From Octopus sinensis (lineage: Eukaryota): a DNA stretch of 64,000 nucleotides. The stretch covers positions 69,440,001 through 69,504,000 of the forward strand of contig NC_043000.1 of the NCBI RefSeq assembly GCF_006345805.1, given 5' to 3'. The stretch's first letter is position 1. The number at the start of each line of letters is the position of its first letter. The translations under genes were made by a program, and so were the position numbers. Positions 1-64,000 of the stretch are shown in pieces. The notes under the pieces are model-generated. The model made no database searches, was not told the origin of the DNA, and saw only the letters and a program-made list of their open reading frames with translations.

Positions 1-45
1 CAAGGAACAGCGGAGGACCTGCAGCTCCTTCCTGAGAGGGTATCC

Positions 46-465
46 GTGGGCGAGAACGTAACCCTCAGGGTACAGGTCGAAGGCCGAAAACCCACCTGTT
101 ACGCCTGCGGCAAAAAGGGCAACATTCGTGTAGACTGTCCAGACAAGCAAAAGAAACCGCAGACACCAGGCCCCTCAGATAATAAAAAAGTCCCTACCCT
201 TGCAAACACACCTAACCCTACAAAAACAAAAAATCCCACTCCTGCTGTTACGGTGCCAACCCCAAAACAGACTGAAGAAAAAACCCAGCCCTCGCACTCA
301 CAAACCCCTACACTATTAAAACCTCCCACCCCCCTAAAACTGCGGCGCCTACCGAACAAACTATTGCTACCCCAGACGATACCATGGAGGTATCAGAGGG
401 GGGATTTACACCAGTTCGTAAAAGATTCGTGCAGCATCCCCGTCCTCATCCCCTACAAAAAATAA
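46..465 (+). pseudogene. LINE ORF1 C-terminal fragment (gag-like knuckle plus Pro/Thr/Lys-rich tail)
   Basis: CYACGKKGNIRVDC is C-x2-C-x4-N-x4-C, a CCHC knuckle with His replaced by Asn. The tail continues in shifted frames to about 810. Confidence 0.7.
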
Positions 466-828
466 TAAAAACAAAGACACACCACAGACGGAAAAAAAAA
501 TCCCGCTCAACTGGCCCAGAAAAAGAAGACAAAAAAGAAAATGAACTCATATTAATTGAATTCGACACACAAGACAAATACATAAACGATATTGTGGTTC
601 AGCATCAGTCAGCAAGACTGTACAACAATACAAAGATCGAAATAGACACGCGTGGATTGCGGAAACAACGTTCAAACAATTAAATGACAGACACCCAAAC
701 GCCATCCGGCATATCGCGAACTTGCCGGACTATCTGAAGAAAGAGGAGAAAGAAGGGGCCCACAAACGTGTGGTGAGGTCGGCCCCCACCTCTCCAACGA
801 AATGTAAGTAGAACTTTTACTTTTTGTA

Positions 829-3800
829 ATGGCTTCGCTTAACCTTGGTTGTTTAAATGTGCGTGGTCTGAGTTCGAAGTGGAAGCAGGCTTGTTTCCTC
901 GACGACCTCAGATCACATGATATACATGTGATGGTTGCTACAGAGACCAAGCTGGACAGCCTACAAACCTTCTCGCCTCTCCTGAATGGCTACGAGAAAA
1001 TCATGTCTCCTGGCCAGACCGGAGGGCGAGGGGGCGTAGTGGTACTGATCCGTAAAGACTTGGCTCTACAGACAAGTACAGTCTATGTAGACCCAGAAGG
1101 TGGGCTGGTCGTCCTTGATGTGACATACAGCAGTAAGGCCTTCAGGTTGATCGGACTCTATGCACCTTGTGCTAGAGATTTCCAAACTGATTTTTATCGG
1201 CGCCTAGAGGGCTTTCTCGTGACGTCGAAGACTTTAGTGATATTAGGGGACTTTAATGCTATCGTTGACGTACACATCGATAGCGTTGGCTCGATCTATA
1301 GGAAAGTGAACTCACGTCTCGTGGATCTGCTTAAGCGGTTTCAGCTAGCAGATCGTTACAGACTTGACCATCCGAACGTCCCAGAGTGGACCTGGATGAG
1401 TGGCGACGGAAGGTTCAAGTCTTATCTAGACAGGATAGTGATAAGAACTAGAGATAAGTCTAGTTTTAGTTGTCCACAGCTCGTCCAGGTGCCCTATACT
1501 GACCATAGAATGGTCACGTGTAGACTGGACATAGATAGCACACTTAAGATAGGAACCGGCTACTGGAAGCTGAACAAGTCTATTTTGACACGCGAGGCAT
1601 ACCGTAGCCGGATTAAGGTGTTAGTGCAGAGGGCGTTAACCGGAGCCGTGGTTAATAACCGGTGGTGGTTCACCCTCAAAAGAGCCATTCGATTCGAGTC
1701 CATTAGATTTAGTAAACAACTAAGACTAGATAGGGCTAGAATAGAAGGCAACTAGTTAAGAACTTAGAGGAGGCGTTGAGGTTGGGCTCTGCATCTCACA
1801 TTTTAGCGGCGAGAACGGCATTAGACCGTCACCTCAAAACCAAACATGAGAGATGTAGAGTCCGGGCTAAAGTACGAGCATTGGGCCGTGAGGGAATTAA
1901 TGTTGCCGGATGGGCCCGTAGATAGAAACACAGCGTGGAAACGATGCCACAATTGGGTCTCTTGTTGATGAAAACGGATGCACGATCAAGAAGCGGGACG
2001 AGATGTGTGAGGCACTTCACAAGCACTTCGCCGAAGTTCGGGAGGTGCGGGACGCTGGATCATGGTGAGGCCCTTAGGGACTTCCTGTCTGGTGGCCCGC
2101 GCCTCTCGACACGAGAGGCTGAGTGCTGTGAAGGGCCAATCACAGCCGAGGAAGTAATCGAGGTGTTGGGCAAGTGCCCCGGGGAGAAGTCGCCGGGTCT
2201 CGATGGTCTGCCCTATGAATTTTATAGAAGTATACCAGACTTGTTCGGGCACCTGCTGGCTAGCGTCTACGCCAACTGGCAGCAGAATGGGAGAATTCCC
2301 AAGTCTGCGAGCCGGGGGGCGGTGACGTTGATCAGGAAGGACCCGAATAAGGGGGACGAGATAGGGAACTTCAGGTCCATAACTCTGTTAAACACAGAGT
2401 TAAAGATTCTGGCCAAGGTGCTAGCAAAAAGGTTGGCGCGGGTCGTGGACAAACTTGTCGGGGAAGCGCAAACGTGCGCTATCCCCGGCAGAACGATCCA
2501 CGACAATCTCCACCTTATACGCTACTCCTTAGAGTGGGTGGGGAAGCTTTCTGGCGCAGGGGGAGCACTGGTACATTTAGATCAGTTCAAAGCATTTGAT
2601 AGGGTCGACCATCGGTACCTGGCGGCGGTCCTCGGAGAGGCTGGCCTAGGCCCGACCTTTCGAGGTTGGATCGCTGCTTTGTATAGCGACATCGAGTCTG
2701 TAGTCAAGGTGAACGGTTCCTTTTCGAAGCCGTTCAGGATCGAGCGTTCAGTTCGTCAAGGGTGTCCCCTGTCCTCGCTCCTATACGTATTGGCTCTTGA
2801 GCCTTTGCTGCGGAAGTTGGAGGCACTAGGGGGCGCGCCGCATGATCTATGGTGTGGAAGAGGAGCTACGGCGTATGCGGATGACACCTCCATCATCGTG
2901 GCAGACGAAGGCCAGCTTCCAGTGGTGGAAGAGGCCATCAAAAGCTACGAGGCGGTGGCAGGAGCAAAGGTTAACAAGGACAAGTCGGTCGGTTTGCAAC
3001 TCGGCACCTGGAGGGCAAGCCGATGCCGTCCAATAACGTCGTAGGGCGTTGGACGGAAGGTCCTGTTAAGCTGCTCGGAGTCTGGTTCGGGCCAGACCTC
3101 CAGATTGAGGTGGCCAACAAGGTGACCGCTCTAACTCAGACCTGGTCTGGGCGGGCGTTATCCCTGCTAGGGAAGGCGGAGGTGGTGCAGATGTTTATAG
3201 CATCAGTAATCACCTACCGTCTGACCGTGGTGCCTTGCCCCGATTTGTGGCTGAACAAGTCGGAGAGAATCCTTTTCCGATTTTTGTGGAAAGGAGGAAA
3301 GCCACTTGTAAAGCGCTCTGTCTGCTGCCAGAAACCGCTAAAGGGTGGGCTAGGGATGCCTTGGCTGAGGATGCGAAAACTCGCGTTAAGGTTGAGGCAC
3401 CTCTGGCTTTACCTGGATGGAGAGCAGGTGTGGTCGCCGCACGTCCGGTTCTACCTTCCCCAGTTAACATCCCTAACGGACATCGGTGCATGGATCAAGC
3501 GGAGACCTAAACTGAGTGAATGGCATTTGGAGTGCCGTCAGGCGCTCCAGCTACTATCTCGGGTGGGCAACGCCGGCAACAGGAGTTCCACCACGGATTT
3601 CTATAGCGGGTTAGTGGAGATTAAGTCCGAAGACGCCTTGAGGGAGACCCTGGGCTACGATGAAAATCAGTTGGTCAACCTGTTCCGGAGGACGTTCGGG
3701 CCGGGGTATCTGGATAATTACCAGAAATCCCTAGCCTGGCAGTGTTTCCGTGCGGCTTTACCTGTTCGCGACAAGCTGTCAAGGCACGGTAGTGCCGTCT

Positions 3801-4210
3801 CGCCGACATGCCCGCGATGTGAGCAGGATAGGGAGACCGTCTTGCACGCATTCGTGGAGTGTCCGGAGTTATCGGGACTGATAGCTTTTGTTGAACAACT
3901 GTTGTCAGTGATGAGAAGAGTACAGCTATCAGCTGAGTCTATCATCGAGATTGTGCCGCCCCCTTTCCTTAACAGGGAAAGAAAGGCTTGTTTTTTCTGT
4001 GTAGTAGCCATACTGAAAGAAACAGTATGGAAGACGCGTACGAAAGGTATAGTGACAGGCACCTTTGTCTCCGGCCAGGGGTTGATTAACTTTTTTAGTT
4101 ACCACCTCAGTAGCAAAATCAGGCTGGAGAAGAGGTGTCTGTCACGAGATATGTTTGTGAAAAGATGGAAGTCTGTGGCATACAAGATGGGTATGTTTGA
4201 CACCAGGTAA
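829..4210 (+). pseudogene. LINE ORF2 (APE endonuclease-RT-zinc finger), broken into at least three frames
   Basis: APE motifs LNVRGL, ETK, GDFN, SYLDRI and TDH (829-1755). RT motifs PGLDG, DQFKAFDRV, RQGCPLS and AYADD (1935-3044). Finger CPRCEQDRETVLHAFVEC (3023-4210). Confidence 0.9.
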
Positions 4211-4437
4211 GTGTGACCGGATCAGAAAGTAAAGGTTCTACCCGGATGGCTGGGTGTCTGTCCTTCGACATGATCATTAATATTTTTAAACATTGCCTTC
4301 GTAAAATTCATGTTTATAATCTTATCCGTAATTTCATTCGAAAATTGTAACTATGTTAAGCTACTTCACCCTTTATATTTGTCTGTCCTTGTTTGTCCCC
4401 TCTTTGTAAATGCCTAAATGGCAAATTATATGAAATA

Positions 4438-4815
4438 AAGTAGCTTGCTAACCAACCACATGGTTCTGGGTTCAGTCCCACTGTGTGGCACCTTGGGCAA
4501 GTGTCTTCTGCTATAGCCCCGGGCCGACCAATGCCTTGTGAGTGGATTTGGTAGACGGAAACTAAAAAGAAGCCTGTCGTATATATGTATATATATATAT
4601 GTATGTGTGTGTGTGTTTGTGTGTCTGTGTTTGTCCTCCTAGCATTGCTTGACAACCGATGCTGGTGTGTCCCCGTCACTTAGCGGTTCGGCAAAAGAGA
4701 CCGATAGAATAAGTACTGAGCTTACAAAGAATAAGTCCCGGGGTCGATTTGCTCGACTAAAGGTGGTGCTCCAGCATGGCCGCAGTCAAATGACTGAAAC
4801 AAGTAAAAGAGTAAA
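4438..4815 (+). mobile_element. tRNA-derived SINE family 1, starting inside the head
   Basis: Matches the full copy at 60544-60950 from AAGTAGCTTGC onward, with internal (TA)/(TG) tract and tail ending GACTGAAACAAGTAAAAGAG. Confidence 0.85.
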
Positions 4816-4879
4816 GAGAGACCTGGAATAACCAACATCTTTCACGCCATAAAATCGAACTTACCTATACTCCTACAAA

Positions 4880-5460
4880 GCTCCAATATGAAAAATTGGA
4901 TTGAAAAAAAAAATACCTTACGGAATAGTGGACGCTAACCAAAACATCTTTAAAAAAACACCTCAAAGGGCAGAATTCAAATCAGAGAATGAATAAGAAT
5001 TCTTAGTAAAAGAATGTGGAGATAGGAGATGTGGAACATGCAACAACTTCAAATACTTGGAAAGTGGTTCCCACATAAAATTCAAGAGCGGATCCCTGTT
5101 CAAAATAAATGCAGATATCAACTGCAAAACGGAAAACCTCATATACTGCATTACCTGCCCAAACTGCAAAGAAAATTACATTGGCGAGACAAATAATTCC
5201 CTCTGCCAATTTGTAAGAATCCACTCGCAATATATCCGGCAAAGGGAATTACGCAAGATTCCATTAAGTAAGCATCTGGAAATATGCAGCCACGGAAAAT
5301 TCAAAATTTTACAAATTTTACAAATGTGCACGGGACGATCCGCAATACTGAAAAGCAATGGAACTACATTTCATGAAAAAATTCTCTTCAAAATGTTTGA
5401 AAGAAAAGGAGACAGTACATATTGTATTCTAAATATTACTCAAATATCGGAAACATAATG
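4880..5460 (+). mobile_element. PLE remnant, GIY-YIG endonuclease end
   Basis: ORF 5057-5458 contains INCKTENLIYCITCPNCKENYIGET...H...PLSKHLEIC. Its 3' end (about 5375-5445) is repeated in diverged form at about 5984-6060, like a pseudo-LTR. Confidence 0.75.
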
Positions 5461-5669
5461 CTCATCATTGTAAATATTCAGATGTATATGTGTGGCATTG
5501 AGATGGTCTGAAATTTGCGCATTTTTCTAGTTCGTAAGTGTTATACTAATGTTCTCTAATACAAAAACATGAAATTGAAAGAGGTGTGATTTTGTTTTTC
5601 AACACAAAACATCGAAGTTACACACAAACACAAACAAACACAGACACACACGCGCGCGCGCGCGCGCAC

Positions 5670-5702
<33 letters not shown>

Positions 5703-5709
5703 TACACAT

Positions 5710-5741
<32 letters not shown>

Positions 5742-6287
5742 TACGCACGCACGCACGCATACACACTTCATCAAGGGATCCTCTCCAAAATTGAATGCTT
5801 GAAGGTAAAGCGGAGAATTTGTATATTTTATTCCTCTACAAATGCCCTGGTATGTATATGCGTAGGATTGGCATATTATAACTTTGCGTATATATATTAA
5901 TTAATTTTATTTATTTATTTTATTTTTAATAAATTTTTAATGTAATTATTATACTGTTTTTTCATGCAGAACTACATTTCATCAAAAAATTATCTCCAGA
6001 ATTAAATGTTTGAAAGGAAAAGGGGAGACAGTATATTTTGTATTCTAAATATAACTCAAAGAGGAGAAAAAGAAAAAAAGAGGAAAAAAGAAGGAAACAA
6101 GAGAGCAAAAAGAAAACAAAAAGAGGGGAAGAGAGAAAGAAAGCAAAAATACTTTCAGTGATGACCACAGCACACCATACGTGTTTTTTTTTTGAAGCGG
6201 TCACCATCCTTAAACCAATTCCAAAACAATGGTAAATGACTAAATAAATAAATGAATGGTGAATCTATCAATCAATCTATCCATCTA

Positions 6288-6370
<83 letters not shown>

Positions 6371-6692
6371 CCATTGTCATGGAATCTCCCCCCCCAAAAA
6401 AAAACCACCGTTCTCTTCTAAACGAAACCCAAAAGAACGTGTGTTTTATATAAATGAACAAGCTGTTTGTACATTCCAAAAATTATATTTGACAAGTTCA
6501 AGAAGCGAACGAAAGCGCTAATGAAGAAATAAAAAGATTTTTTTCCAAAATTCTGACGACTTTTTTTTCTCAATATTCAATTTCTGTACACCACACCTAA
6601 CACTATACATACATGCATACATACACACACACGCACACACGCGCGCGCACATACCCCCCCCCCACACACACACACATACATAGATATATCTA

Positions 6693-7043
6693 GGCGGAGT
6701 GTGCTGAGAAATTTGCCCCACACCATTTTGGGTTCAGACCCACTCTGTGGCATCTTGTGGGAGTTTCCTCTGCTATATCCTCCGGTCGACTAAAGTCTTC
6801 TGTGTGGATTTAGCAGAGAGAAACTGAAAGAAGCTTGTATATATGCGTTTGTGGGATTTATCTTCCACTACTTCATGACAGCTAGTGTTGGTGCGTTTAT
6901 GTCCCCGTAATCTAGTGGTTCAGCTAAAGTGATCGATTACATAAGTACGAGGCATAAAAAAGAAAGCAAGTAGTGGGGTCGATTGTTTCGATTGAGATTC
7001 TTCAAGGAGTGCCCCAGCGTGGTCGCAATCAACTAATGACTGA
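6693..7043 (+). mobile_element. SINE family 1, diverged copy
   Basis: Colinear similarity to 60544-60950 across head, body and tail. Confidence 0.75.
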
Positions 7044-7499
7044 AACAAGTAAAGGATAAAAGATATAGATAGATAGAAATGGTTAGATATAGGTATATAG
7101 ATATATTTAAAAAATGAGGGAGGTAAATTTAATATTAATTTAATTAATATCTATTTAAAACCAGTAGCCTAGCATACAAAAATCTGAAAAATCAGAGAAA
7201 ATTCTAATACATGTGTATATTCAAAGGGCAAGACCACTAGGTAGTCGGCCGTATGCTAGAAATAGATCACCTACGATCAAACTACAAAGAAAAGAATGTT
7301 CTCTTGAGGAAAAATTCAGCGGACACCAGAACAATTAGGCAGTATATAGATATAAATACATAGTGTGTTCGAGATAAATTTGACGATTGTTATGGCTCCC
7401 TTTTACAGACAAAGCTTGATGTATCGGTGATAAGTCAACGGCGTTGAGAGTATAAAGATTACATTTGTAGTAGAGAAAAAGCTAACTGACATGAACGTC

Positions 7500-8060
7500 T
7501 AGAAACCATATGAATATTGGAAAAGAGAATCATGCTGATTCATGCCAAGTATCAAAATGCCGACAACATGTCTGCTGCTCATTGTCTGTGAGCGCTGTGA
7601 AAACTGAAAGACATGATATGGATAGCTGTGAAACCGTGGTTATTAGGAAGTGATACAGAAGCGTTGATACGGCGTTCGCACGCCAGAATGAATCCCCACG
7701 TTTTTTAAACAAGGACTTAGGCTCAATTCAGATAGCTACGTGAAGCTGCTGAAGAGTATGGCCAATCCACAATTGAAGAGGGTTGCTGCTGGAAGTCTAT
7801 ATACGTGGCAGCAGGATTTGGTTCGTTAACATACCACCGGATAATTTCTACTTCACTAGCCTCCTAATTTCTGGCCTCCTAATTCCCCCGATTGTCGTGT
7901 GGGATACAGTTGAAAAAGACACCAATCACTCTGCCTGCAACATTAAGGTTGGGATAGTGGCCAAGATCAAGATGTTCGAAATACTTCCCAAGTACAGAGT
8001 GAGGAATGCATGCTCTAGTTTCTGGAGCCCTGGAAGCTGATAGCGGCTACTTTGAGTAAA
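7500..8060 (+). mobile_element. Tc1/mariner (DD37D/maT-like) transposase remnant, internally deleted
   Basis: Translates as GLRLNSDSYVKLLK...LKRVAAGSLYTWQQD and FWPPNSPD...VWDTVEKDTN, similar to the element at 33400-34698. Confidence 0.65.
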
Positions 8061-8096
8061 CTGTAGTATACACACACACACAAACACACAGACACA

Positions 8097-8132
<36 letters not shown>

Positions 8133-8437
8133 ACACACACACACATACACACACACACACAAACACACATATACATATATAAGTACATATATATGTATAT
8201 GGATTTATTTATACGTACATATATGCATGTATATTTACTTGTGTTTGCGTATGTATATATGAATGCATGCATGCATGTGTTCAAGTGTACAGTCTTCTTT
8301 TGAAAACTTGTTTGACATAGCAATAGTCATAACCTAATTTTTTTAATTAACTCCAATGCATTCTCAGCGAATAAACTGCTGTCGTGTGTCTTATTTGTCT
8401 AGCCCCCAAATGTATGCATGATGTGTGTGTGCGTGTG

Positions 8438-8482
<45 letters not shown>

Positions 8483-8561
8483 GTATATATATATATTATA
8501 TATACGTATATATATATATGTATATATGTATATATATATATATATGTACACACGGAAAAAG

Positions 8562-8598
<37 letters not shown>

Positions 8599-9114
8599 GT
8601 ATACATACATATACACATAAAGGTATACATAGCCATATATACGCACACGCCCATGTGTATAAATGTTTCTATGTACTTACATTCACTTATACACATATAT
8701 ATTTGCACACATGCTCACACACACACATATAATGGTAGTTTAAAGAGACTAGAAATAATTTGAGATAACTAAAAGACAAATAATACATGAATTCCGACAA
8801 GAAGAACATGTGGAGGGTAAAGCCTAAATATACGAAAGGAAACAAGAAGTATGGAACAAAATGCAACTTGAAAAAGCATCAATGAAAGAAACAAAACATT
8901 TTGACATTTTGCATTATAATTTTTGGCTCGTAGAAGGAAAAGTATAAAGGGCTAAGAGAAATAGAAAAACAAATGGTAGCGGATTTAAGAAAACTACGTG
9001 TTTGGCAGGCTAAGCAATGTAAGCATATGGCTTTGCATTCGTGTACTTTTATCATCCACTTAAACGCTTACACTGTTGCAGAACAAATCATAGCACCTTT
9101 ACGAATTGACCATA

Positions 9115-9160
<46 letters not shown>

Positions 9161-9213
9161 ATTGGTGAATTGAAGAAATGGAGCTGAACGCAGATTGAAC
9201 AGAAATCGTTTTA

Positions 9214-9304
9214 TTTCATTCTACACACTGTTTCGAAAGGCACAAATTACCAAAATCCGATTGAATAATGGGACCATATTGTGTCTTTCTCTTCAGGAAG
9301 AAAA
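9214..9304 (-). ncRNA. Type I hammerhead ribozyme copy in the PLE 3' end, with altered stem III loop
   Basis: Reverse complement reads CTGAAGA-stem II-GAAAC-AGTGT-GTA-GAATGAAA. The palindromic ACGT of the other copy is replaced by AGTGT. Confidence 0.6.
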
Positions 9305-9904
9305 AGGAAATCCGTTGGAAAAACAAAAACAGAACAGAGGCGGAGCAAAAAACAAATCGAACTGTGCTCCTAAGAGCCCATGGCGAAACTGTTTATCAGT
9401 GTATGTTGAGAACCGGTGGCTGAAGAATTCAACGGGTCAGGCATCGGTCAATCATGTGGTGAGGGTGTATAGATGTTCTTTGTGACCGAGAATAAAGTTC
9501 TGACTATTTAAGGAATATTGGATGTTTTGTAAGGGGCGAGAAAAAATCTACTTAGAGACGTGTGTGTGTGTATACTGTTCTATATATGTGTGTGTTGGCG
9601 TAGGGGTAGAAAACATTTTTTGTGTACGTGTGTGCGTTTGATCGTTCGGCTGTCAGTGGCTACTGCCGTGATAACCGTTGGGTGGCAGAAAGAAAAAAAT
9701 AAAAAATATATATATATGTTATGTTTTATGTGTGTGTGTGTTCATCTAAGCCTGCCTTGTCAAGGAAACCCCCCGCTGTGAGAAAACCAAGCCCCGTTTG
9801 TCTTACAGGAGTAATTCCCCTTGCAGTGGTTAATCGTAGATATCTTAAAGGCTATTTCAGAATTTGTTACCAAGGGCTATGGGTGCCGGTATTATTTATA
9901 AACG

Positions 9905-12469
9905 CTATTTAAAGGCCAGATAAGTGTAACGCCGCCAATGGGGGCATCGAAAAGCCGACTGTAAGAGCCCGTTTACCATCCGGCCTCTGGCAAACAAAAT
10001 ATGGAAGAGTTCGGAGACACAAAGGTTGCACTGTCTTCTGCCCCTATCAAATGGGAGGGCCACCGACAAAATTGACCATTCCAGCCTATAGCTTAAGTTC
10101 GCATCCTTCAGTCGCCATATTAGCTTACTGAGTCCCGTGGTCTGGCGCTTGTTCACGTCCCGAAAAGTTGCGTAATGGTTGGAGACACGCAAAGACAATC
10201 TTGAGGATGATGCCCCTACATAAGTGAAGGCATCTGAGTCCGTGTAAACCTTGCATTGGTAGACGGCGTTTTTGATCTTGGAGTTCGCCGACGTGAATCT
10301 TAATCTGCTAGGATTAGTTTCTGAAATTAGAACTGCGTTCCTGTCACTATATTCGTTCCGAGACCTGCCCGCTTACTACTCTATTTTCCACTACGTCACT
10401 ATTAACTATAGGAATAACCCCTGATTCTCCACTATCTATCAGAGTGCTGTCATTGCTACTGCCCGTGGTACTGCTATTGCGGGAAATGATGCTGGGGATG
10501 CTAATGGGGCTCTCTACCCTACTCCCATTATTACCGTCAACCACAACACCCCTATTTATAACTATACCCCTAGTGGGTACTCCCTGGCTGGAGCTGAGAT
10601 TATGTGTCACTGTACTGGCTCTCATATCATTATTACTACTATAATTATTCCTACTGAGCATTAACCGGAGCGGAAGAGGCTGTGCCTCCGGAAAAAGGTG
10701 ATAGGGTCTTAGTAAGTAGCCTATTATTATGGGAGGCGATTATCTGGGCGAGGTTTTTAGTGTTGGAGAAAGCTATCCTAACTTTATGTGAGTTAACCGT
10801 GGAGTAATATTTGGAATTTCTGGGGAGTTATTGGCGATGGCTTGTCTAAACATGAGGGGGAGGTTAGTTCTAATCTGCTTACCAAAGGGGATTACAAACC
10901 ATATATGCTTATTCCTATCAGTATGATGGGTCGGGACGCCAGCTCTCGCATTCGGGTGGGTGATTCTCGGATGAATAACGGGTCTTGGGTTAGTGTAAGA
11001 CCTCTCGGACCGATAATTATCCTTGTTCGCTAAATTAAATGCGGGAGCGACTACCCCGGCATCCGCCGCGCTCCCGTCCTTACTTAAAATGTTAATGTTA
11101 TTATATACGGCCCTATCCTGATGACCGAATGATGGCATCGGAAGGGCCGGATCAATATAAATTACCTTCTGCCTATAACCGGCCTTGGATAGTGCGGCGT
11201 TATAAAATTCCGCTTTCTGCATAAAAATATCGGCACTGGCGGACAAGCCAGACAATCTTAGAGAGATGTTTTTAACCAAATTGTCTGTTACGGTTTTGGC
11301 ATGATTTGAGAAGACACTGACATACTTCAAATTAGTGGAAGGCTTATGGTAAGGGCAGTATGAGTCGCTATTAAGGTTAAGTGTAACGTCTAGGAAATTA
11401 GCCTTGGTGAGTTCATTATCAAAAACTATACTCATGCCCATTCTATTAAAAAACCTAGCTAACCTGCTCTTAGTTTTCTGCACTATTCTGTTCGTGGTGT
11501 TTTGCAGGTAAAACAGACAATCGTCACGATACAGGCCGCCCGCGATCTCCGGGAATTGGTCGGACAATTCGTAGAGAATATATATTCCGACCAAATCGGC
11601 TATCTGCGCACTATCCGAACTACCCATAGGCACATCAAATTCATTGGAGTATCTTTACGGATCCACAACTTATTATCAAACTTAATAAACGATTTCCTGG
11701 CAACTAAAATGATATCTATCTCTTCTCTGGTGAGGCCAGCCTTGTTGTGAGCATGCCAGAGGGCCTTATTTAGCACACTAGGGTTAATCGAGGGGTAGAA
11801 GCTGGCGATATCAAACTGAATGAACCTAGTACGGTTCTTATTGGGGATGGAAGAGAACCACTTCACTACCTGCGAGGAGTTGGCCCAGAGGCTGAGCTTC
11901 AGCTTGTTTACTAAACTAGGGATATATTTATCTAAAATGTACTTACTGATTATCCCGATATCAGATCTAGCAGGGCATATGAGTCTTAGCGCTGGGTTGG
12001 TGTGGAAGTTAGGTTTATGGTCCTTCACTATAAATCTGGGTTGCTTGGGGCTAAGCGGCTGAGTTCTCATTTGAATTCGGTGTTTAAATATTATATCCTT
12101 AATTTCCAAGTTTACCTTCCTCAGGGTACTCCAATTGGTTTTTCTATATATTTTTCTTGATCTCTTTACCGAGTAAATCTAGGTACTGCTTAATGGACAT
12201 CTTGTATGTGTTCCTGGTCTTGTCGGACTGGACCAGGACTCCGTCCGTTCTATTAATGTCCTTGGTAATTTTATCTAGGTATCTGAGGTGGGCATTTCTC
12301 CTGGGTGACTTCCTGAACTTAATCTTTCTAACTATGTCCCACAAGTCGTCCTCAAACTTCTTCAGTCTTGGGTTCGGTGGCGGCGTATCCAATGTTTTAA
12401 AAAGCCGGCCGTATTCGGACGATGCTGTTGTCCGGTTCGATTTTAGATCTTCGTTCTCGTGAAAGAAAA
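9905..12469 (-). pseudogene. PLE polyprotein (RT + GIY-YIG) with several single-base frameshifts
   Basis: Motifs FKT..TPP...FEDDL, QSDKTRNTY, FDIASFYPSI, PMGSSDSAQIADLVG, YRDD, FLDVTLNL, SNH, (F)PRNSKYYSTVNSHKVRIAFSNTKNL, AVY...TYVG...RVSNH and CNLC...CPH. No stops are seen apart from those caused by the shifts. Confidence 0.9.
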
Positions 12470-13182
12470 TGTGTCTCCGAACTCTTCCATATTTTGTTTG
12501 CCAGAGGCCGGATGGTAAACGGGCTCTTACAGTCGGCTTTTCGATGCCCCCATTGGCGGCGTTACACTTATCTGGCCTTTAAATAGCGTTTATAAATAAT
12601 ACCGGCACCCATAGCCCTTGGTAACAAATTCTGAAATAGCCTTTAAGATATCTACGATTAACCACTGCAAGGGGAATTACTCCTGTAGACAAACGGGGCT
12701 TGGTTTTCTCACAGCGGGGGGTTTCCTTGACAAGGCAGGCTTAGATGAACACACCACACATAAAACATAACATATATATATATTTTTTATTTTTTTCTTT
12801 CTGCCACCCAACGGTTATCACGGCAGTAGCCACTGACAGCCGAACGATCAAACGCACACACGTACACAAAAAATGTTTTTCTACCCCTACGCCAACACAC
12901 ACATATATAGAACAGTATACACAACACCACGTCTCTAAGTAGATTTTTCTCGCCCCTTACAAAACATCCAATATTCCTTAAATAGTCAGAACTTTATTCT
13001 CGGTCGCAAAGAACATCTATACACCCTCACCCACATGATTGACCGATGCCTGACCCGTTGAATTCTTCAGCCACCGTTTCTCACATACACTGATAAACAG
13101 TTCGCCATGGGCTCTTAGGAGCACAGTTCGATTTGTTTTTGCTCCGCCTCTGTTCTGTTTTTGTTTTTCCAACGGATTTCCT

Positions 13183-13273
13183 TTTTTCTTCCTGAAGAGA
13201 AAGACACAATATGGTCCCATTATTCAATCGGATTTTGGTAATTTGTGCCTTTCGAAACACGTGTAGAATGAAA
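13183..13273 (+). ncRNA. Type I hammerhead ribozyme in the inverted pseudo-LTR
   Basis: Core CTGAAGA at 13192-13198. Stem II is GAAAG.CACAA/TTGTG.CTTTC. GAAA at 13254-13257, then C-ACGT-G-T-A, giving GUA cleavage after 13265. Stem I is TTTC-TTC/GAA-(T)-GAAA. Confidence 0.8.
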
Positions 13274-13483
13274 TAAAACGATTTCTGTTCAATCTGCGTT
13301 CAGCTCCATTTCTTCAATTCACCAATAATGTTTTAACTTCAATTATTCGCACCAACGCACGGTTGCAACGCCAGATGGTTGTACCTCCAACCGTGGTGTT
13401 TACTGCTGTGATTTTTGCTACTAAGGTATCGGTTAAACTTTTGATTAATCTACTACAAGATTATTCATCTTTCTATTTCACAT

Positions 13484-13518
<35 letters not shown>

Positions 13519-13634
13519 TATGTTTTCCATACTTAAAGCTGAAAAAGTCTCAATGACTGAAACCGGTACTGAAATGTTTTTTATAACATTATTTTAGCAT
13601 TTTCTATCTTGACTTTTTTTCTCATAATAATATA

Positions 13635-13674
<40 letters not shown>

Positions 13675-13692
13675 TATATATATTCTATATCG

Positions 13693-13754
<62 letters not shown>

Positions 13755-14289
13755 TGTAAATATATTTATTTGTACATATATATTGTACATACATATGTAT
13801 GTTTGCGTGCCTGTATTTATAAGCATATGTGCGTATAGTTAGAAAGATAGATAAACCCACACACACTCATATATACACACATACATGAATACATATTTAT
13901 ATATGTACATATGTATGTACATATGTATGTGTGTGTATATTTGTGTGGGTGTGTGCATGTGTGTGTGTGGGTGAGCGTGTATGTATGTACTGTGTACATG
14001 CATATGCGTACATAAGTATATGTGGATGTACACACACACGATCGAATTTCGATTTTCTGACTGGCAACGCCTTGTTTTTGAGTAAAACACTTCATTTCAC
14101 TTTGCTTTAGCCTACTCAGCTTTAAATGGGTAAAATCTCCAATAGATTTGCCTTCTGTTCAGTGGAAATGTTGGCCAGATCGCCTACATAACAGGGTGGC
14201 AGCATTCGAAAGTTACAATACGAGGAAGCGCATCATGTCAAACGGTGGTTTATAAGCACATCCGATAGTCTGGTTGATACAGTGATATA

Positions 14290-14560
14290 GGCGTGGTTGT
14301 GTGGTAAGAAGGTTGCTTTCCAACCATATTGTTTCGAGTTCAGTCTCACTTCGTAGCACCTTACGTAAGTGTCTTCTACTATAGACGATTAACAACCGAT
14401 GCTGGTGTGTTTATGTCTCCGTAAACTAGCAGTTCGGCAAAAGAGACCGATAGAATAAGTACTAGACTTAAAAAATAAGTTCTTGTATCAATTTGCTCGA
14501 CTAAAACATTTGAAGGCGGTGCTCCCATACGGCCGCATGAAAGTGAAAGAATAAAAAAAA
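14290..14560 (+). mobile_element. SINE family 1, internally deleted
   Basis: Head and tail match 60544-60950; the middle TA/TG part is missing. Confidence 0.75.
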
Positions 14561-15190
14561 GAGAATATATATATATATGAATATATATATATACTAGCTT
14601 AAGGTGACCCGCTCTACGCGCGGGTAAGAGTGTGGTATACATAAATAAATGTATACAAATTATATATATATATATATATAAATACAGATATATACACTTT
14701 GTTTATATACATTATATATACATATTTATATATAGAACACACACATACACACACATTTAAATTAACCCAATAAATATCTGATTCATGATATTTGTTCTCA
14801 TGATTGTGTGGTGGTGGTGGTGGCGATGATAATTCTCTCTATGAATGCAGACAGATGTAGAGAGAGAGTGTGAAATCACTGTCGAAGGCGGCGGGGGAAG
14901 ATATAGGACGCTGTGAAACGACGTTATCGAGAGAATTTGAAGGGAAGGGAGGAAAGAGAGAGAAACGGAGGAAGACAGATACATAAAAGTATGAGAGGAG
15001 ACAAGTGTGCGTTTTTTGCCCTAGCAACGACACCTTTCAAGATAGGGATTTCTAAACTAGCCCACTCTCATCCTCACCTCATTTTACATGTCCCTGTAAA
15101 TCCGACGGGATCTAGTGGCCTTTAGCCCGTTCTCAATGCCAAAACCAGACAAACAAACAAACTTTTCGCATTTCAGAATTATAATATAGA

Positions 15191-16069
15191 CTAGCTTAAG
15201 GTGACCCGCTCTACGCGCGGGTAAGAGTGTGGTTCTTACTTTCTGTTTTTTATCACCACATTCTCCCTCTTTGTTTTTCTCTCCTTTCTCTCTCACTTTC
15301 CCACTCTCTTACAATTCCTTTCTGTCGGACTCTCCCTCGCTTTCTCTTACTCTCTATCTTTCTCTATCTCTATCCCATTTATTAACAACAAAAGATCTTG
15401 AGTAAGTTGAGAAAGTAAAATATTTTGAAAGATCAATCATAAATATCAGGCAGTGACAACGGAAAGGTCTGCTTCAAGGCGGACAGCAAAACACTAACAT
15501 TTAAAAGGGACAGACGAACTTGCGAGCTGAATAGAAATAATATATATATTGGAAACCAAAGTTTGAAGGGATAGAATCTGAGGATAGTAGAGTCACCATG
15601 GCTGGCATTTCTTAACGTCGGACAGCAACGTAGTGGCAGTTTAACGACTGGCGTAAAATTTTGAAGTTGTTGCAAAAGAAAATTCGTAAACACCAAGTTT
15701 TGAAGTGATTCTTTCTCACGACAGTAGACTCACCATGGCAAGCATTCAAAACTTCTTCATCATGGACGACAACACATTAACGATTTAAAGGCTAGCGCAA
15801 ATCTTTTAGCTTGATGTAACAGAGAATTCCTAAACACCCGCTCCTGTAAATTTTAATCACCTTCCAGCCCCATTTAGACCCCTTTTCACATTTTGGTTAA
15901 TATAACCCGATTTCATTCGGGTCTACTCGGGCCACATTTTATAAGATGAGGAATTTTGTCCTAGAGGTCACGCCTTTCATTTGAGGAAAAAATAGTTGTC
16001 ATGCAAACTTGCCAGCAATTTTAACATAGGTGTGCATATTTTCAGCACAACCGACCACATAATGCACAC

Positions 16070-16075
<6 letters not shown>
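15191..16075 (+). mobile_element. Possible Helentron/DINE-1-like non-autonomous element
   Basis: Start ACTAGCTTAAGGTGACCCGCTCTACGCGCGGGTAAGAGTGTGG is repeated at about 14593-14636. It has a CT-rich tract, an internal diverged repeat of about 140 bp, and ends in ...CACACATTATATAT. Classification rests on recalled terminal motifs only. Confidence 0.4.
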
Positions 16076-16119
<44 letters not shown>

Positions 16120-16535
16120 GTGTGTGTGTGTGTGTGTGTGTACGTGTACGCATTATATATACAAATGTATATATATATAAAATTATATATATATATAAAT
16201 TAAATTAGAGATAAAACCACTATTAGGCAAATTAAACAGTGAAAACATAACCTAAAACATTAAAATAAAAATATAATGTACAAAATATATAAAATATAAA
16301 ATTTAAAAATATATATATATATATATATATATAAGGATAAAATTGTTAATCTAAATATCGATCTCATCAAGTGGCCAGCATGGGAATAAAAAAAACCTTC
16401 AAAGCTAATGATTATTATTAAAATTATAATTTAGGATATCTAAGATATATCATCACGCTGGAAATAGCAGCTAAAACTTGACTGTATATATTAAACAGAA
16501 TGTGATAACAAAGCATACATACATACATACATACA

Positions 16536-16572
<37 letters not shown>

Positions 16573-16608
16573 ACATATATATACATACATATATATACAT
16601 ATATGTAT

Positions 16609-16642
<34 letters not shown>

Positions 16643-16769
16643 TGAGAGGCATTGGTATCTAGAAGAGTCAATGAGTAAGTGCTATAGACAGACCGTAGTT
16701 AAACTCTTGGTTCGATAGTGATACGACTGAGGAGTTTAATGTGGGTCTCGTATTAGCATGCATATATAT

Positions 16770-16875
<106 letters not shown>

Positions 16876-16879
16876 TAGA

Positions 16880-17355
16880 GAAAATGAAAGCCAACGCTAT
16901 GAAGAGTTTTCAAGATATTTAAAAGGAAAAAGATAAAGATATATTCTAAAAGTGGTGGACGGTCTATTCTATGGTATACACCCCACTTCTCCTAAACGTT
17001 AAGAACTTAGCTAAATCCTTCTTTGATATTCTGGACTCCAATTTCCCTCGTCAACATAACTATTACTCTATCTTTAATAGATCTATCCTGAAGCTATCCT
17101 ATTCCACTCCATCCAAATTTCGAATTTATTATGGCAGCCTCTAATAAACAAAAGCTTTCTCTCTACTATCAAAACTTACACAATAACAACTCCGTTATAC
17201 ACGAGTGCCTAACATGTACGCAGCTCCAGCATTGAACACCATACGTTAGACTACAACCATAACCCAATCTACTGGCACTATCCAGAATACTAACACAACT
17301 TCCATCACCGTTAGAGATAGATTAATTAACAACTACGATAGCAATAATAACGATG

Positions 17356-17411
<56 letters not shown>

Positions 17412-17514
17412 CCTTATCAGACGGGTAGTCATGATGGGTATATTGGGCTTCGTATATTTTACCCCAGTGTCACTTTGATGGCATGAACTGCTCTCTCACT
17501 CAATAATAATAATA

Positions 17515-17562
<48 letters not shown>

Positions 17563-19430
17563 TAATAATAATAACGTAGATCTTTCTACCCTCATCTGTA
17601 ACCTCCCCTCTGACAGTATCACCGCCTCCATTCCTGGAAAGAATCCCCAAATTTCACTCACTTGTAACTGCCGACCTGGGTCCATCTGCCCTCTATAAAC
17701 CTATTGTAGATCTAATATAATTTATAAATGCACCGTCCTCAACACCTTACACAATTCTACAGCTATAGACATAGGGTCAACCATAAATTTTAAGCAGCGA
17801 TAAGCCGAGCTCATCGCAATTCTTTTAGATACAAGAAACACAGTAAATCCACAACACTCGCCAGTCACATACATCATCTCAAAAATAGAAATATTCCCTA
17901 CACTTTGTCGTGGTCAATAATAGATTCAGGGCTTCCATACCAAGGTCAAGTTATGCCTAAAAGAAGTATTCCACAACTACACGACACTACTAAATAAATA
18001 TAAAGAGGCCTAAAGTACATGCAACCAACGATTTTTTGATACCTTCAAATTTTACCACAAATCTAAATGCAACCTAAATAACCACACAACATATATCCAC
18101 AACACCCCTAGGTAAATCCCAACAACCCTACTTAACTTTCCTTTATCTTCATTTTAATTTTTAACCTTTAATTTTTAGATCACCTATCTTACTTTAAGGA
18201 TCTCACTTATTAAATATTACATATATGGACATACAAGCGGATACATGTGTGTGTGTAAATGTGTGTGCATGTATTTTTATGTATACACATATATACATAC
18301 ATATATATGTGTGTGTATGTATGCGTACGTGCTTATATATATACAAATATATATGAGTGAGAGTGTGTATGTGTATATATGTCTACGTAAGTACCTGTAT
18401 GCGCGCTTGTGTGTGACTGTGTGTAAGCGCGTGTGCGCATGCGCGTATGTATGTGCGTATGCATGTATGTGTGTGTATCTATGTATGCATATTCGCACAT
18501 GTATATGTGCGTGTGCGCTCGTACTTATGTACCTTCTTTCCTCCTCTCTGATTCCTACCTATCACATACGTCTATTTGTAGAAATTTGACATCTTTGTAT
18601 TCTTCCCTCCACTTTAAATTTTACTACTAAAACTAATACTCACTTTGGTATCACCCCACCCGTATCTTTTCTCTACTCATCCTTTAATGCAACCATATCA
18701 TATCACCCCTACTCACATATCTCACACTTATTTACTCCTTAACATCTCATCTCTTCCTATCCCTCCCCTACTCCTCTCCCATCCTCCCCTCACATTATCT
18801 TGACCACCAATTAACACTCCTTTTCTCACTTCTTTCGCCCTTTCTTCACTTTCACTCTTTTCACTGTTTTTGTCTCTTTTTCTCTTTCATCTTATTTTAT
18901 TTACACTTTTTCTTTTTGTCTCTTTCTTCCTCTCATTTTCTCTTCCTGTTCTCATTTTGACCAATCTCCTCATTCTAATCATACACATCTCTCCCTCCTC
19001 CATCTATCCACAAATACTACCAAGACATTCTCAAATTTTCATTCACACCACAAAACACTTTCGAATGAGCATCACAGAATCCACGGCTCCATACTTTGAA
19101 ATGACTAAACATTAACTACTATTGGAACTTACATACCATGTAAAGGAAACTTTTTTTTACCACTTCTATACACAACTTTACTCGAATAATAGAACTGCAA
19201 CAACAATTATTTATATTTTATTTCTACTTTAGCTCTCGTATTTCCTTCTATATTTTCTATCTCCCCCTTTTCTATTATAATTCCTTACTTCGAACTCAAA
19301 TATTTACCTCTATTTAACCATCTCACATCGTCTCTCATGAAGTGATATCCATAATATACCAGAAACAGCTGTAAGACTATATCTATATGTTTTTCCTTAT
19401 AAATGTACTGTAAACTCCTCATAGCCTTCG
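16880..19430 (+). mobile_element. Degenerate PLE (Naiad-like, second family), interrupted by (AAT)n and TG/TA tracts
   Basis: WYTPHFS...FFDILDSNFPRQHNYYSIFNRSILKLSYS (about 16970-17110) and NIIYKCTV...IGSTINFKQR...PYTLSWSIIDS (about 17710-17940). A hammerhead relic lies at 19330-19377. Confidence 0.7.
19330..19377 (+). ncRNA. Degenerate minimal hammerhead (core mutated, probably inactive)
   Basis: GTCT-CTCATGA-...-GAAAC-AGCT-GTA-AGAC. Stem I is GTCT/AGAC and the loop AGCT is palindromic, but CTGATGA is changed to CTCATGA. Confidence 0.55.
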
Positions 19431-19452
19431 CTTTGTTACCTCATTTTGTTAA

Positions 19453-19483
<31 letters not shown>

Positions 19484-19628
19484 TGTATATATGTATGTAT
19501 GTATGTATGTATGAATGTATGTATGTATGCATATATTATATATATATAATATATATATATATATATTATATATATATATATATAATATTATTAGAGACAA
19601 AACCACTATTTTGTCTCTAATATTATAT

Positions 19629-19658
<30 letters not shown>

Positions 19659-19661
<3 letters not shown>

Positions 19662-19880
19662 AATAAACTGACCATTGACAGAAATTTGAAAGGCACCCAA
19701 AGTCTTGCTAATAATGTCTACAACTTTAGCTTCAGGAAATTCTTTCTGGATGTCTTTACGGAGTGAATTCATCTCTTTCCATCCACCTCAGGCATCACAG
19801 TATTCAATGACCACATAATATTCTTCAGGGTTTTTGATTTCCACATCAGTTTTTTGGGCAAAATCGTCATTTGTTGACAT
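19659..19880 (-). pseudogene. Rdx/SelW-family selenoprotein-like reading frame (CxxU), intronless and 3'-truncated
   Basis: MSTNDDFAQKTDVEIKNPEEYYVVIEYCDA[TGA]GGWKEMNSLRKDIQKEFPEAKVVDIISKTLGAFQISVNGQFIH followed by (TA)n. The TGA at 19790-19788 is in frame. The pattern V.Y-C-x-x-U...L...FP...GAF.I.VNGQ.IH fits the SELENOW/MIEN1 family. Confidence 0.75.
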
Positions 19881-20245
19881 TTTTGCGAAAGAATGAAGCA
19901 AATAACACATCGGCTGTCTTAAGCAAAAACTGTAACGTTATAGTGAAGATATTTATCCAGCACATATTGCTACCCTTACATGTTATCCATCTCAATATGT
20001 GTCCAGTCAACAACAACAACACACTTCATTGTTTACCTTGTTTATTGATGAGATGTCTTGTGATGTTTAAATTGCAGTGTATGTTGTAAGAGGCATCTAA
20101 ATGTACAGGTTAATGTTGGGCAGCCCGTTGTGGTAGTAGTGATGTGTGTATGTGTGTGTGTGTGTTAGAGTGTGTGTGAGTGTGTGTATATATATATTTG
20201 TATATATATATATGTATGTGTGTGTGTGTGTGTGTGTGGTGTGTG

Positions 20246-20556
20246 TGGAGCGCAATAGCCCAGTGGTTAGAGCAGCGAACTCGCGGTCGTAGGATCGCGG
20301 TTTCGATTCCCAGACCAGGCGTTGTGAGTGTTTATTGAGCGGAAACATCTAAAACTCCACGAGGCTCTGACAGGGGGTGGTGGCGGTCCCTGCTGTACTC
20401 TTTAGCCACAACTTTCTTTCACTCTTTCTTCTGTAGGCCTGCTCGCTTAGCCAGTGGGGTGGCGTCATTTGAAGGCTAAAACAATGCGAAGCGAAGTGTG
20501 ACCAGCGATGTGTAGCAACCTCTGATAGCCTGGTCAGTCACGTGATCACGTGATAT
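20246..20556 (+). mobile_element. tRNA-derived SINE family 3
   Basis: A-box-like TAGCCCAGTGG, B-box-like GTTTCGATTCC, a GC-richer body and a tail ending in CACGTGAT repeats. Confidence 0.7.
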
Positions 20557-20699
20557 ATGTATGTATGTATGTATGTATGTATATGTATAATTTAGGACAA
20601 TCAGTAAATTTCATAGTAATACTCGGAGTTTAGGTTTCCTGTATTTCCGACATGATCTTTTAGGCAGCCCGAGCATCTGATCACATAAATTAGATTTTC

Positions 20700-21220
20700 G
20701 GACGCACAAGTGAATACCAGGAGACCTAAAATTACGACCCATCATAGCTGGCCTATCCTGTGAAACTCACCGATTACGTTCCTTCATGGACATTCTCCTG
20801 AAGCCATACCTAAAACACATCAACAGTTACATCAGAGATGATTTGGACATGTTAAACCACTTCCCAGAACAGGTCGAGGAAAAAACATTCATGGTTACAT
20901 TCCATGTCATGAACTTATATTCCAACATACCACATAGTTATGGGATAGAAGCAATTCGATTCTGGCTGGAACAACATCCAGAAGTAATACCAGAACGAAT
21001 AAACAAAGAATTCATCATTGAATCCATGAAATTTATCCTCCATAATATTCACTTCCTATTTGATACTACCTTCTACCGCCAAAAATCTAGAATTGCGATA
21101 GGTACGAAAGCAGCACCTACCATTGCCAATCTTACAATGGGTTTCTTAGAAAAAACAATGTATCAGGAATCACTGCTAAAATTTGGAGACCCTCTCGCCC
21201 AATACATAAAGGAAAATTGG
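20700..21220 (+). mobile_element. PLE RT fragment (different family from 9152-13473)
   Basis: LRPIIAG...MDILLKPYLKHINSYIRDDLD...NLYSNIP...IAIGTKAAPTIANLTMGFLE. It stops at YIKENW, just before the expected YxDD. Confidence 0.8.
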
Positions 21221-22463
21221 CCTTACGAATCTCCAACCATTACGCAACTTTTCGAGACGTGAATAAATGCCAGACCACGGGACTTAGCAAGCTAATATGG
21301 CGATTGAAGAATACGAACTCAAGCTACAGGCTGGAATGGTCAATTTTGTCGGTGGCCCTCCATTTGATAGGGGCAGAAGGAAGTGCACCTTTGTGTCTCC
21401 GAGCTCTTCCATATATTGTTCGCCAGAGACCGGATGGTAACGGACTTTTACAGTCGGCTTTCGATGCCCCATTGGCGGCGTTATATACTTATCTTGCTTA
21501 TAAATAACGCTTATAAATAATACCTGCCACCCGGTTACACTACTTATATGAAAATAGCCCTTGGAAATAAATTTTGAAAAGCTTTAAGAGAAATATGATT
21601 AACCATTGCAAGGGAATTACTCCCAGGAGACGAATGGTTTTTGTTTTGACGACGGGAGGTTTCTTTGACAAGGCATGATTAGACGAGCACACGCACACAT
21701 AAAATATTTTTCTGCCGCCTGACGGATTTTTCAGCAGTGACCATTGTGTAGGGCTGTTTACCAACTGACGGCCGCGCGATTAAACGCACATACGAACACT
21801 AAAATATTTTCTACCCCCTGACGGATTTCTCAGCAGTGACCAGTGTGTAGCGCTTCTTACCAACTTGCGGCCGCGCACATATAGACAGTACACACACACA
21901 TGTTTCTAAGTAGATTTTGGCTCGCCCCATATAATACACCTAATATTCTTTAAATGGTCAAACTTTAGTCTCGGTCACAAAGAACATCTACGCACCCCGT
22001 GCTCTCACCCCCGGAATGACCGCTGCCTGACCTTTAAATCTTCAAAGCACCCACCCCCGCAACGATTTCAACATACATTGATAAACAGTTTGGCCATGGC
22101 TCTTAGGAGCCTCGTTCGATTTGTTTTGCTCGCCTCTGTTCTGTTTTTGTTTTTTTCCAACGGATTTCCTATTTTTCCGAGAGAAAGACACAATATGGTC
22201 TCCTTATTCAATCGGATTTGGTAAATTGTGGCTTTCGAAACACGTGTAGAATGCAATAAAACGATTTCTGTTCAATCTTCGTCAACTCCATTTCTTCAAT
22301 TCACTAATAATATTAAAATTCAATTATCCGCACCAACGCATGGTTGCACAACCCATATGGTTGTACCTCCAACCGTGCTGTCTTCTGCTGTGATTCTTGC
22401 TACCAAGGTATCGGTTAACTTTTGATTAATCTGCAACAAGATTATTCATCTTTCTATTTCACA
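21221..22463 (+). mobile_element. 5'-truncated, older copy of the 9152-13473 PLE family (GIY-YIG tail + 3' end)
   Basis: Colinear with 12470-13473 and with the minus strand of 9905-10190. The hammerhead core is degraded (about 22165-22250). It ends ...CTTTCTATTTCACA followed by (TA)n. Confidence 0.85.
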
Positions 22464-22497
<34 letters not shown>

Positions 22498-22599
22498 ATA
22501 TATATATATATAATATATATATATAATATTATATATAATATTATATGTACATATATGTACTTTGTCACTTTTTCTTATGCGGACACGGGTTGAAAAGTT

Positions 22600-23760
22600 T
22601 TTTTTCTGCAGCTTAGGTAGATGTTCACAGAAACTTTTTAACAAAATTCATTGCTCCGCTAGGCATAGACTCTACTTTCTGCTACTATTAAAATAAGTTT
22701 TGCATGCATTTATCTAAGGTTTTCCACTTGATATTGTAATGTGTGGCGCTTTCCTTCAACGATCATATATGCTTAGCCAGGGCTGAGATATTTTGGTTTC
22801 TCGTGGACTTATGATCGTTTAATCTATCCTGAAAGGACCGTCTGTCATGCTCTCACACTTCTGGACGCTTGAGTATCCATTGCGATCTTTTGACTTACCT
22901 CTACCTCATTCATGATCGTCTCCGTATTGCAGTGGCGTTAAGGGGACATTTGGAGTTACCTCCGCATGGGCATACGACATCTGTCTAAGGAGTGGGCCAA
23001 CTTACTAATATTTTCTTTATACTAGGTGCGCACTGAGCTAATGAAGATTTTAACTACAGTTTTTTAACGCTTAAGGAGAAAGAGGCATTTGAACCATAAC
23101 TTGCGATGGCAGTTTCTCTTGTGGAGTTGGTAACTAATCTTGTCCTTAAAACTATTGGAATCTAGAGTCTCGTTGTAGTTGAGGCAGCAGCACCGAAAGT
23201 CTCTTTTCTTAAAGATAGGTCGGAAATTCTTCTGCTGATCCTTTTAGCTAGGTCCTTGTAAGGCTGGATAGTAGGAAGTTGTTTTAATGTATGTAAGCCT
23301 CTCATTTGGTTTCATAAGGTACCTATAGGTACCGGATTCCAAGACCAAAGTCACATCAGGGTAGTCAGCTGTCCTCAAGTTGGTTTCTTTTGTGAGCTTG
23401 CAGCCAAGGTAATTCATGGTCAAAGTAAGGTTCTTCCGTCACCTATCGAGTGCGTGTCCCTCGATATTGCGAATCCACTTCTCTGTAGATATCTCCATTG
23501 CTTTGGAAATATCGAAAAGATTAGAGTCGATTTGTGGGTTGTGGTTAGTTTTCCAGTTCATTTATTGCTTACACATTTTATTAGTGTATGTGGTGTCGGT
23601 AACAATCGTTCGATGATTTCAAGTTTGTCTCCTGTAGAGGGATCAGTTAATTGCTCTTCTTTAAAGACAGCCTTTAACACATCTAGAAATATTATTTGTC
23701 TTTCTTATCTTCCAGAATATCAACACCAGGACTAAATGTAGAGTCCCAAATTAAATTCTT
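22600..23760 (-). mobile_element. Degenerate PLE (Naiad-like, third family), RT end + GIY-YIG
   Basis: DYPDVTLVLESGTYRYLMKPNERLTYIKTTSYYP, CPCGGNSKCPLN..C and ALAKHI*SLKE...YNIKWKTLDKC, with many stops. Confidence 0.7.
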
Positions 23761-25459
23761 TTTCAGGTGCGTATCTTTACGTCCTGCATTCAAATCTAGA
23801 TTTGCTCGACTTCGTTTTACCCCCTACCGATATCGATAAAATCAGTACTAGAACCCTGATTTTGTGCGAATGTAAGAAATCGTTATTGACATTAAAACTT
23901 ATTATTATCATTAATTTTTGTATCATTATTAAGGAGAGGAGATGGTAGAGCATGTCGGAAGTCGGCTTTGCCTTTCATCCTTCCGGGGTCGATAAAATAA
24001 GTGCTCGTTGAACATAGGGGCAGATGTCATCAACTTAAAACTTACTGGCATTGTGCCAAAATTTGAAATTATAATTATTATAAAGGCATCATTATTATGT
24101 ACATATATGAAACAAATTGCTTATATAAGGCTTCACTCAGAACTGCTTAAATAGACAACTAATTTGTTATTACTATTCACCCTTTTATGTTCAAGAAATG
24201 TAAACCTGCAAAGTGGTATGAACCTTTTCAAAATATACATTATAAAAGTATAATAGAGTTAAAAGTTGAAAATTCTTTAACAAAGAAAGCAATTCAAAAC
24301 CTTACATAGTAAAAAATATACATGGCGTGATACTGAGCACCAAACTCGTATTTTCACTGTAAGTTATAGACCTCATATTTATAGTACCGGTTATCAAAGG
24401 CTCGGAAATTTTCATTTTCATTTTAAATTTAATTTGAGGTACAAGTTGGAAATGACAATATAGTGTTGGATGGACTTTTCAAGAAAAGTAGTGACCGTTT
24501 CTGAACATTCAGCGTTTGATGTTTTAAATTATGCTTTCTTCTGTAACTTTACAAGTGGAATAATACTCAAGTCAACAGTATAAAGAGTAGAAGTTAATTA
24601 AGTTCGTGCATTTCATTGATTTTAGACAATATATCTGGTTGTTATCTTTAATATTTTTTTCAGAGTTTAGATATGGACTTGGAAGTCGAATACGTTCAAT
24701 TTTCATTAATATAAAATAAAAACGAATACACAGATCATTTTATAATCAATTTCATTTATTAAAACGTATAAAAATACATTGTTGCAACGACATGCTCATT
24801 ATTCGTATAAAACTTCCGTTCCATAAAGGAAATTACGTAAAAATTCTCAATATATTGATATAAATAAAATGTTGCCAGCAACTGATTGTGCTTATTAGGA
24901 GATCGTCGATGAAAACTTTTCTTTACAAAATTATATTTATTATATATATATTAAATGTTTTGTCATATGAAATGTAAAATAAATATGAAGTATGTTTTTG
25001 ATGGACATATAATAAAGAACCAACGTGTAGTAAATGCCTCCAACGCAAACAGTAAATATTTTATAATTGAAGTTGAACACATTTCGAAATATTGAAGCGA
25101 AACATGTGTGCAAAGAAAAGTTAAATAACATGGTATTTAGTCATCGATGTATGCACGGATGTATTTGAGTTTATAGTTATGTATGTGTATGTATTAAATC
25201 ATATAAAAATAATTTAATACCAAACAATGCAGCGTGTTAGTTTTTAATTTAGTGTCCAAATCTGCATTTTGAAAATCAGCAATGACTGATTATCACTCCA
25301 GAAACAGCGTTATTCGGTAGAATTTGCTACAGACTGAACCAGCAGTCATTTGTAGCTACTGTACATTTTAATTAAACAGGTGTGTGACTGTACACGATAA
25401 TGTATGTGTATGTGACTGTATAATGTAAACAGTGTTTATATTAGACTACTGCATCTATG

Positions 25460-26022
25460 TTAATATGTGTTCCGGTAACCTTTACACATAGCTCTGAGCT
25501 TGAACGGTGTGTTGTGAGCGGTATATAACAATTGATTGTAAGTTGGGAAATTATAAATGTATCTGTTGTAAGGTTGGCTGCTGATTGAATGCAGTAATTG
25601 AGGTTGTGGCCAAATATTACGACCTACATTCACTAAGAATACTTTACTGCCTTCATTCTTAAGCTTTTCACTTTCTTCTAATACTTCTTGTGTAATCGCA
25701 GTTACTGAAGGATCGACAAACAAAACAGCTGTGTTCTTTTTCCAAGTAGTCGTACTGTCTTTTGTTTCATTTCCTTTTCTCATTTCACGTATGACATTCG
25801 CCAAGCCGGGAACAGCTATATTAACACTGTTTCTTGTTTCTGAATAAGATTTCCCAGTCAGTGAAGTCGTAGGAACATTGAAGTTAACCGGACAGTGGGC
25901 AAACGACACAACTCTGAAATTTCCATATCCAGTGTACGGCAGCATAGTATTGATAAATTGTGTAATCATGTTGGCTCTGTAGGCTCCCATAGAGAGTAGG
26001 TCATACCCATAGGTTACAGATG
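25460..26022 (-). CDS. vWA gene A exon 5 (degenerate vWA-like domain, stop codon)
   Basis: Acceptor TTTCAG at 26024-26023, phase 1, 563 nt, the same length as gene B exon 5. TAA at 25462-25460. Confidence 0.9.
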
Positions 26023-26624
26023 CTGAAATAGAATATAAAGCATATTTATCATTGTGGGGATGTAAAAACTGAAAAGAATTTGTAATTGATATTCAAATAA
26101 TATTGTAATCTGACAATTTATACACATCAGTAGAGTCTTTGTACTTAAATGCTGTGTTTCATTTTCATTGACAAATTTCACCAAATTTGTAAAATCTCTA
26201 TTCATATATCAAATATCACCATTTGAATCCTGCATAATCTAGTACATCAACAAAATCACTTTTGGTGATTTCTTGGCACTGACGTCAATATAAAGTATTA
26301 TCGGTTTAAAATTTTCATCTCTATGGGAGCCCACAGAGCCAACATGATTAGTGCTAAAACTTTAACTTGATCTCTCTTTAAAATTTCTACATTTTTGAAG
26401 TTTATCGCACAAGAAATTTCCTATTAATTCTGAACAGTATACTTTGGTATGCTCTTTAGACAGGAAGACATGCTTTAAATATACCAAGGCTACTTGTTTC
26501 AAAGAGTATTCGCTACTATTCAGTTCTTTAGATTTTAACATTTGGAGTTTATACTATAATATATTTAAAAGATAATATTCATAAAATACTGGAATAATAA
26601 AAATATGTGAAGTAATATGCTTAC

Positions 26625-26945
26625 AAGATTCATCTCTTTGTGGTATATCAGAAAACAGAGTTCTTGGTTTCCCTGTTGCTGGAAAAACAAAGGTTTTTAT
26701 TGATATTGATTTGGCTGGCGATGCAGTTACAACCGAAGTAGTCATTTCTGGTGTTGCTGCTGTTGTTGTTGCTGTTGTTGTTGTTGTTGCTGCTGCTGTT
26801 GTTGTTGTTGTTGCTGTTGTTGTTGCTCTAGTAGTAGTGAAAGGCTGTTTTGTTGTAGTGGTTGTCTTCATTTCCGTAGTAGTTGTAAACTGCTGTTTCG
26901 TTGTGTGGGCTGATGTATCTTGAACAACAGGAGGTTTTGTTATAG
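26625..26945 (-). CDS. vWA gene A exon 4 (Thr-rich mucin-like linker)
   Basis: Acceptor CACAG and donor T|GTAAGC, 321 nt, phase 1-1. Reads AITKPPVVQ...TTTATTTTT...PQRDES. Confidence 0.9.
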
Positions 26946-27808
26946 CTGTGTGGGAAAAAGAAAAACCTAAATTAACACATGACATTACGTATACACTTCA
27001 AAAATATAGCGTTTGTACATTTTCTCTAAAAGCAGTATTTCACACCATGATAATATATTGGAACGCGATAACTAAGTGGTCATCCGATCTGCCAGAAATA
27101 TCATCCAAATCTCTCTCACCTCATACCCTAAAGTCTTAAAATTGAAGGGTACATTGTATGATCTACTCCGACATATAGAACTATTGTAAAAAATCAAAAT
27201 AGAGTAGCTGTTTTGAACGCCTTTGATCAACAATCGATTAAGCTGGGGCTAAAAAAAATAAACTACATGCTGGAATTTTGAAGTTTTACAGTAGCATTCG
27301 GCCGTTTTTGTTTTATCATTTTTTTCATATACCAATTAAAATTAAAAACATTTTAGTTGAAAGTACAATATATTTACATTAATGACTCTAAAATCTCGAA
27401 GGACTACATTTCTTTATATTTAGTGTTTACGGTCTACACTACAAGACCGACGTAGATAGACAACTATAAAATAAATTATCCACATGACACCCGCCATTAG
27501 CAAGGTAATCAAAGACAGAGACAGAAATAGTTCGTCCATATAAAAATAACCAGACAGCATGACTACATCTTGCAAGTATTCGGCCAAAGCAGAAAGCAGA
27601 GTATCAAACTGAAAAGGGTGATTCATATGGTAGTGGCGTATATAAAGAAAGTTTTACGTCACATACAAAAGTCGAGTTGCTATATAAGGTATCACTTGCA
27701 CAATTTCCTTTCATTGCGAACATGTACAACAACAGCATGCTAGGTAAATTATTGAAAACAATACTAATAATATTTGGAACCTACAGTCTTTAAGCTAAAT
27801 CAATTTAC

Positions 27809-28372
27809 CTTCACATGTTTTCACTCCGAAAGATTTCGCTATATTCTGTAATGCTGAATAACTGGTTACTTCAAACACATTGTTGACGGGATCACTCGCA
27901 ATAGCTTTCAATTCTTCCAAATCGTAATTACTTCCAACACCAATAGCATAAACGTGGATTCCAAGTTTATGAAGTAACTTGGCCTCTTCTTTTGTGGCTT
28001 TCGTATCACGTGATTTACCATCAGTGATAACAATTGCAATGAAAGGAGATGAAGATGACTGTAGCTTCGGTTTCAGTTCTGATCTCAAAACTCGCAATGC
28101 TTCCGCTGTGTTAGTTTGACCAGTTCTGTAAGGAATGTTATCTATGGCTTTTCTCACTTGTTGGCTGTCTGCATATCGATCAAGAGAAAACTCGAGATGA
28201 GCTCTATCACTGAAAGTAATAGCGCCAACGTTAACTTGAGAATTACCAGTACCAATGTCAAAATTATCCACCAGATTTTGAGCAAATTTCAGTTGTTTTT
28301 TATAATCGACAATCCATATACTACTAGAAGAATCTAGTACAAACATGATGTTCGCTGCTTTACCGACACATT
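27809..28372 (-). CDS. vWA gene A exon 3 (vWA domain with intact MIDAS)
   Basis: Acceptor TTGCAG and donor G|GTAAAT, 564 nt. Motifs VLDSSSS (DxSxS), TNTAEAL, ITDG and YAIGVG. Confidence 0.95.
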
Positions 28373-28658
28373 CTGCAAAATAGAATATTCATTAATTTTT
28401 ATTTTGACCTGTTTTTAAAAAAATGATATTTTAAAGAATGAATTGGTTATATTTACATACGTAAGACTTGGATATAAAAAAGTCCTTTTAGCATATTAAT
28501 AATTCATCAGTTACACAGTAAAAGTTTAATACATAAACGTTAGCCGAACCTCAATTTTTAAATCTACAGAAAGTAATTCAAATATTTTAATAGCGATCAA
28601 ATATATTTTTATTATATATTGTTACTAGTGCAAAATGTCGGTAGGGAGTAATACTTAC

Positions 28659-28686
28659 GTTTCGTAGGTAAACTGTGAGCTGCAAA
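28659..28686 (-). CDS. vWA gene A exon 2 (end of signal peptide)
   Basis: TTTCAG|FAAHSLPTK+C|GTAAGT, 28 nt, phase 0-1; homologous to gene B exon 2. Confidence 0.8.
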
Positions 28687-29075
28687 CTGAAATATAAAAT
28701 GAAACATTTGTTGTAGAAAATATTTCATTGTAAAGAAGTCTGGTAAATAAAATTTACCTTATGATAAAAGACGAATTATCTAAATTATAATATATATATA
28801 TATATATTATATATATATATATATACAACCTGACAGCAGATTTTTGACAGGCTCATGTTAATCTAGTCAAGTTGTGATTTTGAAACACTGTATTATTTTT
28901 AGTGCGTGAAAAACTATTCGTTCAAATAAATAATTTATTTACATATATTTCTTTTCATGTATGATTTAGTTTGTAGAAATATGTTTCCAGTAAGTATAAT
29001 TTATATATGCGTATGTGTGCATGTATGTATGTATGTATGTATGTATGTAGGTATGTATGTATGTATGTATGTATG

Positions 29076-29113
<38 letters not shown>

Positions 29114-29179
29114 GATATATATATATATATATATATATATATCTATGGTTGAACACGTGTGTTTGTACGTATGTATGTT

Positions 29180-29233
<54 letters not shown>

Positions 29234-29399
29234 TGTAAACCCCTTTCTGTATTTGTGTGTATCTGTGTGTCTGTGTGTACGGGGAGAGATGGATACAAAT
29301 AAAAGATGGGAGAGAAAGAGAGACAGAGAGGAAGAAAGAGTGAGAGTGAGAGAGAGAGAGAGAGAGAAAGAAAGAGAATTTACATTATAAATCACTTAC

Positions 29400-29447
29400 T
29401 GTAAGTAAACTGAGGACTGTAAAATAGTAAGTCTGTTTATGGAACAT
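29400..29447 (-). CDS. vWA gene A exon 1 (start of signal peptide)
   Basis: MFHKQTYYFTVLSLLT|GTAAGT, phase 0. The five exons sum to 1524 nt, giving 507 aa plus stop. Confidence 0.8.
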
Positions 29448-30783
29448 TTTGTTGGTTTTTGAAGAAGTGTCGAAGATTTGCAATGAGTATTTATGCCGGG
29501 CAGTGTTGTCTCTTTGAAACTTGGTGTCTTGTGATATTAACAATTTGGCTAACAAGATTATATATATAAACAAATATGAGTCCTCACCCTCATGCGTATC
29601 TAAAGAGAGATGAGGTGGGAAGCAAAAAGAAACCTCTCCCTAAAAACACAGGATGCGTGGGTAAATATGAATGAATGACTGACCCTATGTACGATTGCCT
29701 AAAATGGTAATGCTTACACATTTTATTGCTTTGGTTTATTTGTTTCTTATAGATAGTATGAACCAGAGGGTGGAAATGTAGGCGCCTGCTGCTTTGCCAG
29801 AGAATCTAGTACAGCGCATATTTGCCAAGATACGCAAGTGTTGAGTTAATTCATAGTATTTTTCTCACACAACGCCCACAGAGCTATGACGTTCAGTCAA
29901 CTATCATGTTACGTCACTCACAAACATATCATAGATATTAATAGTGGTTCCCAACAGCGTAGATACTTACAAAATGTCATGGGGAGCTTCGAGGGTATAC
30001 ATATTTCGAAGGGGCTTCCTTCTCTAATGACAGTATCTAAAAATAGATAGAACCTAGAATATTTTTTGTTGTTTCGGTATTAAACACATGTGAATATTCT
30101 TCCGGTGACTTTCTGTTGTGGGTTCAAATACAACTGATATCGACAGAGCATTTCGGATAAATTCAGTAAAATAACAGTAATAAAATGAGACAGACAGACA
30201 GTCACTATGTTGTAATTTGGCTCGCTAGAAATACCAGCCAAATAGCCTTCAAATCACACTCTATTAGAAAGAAACCATTACGTTATTTCGTCTTTGATAC
30301 ATTAATTCTGAATAAATAGTGGATGGCCATGGCTGGAATGCTTTTGACCATAGATCTAATCAATTAGGCATGATCTGGGTTAAACTACATAAGCAATAAC
30401 AGTAACGAACACCAGTACGTATTTAGTGGACATGATCAAACAGCAACGTGCATTATCGAAATCGCAATACATCTATTTGACGTTGATAAATATTGGGGAG
30501 GGTAGAATTGATATAATTGGCGCAAGTATTTGATTGATGCTTCATTTAATGAGCCCGGAAAGATGAACTGCAAATATTGAGACAGAAAAATTTTAATTCA
30601 GATTAAAATGGGCCGAAGTCAAATACCACGACCAGATATTTTCCCGGAATGTTGCTACTTCACCGTTCTAAATGATTAAGATACGGAAAACGACAAATTA
30701 TTAGCTAATAACTTTATGCAAATAATTTTGAAAGTATCAATTAGTATAAAAACATGTACTAATAAATATGCATCTCTATCTCA

Positions 30784-30849
<66 letters not shown>

Positions 30850-31005
30850 ATATAAATTTATTTATATACATGTACATACATATACAAATATAATATATGT
30901 ATATATATATATATATTATATATATATATATATACCGGAGTAAACACATAAATGTGAAACAAGGTGGAAAAAAGAGTACTCAAATACCAGTGGTAGAGTA
31001 ATATG

Positions 31006-31086
31006 CTTTATTTTAAGCAGCAGAAAATTCAACAAAATCTGTTGAATTCAACAAAATTGTTGAATTTTCTGCTGCTTAAAATAAAG
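31006..31086. repeat. Perfect 30-bp inverted repeat enclosing a 14-nt palindrome, within a dispersed repeat
   Basis: CTTTATTTTAAGCAGCAGAAAATTCAACAA (31006-31035) is matched by its exact reverse complement at 31057-31086. The upstream flank resembles 61020-61070. Confidence 0.9.
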
Positions 31087-31123
31087 TATATATATATATA
31101 TATATATTATATAATATATATAT

Positions 31124-31155
<32 letters not shown>

Positions 31156-31166
31156 ATATATATATA

Positions 31167-31227
<61 letters not shown>

Positions 31228-33365
31228 CTACACACACACACACTTGTGCGTGTGTGTGTGTATGTGCGCGCGCGCGGTCGTTATGTTTGCATATGGGAGA
31301 TATACTAGAGAAGTAGTAAACGTTAACCCAGCTGAATATAAATCATGCTTTCAATTGGATGCCAATTATTTTAAACAAGTTGAGCTATTCAACATCTGCT
31401 CAACACATAAATGTAAGATTTCAGTAAGAAAGTTTCCAATGGAAATTATTTCCATCGGCTTTATTAACGTTAGTGGACACTTTATTTTCTATTTATGTGT
31501 GAGTGCTTGTATGGCTGCATTAATGAAAGGAACAGAAAATATTATAGTATGATAGAAGAGATAAGAAATGAATACACAAACAAGTGATGGATATACATTG
31601 GTTGAGTTGGGTAGTTTTGAATATAATTCTTGCATGCATTCTCAAGAATGTGAATGTATTATGGAATGCAATGGTGGTCTCAGATAATTGAATACCCTCC
31701 AAAGCAGTGTAAACTTGTTCATTATATTAAAAAAAATCAGTATATTTTGGAGTTCTGGAATAGATACATGAACACTCTATGATAATATTTGTCGATGTGA
31801 TATATATGTAATTTCTATGAAAGATCCTCTGGCATGATTAGCCTGATCCTTCGTAGGAAATATAATACCCCTCACTGAGCTCTATTTATGAGTACAGTAG
31901 TGTAGTTGTTGGTATGTTCTCTTAAGCCGAATAATGAACATTGTGTTGTCATTTGTCCACCAGGTGAACTCTAATCAAACCGGCTCATAAAAAATACTAG
32001 TCGAGCCACTGATATGTTACACTGAGTAACACAATTTTTATTTATGTATTTATTGTCTTTGGTCAGTAAGTGTTATTTCCTATTTGTTTCAAAGTAGAAA
32101 TCAACGGAAATGAATACTACGCCCTTCAAACTGAGCTTTTGTGATCTGAACATCAATGTTTCGAATTTGAGTAATTTTCCATTACATTTCAGACAGATTC
32201 AGGTCTAAGTTGCCGAAGCAGAAATATCGTTATATCAACTATTCTGCTCAATACTACATATTTACTTGTCAGTTGCTTGACCATAGCAACTTGAGCATGG
32301 CTCTTAGTGAATGACAATATGTGCATCTCTGATCGTAAACAGGAGTAGTGGGGGAAGCATCATAGCCCTGTGTCGAGTGGAATTTTGTAGGTTTGGATAA
32401 ATGTAACAAATGTAAAGTTTGAAGGAAATATTAGTCAATTTTCATACTTTCGAGGAATGACAAAAAAAAAAAGAAAAAAAAGGAAATAACAGCTGCTACC
32501 CAAGGACAAAAATCGTGTCACACATTGTTATTCATGTCATACCATGCCGCCACCAAACTGCGGACAATACTAAACATACTAACTTGTAGTTAATACGTAC
32601 AGGTTGCTGTTGGAAATCTAGACATGATCTTCTCGACCATCTATCCAGTCTGTTTCTACAAGGCACTCGCACTCTGTAGCAAGCAGTTTTGTAGTTTTAT
32701 ACTGACGAGAAAATTTTTAGTCGTAGTGTATATATTGAAGTAAAGTGTCATATATATTGCGTTTTGATTCGTGAATTTAAATTTTTAGGGTATTCAACTC
32801 TACTATAAGTTGAGTGCATTTGGTTTCTATAATATTGTGTATGCGGTTTGCATTTCTTTTTTTGCTAAATATTGTATGTTTACAGTGGACATTTGTTCTA
32901 CATGTTAGAGTATTCGTTATTAAGTGGTATTTGTTTAATGCTTATGTTTTCCCTATTTATGCATCATATTTGAAGCAAATTGTTAAAGATCGTCCCAAAA
33001 GAGATTTATCTAGAGACATTTTATGAATATACTCCTTGTTCTCATGCTTATGTAGGTATTCGTTAGTGGGTTTTGTGTATACCAGGTGTTGTTCCATACT
33101 CCTATGTTTATACCTAAGAATGAGTGGGTACTGTCGTATGAATATCTGTTACAACATCTGCAATACTCATTGTCGAAATCAATGGCCCTCTATTAAATTT
33201 GAAAATGGTATTCTATTTACTCGACAAATTGAAATTCAAACTTATGTGTAAGTACTTGAGTATTCCACATATACGACTACACATAATTCTCAGGCAGAAC
33301 CAACTTGTTACTTGTATTTCAAAGACTAGATTTTTGCTTTGCATATAACAAGGCTGTGGTTCATG

Positions 33366-33399
<34 letters not shown>

Positions 33400-33404
<5 letters not shown>

Positions 33405-34698
33405 GGATGCGATAAATAAATTGTTGCCTAAGTTACACAAAAAGAAAATAACACTGACATCTAATTTTAACAGATATATTTACCAAAATTACACAAAAAT
33501 ATTTTGAAATACTAAAGAGTAAATTTCTTCAATAAAATCGCCATTGGCTTCAACCACAACCTTCAGACGACTTTGGAATCTCCTGCAACTCTTCTGGACG
33601 TCTCCTTGTTTAAGCTGGTGAATACTGCCACAGTCCTTGCTTTCAGTTCATTACAAAGACTTTTTTGGGTCTCTCGCGTAACTGCGCCCCACACATAATA
33701 GTCAAGGGGGTTGCAGCCTGGGGAGAAGGATGACCAGATATTAGGGGTGATGTGGTCGCAGAAATTATCTAATAGCCATGACTGGGTTTTCCTGCTTGGG
33801 TGGTATGGTACAAAATCCTGTTGCCAGATATTAAGATCTTCCAGCAGTCACCCTCTTGAACCAGGATAGCACTACCTCCCCCAGGCACTTGATGTAGGCC
33901 TCCGTGTTTAGTCTGAGGCTGCTTGGGAAGATGAATGAAGGCATAACTTCACCACCACTGGCGACCACTCCAAACACCATGATGTTGACTGGATGTTTGA
34001 TTTTTATCACTCTCGGTAAATGTTTTGGGGATACGGCAAGCCAAAGGTTGTTATGTGTGTTCACCGTCTGATCCTGAACAGAAATTTTTCTCGTCTGAGA
34101 AAAATCAAAGCATATTCGGTTGGACGAGATGCTCGAATTTGTTCAAAAGCTTCGCAGCGCGGTTTGCCTTTTGTCCTTGATAGCATGGGATACAAATTGG
34201 CCCTTTCTCATCTTGTATGAAGACTACCAAACGTCTTCATGCACTACCTGCTAGATAAGATACTCAGACGCTCACATGTCCCTGGCGATGGACCTAATTG
34301 ACTGGGAGGGATCGTTGTCAATCATGACCTGGATCTCACCAACAAATTCAAAAGTTATTTTCTTATCAGAACGATCGGAGCGAGTTTTCCGAGCTGCCGT
34401 ACCTTTGTAATCACCATTAGACTCATCCAAATCTTTCAAAAATCCTCTGCACTGTCCCCAAGTTGACACCCAAACACTCTGAAATGTTCGTACTGGAGCT
34501 TCCGGTGTGAATGCCAAGCAGTACAGCATGTCGTTTCCAAATTTCTGGCAGAGTGAATTGCGTCATAGTGCTATTTTTCTCACAGAAGATACCCACCTGA
34601 CCCTACTATACTGTGTAGTTGACAAAATCAAAAACAAAACAATGTACATTCGCGAAATAAAAAATATAAAATGGCAATAATTTACCCATCACCCCCTC
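33400..34698 (-). mobile_element. Tc1/mariner (DD37D/maT-like) element, degenerate
   Basis: IMVFGVVASGGEVMPSFIFPSSLRLNTEAYIKCL and ITPNIW...SPGCNPLDYYVWG. Partial TIRs TAAATTGTTGCC / GGCAATAATTTA sit next to TA/CT repeats. Confidence 0.8.
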
Positions 34699-34707
34699 TA
34701 TCTCTCA

Positions 34708-34744
<37 letters not shown>

Positions 34745-35299
34745 CATGCGTACATATTCATACATACAGACAGACACCTATGCACCACACACACACTCAC
34801 ACACTCACACATACAAGTATGAGTGTGAGCATGGGTGCACATGCATGTACGAGAGTATGTGCGCTTGTGTGTATGTATAGATGAACATTAAAATGAATAT
34901 GCAATCTGTGTAGATCACACCCGCTCGGACCAAAAGGTAATTAAAATTGACTGTGAAAGCCTGATATAAAGCTGAATTATTGGAAAAAGTTTGTTTTGGT
35001 GTTAACGTTTTCCCAAAATATGATTAACTCTTTCACCTCATTCCCACGACCACACCCAACCACACACTCTCCAACAGGCCAAAATTTGAGATACGTTTTA
35101 TCGCGTGTTTTTTGCCAATAAGGTTATATATCAACCAACCATCTTTCTATCATTTATTTAGCATCCCTAATTTATATATCACACGATTTTAGAGACTATG
35201 TTAGTTTTATCGATTTAAGAGGAACAAGTTTTGGTTTTAATTAATGTAGACACTATTTCTATTTTCTCAATCATTGTCCTGAATAACACTGTCCCCCGC

Positions 35300-35490
35300 C
35301 ATCGCTTGAAAACCGATGCTGCTATGTTTATGTACCAGTAACTAAGCGGTTCGACGAAAGAAATCGATAGAATAAGCACTATGCGTACTAAGAATAAGTC
35401 CAGCTGTTGATTTCTTCGACTAACACTCTTTCAGGCAGTGCAATAGTATGGCCGCAATCAAATGACTGAAACAAGTAAAAGAATAAAAGA
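35300..35490 (+). mobile_element. SINE family 1, 3' part
   Basis: Body and tail similar to 60770-60950. Confidence 0.7.
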
Positions 35491-36654
35491 ATATATGTAT
35501 ATATGATAAATGAAAGACAGAAGATGAAATATGTGAGAATCTTTATTAATTACGACAATTGTTTCGTCACATCTAGCATCGACCCTTCACGGCTGGGACA
35601 CCTAACAACTGATCCAGGAGCATCTGGTGATGCAGATATATAGGTATATGTATATGTGTGTGTGTGCCTTTTTGTATGTGTGCTTGTGCGTGTGTGTGTG
35701 TGAGTGTGTATGAGTGTGTATGTATGTATGTATGTATGTATGTATGTATGTATGTGTATGTATGTGTGTGTGCGTGTGTGGTGGGAAGAGAGTGACAGGG
35801 GCAGAAACAAAAGCACTCAAATCTTTTTACAGTTAACATTTAACCATATTAGCAAGATACATCAATGATTCTTATGCTGTTTATAAGGTCAAACGCAGCT
35901 TAATTCTTTTAAAAAATACTGCATTGGCAATTAGAAAGAGAAAGATGTTTCTGGAAATTCTGATTTTTAAATACAAATCATTAAAATTATGTCTAAAATA
36001 TTGTTGGGATAGGATTTTAAATGTATATTACAGAAAACAAACACATAAATTCAAAGAGATAGATGAAAAAATTAAAAGCAGATGCCCATTATAGCCATCT
36101 GTTCGTCACTGAACATCTGTTTGAAGTCGACCCATAGCGCATTCCCATTTTTAAATCTCTTACAAATAGAACAAGGAAGGGCACCTCAGTCTTTTTAAAG
36201 TATGCATAGTTCATAATATCACTTCACACAATCTGTTTCCCAGCTAGCTATTCCAAGGGTGTACTTTAAATGTATCGTATGTTAACAATGAAATGAGCCT
36301 TCTGAATCATGCCTACCGCTTCGATGTAAGAAGAAAATAATCCTTTTAGTAATATCACACTGTTATTCATGTAGTGGGATAGTTTGTTGCATTGCAATGT
36401 ACGACCACAAGAGATATGATTTTTATTGCTAATTTTTAATTTATTGAATTCCAGCTTTTATCAACCTACGCACTTAAATAGCTGAATCCTGTAAGGTTCT
36501 ACTTTCATACACATATCCGTGTGTGTGTGTGAGTGTGAGTATGTGTGTGTATGTGTGGGTGTATATATATATATATATTTATATATAAACATATATATAC
36601 ATACTTATACACACACACACATATATGCACACATACATATATAAATATATAATC

Positions 36655-37257
36655 TATTTCTTTACTACCCACAAGGGGCTAAAGACAGAGAGGACAAACA
36701 AGGACAGACAAAGGGACTAAGTCGATTACATCGACCCCATTGCGAAGCTGGTACTTAATTTATCTACCCCCGAAAGGATGAAAGGCAAAGTCGACCTCGG
36801 CGAAATTTGAACTCAGAATGTAACGACAGACGAAATACTTATTTCTTTACTACCCACAAGGGGCTAAAGACAGAGAGGACAAACAAGGACAGACAAAGGG
36901 ACTAAGTCGATTACATCGACCCCATTGCGAAGCTGGTACTTAATTTATCTACCCCCGAAAGGATGAAAGGCAAAGTCGACCTCGGCGAAATTTGAACTCA
37001 GAATGTAACGACAGACGAAATACTTATTTCTTTACTATCCACAAGGGGCTAAACACAGAGAGGACAAACAAGGACAGACAAACGGGTTAAGTCGATTATA
37101 TCGACGCCAGTACTTTACTGGTACTTAATTTATCGCCCCCGAAAGGATGAAAGGCAAAGTCGACCTCGGTGGAACTTGAACTCAGAACGTAACGGCAGAC
37201 GAAATACGGCTACGCATTTCGCCGGGCGGGTTAACGTTTCTGCCAGCTCGCCGCCTT
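36655..37257 (-). mobile_element. tRNA-derived SINE family 2, tandem array (one headed unit + two headless 185-bp units)
   Basis: TATTTCTTTAC recurs at 36655, 36840 and 37025. B-box GAGTTCAAATT/GTT. The central GCCTTTCATCCTTTCGGGG...GATAAATTAAGTACCAG resembles the Meta/MESC-type SINE domain as I recall it. Confidence 0.85.
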
Positions 37258-40200
37258 GTCGCTTTACATATATAAATATATATATAATCTTGAGATATAT
37301 AGATGCATATATGTTGAGAGAGAGAGAGAGAGAGAGACAGAGAGACAGAGAGAGGAGATATAAAGAGAAAGAGAAAGAGAGAGAGAACAAAAAGTTAAAT
37401 AATGCGTAAAAGAAAAAATAACTGCAGGACGGGATAAGTCTATTATCAAAATTATTTCTTCTTTGGAATATCGGTGTAGAATGGAAAGGGAGAGGGGAAA
37501 GAGAGGAGAAAAGTACTTAATAATGATAAATAAAACCAGTAACCGAGGCGAGAAATGCCCACTTGCATTTGTTTGTTAATCGTTAATCTATTAACAAAGA
37601 CTACAATTAGAATTGAAACGACTTGAATTTTCAGCTTCAGCATTTGCGATATTTTTTCTTTTTCATTTCTTTTTTAAAAGTATTACTGGAAAAGATTAAT
37701 CTGAATGCCCAGAAGCAAATATCTAATAATTGGTATTTATTTGTTTCTCTGTTTTCGACAAAAATATGTGATATCAAAAACAAAAAATGGTTTAACCAAT
37801 AAACTCTATCACAAGGGTGTTTTTGTTTGGCAAAAAGAAGATATGGGCTATTTTCACCAGTTTGTATCCCATACGCTCACCTATTATTCATTATATCCAG
37901 TGTTGTATTGTTCAAATATTAGTTTTTGACTAAAAGCTGATTATCAAACAATGACAATGTCACCATAATAGGTGGATGTTATAGATGACATTTTGAAAAA
38001 ATTGTCCCTAATTGTTTGAAAAGAAGCTAAATTGAAAAAGGAAAAGAAAAAACTGCTAACCACAACAGAAACTAGCAACAAAGGTAAGAAAGAGTACTCC
38101 CACAAAATCCTAAGGACAACAATAATGACAACGGCCGGATATACGAGGATTTAAATTTTACTATCTTCCGAACGCCAAAGCAGAGTTTGATAGACAGAAT
38201 AACATATTCGTGAGGTGGTCAGTGTCTCCTGGGTATGTTGGTCACCAAGGAACTAATAGGGCTGGAATATAAGAGCTAAATGACGGAACGTCAATTAAAA
38301 ACATGAACATTTTCTATAATCAATTGAAACAAGAGCACCCTGAGGTTGTATGTTGTTTCCTACCCCAACCCACACAAAAAAGTGTTAACGGGCATCTTTT
38401 TCAGTAAGGTGGTTGTACGATCGTCGACTGTTAAGGCAGACGTGCAGGGTGGCACTAACTCGACTTAGCCAGAGGCTCCTCATCTGTCTGTGGACAGATT
38501 TTTTAAAGTGTTTTTCTGTTTCATTTTCTATTTAAAGTATATAGTTTGATTATTGCGTGTGCTTATATGATTTTTTTTTTCAATTTAATTATATGCATGT
38601 TAAACAAAATTTTAATTTGTCCCCATTTTAAAAAATATAACGTCTTTCGTCTATCCCTTCCATTTTATGCGACTAGTTTGTCCTAATCTACACATTTTGG
38701 TAAAGTCCCGGGGTTTTCATTGTATTGAAACTCTAATAGCTGATAAACTATTGTTATTATGGCAGAATCGTCAGTGTGCTGGATAAAATACTTAGCGGTA
38801 CTTCTTCCGACTGTTAACAAACTCCGCCAAGGACGAATTCGCCTTTCATCCTTTCGGGATCAATAAATCAAATACAGTCAAGTACTGGGTGTGATGTAAT
38901 TGATTTGCCCATTCTTCTAAATTTGCTCGCCTTGTGCCAAGATTCGAAACCGCTACTATTATAATTGTTGTTCTTTTCTCTTATATTACTCCTAATAAAA
39001 TATCAAGAAGTATAATTTTACATTCAAATATGTTTAATATGAAATTTTGAAACTGACTAACGAGTGTCTTCATATTAAATATAGGAATTATTAATGAATC
39101 GAATTAAAGATAGCTTTATGCAAGACATTGACCGCTAGATGGTGACAGGAAGTATCGGGTAAAATTCTTTACGAGGCAAATATTAGTGTGCTGGAAGCTG
39201 GGAAATAGATTACGTCCGCGCTGAAGTTAAAGAATGTTAATACAGCCGCAGTAATTTTTCTTAAATAAGTTTGCTGCTTTATGTTAGATGGTCATATAAG
39301 AAACTGTCTTCTAATCTTTGAAACGTAATATAGTTTGTTTCTTATAAACCATCACAATAATATCAATAGCAGCGAGCCAACAAAGGTGCCTCTGTAGGGC
39401 CACTATACTTTTAGAAATACTAGCCAAGTCTCCGTCACATCTAAGCCTGATGTTACATGAAAATTATATATTGAATAATGCGGACTAGTTGTAAAAAATG
39501 TCAGGATGGGAATAGTTATAATGTCTTTCATCATAAGTTTGGTTGATCAGAGCTAACTTAGAGGTACAAAAACAGCAGTAGTTGCAACAAAAGCAGCAAA
39601 AACTAAAAAGGAGTTTCTGGAAAAACAAATGTTGCTATTACTTGAATAAGTGCAGATAACAGAAAACGTCAACAACATAAAGCCTTACTCTATGTAAACT
39701 ATAAAATTAAGGTCATTTGACAAAGGCGCCATGTTTACGTTTTGCATGATCTATCCTCAAGAATCAGAGCCACCCAATAATAATAAAAATGGAATTCAGC
39801 ATGTTAAATTTGTTATTATTTTTACCCTATTTGGTCTTATAATGGCTTGTAGAGAAAATGCTGCTCTTACTTTCCTTATCCTTATCGGAACCTTACCATG
39901 TTAACTTCCTGCAGCATTTACTAAATATTATAGTAGGAATTGATGTAGACTATCTAACATAGTTTAGATCTTGAGTTATTTTCAATGCTTGCATTTTGTC
40001 TTAGGGATGTTGAAAATAGTATTCTATGCTATGTAAAATAGTATTGTAACGCATATTTTGTAAAGAAAATAGATATAGCATGTAGAAAATAGGTCCAGCT
40101 AGATTTTTAGCTAACAAAACACTCCCACCTCATCATTAAAAATGCCAAAGAAATGTCATGAAACCAACAAGACATAATGTAATTAAACTCACAAAAAGAA

Positions 40201-40639
40201 GAATATTTATGTCAGTAGCCAAAAATATATTTTATTTGACAACAAATAAAACATAATCAATTAATTAGCAATATTGGAATTCAATTACCTCTAGTTTATG
40301 TTATACTGTAAATTATAGATAAGTAGGATTGTATATAACGATATATCGTTAGATTTTTATTTTATGAATAGCAAATCATAAAATCGACTTTAAAATAACC
40401 AGAAGAGTTTTCCAGCTTAATGGATTTTAATGCTGTTGCATTTAAAATGATTTAATATCACTTCTGATTGTGCTGAAAGGACGATTAAGTCGCATTAGAA
40501 ATAAGTACACAATATTTGGGGAATATTCTACAGAATTTACATAGAACAAATAGACATCAGTTTTCGAAATATTTGGCAAAATATTTTAAACTGATATTTC
40601 AAAGATTCACTGAACGTAATCTGTTTTATTTTTCTGTAT

Positions 40640-40699
40640 AGATATATATGCGCGCGCGCGTGAATGTGTGTGTGTGTGTGTGTGTCTGCTTTGTCCGTT

Positions 40700-40732
<33 letters not shown>

Positions 40733-40739
40733 GTATATA

Positions 40740-40793
<54 letters not shown>

Positions 40794-40846
40794 TATATAT
40801 ATATATGTATATATATATGTATATATATATGTATATAATATATTAT

Positions 40847-40925
<79 letters not shown>
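40640..40925. repeat. Representative compound (TA)/(TG)/(CA) microsatellite
   Basis: Dozens of similar (TA)n, (TATG)n, (TCTA)n, (AAT)n and (CTA)n tracts occur across the window and produce most of the low-complexity ORFs in the track. Confidence 0.95.
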
Positions 40926-40927
<2 letters not shown>

Positions 40928-40928
<1 letters not shown>

Positions 40929-41305
40929 AGGCGGCGAGCAGGCAGAAGCGTTAGCACACCGGGCGAAATGCGTAGCCGTATTTCGTCTGCCGTTACGTTC
41001 TGAGTTCAAATTCCGCCGAGGTCGACTTGGCCCTTCATTCTTTCGGGGTCGATAAATTAAGTACCAGTTACGCACTGGGGTCGATGTAATCGACTTAATC
41101 CGTTTCTCTGTCCTTGTTTGTCCCCTCTGTGTTTAGCCCCTTGTCGGTAGTAAAGAAATAGGTATTTCGTCTGCCGTTTCGTTCAAATTCCGCCGAGGTC
41201 GACTTTGCTTTCATCATTTCGAGGTCGATGTAATCGACTTAGTCCCTTTGTCTGTCCTTGTTTGTCCCCTCTGTCTTTAGCCCCTTGTGGGTAGTAAAGA
41301 AATAG
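40928..41305 (+). mobile_element. SINE family 2, tandem array (headed unit + one headless unit)
   Basis: Head AAGGCGGCGAGCAGGCAGAAG. The second unit starts at GGTATTTCG directly after ...AAAGAAATA. Confidence 0.85.
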
Positions 41306-41847
41306 ATTATATATTTATATATGTATGTGTGCATATATGTGTGTGTGTGTATAAGGATGTATATATATGTTTATATATAAATATATATATATACACCCAC
41401 ACATACACACACATACTCACACTTACACACACACACGGATATGTGTATGAAAGTAGAACCTTACAGGATTCAGCTATTTAAGTGCGTAGGTTGATAAAAG
41501 CTGGAATTCAATAAATTAAAAACGGTCGATAAGTTGAGGAGAGCATGAAAAGATAATGAGCATACATACCGAAGAAAATGCTTCTTTATGAATAGTTTCC
41601 AGATCGGAACGGTCATCAGTTGACTCTGTCCGTTATCGGAGCTCTGATAACGGAGAGAGTCAATAATTATTGAAGAGGTTGCAAGAAGCAGCGAAAATTT
41701 TAGAAAAAAATAAGTAAATAGTCGAAATCGAACCGGTGAGTGTGTTAATCAATAAGGCATTAAAACAGAACGGCTCCCCTCAAACACAATAGATATGCTT
41801 CAACACATAAATTCACATAAAGAATTTTGCAAACCAAATACAAAACG

Positions 41848-41924
<77 letters not shown>

Positions 41925-42022
41925 TGTATATATATGTATGTATATATGTATGTATGCATGTATGTACGTATGTATGTATGTATATATGCATGTATATATA
42001 TGCATGTATGTATATATGTATG

Positions 42023-42056
<34 letters not shown>

Positions 42057-42949
42057 TGTATGTATGTATGTATGTATGTATGTACTCATATAGCAGATTT
42101 GTATGTTTTGCTTTATGCATGTATTCTCATGCATATAGTTGCATATCTAGATATGCTCATATATATTTAAGTGATAAACTTCTAGAATGCTTTACAGATT
42201 GTACAGTTCCAGTGACGGATATGTATGGTTGTATGTATGTATATAAATGTGTGTATGTATGTATGTGCATACGTACATGCATACATACATACATACATAC
42301 ATACATACATACATACATACATACATACATACATACATAGGCCTTTGTTACACTAGGTTCACTTATTGTCAGACACAAAGTATATCTCTTCACAAAACCA
42401 CAAAACTTTACTCATCAGGCTCTTCTTGTGTTAGAAGTTTTAACTTGCATGTCTTCTCTTTAGCGGAAGAAAGCATGAAACTTTTAATCAGGTACCAATT
42501 TTCACCGGATACAGTTTAGGGAAGAAATTAAGATTTGTTGGAATTTCTACTTAAAATATTATGTTCGACTCATCCCTATTCTGAAATATTTTGCCAACGC
42601 CTTACCATGTGGGTTACTGCCTTGTCTCAAAATGCCATATTTCTTCTTGAATGTTAAAAAGAAAAGAAATAAAACAATTGCTGGAATATGATTTGTTGCC
42701 TGAAAATGACGTAATAAACAATTTTGATCTGTTATACACTGCATGTATGAGAACTTTTTAAGGGTATTAGATAAGACTATGAAATATGACTTAGCGAAAA
42801 TTTACAGAATGCTGGCGGAAGTAATTCGAGCCACCCCTATTGAAAATCTTATGATCATTATCATTTCCGGTTGCACCTTTCCGTATCCTCGCTTTTTCAT
42901 TTCATATATTCCCACTCATTTACTACAGAATTGCAAAACAAAATGTTTC

Positions 42950-42985
42950 TATATAAACGGGGCCTCCATCACTTAAATGTCATTA
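42950..42985 (+). promoter_or_regulatory. Candidate TATA box and initiator of gene B
   Basis: TATATAAA at 42950-42957 and Inr-like TCATT with its A at 42982 (TATA at about -32 to -25), about 100 nt before the ATG at 43085. Confidence 0.45.
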
Positions 42986-43084
42986 TCAAGCACAAGTTGG
43001 AAGCTGAAAAGACATCTGCTGCTTGTATTATTTACCAACAACGTCAAGTGTTATTCATAGCAGCTAAGAATAAGATATTTTACA

Positions 43085-43135
43085 ATGTATTACTACCAAA
43101 CAGTTTTGTACTTTTCAGTAATCTGCTTGCTGTCA
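43085..43135 (+). CDS. vWA gene B exon 1 (start of signal peptide)
   Basis: MYYYQTVLYFSVICLLS|GTAAGT, phase 0, homologous to gene A exon 1. The five exons sum to 1413 nt, giving 470 aa plus stop. Confidence 0.8.
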
Positions 43136-43364
43136 GTAAGTATTATATGTCATCATCAATTGAGACGTTTACTATTCACAACTAAATATTACATTGACTG
43201 CTTTCACTCTGGCTAAATGCTACTTTATAAATGCCAATTATTCACGTTGCAATTGTTATGATATTTTAAAGACACTTACACTCATAGAGAGTATACAATT
43301 ACTTACTAACTGAAAAAATATCACACATGCGCGAAACACATTGTCCTTCTGTCTGTATCTGTAT

Positions 43365-43395
<31 letters not shown>

Positions 43396-43541
43396 CATAT
43401 ATATGTATGTATGTATATGTGTATGTGCGCATGTGTGTGTGCGTGTGTGCTTGTATGTGTGTGTATGGATCACATATGTGTAATAAGTATATATTTAAGT
43501 ATCTTTATATATATATATGTATATATATATATGTATATATA

Positions 43542-43598
<57 letters not shown>

Positions 43599-43696
43599 AT
43601 ATGCAATATATGCATACATGTAAATATTTATGAACGTGTGGTTCTTAAATGTATTTATTTGTACGTAACTATAATGGGATATTTTTCCATTTTCAG

Positions 43697-43730
43697 TTGC
43701 AGACAGTGGTTCAGAGTTTACCAGCAAAAC
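43697..43730 (+). CDS. vWA gene B exon 2
   Basis: TTTCAG|LQTVVQSLPAK+C|GTGAGT, 34 nt, phase 0-1. Confidence 0.8.
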
Positions 43731-44018
43731 GTGAGTATTCAATTTTGATATGATTTCCCATAACATTGCACTTCACTGCATATTTATCATTTTTCCCGAT
43801 TGAAATGCATTATGCATTTACAACAACTTAAGATTATTGTATATTTTTATGTATGTATGTATGTATGTATGTATGTATGTATGTATGTATGTATGTATGT
43901 ATGTAGGTAGGTAGGTAGGTATGTATGTACGTATACGTGTATGTGTATTTGTTGTTAGTCTATATTATATTATGCGCATAGTATAATTTATTGAAGTCAA
44001 AGTTATTTTGCTTTGCAG

Positions 44019-44582
44019 AATGTGTCGGTAAAGCAGCGAACATCATGTTTGTACTAGATTCTTCTAGTAGTATATGGATTGTCGATTATAAAAAACAACT
44101 GAAATATGTGCAAAGACTTGTAGACAACTTTAACGTCGGTGTAGGTAAATCTCAAGTTAGCGTTGGAGCCATTACGTTCAGTGATAGAGCTCATCTCGAG
44201 TTTTCTCTTGATCAATATACAGACAGCCAACAAGTGAGAAAAGCAATAGATAACATTCCTTACAGAACTGGTCAAACTAACACAGCGGAAGCATTGCAAG
44301 TTTTGAGATCAGAACTGAAACCGAAACTACAGTCATCTTCATCTCCTTTCATTGCAATTGTTATCACTGATGGTAAATCACGTGATACGAAAGCCACAAA
44401 AAAAGAGGCCAAGTTACTTCATAAACTTGGAGTCCACGTTTATGCTATTGGTGTTGGAAGTAATTACGATTTGGAAGAATTGAAAGCTATTGCAAGTGAT
44501 CCCGTCAACAATGTGTATCAAGTGACCAGTTATTCAGCATTGCAGGAAATAAATAAAGATTTTGGAGTAAAACCCTGTGAAG
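44019..44582 (+). CDS. vWA gene B exon 3 (vWA domain with intact MIDAS)
   Basis: TTGCAG acceptor and G|GTGAG donor, 564 nt as in gene A. DSSSS, TNT and TDG motifs are present. Confidence 0.95.
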
Positions 44583-45017
44583 GTGAGAAACTATCAAGAC
44601 TCATCTAATATTTTTCAATTTGTTTTTCTCAAACAATCGTAATATTGACTTGTAAATACGTAGTGCATATTCTTTTAAAATTACCCTTTTACAAAAATAC
44701 GCCCGTAAGCATTTTGTTATCAGAAATCTTCATTGTGTGGTGTTATGCTTGTTTCTCTTTTTAATTTTCCAATTAATAAATTTATGCAATGTCGATAAAT
44801 TATAAAGGAATAATTAACATGTGTATTTTTATTTACCAGCAAGTCGACAACTGTTTCGTATTTGCTTAACTTTCCCATCCTTGTAATCGATAGGTTGTCT
44901 AATACGTATTGCGGTATTATAAAATATTAAGGTTATGATCTGTTGTAATTTGTTTACGCAGTTATCTGTAAGTATTGATAATCAACTCACAAACGAATTT
45001 GTTTTATTGCATTGCAG

Positions 45018-45218
45018 ATATCACAACTCCATCAACAACTACACAAACCACCACAACCACAGAACTTTCTACAATAACTACTCGAGATTCCACAACCACG
45101 AGACCAACCACAACAACATTAAAATCAACAACTTTATTTCATTTGCCCAAAATTACCAAAGAAAGGCCAAAAACCATAACCGGCAAGCCAATGGAAATTC
45201 CTCAACGAGATCAAACTT
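45018..45218 (+). CDS. vWA gene B exon 4 (Thr-rich linker)
   Basis: TTGCAG acceptor and T|GTAAGT donor, 201 nt. Reads DITTPSTTTQ...PQRDQT. Confidence 0.9.
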
Positions 45219-45449
45219 GTAAGTTGTTATTCCGTCTTAGTATGAATAAGAAAATTTTGTCAAACAGAATGCAACCACTTTTTGTTGAATGTAGGGATAT
45301 ATTTTATCTAATCGGCACAGAAAATAGCTAAAAGCAAAATCCATGATTTAAATATTTCAATAGTCATATTAACGTTAAGGAATATTATATATATGAATAT
45401 ATGCACTGTCTTGAACATTTTCCGATGCATTTAGATTTTTTTTAAATCT

Positions 45450-45760
45450 AGAGAAGAGAGTTGCTGCCCATGGCTTTTGTAGGCTTTCAAGGACGGAGAG
45501 GTTGATATATTTAATGTTTCTCTTGCAATAGTACAGGTGTAAATTGATTGTTTTACTAAAAACATAAGCAAGGAGGGCATTCCAGAGGTCAACGCTATAG
45601 GGAAGAAAGACTAGCCGTAGTGGATAATGTCTGAGGCTGGAGATATAATGTTTGATGAAAAGAAGAAGGACGAATTTATTCGAAGTATCCGTGTAAAGAT
45701 GACACGAGAACAGCCAGCAAGAAGATGCAGAGACCATTAGAGATGATCGATAAAACGGAT
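45450..45760 (-). mobile_element. LINE (CR1/L2-like) ORF2 C-terminal remnant in gene B intron 4
   Basis: HYPLRLVFLPYSVDLWNALLAYVF...KRNIKYINLS resembles the F.P..V.LWN.LP terminus of CR1/L2 ORF2. Confidence 0.45.
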
Positions 45761-46541
45761 GGATAGCAGAATCGATAGAGAATCAGAAACTTTGTTATTT
45801 TTTCTTAGGTTCTGAATTCAAATTTAAATTTAAATTTCATCCTTCTGAGTTTGATAAAATAAGCCGATCTCATTTACTATATGTTTTTGAAGTTGACACT
45901 CCAGCGTGGCCACAGTTTAAATGAACAACGGTAATAAAAGCAACAAAATATTAATGTTAGCTCGAGAATATCTCACACCTACCTACCTACCTACCTACCT
46001 ACCTACCTACCTACCTACCTACCTGCATACATACATACATACATACATACATACATACATACACACATACATACATACATACATACATACATACATACAT
46101 ACATACATACCTACACACATACATACATACATACAGTCAGACAGACAGACATACCAAAACATACATACACATATGTGTACATACACACACACACACATAT
46201 ATTTATATATGTTTGTATGTATGTATGTATGTATGTATGTACATGTATGTGTCTTTGCATGCGCACATGGATAGTCGCAGATGAAACAAATGTCACCATA
46301 AGTTTGTTCAATGCAGGTTGACTTGGAACAGCTATGCAACAACAACAAAGCATGAACATTTTTGTCTAAAACAGTCTACATTGAGCGTCAAATACGGTTC
46401 TCAAACAATAATTAAGTTAAAATATGTATAAAAATTTCTACTGCTACATATGTAAAGATTTAAGGGAACAGTCTATTGTAAATCTCCATCTAAATGAATA
46501 CGACGATGATAACTTGATAACGCGTGGAAGAAAAATGAGGG

Positions 46542-46607
<66 letters not shown>

Positions 46608-46806
46608 CACTGTAGTGTCAACAACAATAAAAATAATCACAATTACGACAATAATAACTGTGACAAGGCAGAACAGTTTTTAATTATATCAATTAATTTA
46701 CACTCATACAGACACACACACACACGCATAATTTTAATGATTTAGATTTTATTTATTCTAAAGCACCCGAGGTATTATATTTGTTCTTTTTTTTATTATT
46801 CCACAG

Positions 46807-47369
46807 CATCTATTGTATTTGGATATGACCTAATCTCTATGGGAAGCTACAGAGCCAACATGATTACACAGTTTATCAATGCTATGCTGCCGTACACTGG
46901 ATATGGAAATTTCAGAGTTGTGTCGTTTGCCCACTGTCCGGTTACCTTCAATGTTCCTGTGACTTCATTAATCGGCAAATCCTACTTGGAAACAAGAAAC
47001 AGCGTTAATATAGAAGTTCCCGGATTAGCGAATGTTATACGTGAGATGAGAAAAGGAAAGGAAGTAAATGATAATCCGATTATTTCGAAAAAGAACACAG
47101 CTGTTTTGTTTGTCGATCCTTCAGTAACTGCGATTACACAAGAAGTATTAGAAGAAAGTGAAAAGCTTAAGAATGAAGGCAGTAAAGTATTCTTAGTGAA
47201 TGTAGGTGGTAATATTTGGCCACAACCTCAATTACTGCATTCACTTAGCAGCCAACCTTATAACAACTACATTTACAATGCCCCATCTTACAATCAATTA
47301 TTATACAAAGCTCACAATACGCCTTTCAAATTCAGAGCTATGTGCAAGGGGTACCGTAACAGTAATTAA
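46807..47369 (+). CDS. vWA gene B exon 5 (degenerate vWA-like domain, stop codon)
   Basis: CCACAG acceptor, phase 1, 563 nt, TAA at 47367-47369. Confidence 0.9.
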
Positions 47370-48599
47370 GATTGGTTTCTGTTTAATTTATTTCTTTTTA
47401 TTCATGTGCTGACCATCTTCCATCTGACTGCGGGACAGTCAGACATTTATGTTATGTTTTTGGCGTTTTCATCATTATCTGTGCAGTTTATACTGCGCAA
47501 ATGATGATAAAATTAGTTACCCAAGCACCTGTGAATATATACCTAAGGACACATACATTCACGCATACCCTTGCCACAGAACTACAATTCCTTAATAACA
47601 AAAACGAACATTCCATTTTAGATGTTATAAATAAATATTATTATTACAACTTACAAATAAGTTCTTTTGTTGTTTATCTTTTTTCTTTTACTTAAACCTA
47701 TTTTTTTCTGTTTATTTTTAAAAACTGAATGCTATTTACTTTGGAGTAAATTAACATGCTTAAATACATTGTTTTATGTCCTCCCTCGAGTATTATAAAT
47801 ACGATACGATACTAATTGTTCAGTAGTGTATGATTTCTTATATATACCTTATTGACAGGTACGAATCGGTAATGTGGTGGCCCGCTTGATTTTAGCGAAA
47901 CAGACCATCACTAGTTTCTTTGAATCTCATTTTTTAAAAACTTTTTATTCTAAATTTAGTTTGGTGCAGCATTGAAAATTGTGGATTTATAAAACAAGCG
48001 ATAGGGCCTAATACCCTGCGACATTTAGTTTTGTCTTGCTCTGCTTTTCATTGTTTTGAGGTCGACCTCAAAACGATGAAAAGCAGATCAATCAACAACT
48101 GGGGTCAATATGATAAAAAAAGAAACTTTAACTTGTGTCTATAACAGAAATCTTTATCGATATAGGTTTATAGACATAGGTTGTTATAAAATAATTAATT
48201 ATTACGCAGCAGTCACACGTATAAAATTTATAATCTCCCGCAGATAGCATATAATCTCATGAATACAATGGAGTAGATTCTTTCGTGTTAAAACGTCAAC
48301 CCTATTATAGCAGCAGCAATGGCTCCTAGCATTGGTAAAGGACATATATTTTGGGTGAATGTGAATCACTAACATAGATTGCCGTATATTAGATATGATT
48401 ATTTTATAGATTTCCGAGGGACGTAGCACCACAAGCATTTTCTTTGACGCTGTCCGTATTTTGTCATTCACTGCCCTTCGTTCCAGCGTTAATGTCACGA
48501 AACACTGTAAGGGAAGATATAAGAGCATAAAAAGTATTGTGCCAACACTCGTCCATGTATTTTGCATATGAAAAATAATGATGCTAATAACTCAAGACC

Positions 48600-48990
48600 T
48601 GAAATTTTGTGGGAGGAGGCTAGTCGATTACATCTGGTACTTATCTATCCAGCCCGAAAAGATGAAAAGCAAAGTCGACCTTGGAGGAATTTCAACACGG
48701 AACGTAAAGACAGAAGAAATGCCGCTAAGTATTTTGCCCAGCGTGCTAACGATTCTGCCAGCTCACCACTTTAATAAAAATAATATTTTCTATTATAGGC
48801 ACAAGGCCAACAATTTTGAGGCAATAGGACTAGTTGATTATGTTGACACAGAACTCAACTGATACATATTTCATCGAGTCCGAAAAGATGAAATGCAAAG
48901 TCGACCTCAGCGGAATTTAAACTCCGAAGGTAAAGACGGACGAAATGCCGCTAAACATTTTGTCCGGCGCGCTAACGATTCTGTCCCTCG
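48600..48990 (-). mobile_element. Two diverged SINE family 2 copies
   Basis: GAAAAGATGAAA(A/T)GCAAAGTCGACCT appears twice, each with a head remnant. Confidence 0.7.
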
Positions 48991-49290
48991 CTACCTTAAT
49001 AATACTTGAAAGTATTACATACTATTATAGAATTTCATGTCGATGTTACTCCACACTAATTGTACTTTATTATTTTAAAAGCTCACATACTGAAAAATAA
49101 TGTCTGTAATAATTGGTAACTATTAATGTTGGGAACGTTATAGTATACTCAGCAATATATGTCATCTGACATTAAAAGAAACATTTACTTCCTTTAGACT
49201 AATCTAGCAAAAATATTCTCAGACGGAAGGAACAGTTACCGATTCAAGTATTGTACTTACGTCCACTTGGGAAACTAACATTTCCTATAT

Positions 49291-49419
<129 letters not shown>

Positions 49420-50170
49420 CTAACATTCAAATCTTATTCGATGAACAAATCGTTTGACTACTGAAATATTCTTTAACTCCATTGTTGCTTAATAAGTTTG
49501 TTTATGCGGATTTATTACTCTGAATTGGTAAATTAATATCTATGTTTGCGATGCATGCTGTGTTTGCAGCTCTGTTAGCATTTCCTTAGCGCAAAACTCA
49601 TCGTTAATCATTGACCCATACTATGATGTGAGACTCAGTTTGTGTCCGGCAATCTACTGATTATGCCAACCTACGGTCGTTTTAAATATGTATGAAAGTA
49701 GAGTATTGTACCTTGCCTGGTAACTGCGTCACCAAGTACAGAGCATCTGATTATATACATTAGCTGATATTTGAAGATATACATTAGCTGCTATTTGAAG
49801 ATTATCTCCATTGCCACACAAAATTTCTACGATTTGCATTCTTTCAAGTAACACAACATTTATTGTATAGTGAAACTACACCCATCCCGATAAAAAGTGA
49901 TAGTAGCCAGCTATCATAAATAGACCAGTAGCCAGTTGACAAGAGAAAGGTCGGAAGGTCGAGATACGTGTAGACTGTGTTAATAGCCGTGTCTGTGCTG
50001 ATATAGTAATTATACTGTGATACTGATTGAACATTATAACGATCCAACGTATTGAGAATAATAACACTGTATGACTCGAGGTCGTACAGTGCCAGATAGA
50101 ACCACGCTATCGACGACTTCGGAACATAGCAATATCTGTCAGGGCGACAACCGTCATCAAAGGATAGATA

Positions 50171-50732
50171 TGTAGTGACGCTATACAACAGCGCGCGCGC
50201 GCAACGCCCTTTTCTGATTCGCGCGTGTTTTCATCACCAAGAGGGAACATTGCTATCGTGGAATTAGCTGATTGGCTAGGAAAAGCGACCCTTAGAAAAG
50301 AGGCAAGGGAACGCAAAAACCTTGACCATCAGCGTCCAGCAGAGACAGCAAAGACAGCAGAAGGCCTTTGATACCAGCAGACGTATATTTCTCTCTGTCC
50401 AGCTTTGATAGCAGTCGGCCGAAGGTTTTTTACCAAATTGTTGCAGACAACATCGTCTTCATATTCCGCGGCCATCTTTAACCCGTTCTGTTTTTAGCGG
50501 CTGAACATTGTAAATATTACAATCGATTAACTTTCAGCCTTGCGCGCCCAGAACCAAGGATATCAGATATACCACTGATTTCTCACCGGTATAAAACAAT
50601 AAAGTATATCTATTTTTTACGTCTGCGTTTTGTGTTTCTTTGACTGGTAGAATCTGGATTTAAAAGCAACGGATAGTGATTGCTTCTCGCACCCCCAAAA
50701 GGTCCAGAGAAGATATTCACATTTTCGTTACA
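50171..50732 (+). repeat. 5' LTR (562 bp)
   Basis: TGTAGTGACG...TTCGTTACA; two substitutions relative to the 3' LTR seen by eye. Confidence 0.95.
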
Positions 50733-50733
50733 G

Positions 50734-50745
50734 TGGTGACCCCGA
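50734..50745 (+). promoter_or_regulatory. Primer-binding site, probably tRNA-Trp
   Basis: TGGTGACCCCGA starts 1 nt after the LTR; a tRNA-Trp PBS is typical of the CsRn1 clade. Confidence 0.8.
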
Positions 50746-51174
50746 AGTTCCAGAGAACACTCAACAAAAAGAAAAAAATCCAGTTTTTCTGCCAAGTCTG
50801 AAACACGACCATCCTGTTTTCCAGTCACTTTCAACAGTTTGTTTCTTCATCTGCACTCACGCACGGAAGAAAAAAAAAAGAGAAGAAATTTTTTTCTCGA
50901 TTAAAACACGACGAAGGTTGGTAAAACAAAAAAAAGAAAAGAATTTTTTCTATTCTCTGTGCACACAGTACAAACAAAAAAACAAAAGAAAAAAACATTT
51001 TTTTTTGTAAATTGCACATTCAAAATTTATTGGTTCAATTGTTGGTCTTTCTTTCTTTCTTTCTTCCTTTCTTTTTTCCCTTTGTTTTTCCTTGTTGCGT
51101 CTGTTCAGCGTTGGTTCGTTGTCAGTTTTCTTTTTTCCATTTGACAAGTCATCTAGTGAATAAAAGGCTACAAA

Positions 51175-51903
51175 ATGTTTATGGGTTCGTTACCTACTTT
51201 TACAGGTGATGCCACACTGTGGTTTTCACAGTTAGAGGCACAATTTCGTGCACAAAGTATTACTCCCGAGCAGCAGTTGCAAATCCTTTATGGTTGCATG
51301 CCGCCTCAACTGGCATCTACAGCAAGAGACCTTATCACAGACCCTAGTCCAGGCGCTACTTATGCGTCTGTTAAATTAGAGGTAGAGAAAAGAAATACAC
51401 GAAGCGAGGAAAGTCGTTTCAACGAATTAATGGCAGATGAGCAACTAGGAGATAGGACTCCGTCAGAATTTTTACGAAGACTGAGGGAGTTAAGTGGTAA
51501 TGCATCAGACGCCCCCCTCCTTCGGAAGATTTTTTTTTCGAGGTTGCCCGCCTATATACAGACCGTTTTGGCAACCGGTTTAGAGACAAATACAGTGGAC
51601 CAAATAGCAACGATGGCTGATAAGATGGTTGAATTTGCCGTTCAACCATCGTCACGGTCTGCTTGTGCCTGTTCACAAACTTCTTCGGCCTCAATTGAGG
51701 GGCTTTCTAAACTAATAGAAACCCTCACTAAAAGGATGGACGCGATGTGTCGCGATGGTAAGCGATCTTCAAAATCGCGGAGTCGCAGTCGTTCATCCTC
51801 GATATCAACACAGTCTAAGTCTGGACTGTGTTGGTACCACTCCAAGTATGGAGAGAATGCACATAGGTGCATACAGCCATGCACTTATAAGTCTTTAAAC
51901 TAG
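51175..51903 (+). CDS. gag: Gag (242 aa)
   Basis: [11 protein letters not shown]-terminal motif, [13 protein letters not shown], and the [18 protein letters not shown] knuckle typical of this clade. Confidence 0.9.
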
Positions 51904-51935
51904 ATTCGGAGAATTTGAGCACGTCAACTTCCTCC
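51894..51935 (+). promoter_or_regulatory. -1 ribosomal frameshift signal
   Basis: Slippery T TTA AAC (51894-51900) lies in the gag frame just before TAG. After a 7-nt spacer there is a hairpin GGAG.AA.TTGA/TCAA.TT.CTCC (51908-51935). Pol is in the -1 frame. Confidence 0.8.
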
Positions 51936-54900
51936 ACAACATTTTCTGGTTATCGTGCATTCTTTGTTAAAGATCTAGTGTCGAAGAAAAACTTCATGGT
52001 GGACACTGGTTCTTGTTGCAGTATTTGGCCTCTGCGTTGCACAACCGACAGGCCAAAACGATCTAACGTCATCTTGCACGCTATTGACTCGTCACCAATA
52101 GCCACATTCGGTCAGATCTCGTTACGCCTTGATATTAATCTTCGTCGAGACTTTCAATGGGTTTTTGTCATTGCCGACATTCCGCATCCTATTTTAGGTG
52201 CGGATTTTCTGGATAAATTTGATTTGTTGGTAGATGTTAGACGTCGGAGGTTGGTCGATAGTTCGACTACACTCTCCACGCCGACCGGAGAATCTACCAA
52301 TTTAGCTCTTAGCCCGACATTTTTTGTCGGTACATCTGGAGATGTTTTTCACTCTCTTTTAGCTTCTCTTCCAGAGCTATATGATGTTACCTTTAGGGTG
52401 GCTAAGCCATTACACTCGACACGACGCTTTATAACAACAACTGGACCTCCTGTTTTTTCACGTCCAAGGCGTCTTGCACCTGATCGACTTAAAACTGCTA
52501 GGGCTGAGTTTGAGCATATGCTCCAGCTCGGTCTGATACGCCCCTCCACCAGTCCATGGGCATCTCCCCTTCATTTAGTAAGAAAAGGGGATACAGATTT
52601 TCGCCCGGTGGGAGATTATCGGCGTCTAAATTCGGTGACGATTCCGGACAAATATCCCATAAGGATTTTAAACGATTTTTCGGCAAATTTACATGGCTGT
52701 ACTATTTTTTCTAAGGTTGACCTCATACGTGCCTACCATCAAATACCGGTCAACTCAGACGATATTCCTAAAACAGCAATTACTACTCCTTTTGGCTGTT
52801 TCGAATTTTTATTTATGAGTTTTGGTTTGAGGAATGCCACTAGTACTTTCCAACGGTTTATAGATGAAGTTGTTCGCGGACTTGATTTTGTGTTCGCGTA
52901 TGTCGATGATATTCTAATCGCAAGTGATACGCATGAAAATCATCTCCTGCACTTGTCTCAGCTTTTTCAGCGTCTTCGCGACTATGGTGTTCGCATTAAT
53001 CCAGACAAGTGTGTTTTTGGGCAACCATCTCTTAATTTTCTCGGTCATTATATTGACTCGGGAGGAATCAAACCACTCTCATCCAAAGTCGATGCTATTC
53101 AGCGCATCGCACCACCTTCTTCTTTGCGTCAACTTCGCCATTTTTTAGGCATAGTAAATTTCTATAGACGTTTCATAGATCGGTGTGCGGACAAGTTGTT
53201 ACCTTTAACACAAATGCTAAAGGGCAATTCTAAAAAGGACGCCCGTCTTACTCTTTCGGCTGAAGCACTGTCTGCCTTTGAGTTGGTTAAAAAGGAACTA
53301 GCTTCAGTCCCTATTTTGGCACATCCGGCTCCTAATGCTCCACTTACTTTATCTGTGGACGCATCAGAGTCTGCAATTGGCGCTGTTTTGCAGCACACCG
53401 TAGAGGGTGAAGTTAAACCTTTAGCTTTCTTTTCTTGTCAGCTAAAGCCAGCTGAACGCAGATATAGTACTTTTGATCGAGAGTTACTAGCGATCTATCT
53501 GTCAGTTCGGCATTTTCAACACCAGCTCGAGGGACGAGAGTTTGTGATTTATACTGATCACAAGCCCCTTACTTTTGCACTATCTTCTAAAACGGATAAA
53601 CTCTCTCCTCGTGCTTTCCGTCACCTGGACTATATTTCTCAATTTTCAAGTGACATTAGGCATGTGTCAGGGACGGAGAACATCCCGGCAGATGCTCTCT
53701 CTAGACTCCCTGTCAATTCCATTTCCTCTCCTGCAGCAATTGATTTAACTGCTATTTCGCAGGACCAACCACCTTTAGAGGAGTTGGATTTAACTTCGCC
53801 TAAGTTTATTAACTGTAAGTTTGTCTACCTTCCGCTCCCTACAGCGGAAGGCTCTATTCTTTGTGACGTTTCTACCGGTTCACCTAGACCATTAGTACCT
53901 GAGAAACATCAACGTTCTGTGTTTGATGCTCTTCATTCACTGTCACATCCAGGTATCTCTGCCACGGTAAAGCTTGTTACTGCTCGGTTCTTCTGGCCCA
54001 ATATGCGACGATCAATTACCTCTTGGGCACGCTCTTGTTTGAGGTGCCAGAGTGCTAAAGTCCATAGACACGTTCGTGCTCCACTTGGACAATTTTCCTC
54101 TCCTGAAGCCCGTTTTCGCCATATCCACCTTGATTTGGTTGGACCATGGCCTGTGAGTCGCGGGTTCTCATACATTTTAACTTGTATTGATCGCTTTTCA
54201 CGCTGGCCGGAAGCTATTCCTATAGCAGACATTTCAGCTGAAACTGTTGCGAGGGCTTTCGTATCTAATTGGATTTCGAGGTATGGTGTACCGTACAGTT
54301 TAACCACAGATCGTGGTCGACAATTCGAGTCTGCATTGTTTCGTGAGTTATCACGAATCCTGGGGATGCATCATATACGCACCACAAGTTACCACCCCGC
54401 TTCTAATGGGATGGTGGAGCGTTTCCATAGGCAACTTAAGGCCGCTTTGCGTGCCTCGCCGAATCCACAGTCATGGACTGAATTTCTACCGATCGTCCTG
54501 CTTGGATGTCGGACTGCGATTAAAGCAGACCTTGGTTTTTCGTCTGCCGAGCTCTTGTATGGTACCACACTGGCATTGCCTGGTACGATGTTGGTGCCAG
54601 ACAAGTCACAGTCTCTTAATTTAGAGTCTTATGTTGCTCGATTACGCAGATACTTTTCTGCCCTTCCTCCTATGGACCCTCGACACCAAAATCCTCCTTC
54701 TAGTGTGCCATCAGACCTTAATTCTTGGACGCATGTTTTTATTCGTGATAATTCTGTCAAAGGACCTCTTGTTTCTCCTTATAAAGGACCTTTTCGTGCG
54801 ATTTCTCGCACGCCGAAGGTATTCAAACTTGAAATTAACGGTCGTTCGGAGACCGTCTCCGTAGATCGTCTTAAAAGGGCATATTTTGAGGTGTCCACAT

Positions 54901-55106
54901 CTTTTAATGACCCCACTGCCACAACCATCGTTGAACCTTCACATGCACCTTTGACAACACCACTATTTACACATGCACCATTATCAACACCAACATCGAC
55001 AACACCACCTTCGTCGTCGCAGCCTGCCTCGAACAGACCTTATGTTACGAGGTCAGGCAGAACTGTTCACTGGCCGAAAAAACTTTCCAAAACTATTTAT
55101 ATTTGA
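51915..55106 (+). CDS. pol: Pol (protease-RT-RNase H-integrase), probably made as a Gag-Pol fusion
   Basis: VDTGS protease, YVDD RT, DAS...ELLAI...TDH RNase H, H-x4-H...C-x2-C zinc domain and DLVG/TDRG/ERFHR integrase core. 1063 codons without a stop. Confidence 0.95.
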
Positions 55107-55316
55107 CATTTTCAATTGTCTTCCCATTGACAGTTCAATACTCATTGAACTTTGCTCATTTTGAGTATTTTTTCTCTTTTTACCTTTTAGGTGAATTTTT
55201 TTTTGTTGTTTTAATGTATTATATTGTGTGTTATTTTGGTTGTCTGGTATCCACCTTGAGTTTTGCAGTCACTACAATAAGTTTCCTTCGTGCATACGCA
55301 CTTGTGGGGGAGCCTT

Positions 55317-55878
55317 TGTAGTGACGCTATACAACAGCGCGCGCGCGCAACGCCCTTTTCTGATTCGCGCGTGTTTTCATCACCAAGAGGGAACATTGCT
55401 ATCGTGGAATTAGCTGATTGGCTAGGAAAAGCGACCCTTAGAAAAGAGGCAAGGGAACGCAAAAACCTTGACCATCAGCGTCCAGCAGAGACAGCAGAGA
55501 CAGCAGAAGGCCTTTGATACCAGCAGACGTATATTTCTCTCTGTCCAGCTTTGATAGCAGTCGGCCGAAGGTTTTTTACCAAATTGTTGCAGACAACATC
55601 GTCTTCATATTCCGCGGCCATCTTTAACCCGTTCTGTTTTTAGCGGCTGAACATTGTAAATATTACAATCGTTTAACTTTCAGCCTTGCGCGCCCAGAAC
55701 CAAGGATATCAGATATACCACTGATTTCTCACCGGTATAAAACAATAAAGTATATCTATTTTTTACGTCTGCGTTTTGTGTTTCTTTGACTGGTAGAATC
55801 TGGATTTAAAAGCAACGGATAGTGATTGCTTCTCGCACCCCCAAAAGGTCCAGAGAAGATATTCACATTTTCGTTACA
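55317..55878 (+). repeat. 3' LTR (562 bp), preceded by PPT GGGGGAG (55306-55312)
   Basis: Direct repeat of 50171-50732. Confidence 0.95.
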
Positions 55879-57248
55879 GATACAACAGTGGCAAAAGACC
55901 GCCTTACAATAGTAGCGACGAGGAAAAACAAATTAACGTGGAGTGAAAAGAAAAAAATATTTACACGGCGAGTTTAAACTAATTCACGTGGAAAATTAAA
56001 TGTCTCGACAAAAGAAAAAAATCATGTTGCGCAAACCTATGAAAATCGTAAAATATGGAAGAAATGTGCAGAAAAGTCGAAAGACAAAGTGTTGCAGGTA
56101 AAACAGAAAAAATATTGGGATGTAGACCCATGTATAGCATGTAGTAGGATGCACCTGAAAAAAGGCTGTTTTATAAAAATGCAATGTGTTTTGCTGCGGG
56201 TTTACAGGACATAAAATCGCACTGCAAAATAGAATGACAGGAAAATGGAACAAACAAGAAAAAATATATAGTTTGTCAGCAGAAAAAGTTGCGACTACAA
56301 CAAATAGAAAATTCGTGAATGTGAGAATTAAAAACACTAGTGTCAGAATGCAATTAGTCATGGGAAGTGATATTACGATCATAAACGAGAAAACATCGGA
56401 ACAAATAAGCAAACCAAAATTATGTAGCTCAAACAAAATAGTGTACGGTGTTACGAGAAGAAAATAGTAGCGACGAGGAAAAACAATTTATCAATATCTC
56501 CTCGTGTTACAGCTTTACGATGTTCCTCTACTCTTATTTTGAGGGGGGTGGCATGTTTCGCCTTTGTATAACCTACCATAGCTGCATGGGATGGAGTACA
56601 CGCAGTCTTTGGTCATATTCTCTTCTATTGGTGGTTTTATTCGAAGGAGATATTTGCGAAGTGTTGTATTACTCCTGAATACTGTCCTGATGTCTTATGA
56701 ACGGGAAAACGCTTTTGTAATATAACGTTCAAAGGTCGAAGCAAAAATGTGAATGTTTGTTTTGGAAAAATCCATGAATTTATTTGGCACCGAATGTATG
56801 GAGAAATTTAATTTATGGAATACACCCATACGCGCTTTCTGCAATCGCGTAAACAGAGTAGTCAAACGATGGTATGAGGTCGATGAACTGAAGGAAAAAA
56901 AGTGATGTGGAATATCGGGCGTGTACTTTGGAAGAAATAAAAATAAATGCGAGAAAGGACAATTTTATTAATGAGACAAAAAAAAAAAAACTGTGGTTGA
57001 CAAAAGAAAATAAAGGTCTGAGGCAAAGAACTGCCAAGATGTGAGTGTGTACTCTATATGTGATGGTGTACTAATGTACGCTCAAAGGATGGTCATACCA
57101 CAGACATTACAGAAGAGAATGTATGGATGTCCCACATCCAGACACCTTTAGAATGGAAGCGCTGATGCGAAGTCTCGTATTCTAACCAAGCATAGACATG
57201 GAACATTATTTACATTTGAGGATATTTGTCCTCATCTTGCTTGTTGTT

Positions 57249-57294
57249 AACACAACGTTTCGGCTGATGTACTCGCCAGCCTTCATCAGGTGTC
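57249..57294 (-). ncRNA. Minimal type I hammerhead ribozyme
   Basis: GACAC-CTGATGA-A-GGCTG(GCGAGTACAT)CAGCC-GAAA-CGT-T-GTGTT. ACGT is self-complementary (dimer-type stem III) and the cleavage triplet is GUU. Confidence 0.75.
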
Positions 57295-58353
57295 CTGAGG
57301 GAATTTCGAACCTGGGTTCTCATTTTCGATGTTATTATTATTATTATTGACCACTACGCCATATGCCCGTGGGTAATTATGGAGTGAATTTTAGGGCCTA
57401 TAAATCTAATATTTTCCTATCTTTCCTTAATACCGGTCCCCATATCTGCACTAAGTATGCTTAGGAGGTTATTATGTCCTATCATATATGCTGCCTCTTT
57501 TAGTTTTCATATTTTCCAATGGTGTTCTCTGTCTATTATTTTAACTTCATCCAACAGGGGGAGGTGGTTTCTGTTTCTCCATACATCATCAGCTATACCC
57601 GATTTATCAATATCTCCTCGTGTCACAGCTTTACGATGTCCTCTACTCTTATTTTGAGGGGGGTGGCATGTTTCGCCTTTGTATAACCTACCATAGCTGC
57701 ATGGGATGGAGTACACACAGTCTTTGGTCATATTCTCTTCTATTGGTGGTTTTACTCGAAGGAGATATTTGCGAAGTGTTGTATTACTCCTGAATACTGT
57801 CCTGATGTCTTATGAACGCAAATCTTTTGCATCTTTTCGGAGAGGCCTTTCACATAGGGTAGACAGACTGTGGTTAGTTTATGGGTTTCATCCTCTCTTT
57901 TCTTCATAATTGAAGTGGATAGTATGTTTTTTGGTAGTTGTTGCTTAATAGATTGTTACTTAACTTGATCGTTTCTTCGTGGTGCGTATCAGGATCGCTA
58001 CTTATATTCTTTGCTCGATGTTTTAGGCACTGAACAATCCCTCTCTTTACACTGCATGGATGGTGGTAATTGAAGTTGAGGTATCGTCCAGTGAAGGTTG
58101 GCTTGCGGTATACGGATGTCAGGGATCCATACTTGGTTCGTGTTATTAATACGCCCAAAATGTTACTGATTGTCCGTTTCCTTTTCCATTGTGAACTGTA
58201 TGGATGGTTTTATGGAGTTCACAGGATCTAACAGTATTTGAACATCTTCTTGGTAGGGCCAGAGTATAAAGGTGTCATCAATATATCGCAGCCATAGGGT
58301 TGGTTTTTGTGGTGCTGATCCTAAAACCAAATTCTCAAAGTATTCTATGTATA

Positions 58354-58417
58354 TGGCGTAGTGGTTACGAGCGCGGGCTACCAACCCCAAGATTCCGAGC
58401 TCGATTCCAGACAGTGA

Positions 58418-58420
<3 letters not shown>
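58354..58420 (+). promoter_or_regulatory. tRNA-like Pol III head (A and B boxes)
   Basis: A box TGGCGTAGTGG at 58354-58364 and B-box-like GCTCGATTC at 58399-58407 (one mismatch), followed by (AAT)n. Confidence 0.65.
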
Positions 58421-58471
<51 letters not shown>

Positions 58472-58530
58472 CAACAACAACATCGGAAAAATACCTTAGG
58501 AATGAGAACGTAGGTTCGAAGTTTCCCCAG

Positions 58531-58568
58531 GATTCCTGATGAAGGCTGGAGAGCCGAAACGTTGAGTT
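58531..58568 (+). ncRNA. Minimal type I hammerhead ribozyme
   Basis: GATTC-CTGATGA-A-GGCT(GGAG)AGCC-GAAA-CGT-T-GAGTT. Confidence 0.75.
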
Positions 58569-59399
58569 AACAACAAACAAGATGAGGACAAATATCCATC
58601 AAATGTAAATAATTTACATAATTCCTCATGTCTCAAATATTGAACTGTATAGGCAAGGAAGTTGAAAACTTGGTAAAAGGCTGCAGAGGATGTGCACTGG
58701 CAGCGAATCTACCTACTACAAATTGTGAACCTTGGTTAGAAGAGAATTGCATATCGATTGCATATCGATTTTGCAGGCCCGATAAATGGATATTATTACT
58801 TAATAGTGGCAGAAAGCTACACAGAATGGCTTGCGATCGCGCAGTGTAAACGACCAACTTTTTACACGGACTGTTCGCAAGATTTGGTGTACCGGATATA
58901 ATTGTCTCTGATAATGGATCACAGTTTATATCCTGTGAGTTTAAAAGTTTCTATGAGATTTTTACGTTAGAACATAAAACTACAGCACCCTAGATCGAAT
59001 GGAAGGGCCGACGGTTCGTGGACACTTTTAATACAGCTTTAAAGAAAGCTAATAAGGAAGCCATAGACGAGGTCGTGGTCCAACAAGTTTTAAGGCTATA
59101 CAGAGTAACTCCGAATTCAAATGCGTCAGAAGTAAGTTCACAAGCAAAATTAATGTTTGCCGGAAAGGTGAAGTCAGTATTCGATAAACTGCTACCAGTG
59201 AAGAAAAAATACGTGCTAGTAAAGACATACCGTAGAGAAAGCATGAAGGATTATGATTAAAAGAGAAAAAATATCTTCTCTACGGGAAATATAGATTCTG
59301 ATATTTCAAATAAAAATACACATATACTTATATACATGTGTATACATAATGTCAGCTTCGCAATGTGAGCCAAAGAGATTAAGTCAATACCTAATTGAC

Positions 59400-59505
<106 letters not shown>

Positions 59506-60095
59506 TTCTATCTATCTATCTGTCTGTCTGTCTGTCTGTCTGTTACTCTCTCTGTCTGTCTATCTATCTCTGTCTCTCTCTATACATAAATATATAACTC
59601 TTACAATATATATGCATACATAAATACATACACACACTGACACACGCACAGACACGCATACAAGCTTACATACACTGTCACACACACACACACATATATA
59701 TTTATATGTGTGTGTATGTATGCTTACACGGCTGCAGATATGCGTACACACACATCATGACGTGAGTGTTTAACATTTACAGCAGTGCGTTCAATGGCGA
59801 ATCATTGTAAAATCTACACTAAATGTAAGAAATGCCCCAGCAAGATGATTTGAGATACACGGCCTGGTAGAAAATTTGGCGAAAACTGTACGTTGAAATG
59901 AGGCCGGGGTTTATGTATTCGTGCACGTACATATGCTTGCGTGTGTATATCTATGTATGGCATTATGTAAGTATCAATATTTGTGTGTGTGTATATATAT
60001 ATATATATTGAAAATATTTATATATTACGATATTAGGTCTAATATTATTATACTGAATTTTACCTGTAAGGTTGGAATATTAATTTATTTCCTAA

Positions 60096-60155
<60 letters not shown>

Positions 60156-60172
60156 CATCATCATCATCATTA

Positions 60173-60231
<59 letters not shown>

Positions 60232-60243
60232 GTTGTTATATAT

Positions 60244-60512
60244 ATAAATTAGAGACAAACCGCTACTTAGTTATTCAATCAATAGTGAAAAGATATTATC
60301 TATAATAACCACATAGAAATTAATTAAATATCTTATGATTATTATTCTAAAAATCTCATAACAAATCAAACTTTAAATTGACTATGCGCGTTTCATGACT
60401 AAATATATAAATTTTTAGAATAATAATTACAAGTTATTTAATTAATTTCTATGTGGTTATTATAGATATCTTTTCACTATCGATTGAATAACTAAATACC
60501 GGTTTGTCTCTA

Positions 60513-60518
<6 letters not shown>
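60244..60518. repeat. Foldback element with about 110-bp imperfect arms, within (TA)n
   Basis: AAATTAGAGACAAACC...ATTCTAAAAAT (60245-60354) is matched in reverse complement by 60411-60517. Confidence 0.85.
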
Positions 60519-60543
<25 letters not shown>

Positions 60544-60950
60544 GGCGCAGGAGTGGCTATGTGGTAAGTAGCTTGCTAACCAATCACATGGTTCCGGGTT
60601 CAGTCCCACTGCGTGGCATCTTGGGCAAGTGTCTTCTGCTATAGCCCCGGGCCGACCAATGCCTTGTGAGTGGATTTGGTAGACGGAAACTGAAAGAAGC
60701 CTGTCGTATATATGTATATATATATGTGTGTGTGTGTGTGTTTGTGTGTCTGTGTTTGTCCCCCTAGCATTGCTTGACAACCGATGCTGGTGTGTTTATG
60801 TCCCGGTCACTTAGCGGTTCGGCAAAAGAGACTGATAGAATAAGTACTGGACTTACAAAGAATGAGTCCCGGAGTCGATTTGCTCGACTAAAGGCGGTGC
60901 TCCAGCATGGCCGCAGTCAAATGACTGAAACAAGTAAAAGAGTAAAAGAG
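60544..60950 (+). mobile_element. SINE family 1, full length
   Basis: Head GGCGCAGGAGTGGCTATGTGGTAAGTAGC...GGGTTCAGTCC, a CORE-like CTTGGGCAAGT, and tail (GTAAAAGA)2. Confidence 0.85.
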
Positions 60951-61206
60951 TATTTTTTTATTGTAAATTTTGATTTAGTGTGCTAAATTGAAATGTTTTC
61001 CCTGTTAGCTTATAAATGGGAAACAAGGTGGCAAAATAGTACTCGAATACCAGAGGTAGAATTATATGCTTTATGAAAAAGCAGTAAAAATACCAGAAAA
61101 ACTATTAGTTAGAGATTGTAAACAAAATTGTCCGTCCGACGACCGGGAACGTGAAACTCTGACTAACAGTTTCTGTGATACTTTTGCTGCTTTTTGATAA
61201 AGTATA

Positions 61207-61265
<59 letters not shown>

Positions 61266-61761
61266 GCATGTATGTGAACGTGTGTGTGTGTGTGTTTGTG
61301 TGTCTGTGTTTGTCCCCCTAGCATTGCTTGACAACCGATGCTGGTGTGTTTATGTCCCGGTCACTTAGCGGTTCGGCAAAAGAGACTGATAGAATAAGTA
61401 CTGAACTTACAAAGAATGAGTCCCGGAGTCGATTTGCTCGACTAAAGGCGGTGCTCCAGCATGGCCGCAGTCAAATGACTGAAACAAGTAAAAGAGTAAA
61501 AGAGTATTTTTTTATTGTAAATTTTGATTTAGTGTGCTAAATTGAAATGTTTTCCCTGTTAGCTTATAAATGGGAAACAAGGTGGCAAAATAGTACTCGA
61601 ATACCAGAGGTAGAATTATATGCTTTATGAAAAAGCAGTAAAAATACCAGAAAAACTATTAGTTAGAGATTGTAAACAAAATTGTCCGTCCGACGACCGG
61701 AACGTGAAACTCTGACTAACAGTTTCTGTGATACTTTTGCTGCTTTTTGATAAAGTATATA

Positions 61762-61820
<59 letters not shown>

Positions 61821-61840
61821 GCATGTATGTGAACGTGTGT
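60727..61840 (+). repeat. Near-identical tandem duplication, period 554 bp
   Basis: TTTGTGTGTCTGTG occurs at 60741 and 61295; the unit boundaries fall in (TG)n tracts. Confidence 0.9.
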
Positions 61841-62539
61841 GTGTGGTGTGTGTGTGTGTGTATGTGTGTGTGTGTGTGTGTGTGTGCGTAGGTAGATAGA
61901 TAGATGATAACTGATAACTGATAGAACATGGCATGAACATCTTGTATATAAAAATCTTTACAATTGTTTCCTCGCATTTTTATACCTGTTGTACATTGGT
62001 GAGATGTGTCGTCCTCTCTTTATTTCACTCACACTGAGTGAAATGAAGAGAGGATCTAACGAAGGAGAATTTAAACAATCACCTGAGGAAGCGCATTTTA
62101 CATCTCAGAACTATGATTGCTGAATGGTTACTCAGCATCTCATCAACGTACTACAAGGGCAAAAATGTGCTGAACAATTGTAAAGATTCTAAACGAAAAA
62201 TGTCGCTCATGCTATTTTCTATCAGTTTCTATTTATCTAGGCTCTACGGATACTATGGAATTCTGGTGTATATCCAGCAACAGGAGTATTTGTACTGAAT
62301 GCTGATATTACATAGCCAATAACTTTGGAAAGCTTTGCATAACATTTTACTAGGTATTTACCGGAATCTTATTTAACTATATATATAAATGTGTGTGTAT
62401 GTGTGTGTATGCAATGGAAATGGTATGGTGAACATTCAACGCTAAAAAGGAAAATCAAACAGTGTTTTAACTCTGTGTGAGTATACGTATGCATATGTGT
62501 GGACAAGGGAAGTATGTGAATGTTTGTATGTATGAACCA

Positions 62540-63165
62540 GTGTTCTTTCAGTAACAAACAATGAACGATGTCACATCTTAACAGACAACCACTTGATAAC
62601 ATTGAGAATTATATCAATTTGATTTACCATCCATATTCTGTCTGTTTTATTATAAATAATTATTTCAATCAAACACACCTACACAAACATAACATATACA
62701 AACTCATTAGAGAAAATAATTATTGCCTGCGTGTATCAAGAATATAAAACGACTGTAGTTGAAAGATATATTATAAATACACATCTTAATTTAACAGTTT
62801 ATACATGTCCTAAATTTATTAATATTAAGAAATGTTTTTCCAATGTTCTTTCAGTAACTATACAAAGACTAACCAGCGTTCTTTCAGTAAAAGCGATGAT
62901 CGATACCACATCTCAAAATACAACCACAAGATAATATTGAGAAGTGTATTAATATGAATTACCATCTAATTTCTATCTGTTGTGTTATACATAATTATTA
63001 CAATCACACACATCTACACAAACATATACATATACAAACTCATTAGAGAAAATAATTATTGCCTGAGTGTAACAAGAATATAAAACGACAGCAGTTGAAA
63101 AGCATAGTATAAATACAAATTTAACACTTCGTACAAGTGCCTAATTTATTCATATTAAGAAATAT
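62540..63165 (+). repeat. Old diverged tandem duplication of about 305 bp
   Basis: ACAAACTCATTAGAGAAAATAATTATTGCCTG occurs at about 62698 and 63034 with colinear flanks. Confidence 0.7.
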
Positions 63166-63945
63166 ATGTAATAAATTTATAATATGGCATTTTTTCAGCA
63201 TCAGCTATAAGTCACGGACTGCTTTTGTGGCTTTAAGTCGTATGAGTTTTGGTTGGTTTCGGCAATGAAGAGCGCAATTGAAAGGAAACGTCGCTTCGAA
63301 AATGTTGATATTTACTTGCCAGCCCCCGCATTCAGTCACTACCAGCTTTATGATATACAAGAAGGAAGGAAAACTTAAAAATTCTTTGAATGAATCAAGC
63401 AGTCAAGGGATGATAATTGCGCATAACATTTGGCAATAAAAGAATTATTAAACTAAAAACTTGGTTTTGTACCTTATTTATATATAAATTACTACAATTA
63501 GCCGTAATTATTGACAGCACGCTAGTCTTATTGACGGCCAGCTAGTCTTATAATAATTCTGCTTGTCATTACGCCACTTAGCCCGACGGTAACGCTTTCA
63601 CGTGATTAGAGAAAAAGAGGGTGAATGAAGTGTTCATGGCGTATGGTAAAGAGAACTGTAAACCTTTAATGTGATTACCTGAAGGGAATGAGAGAACAAA
63701 AGAAAAACAAAAAGGAAAGAGAAAAATAGGATAGGCGAAAAGTAAAGCAGAAAGAGAAAGAAATAAAAAGAGGGAGAGAGAAAAGATGGAAAGAGAAGTG
63801 TCCATGACATATGGTAGGGGAAACAATATTTATTACGTGGTTAAAAAAGTTATTTGAATGGAGTGATACAGAGGAAAGTTAGGAATATAATTTTAGCAGA
63901 AGGGTGATGTTCTGATGGTGAGAGTAAAGAAAGACAGAGAGGGGA

Positions 63946-63976
<31 letters not shown>

Positions 63977-64000
63977 GGTACTGGTGGTAGTGCTAGTGGT

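What the first reader, a model, noticed from the sequence alone, without database searches (positions are those of the whole stretch)
19659..19880. Hidden selenoprotein-like frame (CxxU, Rdx/SelW family), intronless and cut off at (TA)n
Seen: a 74-codon minus-strand frame with a single TGA exactly at the second position of a YCDA* redox motif, followed by conserved-looking family sequence to VNGQFIH, then (TA)n. The ORF track splits and misses it. Known: SELENOW/T/H/V and MIEN1 share a CxxU/CxxC thioredoxin-like fold, and UGA recoding needs a 3'-UTR SECIS. Inference: this is either a retrocopy that lost its 3' end and SECIS, or a real exon using G|GTCAGT at 19672. A copy truncated at its 3' end and joined to (TA)n, with no poly(A), resembles the neighbouring PLE junctions rather than L1-type retrocopies, which hints at PLE trans-mobilisation of a host mRNA. 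I found no downstream exon or SECIS in the window.
Basis: partly seen in the sequence, partly recalled or inferred. Interest (0 to 1): 0.75.

Follow-up and report, generated by a model that had tools for sequence, protein, structure and literature searches.

The report
Dead retrocopy of octopus selenoprotein gene
The hidden frame is real, but it is a dead, intron-less, partly inverted copy of an octopus selenoprotein gene (Rdx family, MIEN1/SelW-like) made by reverse transcription; it is an ordinary pseudogene whose odd architecture records how it was made.

Summary
Window 19880-19659 (-) is a 74-codon frame with one TGA at the second position of a CxxU motif. It passes Pfam's Rdx threshold, covering only profile positions 2-54 of 74.

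The nearest relative is an Octopus vulgaris gene with at least four coding exons and introns of 7.6, 1.5 and 1.2 kb. That gene has the same TGA, a SECIS about 2.1 kb past the stop, and AATAAA just after it.

The window reproduces the exact spliced exon joins, so it is a processed retrocopy. It is not an exon using GTCAGT at 19672.

New here: the (TA)n end is not a truncated 3' end. Parental 3'UTR sequence plus an embedded tRNA-like SINE lies at 19937-20551 on the opposite strand. It abuts the copy's 5'UTR with 3 nt of microhomology. This is a twin-priming-type 5' inversion. The true 3' end lies in the SINE's microsatellite tail, upstream of the parental SECIS.

About 317 nt of mRNA are missing (last 34 codons, stop, 212 nt of UTR). 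There is no SECIS or poly(A), and dN/dS is about 1.

Which reverse transcriptase made it (SINE-partner LINE or Penelope-like element) is unresolved. Interest is low to moderate.

The parts
19659..19939 (-). Inverted 5' arm of the retrocopy: 5'UTR (19939-19881), ATG 19880-19878, and codons 1-74. It consists of parental exon A (19939-19798), exon B (19797-19697) and the first 38 nt of exon C (19696-19659), joined exactly as in spliced mRNA.
   Evidence: blastn and tblastn to L001 give 90.2%, 93.3% and 92.9% identity for the three exons. Parental GT..AG boundaries and a base-by-base alignment are.
19788..19799 (-). CxxU redox motif (Cys28-Asp-Ala-Sec31). The TGA is at 19790-19788. The Cys codon spans the former exon A|B junction (TG|T).
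   Evidence: Translation, the alignment to the MIEN1 CxxC, and the same TGA in O. vulgaris exon B.
19937..19939 (.). Inversion junction. The bases GTT are shared by rc(mRNA 5' end) and the parental 3'UTR position L001 13077, giving 3 nt of microhomology.
   Evidence: Direct reading. The blast alignments overlap at 19937-19939.
19937..20139 (+). Direct 3' arm, part 1: a parental 3'UTR segment equal to L001 13077-13285, which begins 213 nt after the parental stop codon.
   Evidence: 89.5% identity. It is single-copy in the window and in all fetched loci.
20140..20245 (+). (TG)n/(TA)n microsatellite between the UTR segment and the SINE. It is also present at this place in the parent.
   Evidence: TRF; sequences.
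20246..20551 (+). Direct 3' arm, part 2: a tRNA-like SINE carried in the parental 3'UTR (equal to L001 13378-13690). Its 3' end is the end of homology with the parent.
   Evidence: 89.5% identity. Further copies of the SINE head and body occur in O. sinensis and O. bimaculoides loci, most of them flanked by TA/TG-type microsatellites.
20552..20590 (+). (TA)/(TATG)n: SINE tail and/or target-site microsatellite, at the 3' boundary of the insertion.
   Evidence: TRF gives 20556-20582. The parent has (TA)n(TG)n at the same place.
19453..19658 (.). (TATG)n then (TA)n microsatellite, with a 51-bp palindrome at 19582-19632. This is the 5' boundary, the target side from which the inverted arm would have been primed.

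Best explanation
This is a processed pseudogene of an octopus Rdx-family selenoprotein gene (MIEN1/SelW2-like, CxxU) that was non-functional from the moment it inserted. It has a twin-priming-type 5' inversion.

Shown:
- The spliced mRNA was reverse-transcribed, because both intron positions are cleanly absent.
- The insertion consists of two arms from the same transcript in opposite orientation. The 5'UTR plus codons 1-74 lie on the minus strand (19939-19659). A 3'UTR segment plus an embedded SINE lie on the plus strand (19937-20551). The arms are joined head to head with 3 nt of microhomology.
- About 317 nt of mRNA between the arms are absent: the last 34 codons, the stop codon and 212 nt of UTR.
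- The parental SECIS and poly(A) signal lie about 1.3 kb beyond the SINE and are absent from the copy.

Inferred:
- First-strand synthesis began at the microsatellite tail of the SINE inside the long 3'UTR, not at the poly(A). The insertion site was a (TA)n/(TATG)n microsatellite.
- The other nicked strand, ending in (TA)n, primed a second cDNA internally after the His74 codon. That cDNA ran to the mRNA 5' end.
- The two cDNA ends were then ligated.

Without a promoter, a SECIS or the C-terminal third of the domain, the UGA can only terminate translation after 30 residues. The copy has since drifted neutrally.
For: Family:
- The frame scores 37.4 bits on Pfam Rdx.
- The reconstructed parent covers the whole Rdx profile (positions 2-74 of 74) at 52.1 bits.
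- The best solved structure is MIEN1 at E = 5e-10; SelW scores E = 0.03.

Parent gene in O. vulgaris (OX597831.1):
- Exons lie at L001 ..2363, 9976-10076, 11544-11620 and 12799-. Introns are 7612, 1467 and 1178 nt, all GT..AG.
- It has the same TGA.
- A SECIS lies at L001 14952-15015. Rfam SECIS_1 scores 29.6 bits, E = 2.7e-4, as the top hit with a full-length match.
- An independent pattern scan found the same site, with a 10-bp perfect helix 2, an AAA loop and a 16-bp helix 1. MFE is -30 kcal/mol and z = -5.85.
- AATAAA lies at L001 15053.

Retrocopy:
- The window is collinear with the spliced exons A|B|C.
- L001 13077-13711 matches window 19937-20576 on the opposite strand relative to the CDS.
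- Divergence is uniform: CDS 8.1%, UTR 10.5%, SINE 10.5%.
- There are 15 non-synonymous and 3 synonymous changes over 179 and 43 sites, so dN/dS is about 1.2.

SINE:
- Independent copies in three other octopus loci end at a similar length in TA/TG-type microsatellites.

Precedent:
- 5' inversions occur in 13% (3/23) of human polymorphic processed pseudogenes.
- Only 46% of inverted L1 insertions have the two cDNAs within 20 bp of each other (PMC12016303).
Against: - The parent was examined in O. vulgaris. The window's species is unknown (searches did not identify it), so the exact breakpoints and the gap length are inferred from an orthologue or a parent about 90% identical.
- Target-site duplications cannot be read because both boundaries are microsatellite.
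- There is no microhomology between (TA)n and the O. vulgaris mRNA at the internal priming point (CAC|TCTCGA).
- A 317-nt gap is larger than the classical few-bp gaps of twin priming.
- Twin priming has been documented for L1. It has not, to my knowledge, been documented for microsatellite-tailed elements.
- dN/dS rests on only 18 substitutions.
- The SECIS score is below Rfam's gathering score (29.6 against 35).
Confidence: 0.8

Rival explanations
1. The same retrocopy, but made by a Penelope-like element (PLE) reverse transcriptase and GIY-YIG endonuclease acting in trans on the host mRNA. This rival shares the retrocopy core of my best explanation and differs only in which enzyme did it.
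For: - The insertion sits in (TA)n/(TATG)n.
- It has no poly(A).
- It has an inverted plus direct architecture.
- Naiad-type PLEs prefer (TA)n, often carry an adjacent inverted 5'-truncated copy, and have been reported to retrotranspose host genes in trans (PMC8557442).
- An RT fragment whose relatives carry FYGLPKIHK...RPIIAG motifs lies about 165 nt from the insertion's 3' boundary, at 20717-21220.
Against: - In PLE insertions the inverted arm is a 5'-truncated copy that shares the element's 3' end with the direct arm. Here the arms are non-overlapping parts of one mRNA.
- The reported PLE-mobilised host genes kept their introns; here the introns are gone.
- The 3' end coincides with the 3' tail of a tRNA-like SINE, which points to that SINE's partner enzyme.
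- The neighbouring RT piece is a decayed internal fragment with stop codons. It is cut at both ends, and 125 nt of unrelated DNA lie between it and the microsatellite.
- No hammerhead ribozyme or other PLE hallmark reached Rfam's threshold anywhere in the window.
Confidence: 0.2
2. A conventional, collinear retrocopy inserted first. A later inversion plus deletion, for example microsatellite-mediated, then produced the present arrangement.
For: The region is crowded with microsatellites and inverted repeats. Examples are (CATA)n at 16514-16604 against (TATG)n at 19453-19547, and 16887-16947 against 19374-19434. These could promote rearrangement.
Against: - It needs at least two extra events.
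- One breakpoint would have to fall exactly at the 5' end of the cDNA, and the other would have to remove 317 nt.
- The inner junction lies in unique sequence with 3-nt microhomology, as expected for cDNA end-joining.
- Both arms are equally diverged from the parent.
Confidence: 0.1
3. A live exon of a functional selenoprotein gene, spliced from G|GTCAGT at 19672 to an exon and SECIS outside the searched region.
For: The frame is open from ATG to (TA)n apart from the TGA. A GTCAGT is present at 19672.
Against: - The frame is continuous across two parental introns.
- Conserved coding sequence (QFIH) continues past the supposed donor, and the same GTCAGT is internal to parental exon C.
- No C-terminal exon exists anywhere in the window.
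- No SECIS lies within 7.7 kb downstream.
- The 'upstream' sequence is inverted 3'UTR, not a promoter.
- dN/dS is about 1.
Confidence: 0.02

Closest known systems
Rdx family (Pfam PF10262): SELENOW, SelW2/Rdx12 = MIEN1, SELENOT, SELENOH, SELENOV
   Same: It has a CxxU motif at the start of a thioredoxin-like domain. Its best solved relative is MIEN1 (2ljk), and the U aligns with the second Cys of the MIEN1 CxxC. The parental C-terminus HSRIESGCNPIHEQILYILRDA parallels [22 protein letters not shown] of MIEN1.
   Different: The window copy holds only profile positions 2-54 of 74. The parent lacks the C-terminal CaaX box (CVIL) of MIEN1 and of most distant relatives found. It uses Sec where MIEN1 uses Cys.
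L1-type processed pseudogenes with a 5' inversion (twin priming; Ostertag & Kazazian 2001, cited in PMC12016303)
   Same: It is an intron-less cDNA copy. The upstream part of the mRNA is inverted and joined to the downstream part in direct orientation. Microhomology marks the inner junction, and the sequence between the arms is lost.
   Different: There is no poly(A) tail. The 3' end lies in the microsatellite tail of a SINE embedded in the 3'UTR. The target is a (TA)n/(TATG)n microsatellite rather than TTTT/A. The gap is 317 nt. The host is a cephalopod, where the responsible element is unknown.
Mobilisation of RNAs through a LINE/SINE 3' tail recognised by a 'stringent' LINE RT (eel UnaL2-type model; from my own knowledge, not tested here)
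   Same: The copy ends exactly at the 3' end and microsatellite tail of a tRNA-like SINE rather than at the mRNA's poly(A). Other members of the SINE family also end in TA/TG-type repeats.
   Different: The partner LINE was not identified. The 3' module of this SINE copy (positions 187-307) was found only in the window and in the parent.
Penelope-like element insertions (Naiad and similar clades; PMC8557442)
   Same: They share a (TA)n insertion bias, inverted plus direct structures, the absence of poly(A), and the ability to move host genes in trans.
   Different: The arms do not share a 3' end. The introns are removed. No pLTR, hammerhead or 'tail' extension is recognisable.

Membership tests
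Rdx family (PF10262) | Match to the family HMM above Pfam's gathering score | tested here: met
   37.4 bits (U written as C) and 30.3 bits (X), against a cut-off of 22.6. The parent scores 52.1 bits.
Rdx family (PF10262) | CxxC/CxxU redox motif at the aligned position | tested here: met
   YCDAU aligns with YCEPC of MIEN1. The O. vulgaris parent has the same TGA.
Rdx family (PF10262) | Complete domain (profile positions 1-74) | tested here: not met
   The window copy stops at profile position 54 of 74. The parent covers positions 2-74.
Rdx family (PF10262) | Thioredoxin-like fold | not tested
   No structure prediction was run. A truncated pseudogene would not be informative.
Functional eukaryotic selenoprotein gene | In-frame UGA aligned with Sec/Cys of homologues | tested here: met
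Functional eukaryotic selenoprotein gene | SECIS element in the 3'UTR of the same transcript | tested here: not met
   The window has no SECIS. The parent has one at L001 14952-15015 (SECIS_1 29.6 bits, below the gathering score of 35).
Functional eukaryotic selenoprotein gene | Transcription and Sec insertion | not testable with these tools
   This needs RNA-seq, 75Se labelling or mass spectrometry.
Processed pseudogene (retrocopy) | Parental introns absent, with exact exon-exon joins | tested here: met
   The A|B join (GAATACTG|TGATGCC) and the B|C join (ACTTTKG|GTGCCTTT) are reproduced.
Processed pseudogene (retrocopy) | Intron-containing parent gene in the same genome | tested here: inconclusive
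   A parent was found in O. vulgaris. The window's species could not be identified.
Processed pseudogene (retrocopy) | 3' poly(A) tail | tested here: not met
   The direct arm ends in (TA)/(TATG)n after the SINE.
Processed pseudogene (retrocopy) | Target-site duplication | tested here: inconclusive
   Both boundaries are TA/TATG microsatellite.
Twin-priming 5' inversion | Two arms of one RNA in opposite orientation, with the inverted arm taken from the more 5' part | tested here: met
Twin-priming 5' inversion | Inner junction joins the 5'-most ends of both arms, with microhomology | tested here: met
   GTT is shared at 19937-19939.
Twin-priming 5' inversion | Small gap or overlap between the arms on the RNA | tested here: inconclusive
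   The gap is 317 nt. In humans, 54% of inverted L1 insertions have distances above 20 bp.
PLE-mediated insertion | Inverted arm is a 5'-truncated copy sharing the 3' end of the direct arm | tested here: not met
   The arms do not overlap. The defining criterion comes from PMC8557442.
PLE-mediated insertion | Insertion into a (TA)n-type microsatellite | tested here: met
PLE-mediated insertion | pLTR or hammerhead ribozyme, or a 30-40 bp 'tail' extension | tested here: not met
   No hammerhead at Rfam's gathering score in the window. A tail extension is not recognisable.

The most novel reading that the evidence does not exclude
The copy is a natural record of an octopus retroelement enzyme that normally moves a tRNA-like SINE. 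The enzyme could be a microsatellite-tailed LINE or a (TA)n-targeting PLE.

On this reading the enzyme started reverse transcription at a SINE tail embedded in a host 3'UTR, carried the upstream spliced mRNA with it, and performed twin priming. If that is general, embedded SINEs would be the main gateway for processed-pseudogene formation in cephalopods. Such copies would systematically lose whatever lies 3' of the SINE, here the SECIS. Twin priming would also not be restricted to L1.
Probability: 0.35. Interest if true: 0.5.

Novelty: new member of a known kind. Interest (0 to 1): 0.3.

Why it matters
For genome annotation:
- This frame should be flagged as a pseudogene, not as a selenoprotein gene.
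- The real gene is mis-annotated in O. vulgaris, where the model starts at the Met after the UGA. The true product is a 108-residue Sec protein whose SECIS lies 2.1 kb downstream of the stop.

For transposon biology:
- The locus is one clean example of a retrocopy that is not poly(A)-primed.
- It ends at the tail of a SINE embedded in the 3'UTR, landed in a TA-type microsatellite, and shows a twin-priming-like inversion.
- This gives a concrete, testable hypothesis about how retrocopies arise in cephalopod genomes.
- It is a single case, and the class (processed pseudogene with 5' inversion) is well known.

Tried and rejected
- **Downstream exon:** tblastn with the O. vulgaris C-terminus against the whole window gave only chance hits.
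- **SECIS in the window:** I ran Rfam at gathering score on the whole window and at permissive E-values on 12000-20700, plus a custom pattern scan. Rfam returned only microsatellite-driven miRNA false positives. The pattern scan returned only weak candidates.
- **SECIS in the first 1.2 kb of the parental 3'UTR:** none. It lies further out.
- **tRNA call for the SINE head:** ARAGORN and Rfam do not call it. A/B-box-like motifs are visible by eye only.
- **Species identification:** a VWA-exon homology search gave at best 68% identity. Exact-product look-ups of three window ORFs found nothing.
- **Was the retrocopy inserted into the neighbouring RT element?** No. N-terminal parts of related RT proteins do not map to the left flank. 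DNA 20591-20716 matches nothing else.
- **Naming the RT fragment:** Pfam gave no hit and PDB gave nothing useful. Relatives are unnamed RT-domain proteins of Octopus and Mytilus. 'PLE-like' therefore rests on motifs I recall, not on a test.
- **Segmental DNA duplication:** rejected because the introns are absent.

Full report
**The observation**

The minus strand of window 19880-19659 reads MSTNDDFAQKTDVEIKNPEEYYVVIEYCDA*GGWKEMNSLRKDIQKEFPEAKVVDIISKTLGAFQISVNGQFIH. It then runs directly into (TA)n.

- With the TGA written as Cys, the frame scores 37.4 bits on Pfam Rdx (PF10262; cut-off 22.6; E = 3e-9). With X it scores 30.3 bits.
- The match covers profile positions 2-54 of 74, so the last quarter of the domain is missing.
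- The best solved relative is MIEN1 (C17orf37, 2ljk). The TGA aligns with the second Cys of the MIEN1 CxxC.

**The parent gene**

A homology search returned one close protein, a 72-residue 'SelT/SelW/SelH family' model from Octopus vulgaris. It is 87% identical and begins at the Met just after the TGA, which is a typical selenoprotein mis-annotation. Its locus is L001 (OX597831.1). Mapping it shows at least four coding exons:

| Exon | L001 coordinates | Content |
|---|---|---|
| A | ..2363 (ATG at 2281) | MSTKEES...VVIEY + TG |
| B | 9976-10076 | T GAT GCC TGA GGT...; same in-frame TGA |
| C | 11544-11620 | GAFEVSVNGQFIHSRIESGCNPIHEQ |
| D | 12799- (stop at 12862-12864) | QILYILRDAKAGKPIPTISKKE |

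- The introns are 7612, 1467 and 1178 nt, all GT..AG.
- The reconstructed 108-residue product covers the whole Rdx profile at 52.1 bits.
- It resembles MIEN1 (E = 5e-10) more than SelW (E = 0.03).
- Distant relatives found by an exhaustive HMMER search are MIEN1-like proteins, most of them with a C-terminal CaaX box. The octopus protein lacks that box.

**The parental SECIS**

My pattern scan of 3.6 kb downstream of the stop gave a single strong candidate at L001 14960-14998.

- It has AUGA, a perfect 10-bp helix 2, a 12-nt apical loop starting UAAA, a GA on the 3' side and a 16-bp helix 1.
- It folds at -30 kcal/mol, z = -5.85.
- It is the top Rfam hit of that stretch: SECIS_1, full-length, 29.6 bits, E = 2.7e-4. 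This is below the gathering score of 35.
- AATAAA follows at 15053.

The parent is therefore very probably a genuine selenoprotein gene with a 3'UTR of about 2.2 kb.

**The window copy is a processed retrocopy**

- Window 19939-19798, 19797-19697 and 19696-19659 (minus strand) are collinear with exon A (including 59 nt of 5'UTR), exon B and the first 38 nt of exon C. Identities are 90-93%.
- The exact spliced joins are reproduced.
- The supposed donor G|GTCAGT at 19672 is simply the coding sequence ...AAT GGT CAG TTT ATT CAC inside exon C. It is followed in the parent by TCT CGA ATT GAG (SRIE).
- No sequence resembling the remaining 34 codons exists anywhere in the window.
- No SECIS exists in 12000-20700.

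L001 13077-13711 begins 213 nt after the parental stop. It matches window 19937-20576 on the plus strand, which is inverted relative to the coding part and directly abuts its 5'UTR. The match has three pieces:

- a unique 3'UTR segment at 19937-20139 (89.5% identity);
- a (TG/TA)n microsatellite;
- a roughly 306-bp element with a tRNA-like head at 20246-20551 (89.5% identity).

At the junction the window reads CTGTAACGTT|ATAGTGAAGA. The left half is the reverse complement of the start of exon A. The right half is the 3'UTR (parent ...CTGTCTTGTT|ATAATGAAGA). GTT is common to both, giving 3 nt of microhomology.

Homology with the parent ends where the element ends (…GTCACGTGATCACGTGAT), at a TA-type microsatellite in both loci.

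**The element is a SINE**

- Its head and body (positions 1-186) recur in three unrelated loci fetched from O. sinensis and O. bimaculoides, at 69-80% identity.
- Those copies have different 3' modules but similar total length.
- Most are flanked by TA/TG-type microsatellites.

The direct arm therefore ends at the SINE's own 3' tail, about 1.3 kb short of the SECIS and poly(A) site.

**Mechanism**

On the plus strand the structure is:

(TATG)n(TA)n | rc[mRNA 5' end ... His74] | [3'UTR position 213 ... SINE tail] | (TATG)n

This is the architecture produced by twin priming. One cDNA is primed at the 3' tail. A second cDNA is primed by the other nicked strand at an internal site and runs to the RNA's 5' end. 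The two growing ends are joined by microhomology, and the RNA between the two priming and stopping points is lost.

- Here the lost piece is 39 nt of exon C plus 278 nt of exon D, 317 nt in all.
- In human long-read data, 13% (3/23) of polymorphic processed pseudogenes carry such inversions.
- Only 46% of inverted L1 insertions have the arms within 20 bp of each other (PMC12016303). A gap of this size is therefore not disqualifying.

The steps that are shown are the spliced template, the two arms, the junction, the missing segment, and the absence of SECIS and poly(A). The steps that are inferred are priming at the SINE tail, the microsatellite target, and internal priming by the (TA)n strand.

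**Pseudogene status**

- Against the O. vulgaris CDS there are 18 substitutions in 222 nt: 15 non-synonymous and 3 synonymous. With N = 179 and S = 43 sites, dN/dS is about 1.2.
- Divergence is similar in the CDS (8%), the UTR and the SINE (10.5%), which fits neutral drift. The numbers are small.
- The sequence 'upstream' of the ATG is inverted 3'UTR, not the parental promoter.
- With no SECIS, the UGA terminates translation after 30 residues.

**Which reverse transcriptase?**

This is unresolved. Naiad-type PLEs prefer (TA)n, make inverted plus direct structures, and can move host genes in trans (PMC8557442). An RT fragment whose Octopus and Mytilus relatives carry FYGLPKIHK...RPIIAG motifs lies at 20717-21220.

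Against the PLE idea:
- PLE inverted copies share the element's 3' end with the direct copy. Here the arms are complementary parts of one RNA.
- The reported PLE-mobilised host genes kept their introns.
- The RT fragment is a decayed internal piece with stop codons. It is separated from the microsatellite by 125 nt of unrelated DNA.
- No hammerhead ribozyme is detected in the window.
- The 3' end coincides with a SINE tail, which points to whatever enzyme moves that SINE.

My estimates, as shares of the retrocopy reading only: a SINE-partner, microsatellite-tailed non-LTR element about 0.5; a PLE about 0.2; the remainder unknown or a later rearrangement.

**Verdict**

This is a well-spotted but ordinary object: a truncated, 5'-inverted processed pseudogene of a MIEN1/SelW2-like selenoprotein gene. 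Its modest interest lies in two points.
- It exposes a mis-annotated Sec gene with a distant SECIS in Octopus.
- It is a clean single example of a retrocopy that is not poly(A)-primed, ends at a SINE tail and targets a microsatellite, with a twin-priming signature in a cephalopod.

Noticed in passing
L001 2281-12864 and 14952-15060 (O. vulgaris OX597831.1): The public gene model (72 aa) starts at the Met after the UGA. The real CDS is 108 codons with Sec31. The SECIS lies about 2.1 kb after the stop, followed by AATAAA, and a SINE sits in the 3'UTR.
   Followed up: yes
window 20246-20551; L002 16918-17100; L003 6590-6739; L004 16566-16730: This is a tRNA-like SINE family with a shared head and body (about 186 nt) but at least three different 3' modules. 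Most copies are flanked by TA/TG-type microsatellites.
   Followed up: partly
window 19582-19632: A roughly 51-bp near-perfect palindrome (…TTAGAGACAAAA CCACTA TTTTGTCTCTAA…) is embedded in the (TA)n next to the retrocopy. It is single-copy in the window and in all fetched loci.
   Followed up: partly
window 16514-16947 and 19374-19547: An inverted pair consists of (CATA)n plus a 61-nt unique segment (16887-16947) against its mirror (19374-19434, 82% identity) plus (TATG)n. It is either a TIR-bounded element or an inverted duplication bracketing about 2.4 kb just left of the retrocopy.
   Followed up: partly
window 9155-10202 (-), 12470-13521 (+), 21213-22507 (+): A 1.1-1.3 kb repeat occurs in three copies at 76% identity. 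Two copies are inverted around RT-like ORFs at 10773-12109 (-), which carry FDIASFYPSI and YRDD motifs. The third abuts the RT fragment at 20717-21262.
   Followed up: no
window 20717-21220 (+) and 58040-58345 (-): These are decayed fragments of an RT whose Octopus and Mytilus relatives carry FYGLPKIHK...RPIIAG motifs. They look PLE-like by motif, but no library named them.
   Followed up: partly
window 25457-28346 (-) and 43991-47372 (+): VWA-domain exons (Pfam VWA, 128 bits) are present in an inverted duplicate at about 89% DNA identity. The best protein relatives are cephalopod VWFA proteins at no more than 68% identity.
   Followed up: no
window 829-4210 (+); 51175-55106 (+): There is a LINE with APE endonuclease, RT and zf-RVT ORFs, and an LTR retrotransposon pol (RT, RNase H, integrase) that is open for 1063 codons.
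   Followed up: no
window 4441-4815, 60569-60952, 61287-61506; L001 7887-8115, 11795-12178: A second, abundant SINE-like repeat (88-93% identity between copies) has an internal (TA/TG)n microsatellite. One copy sits in intron 3 of the parental gene.
   Followed up: no
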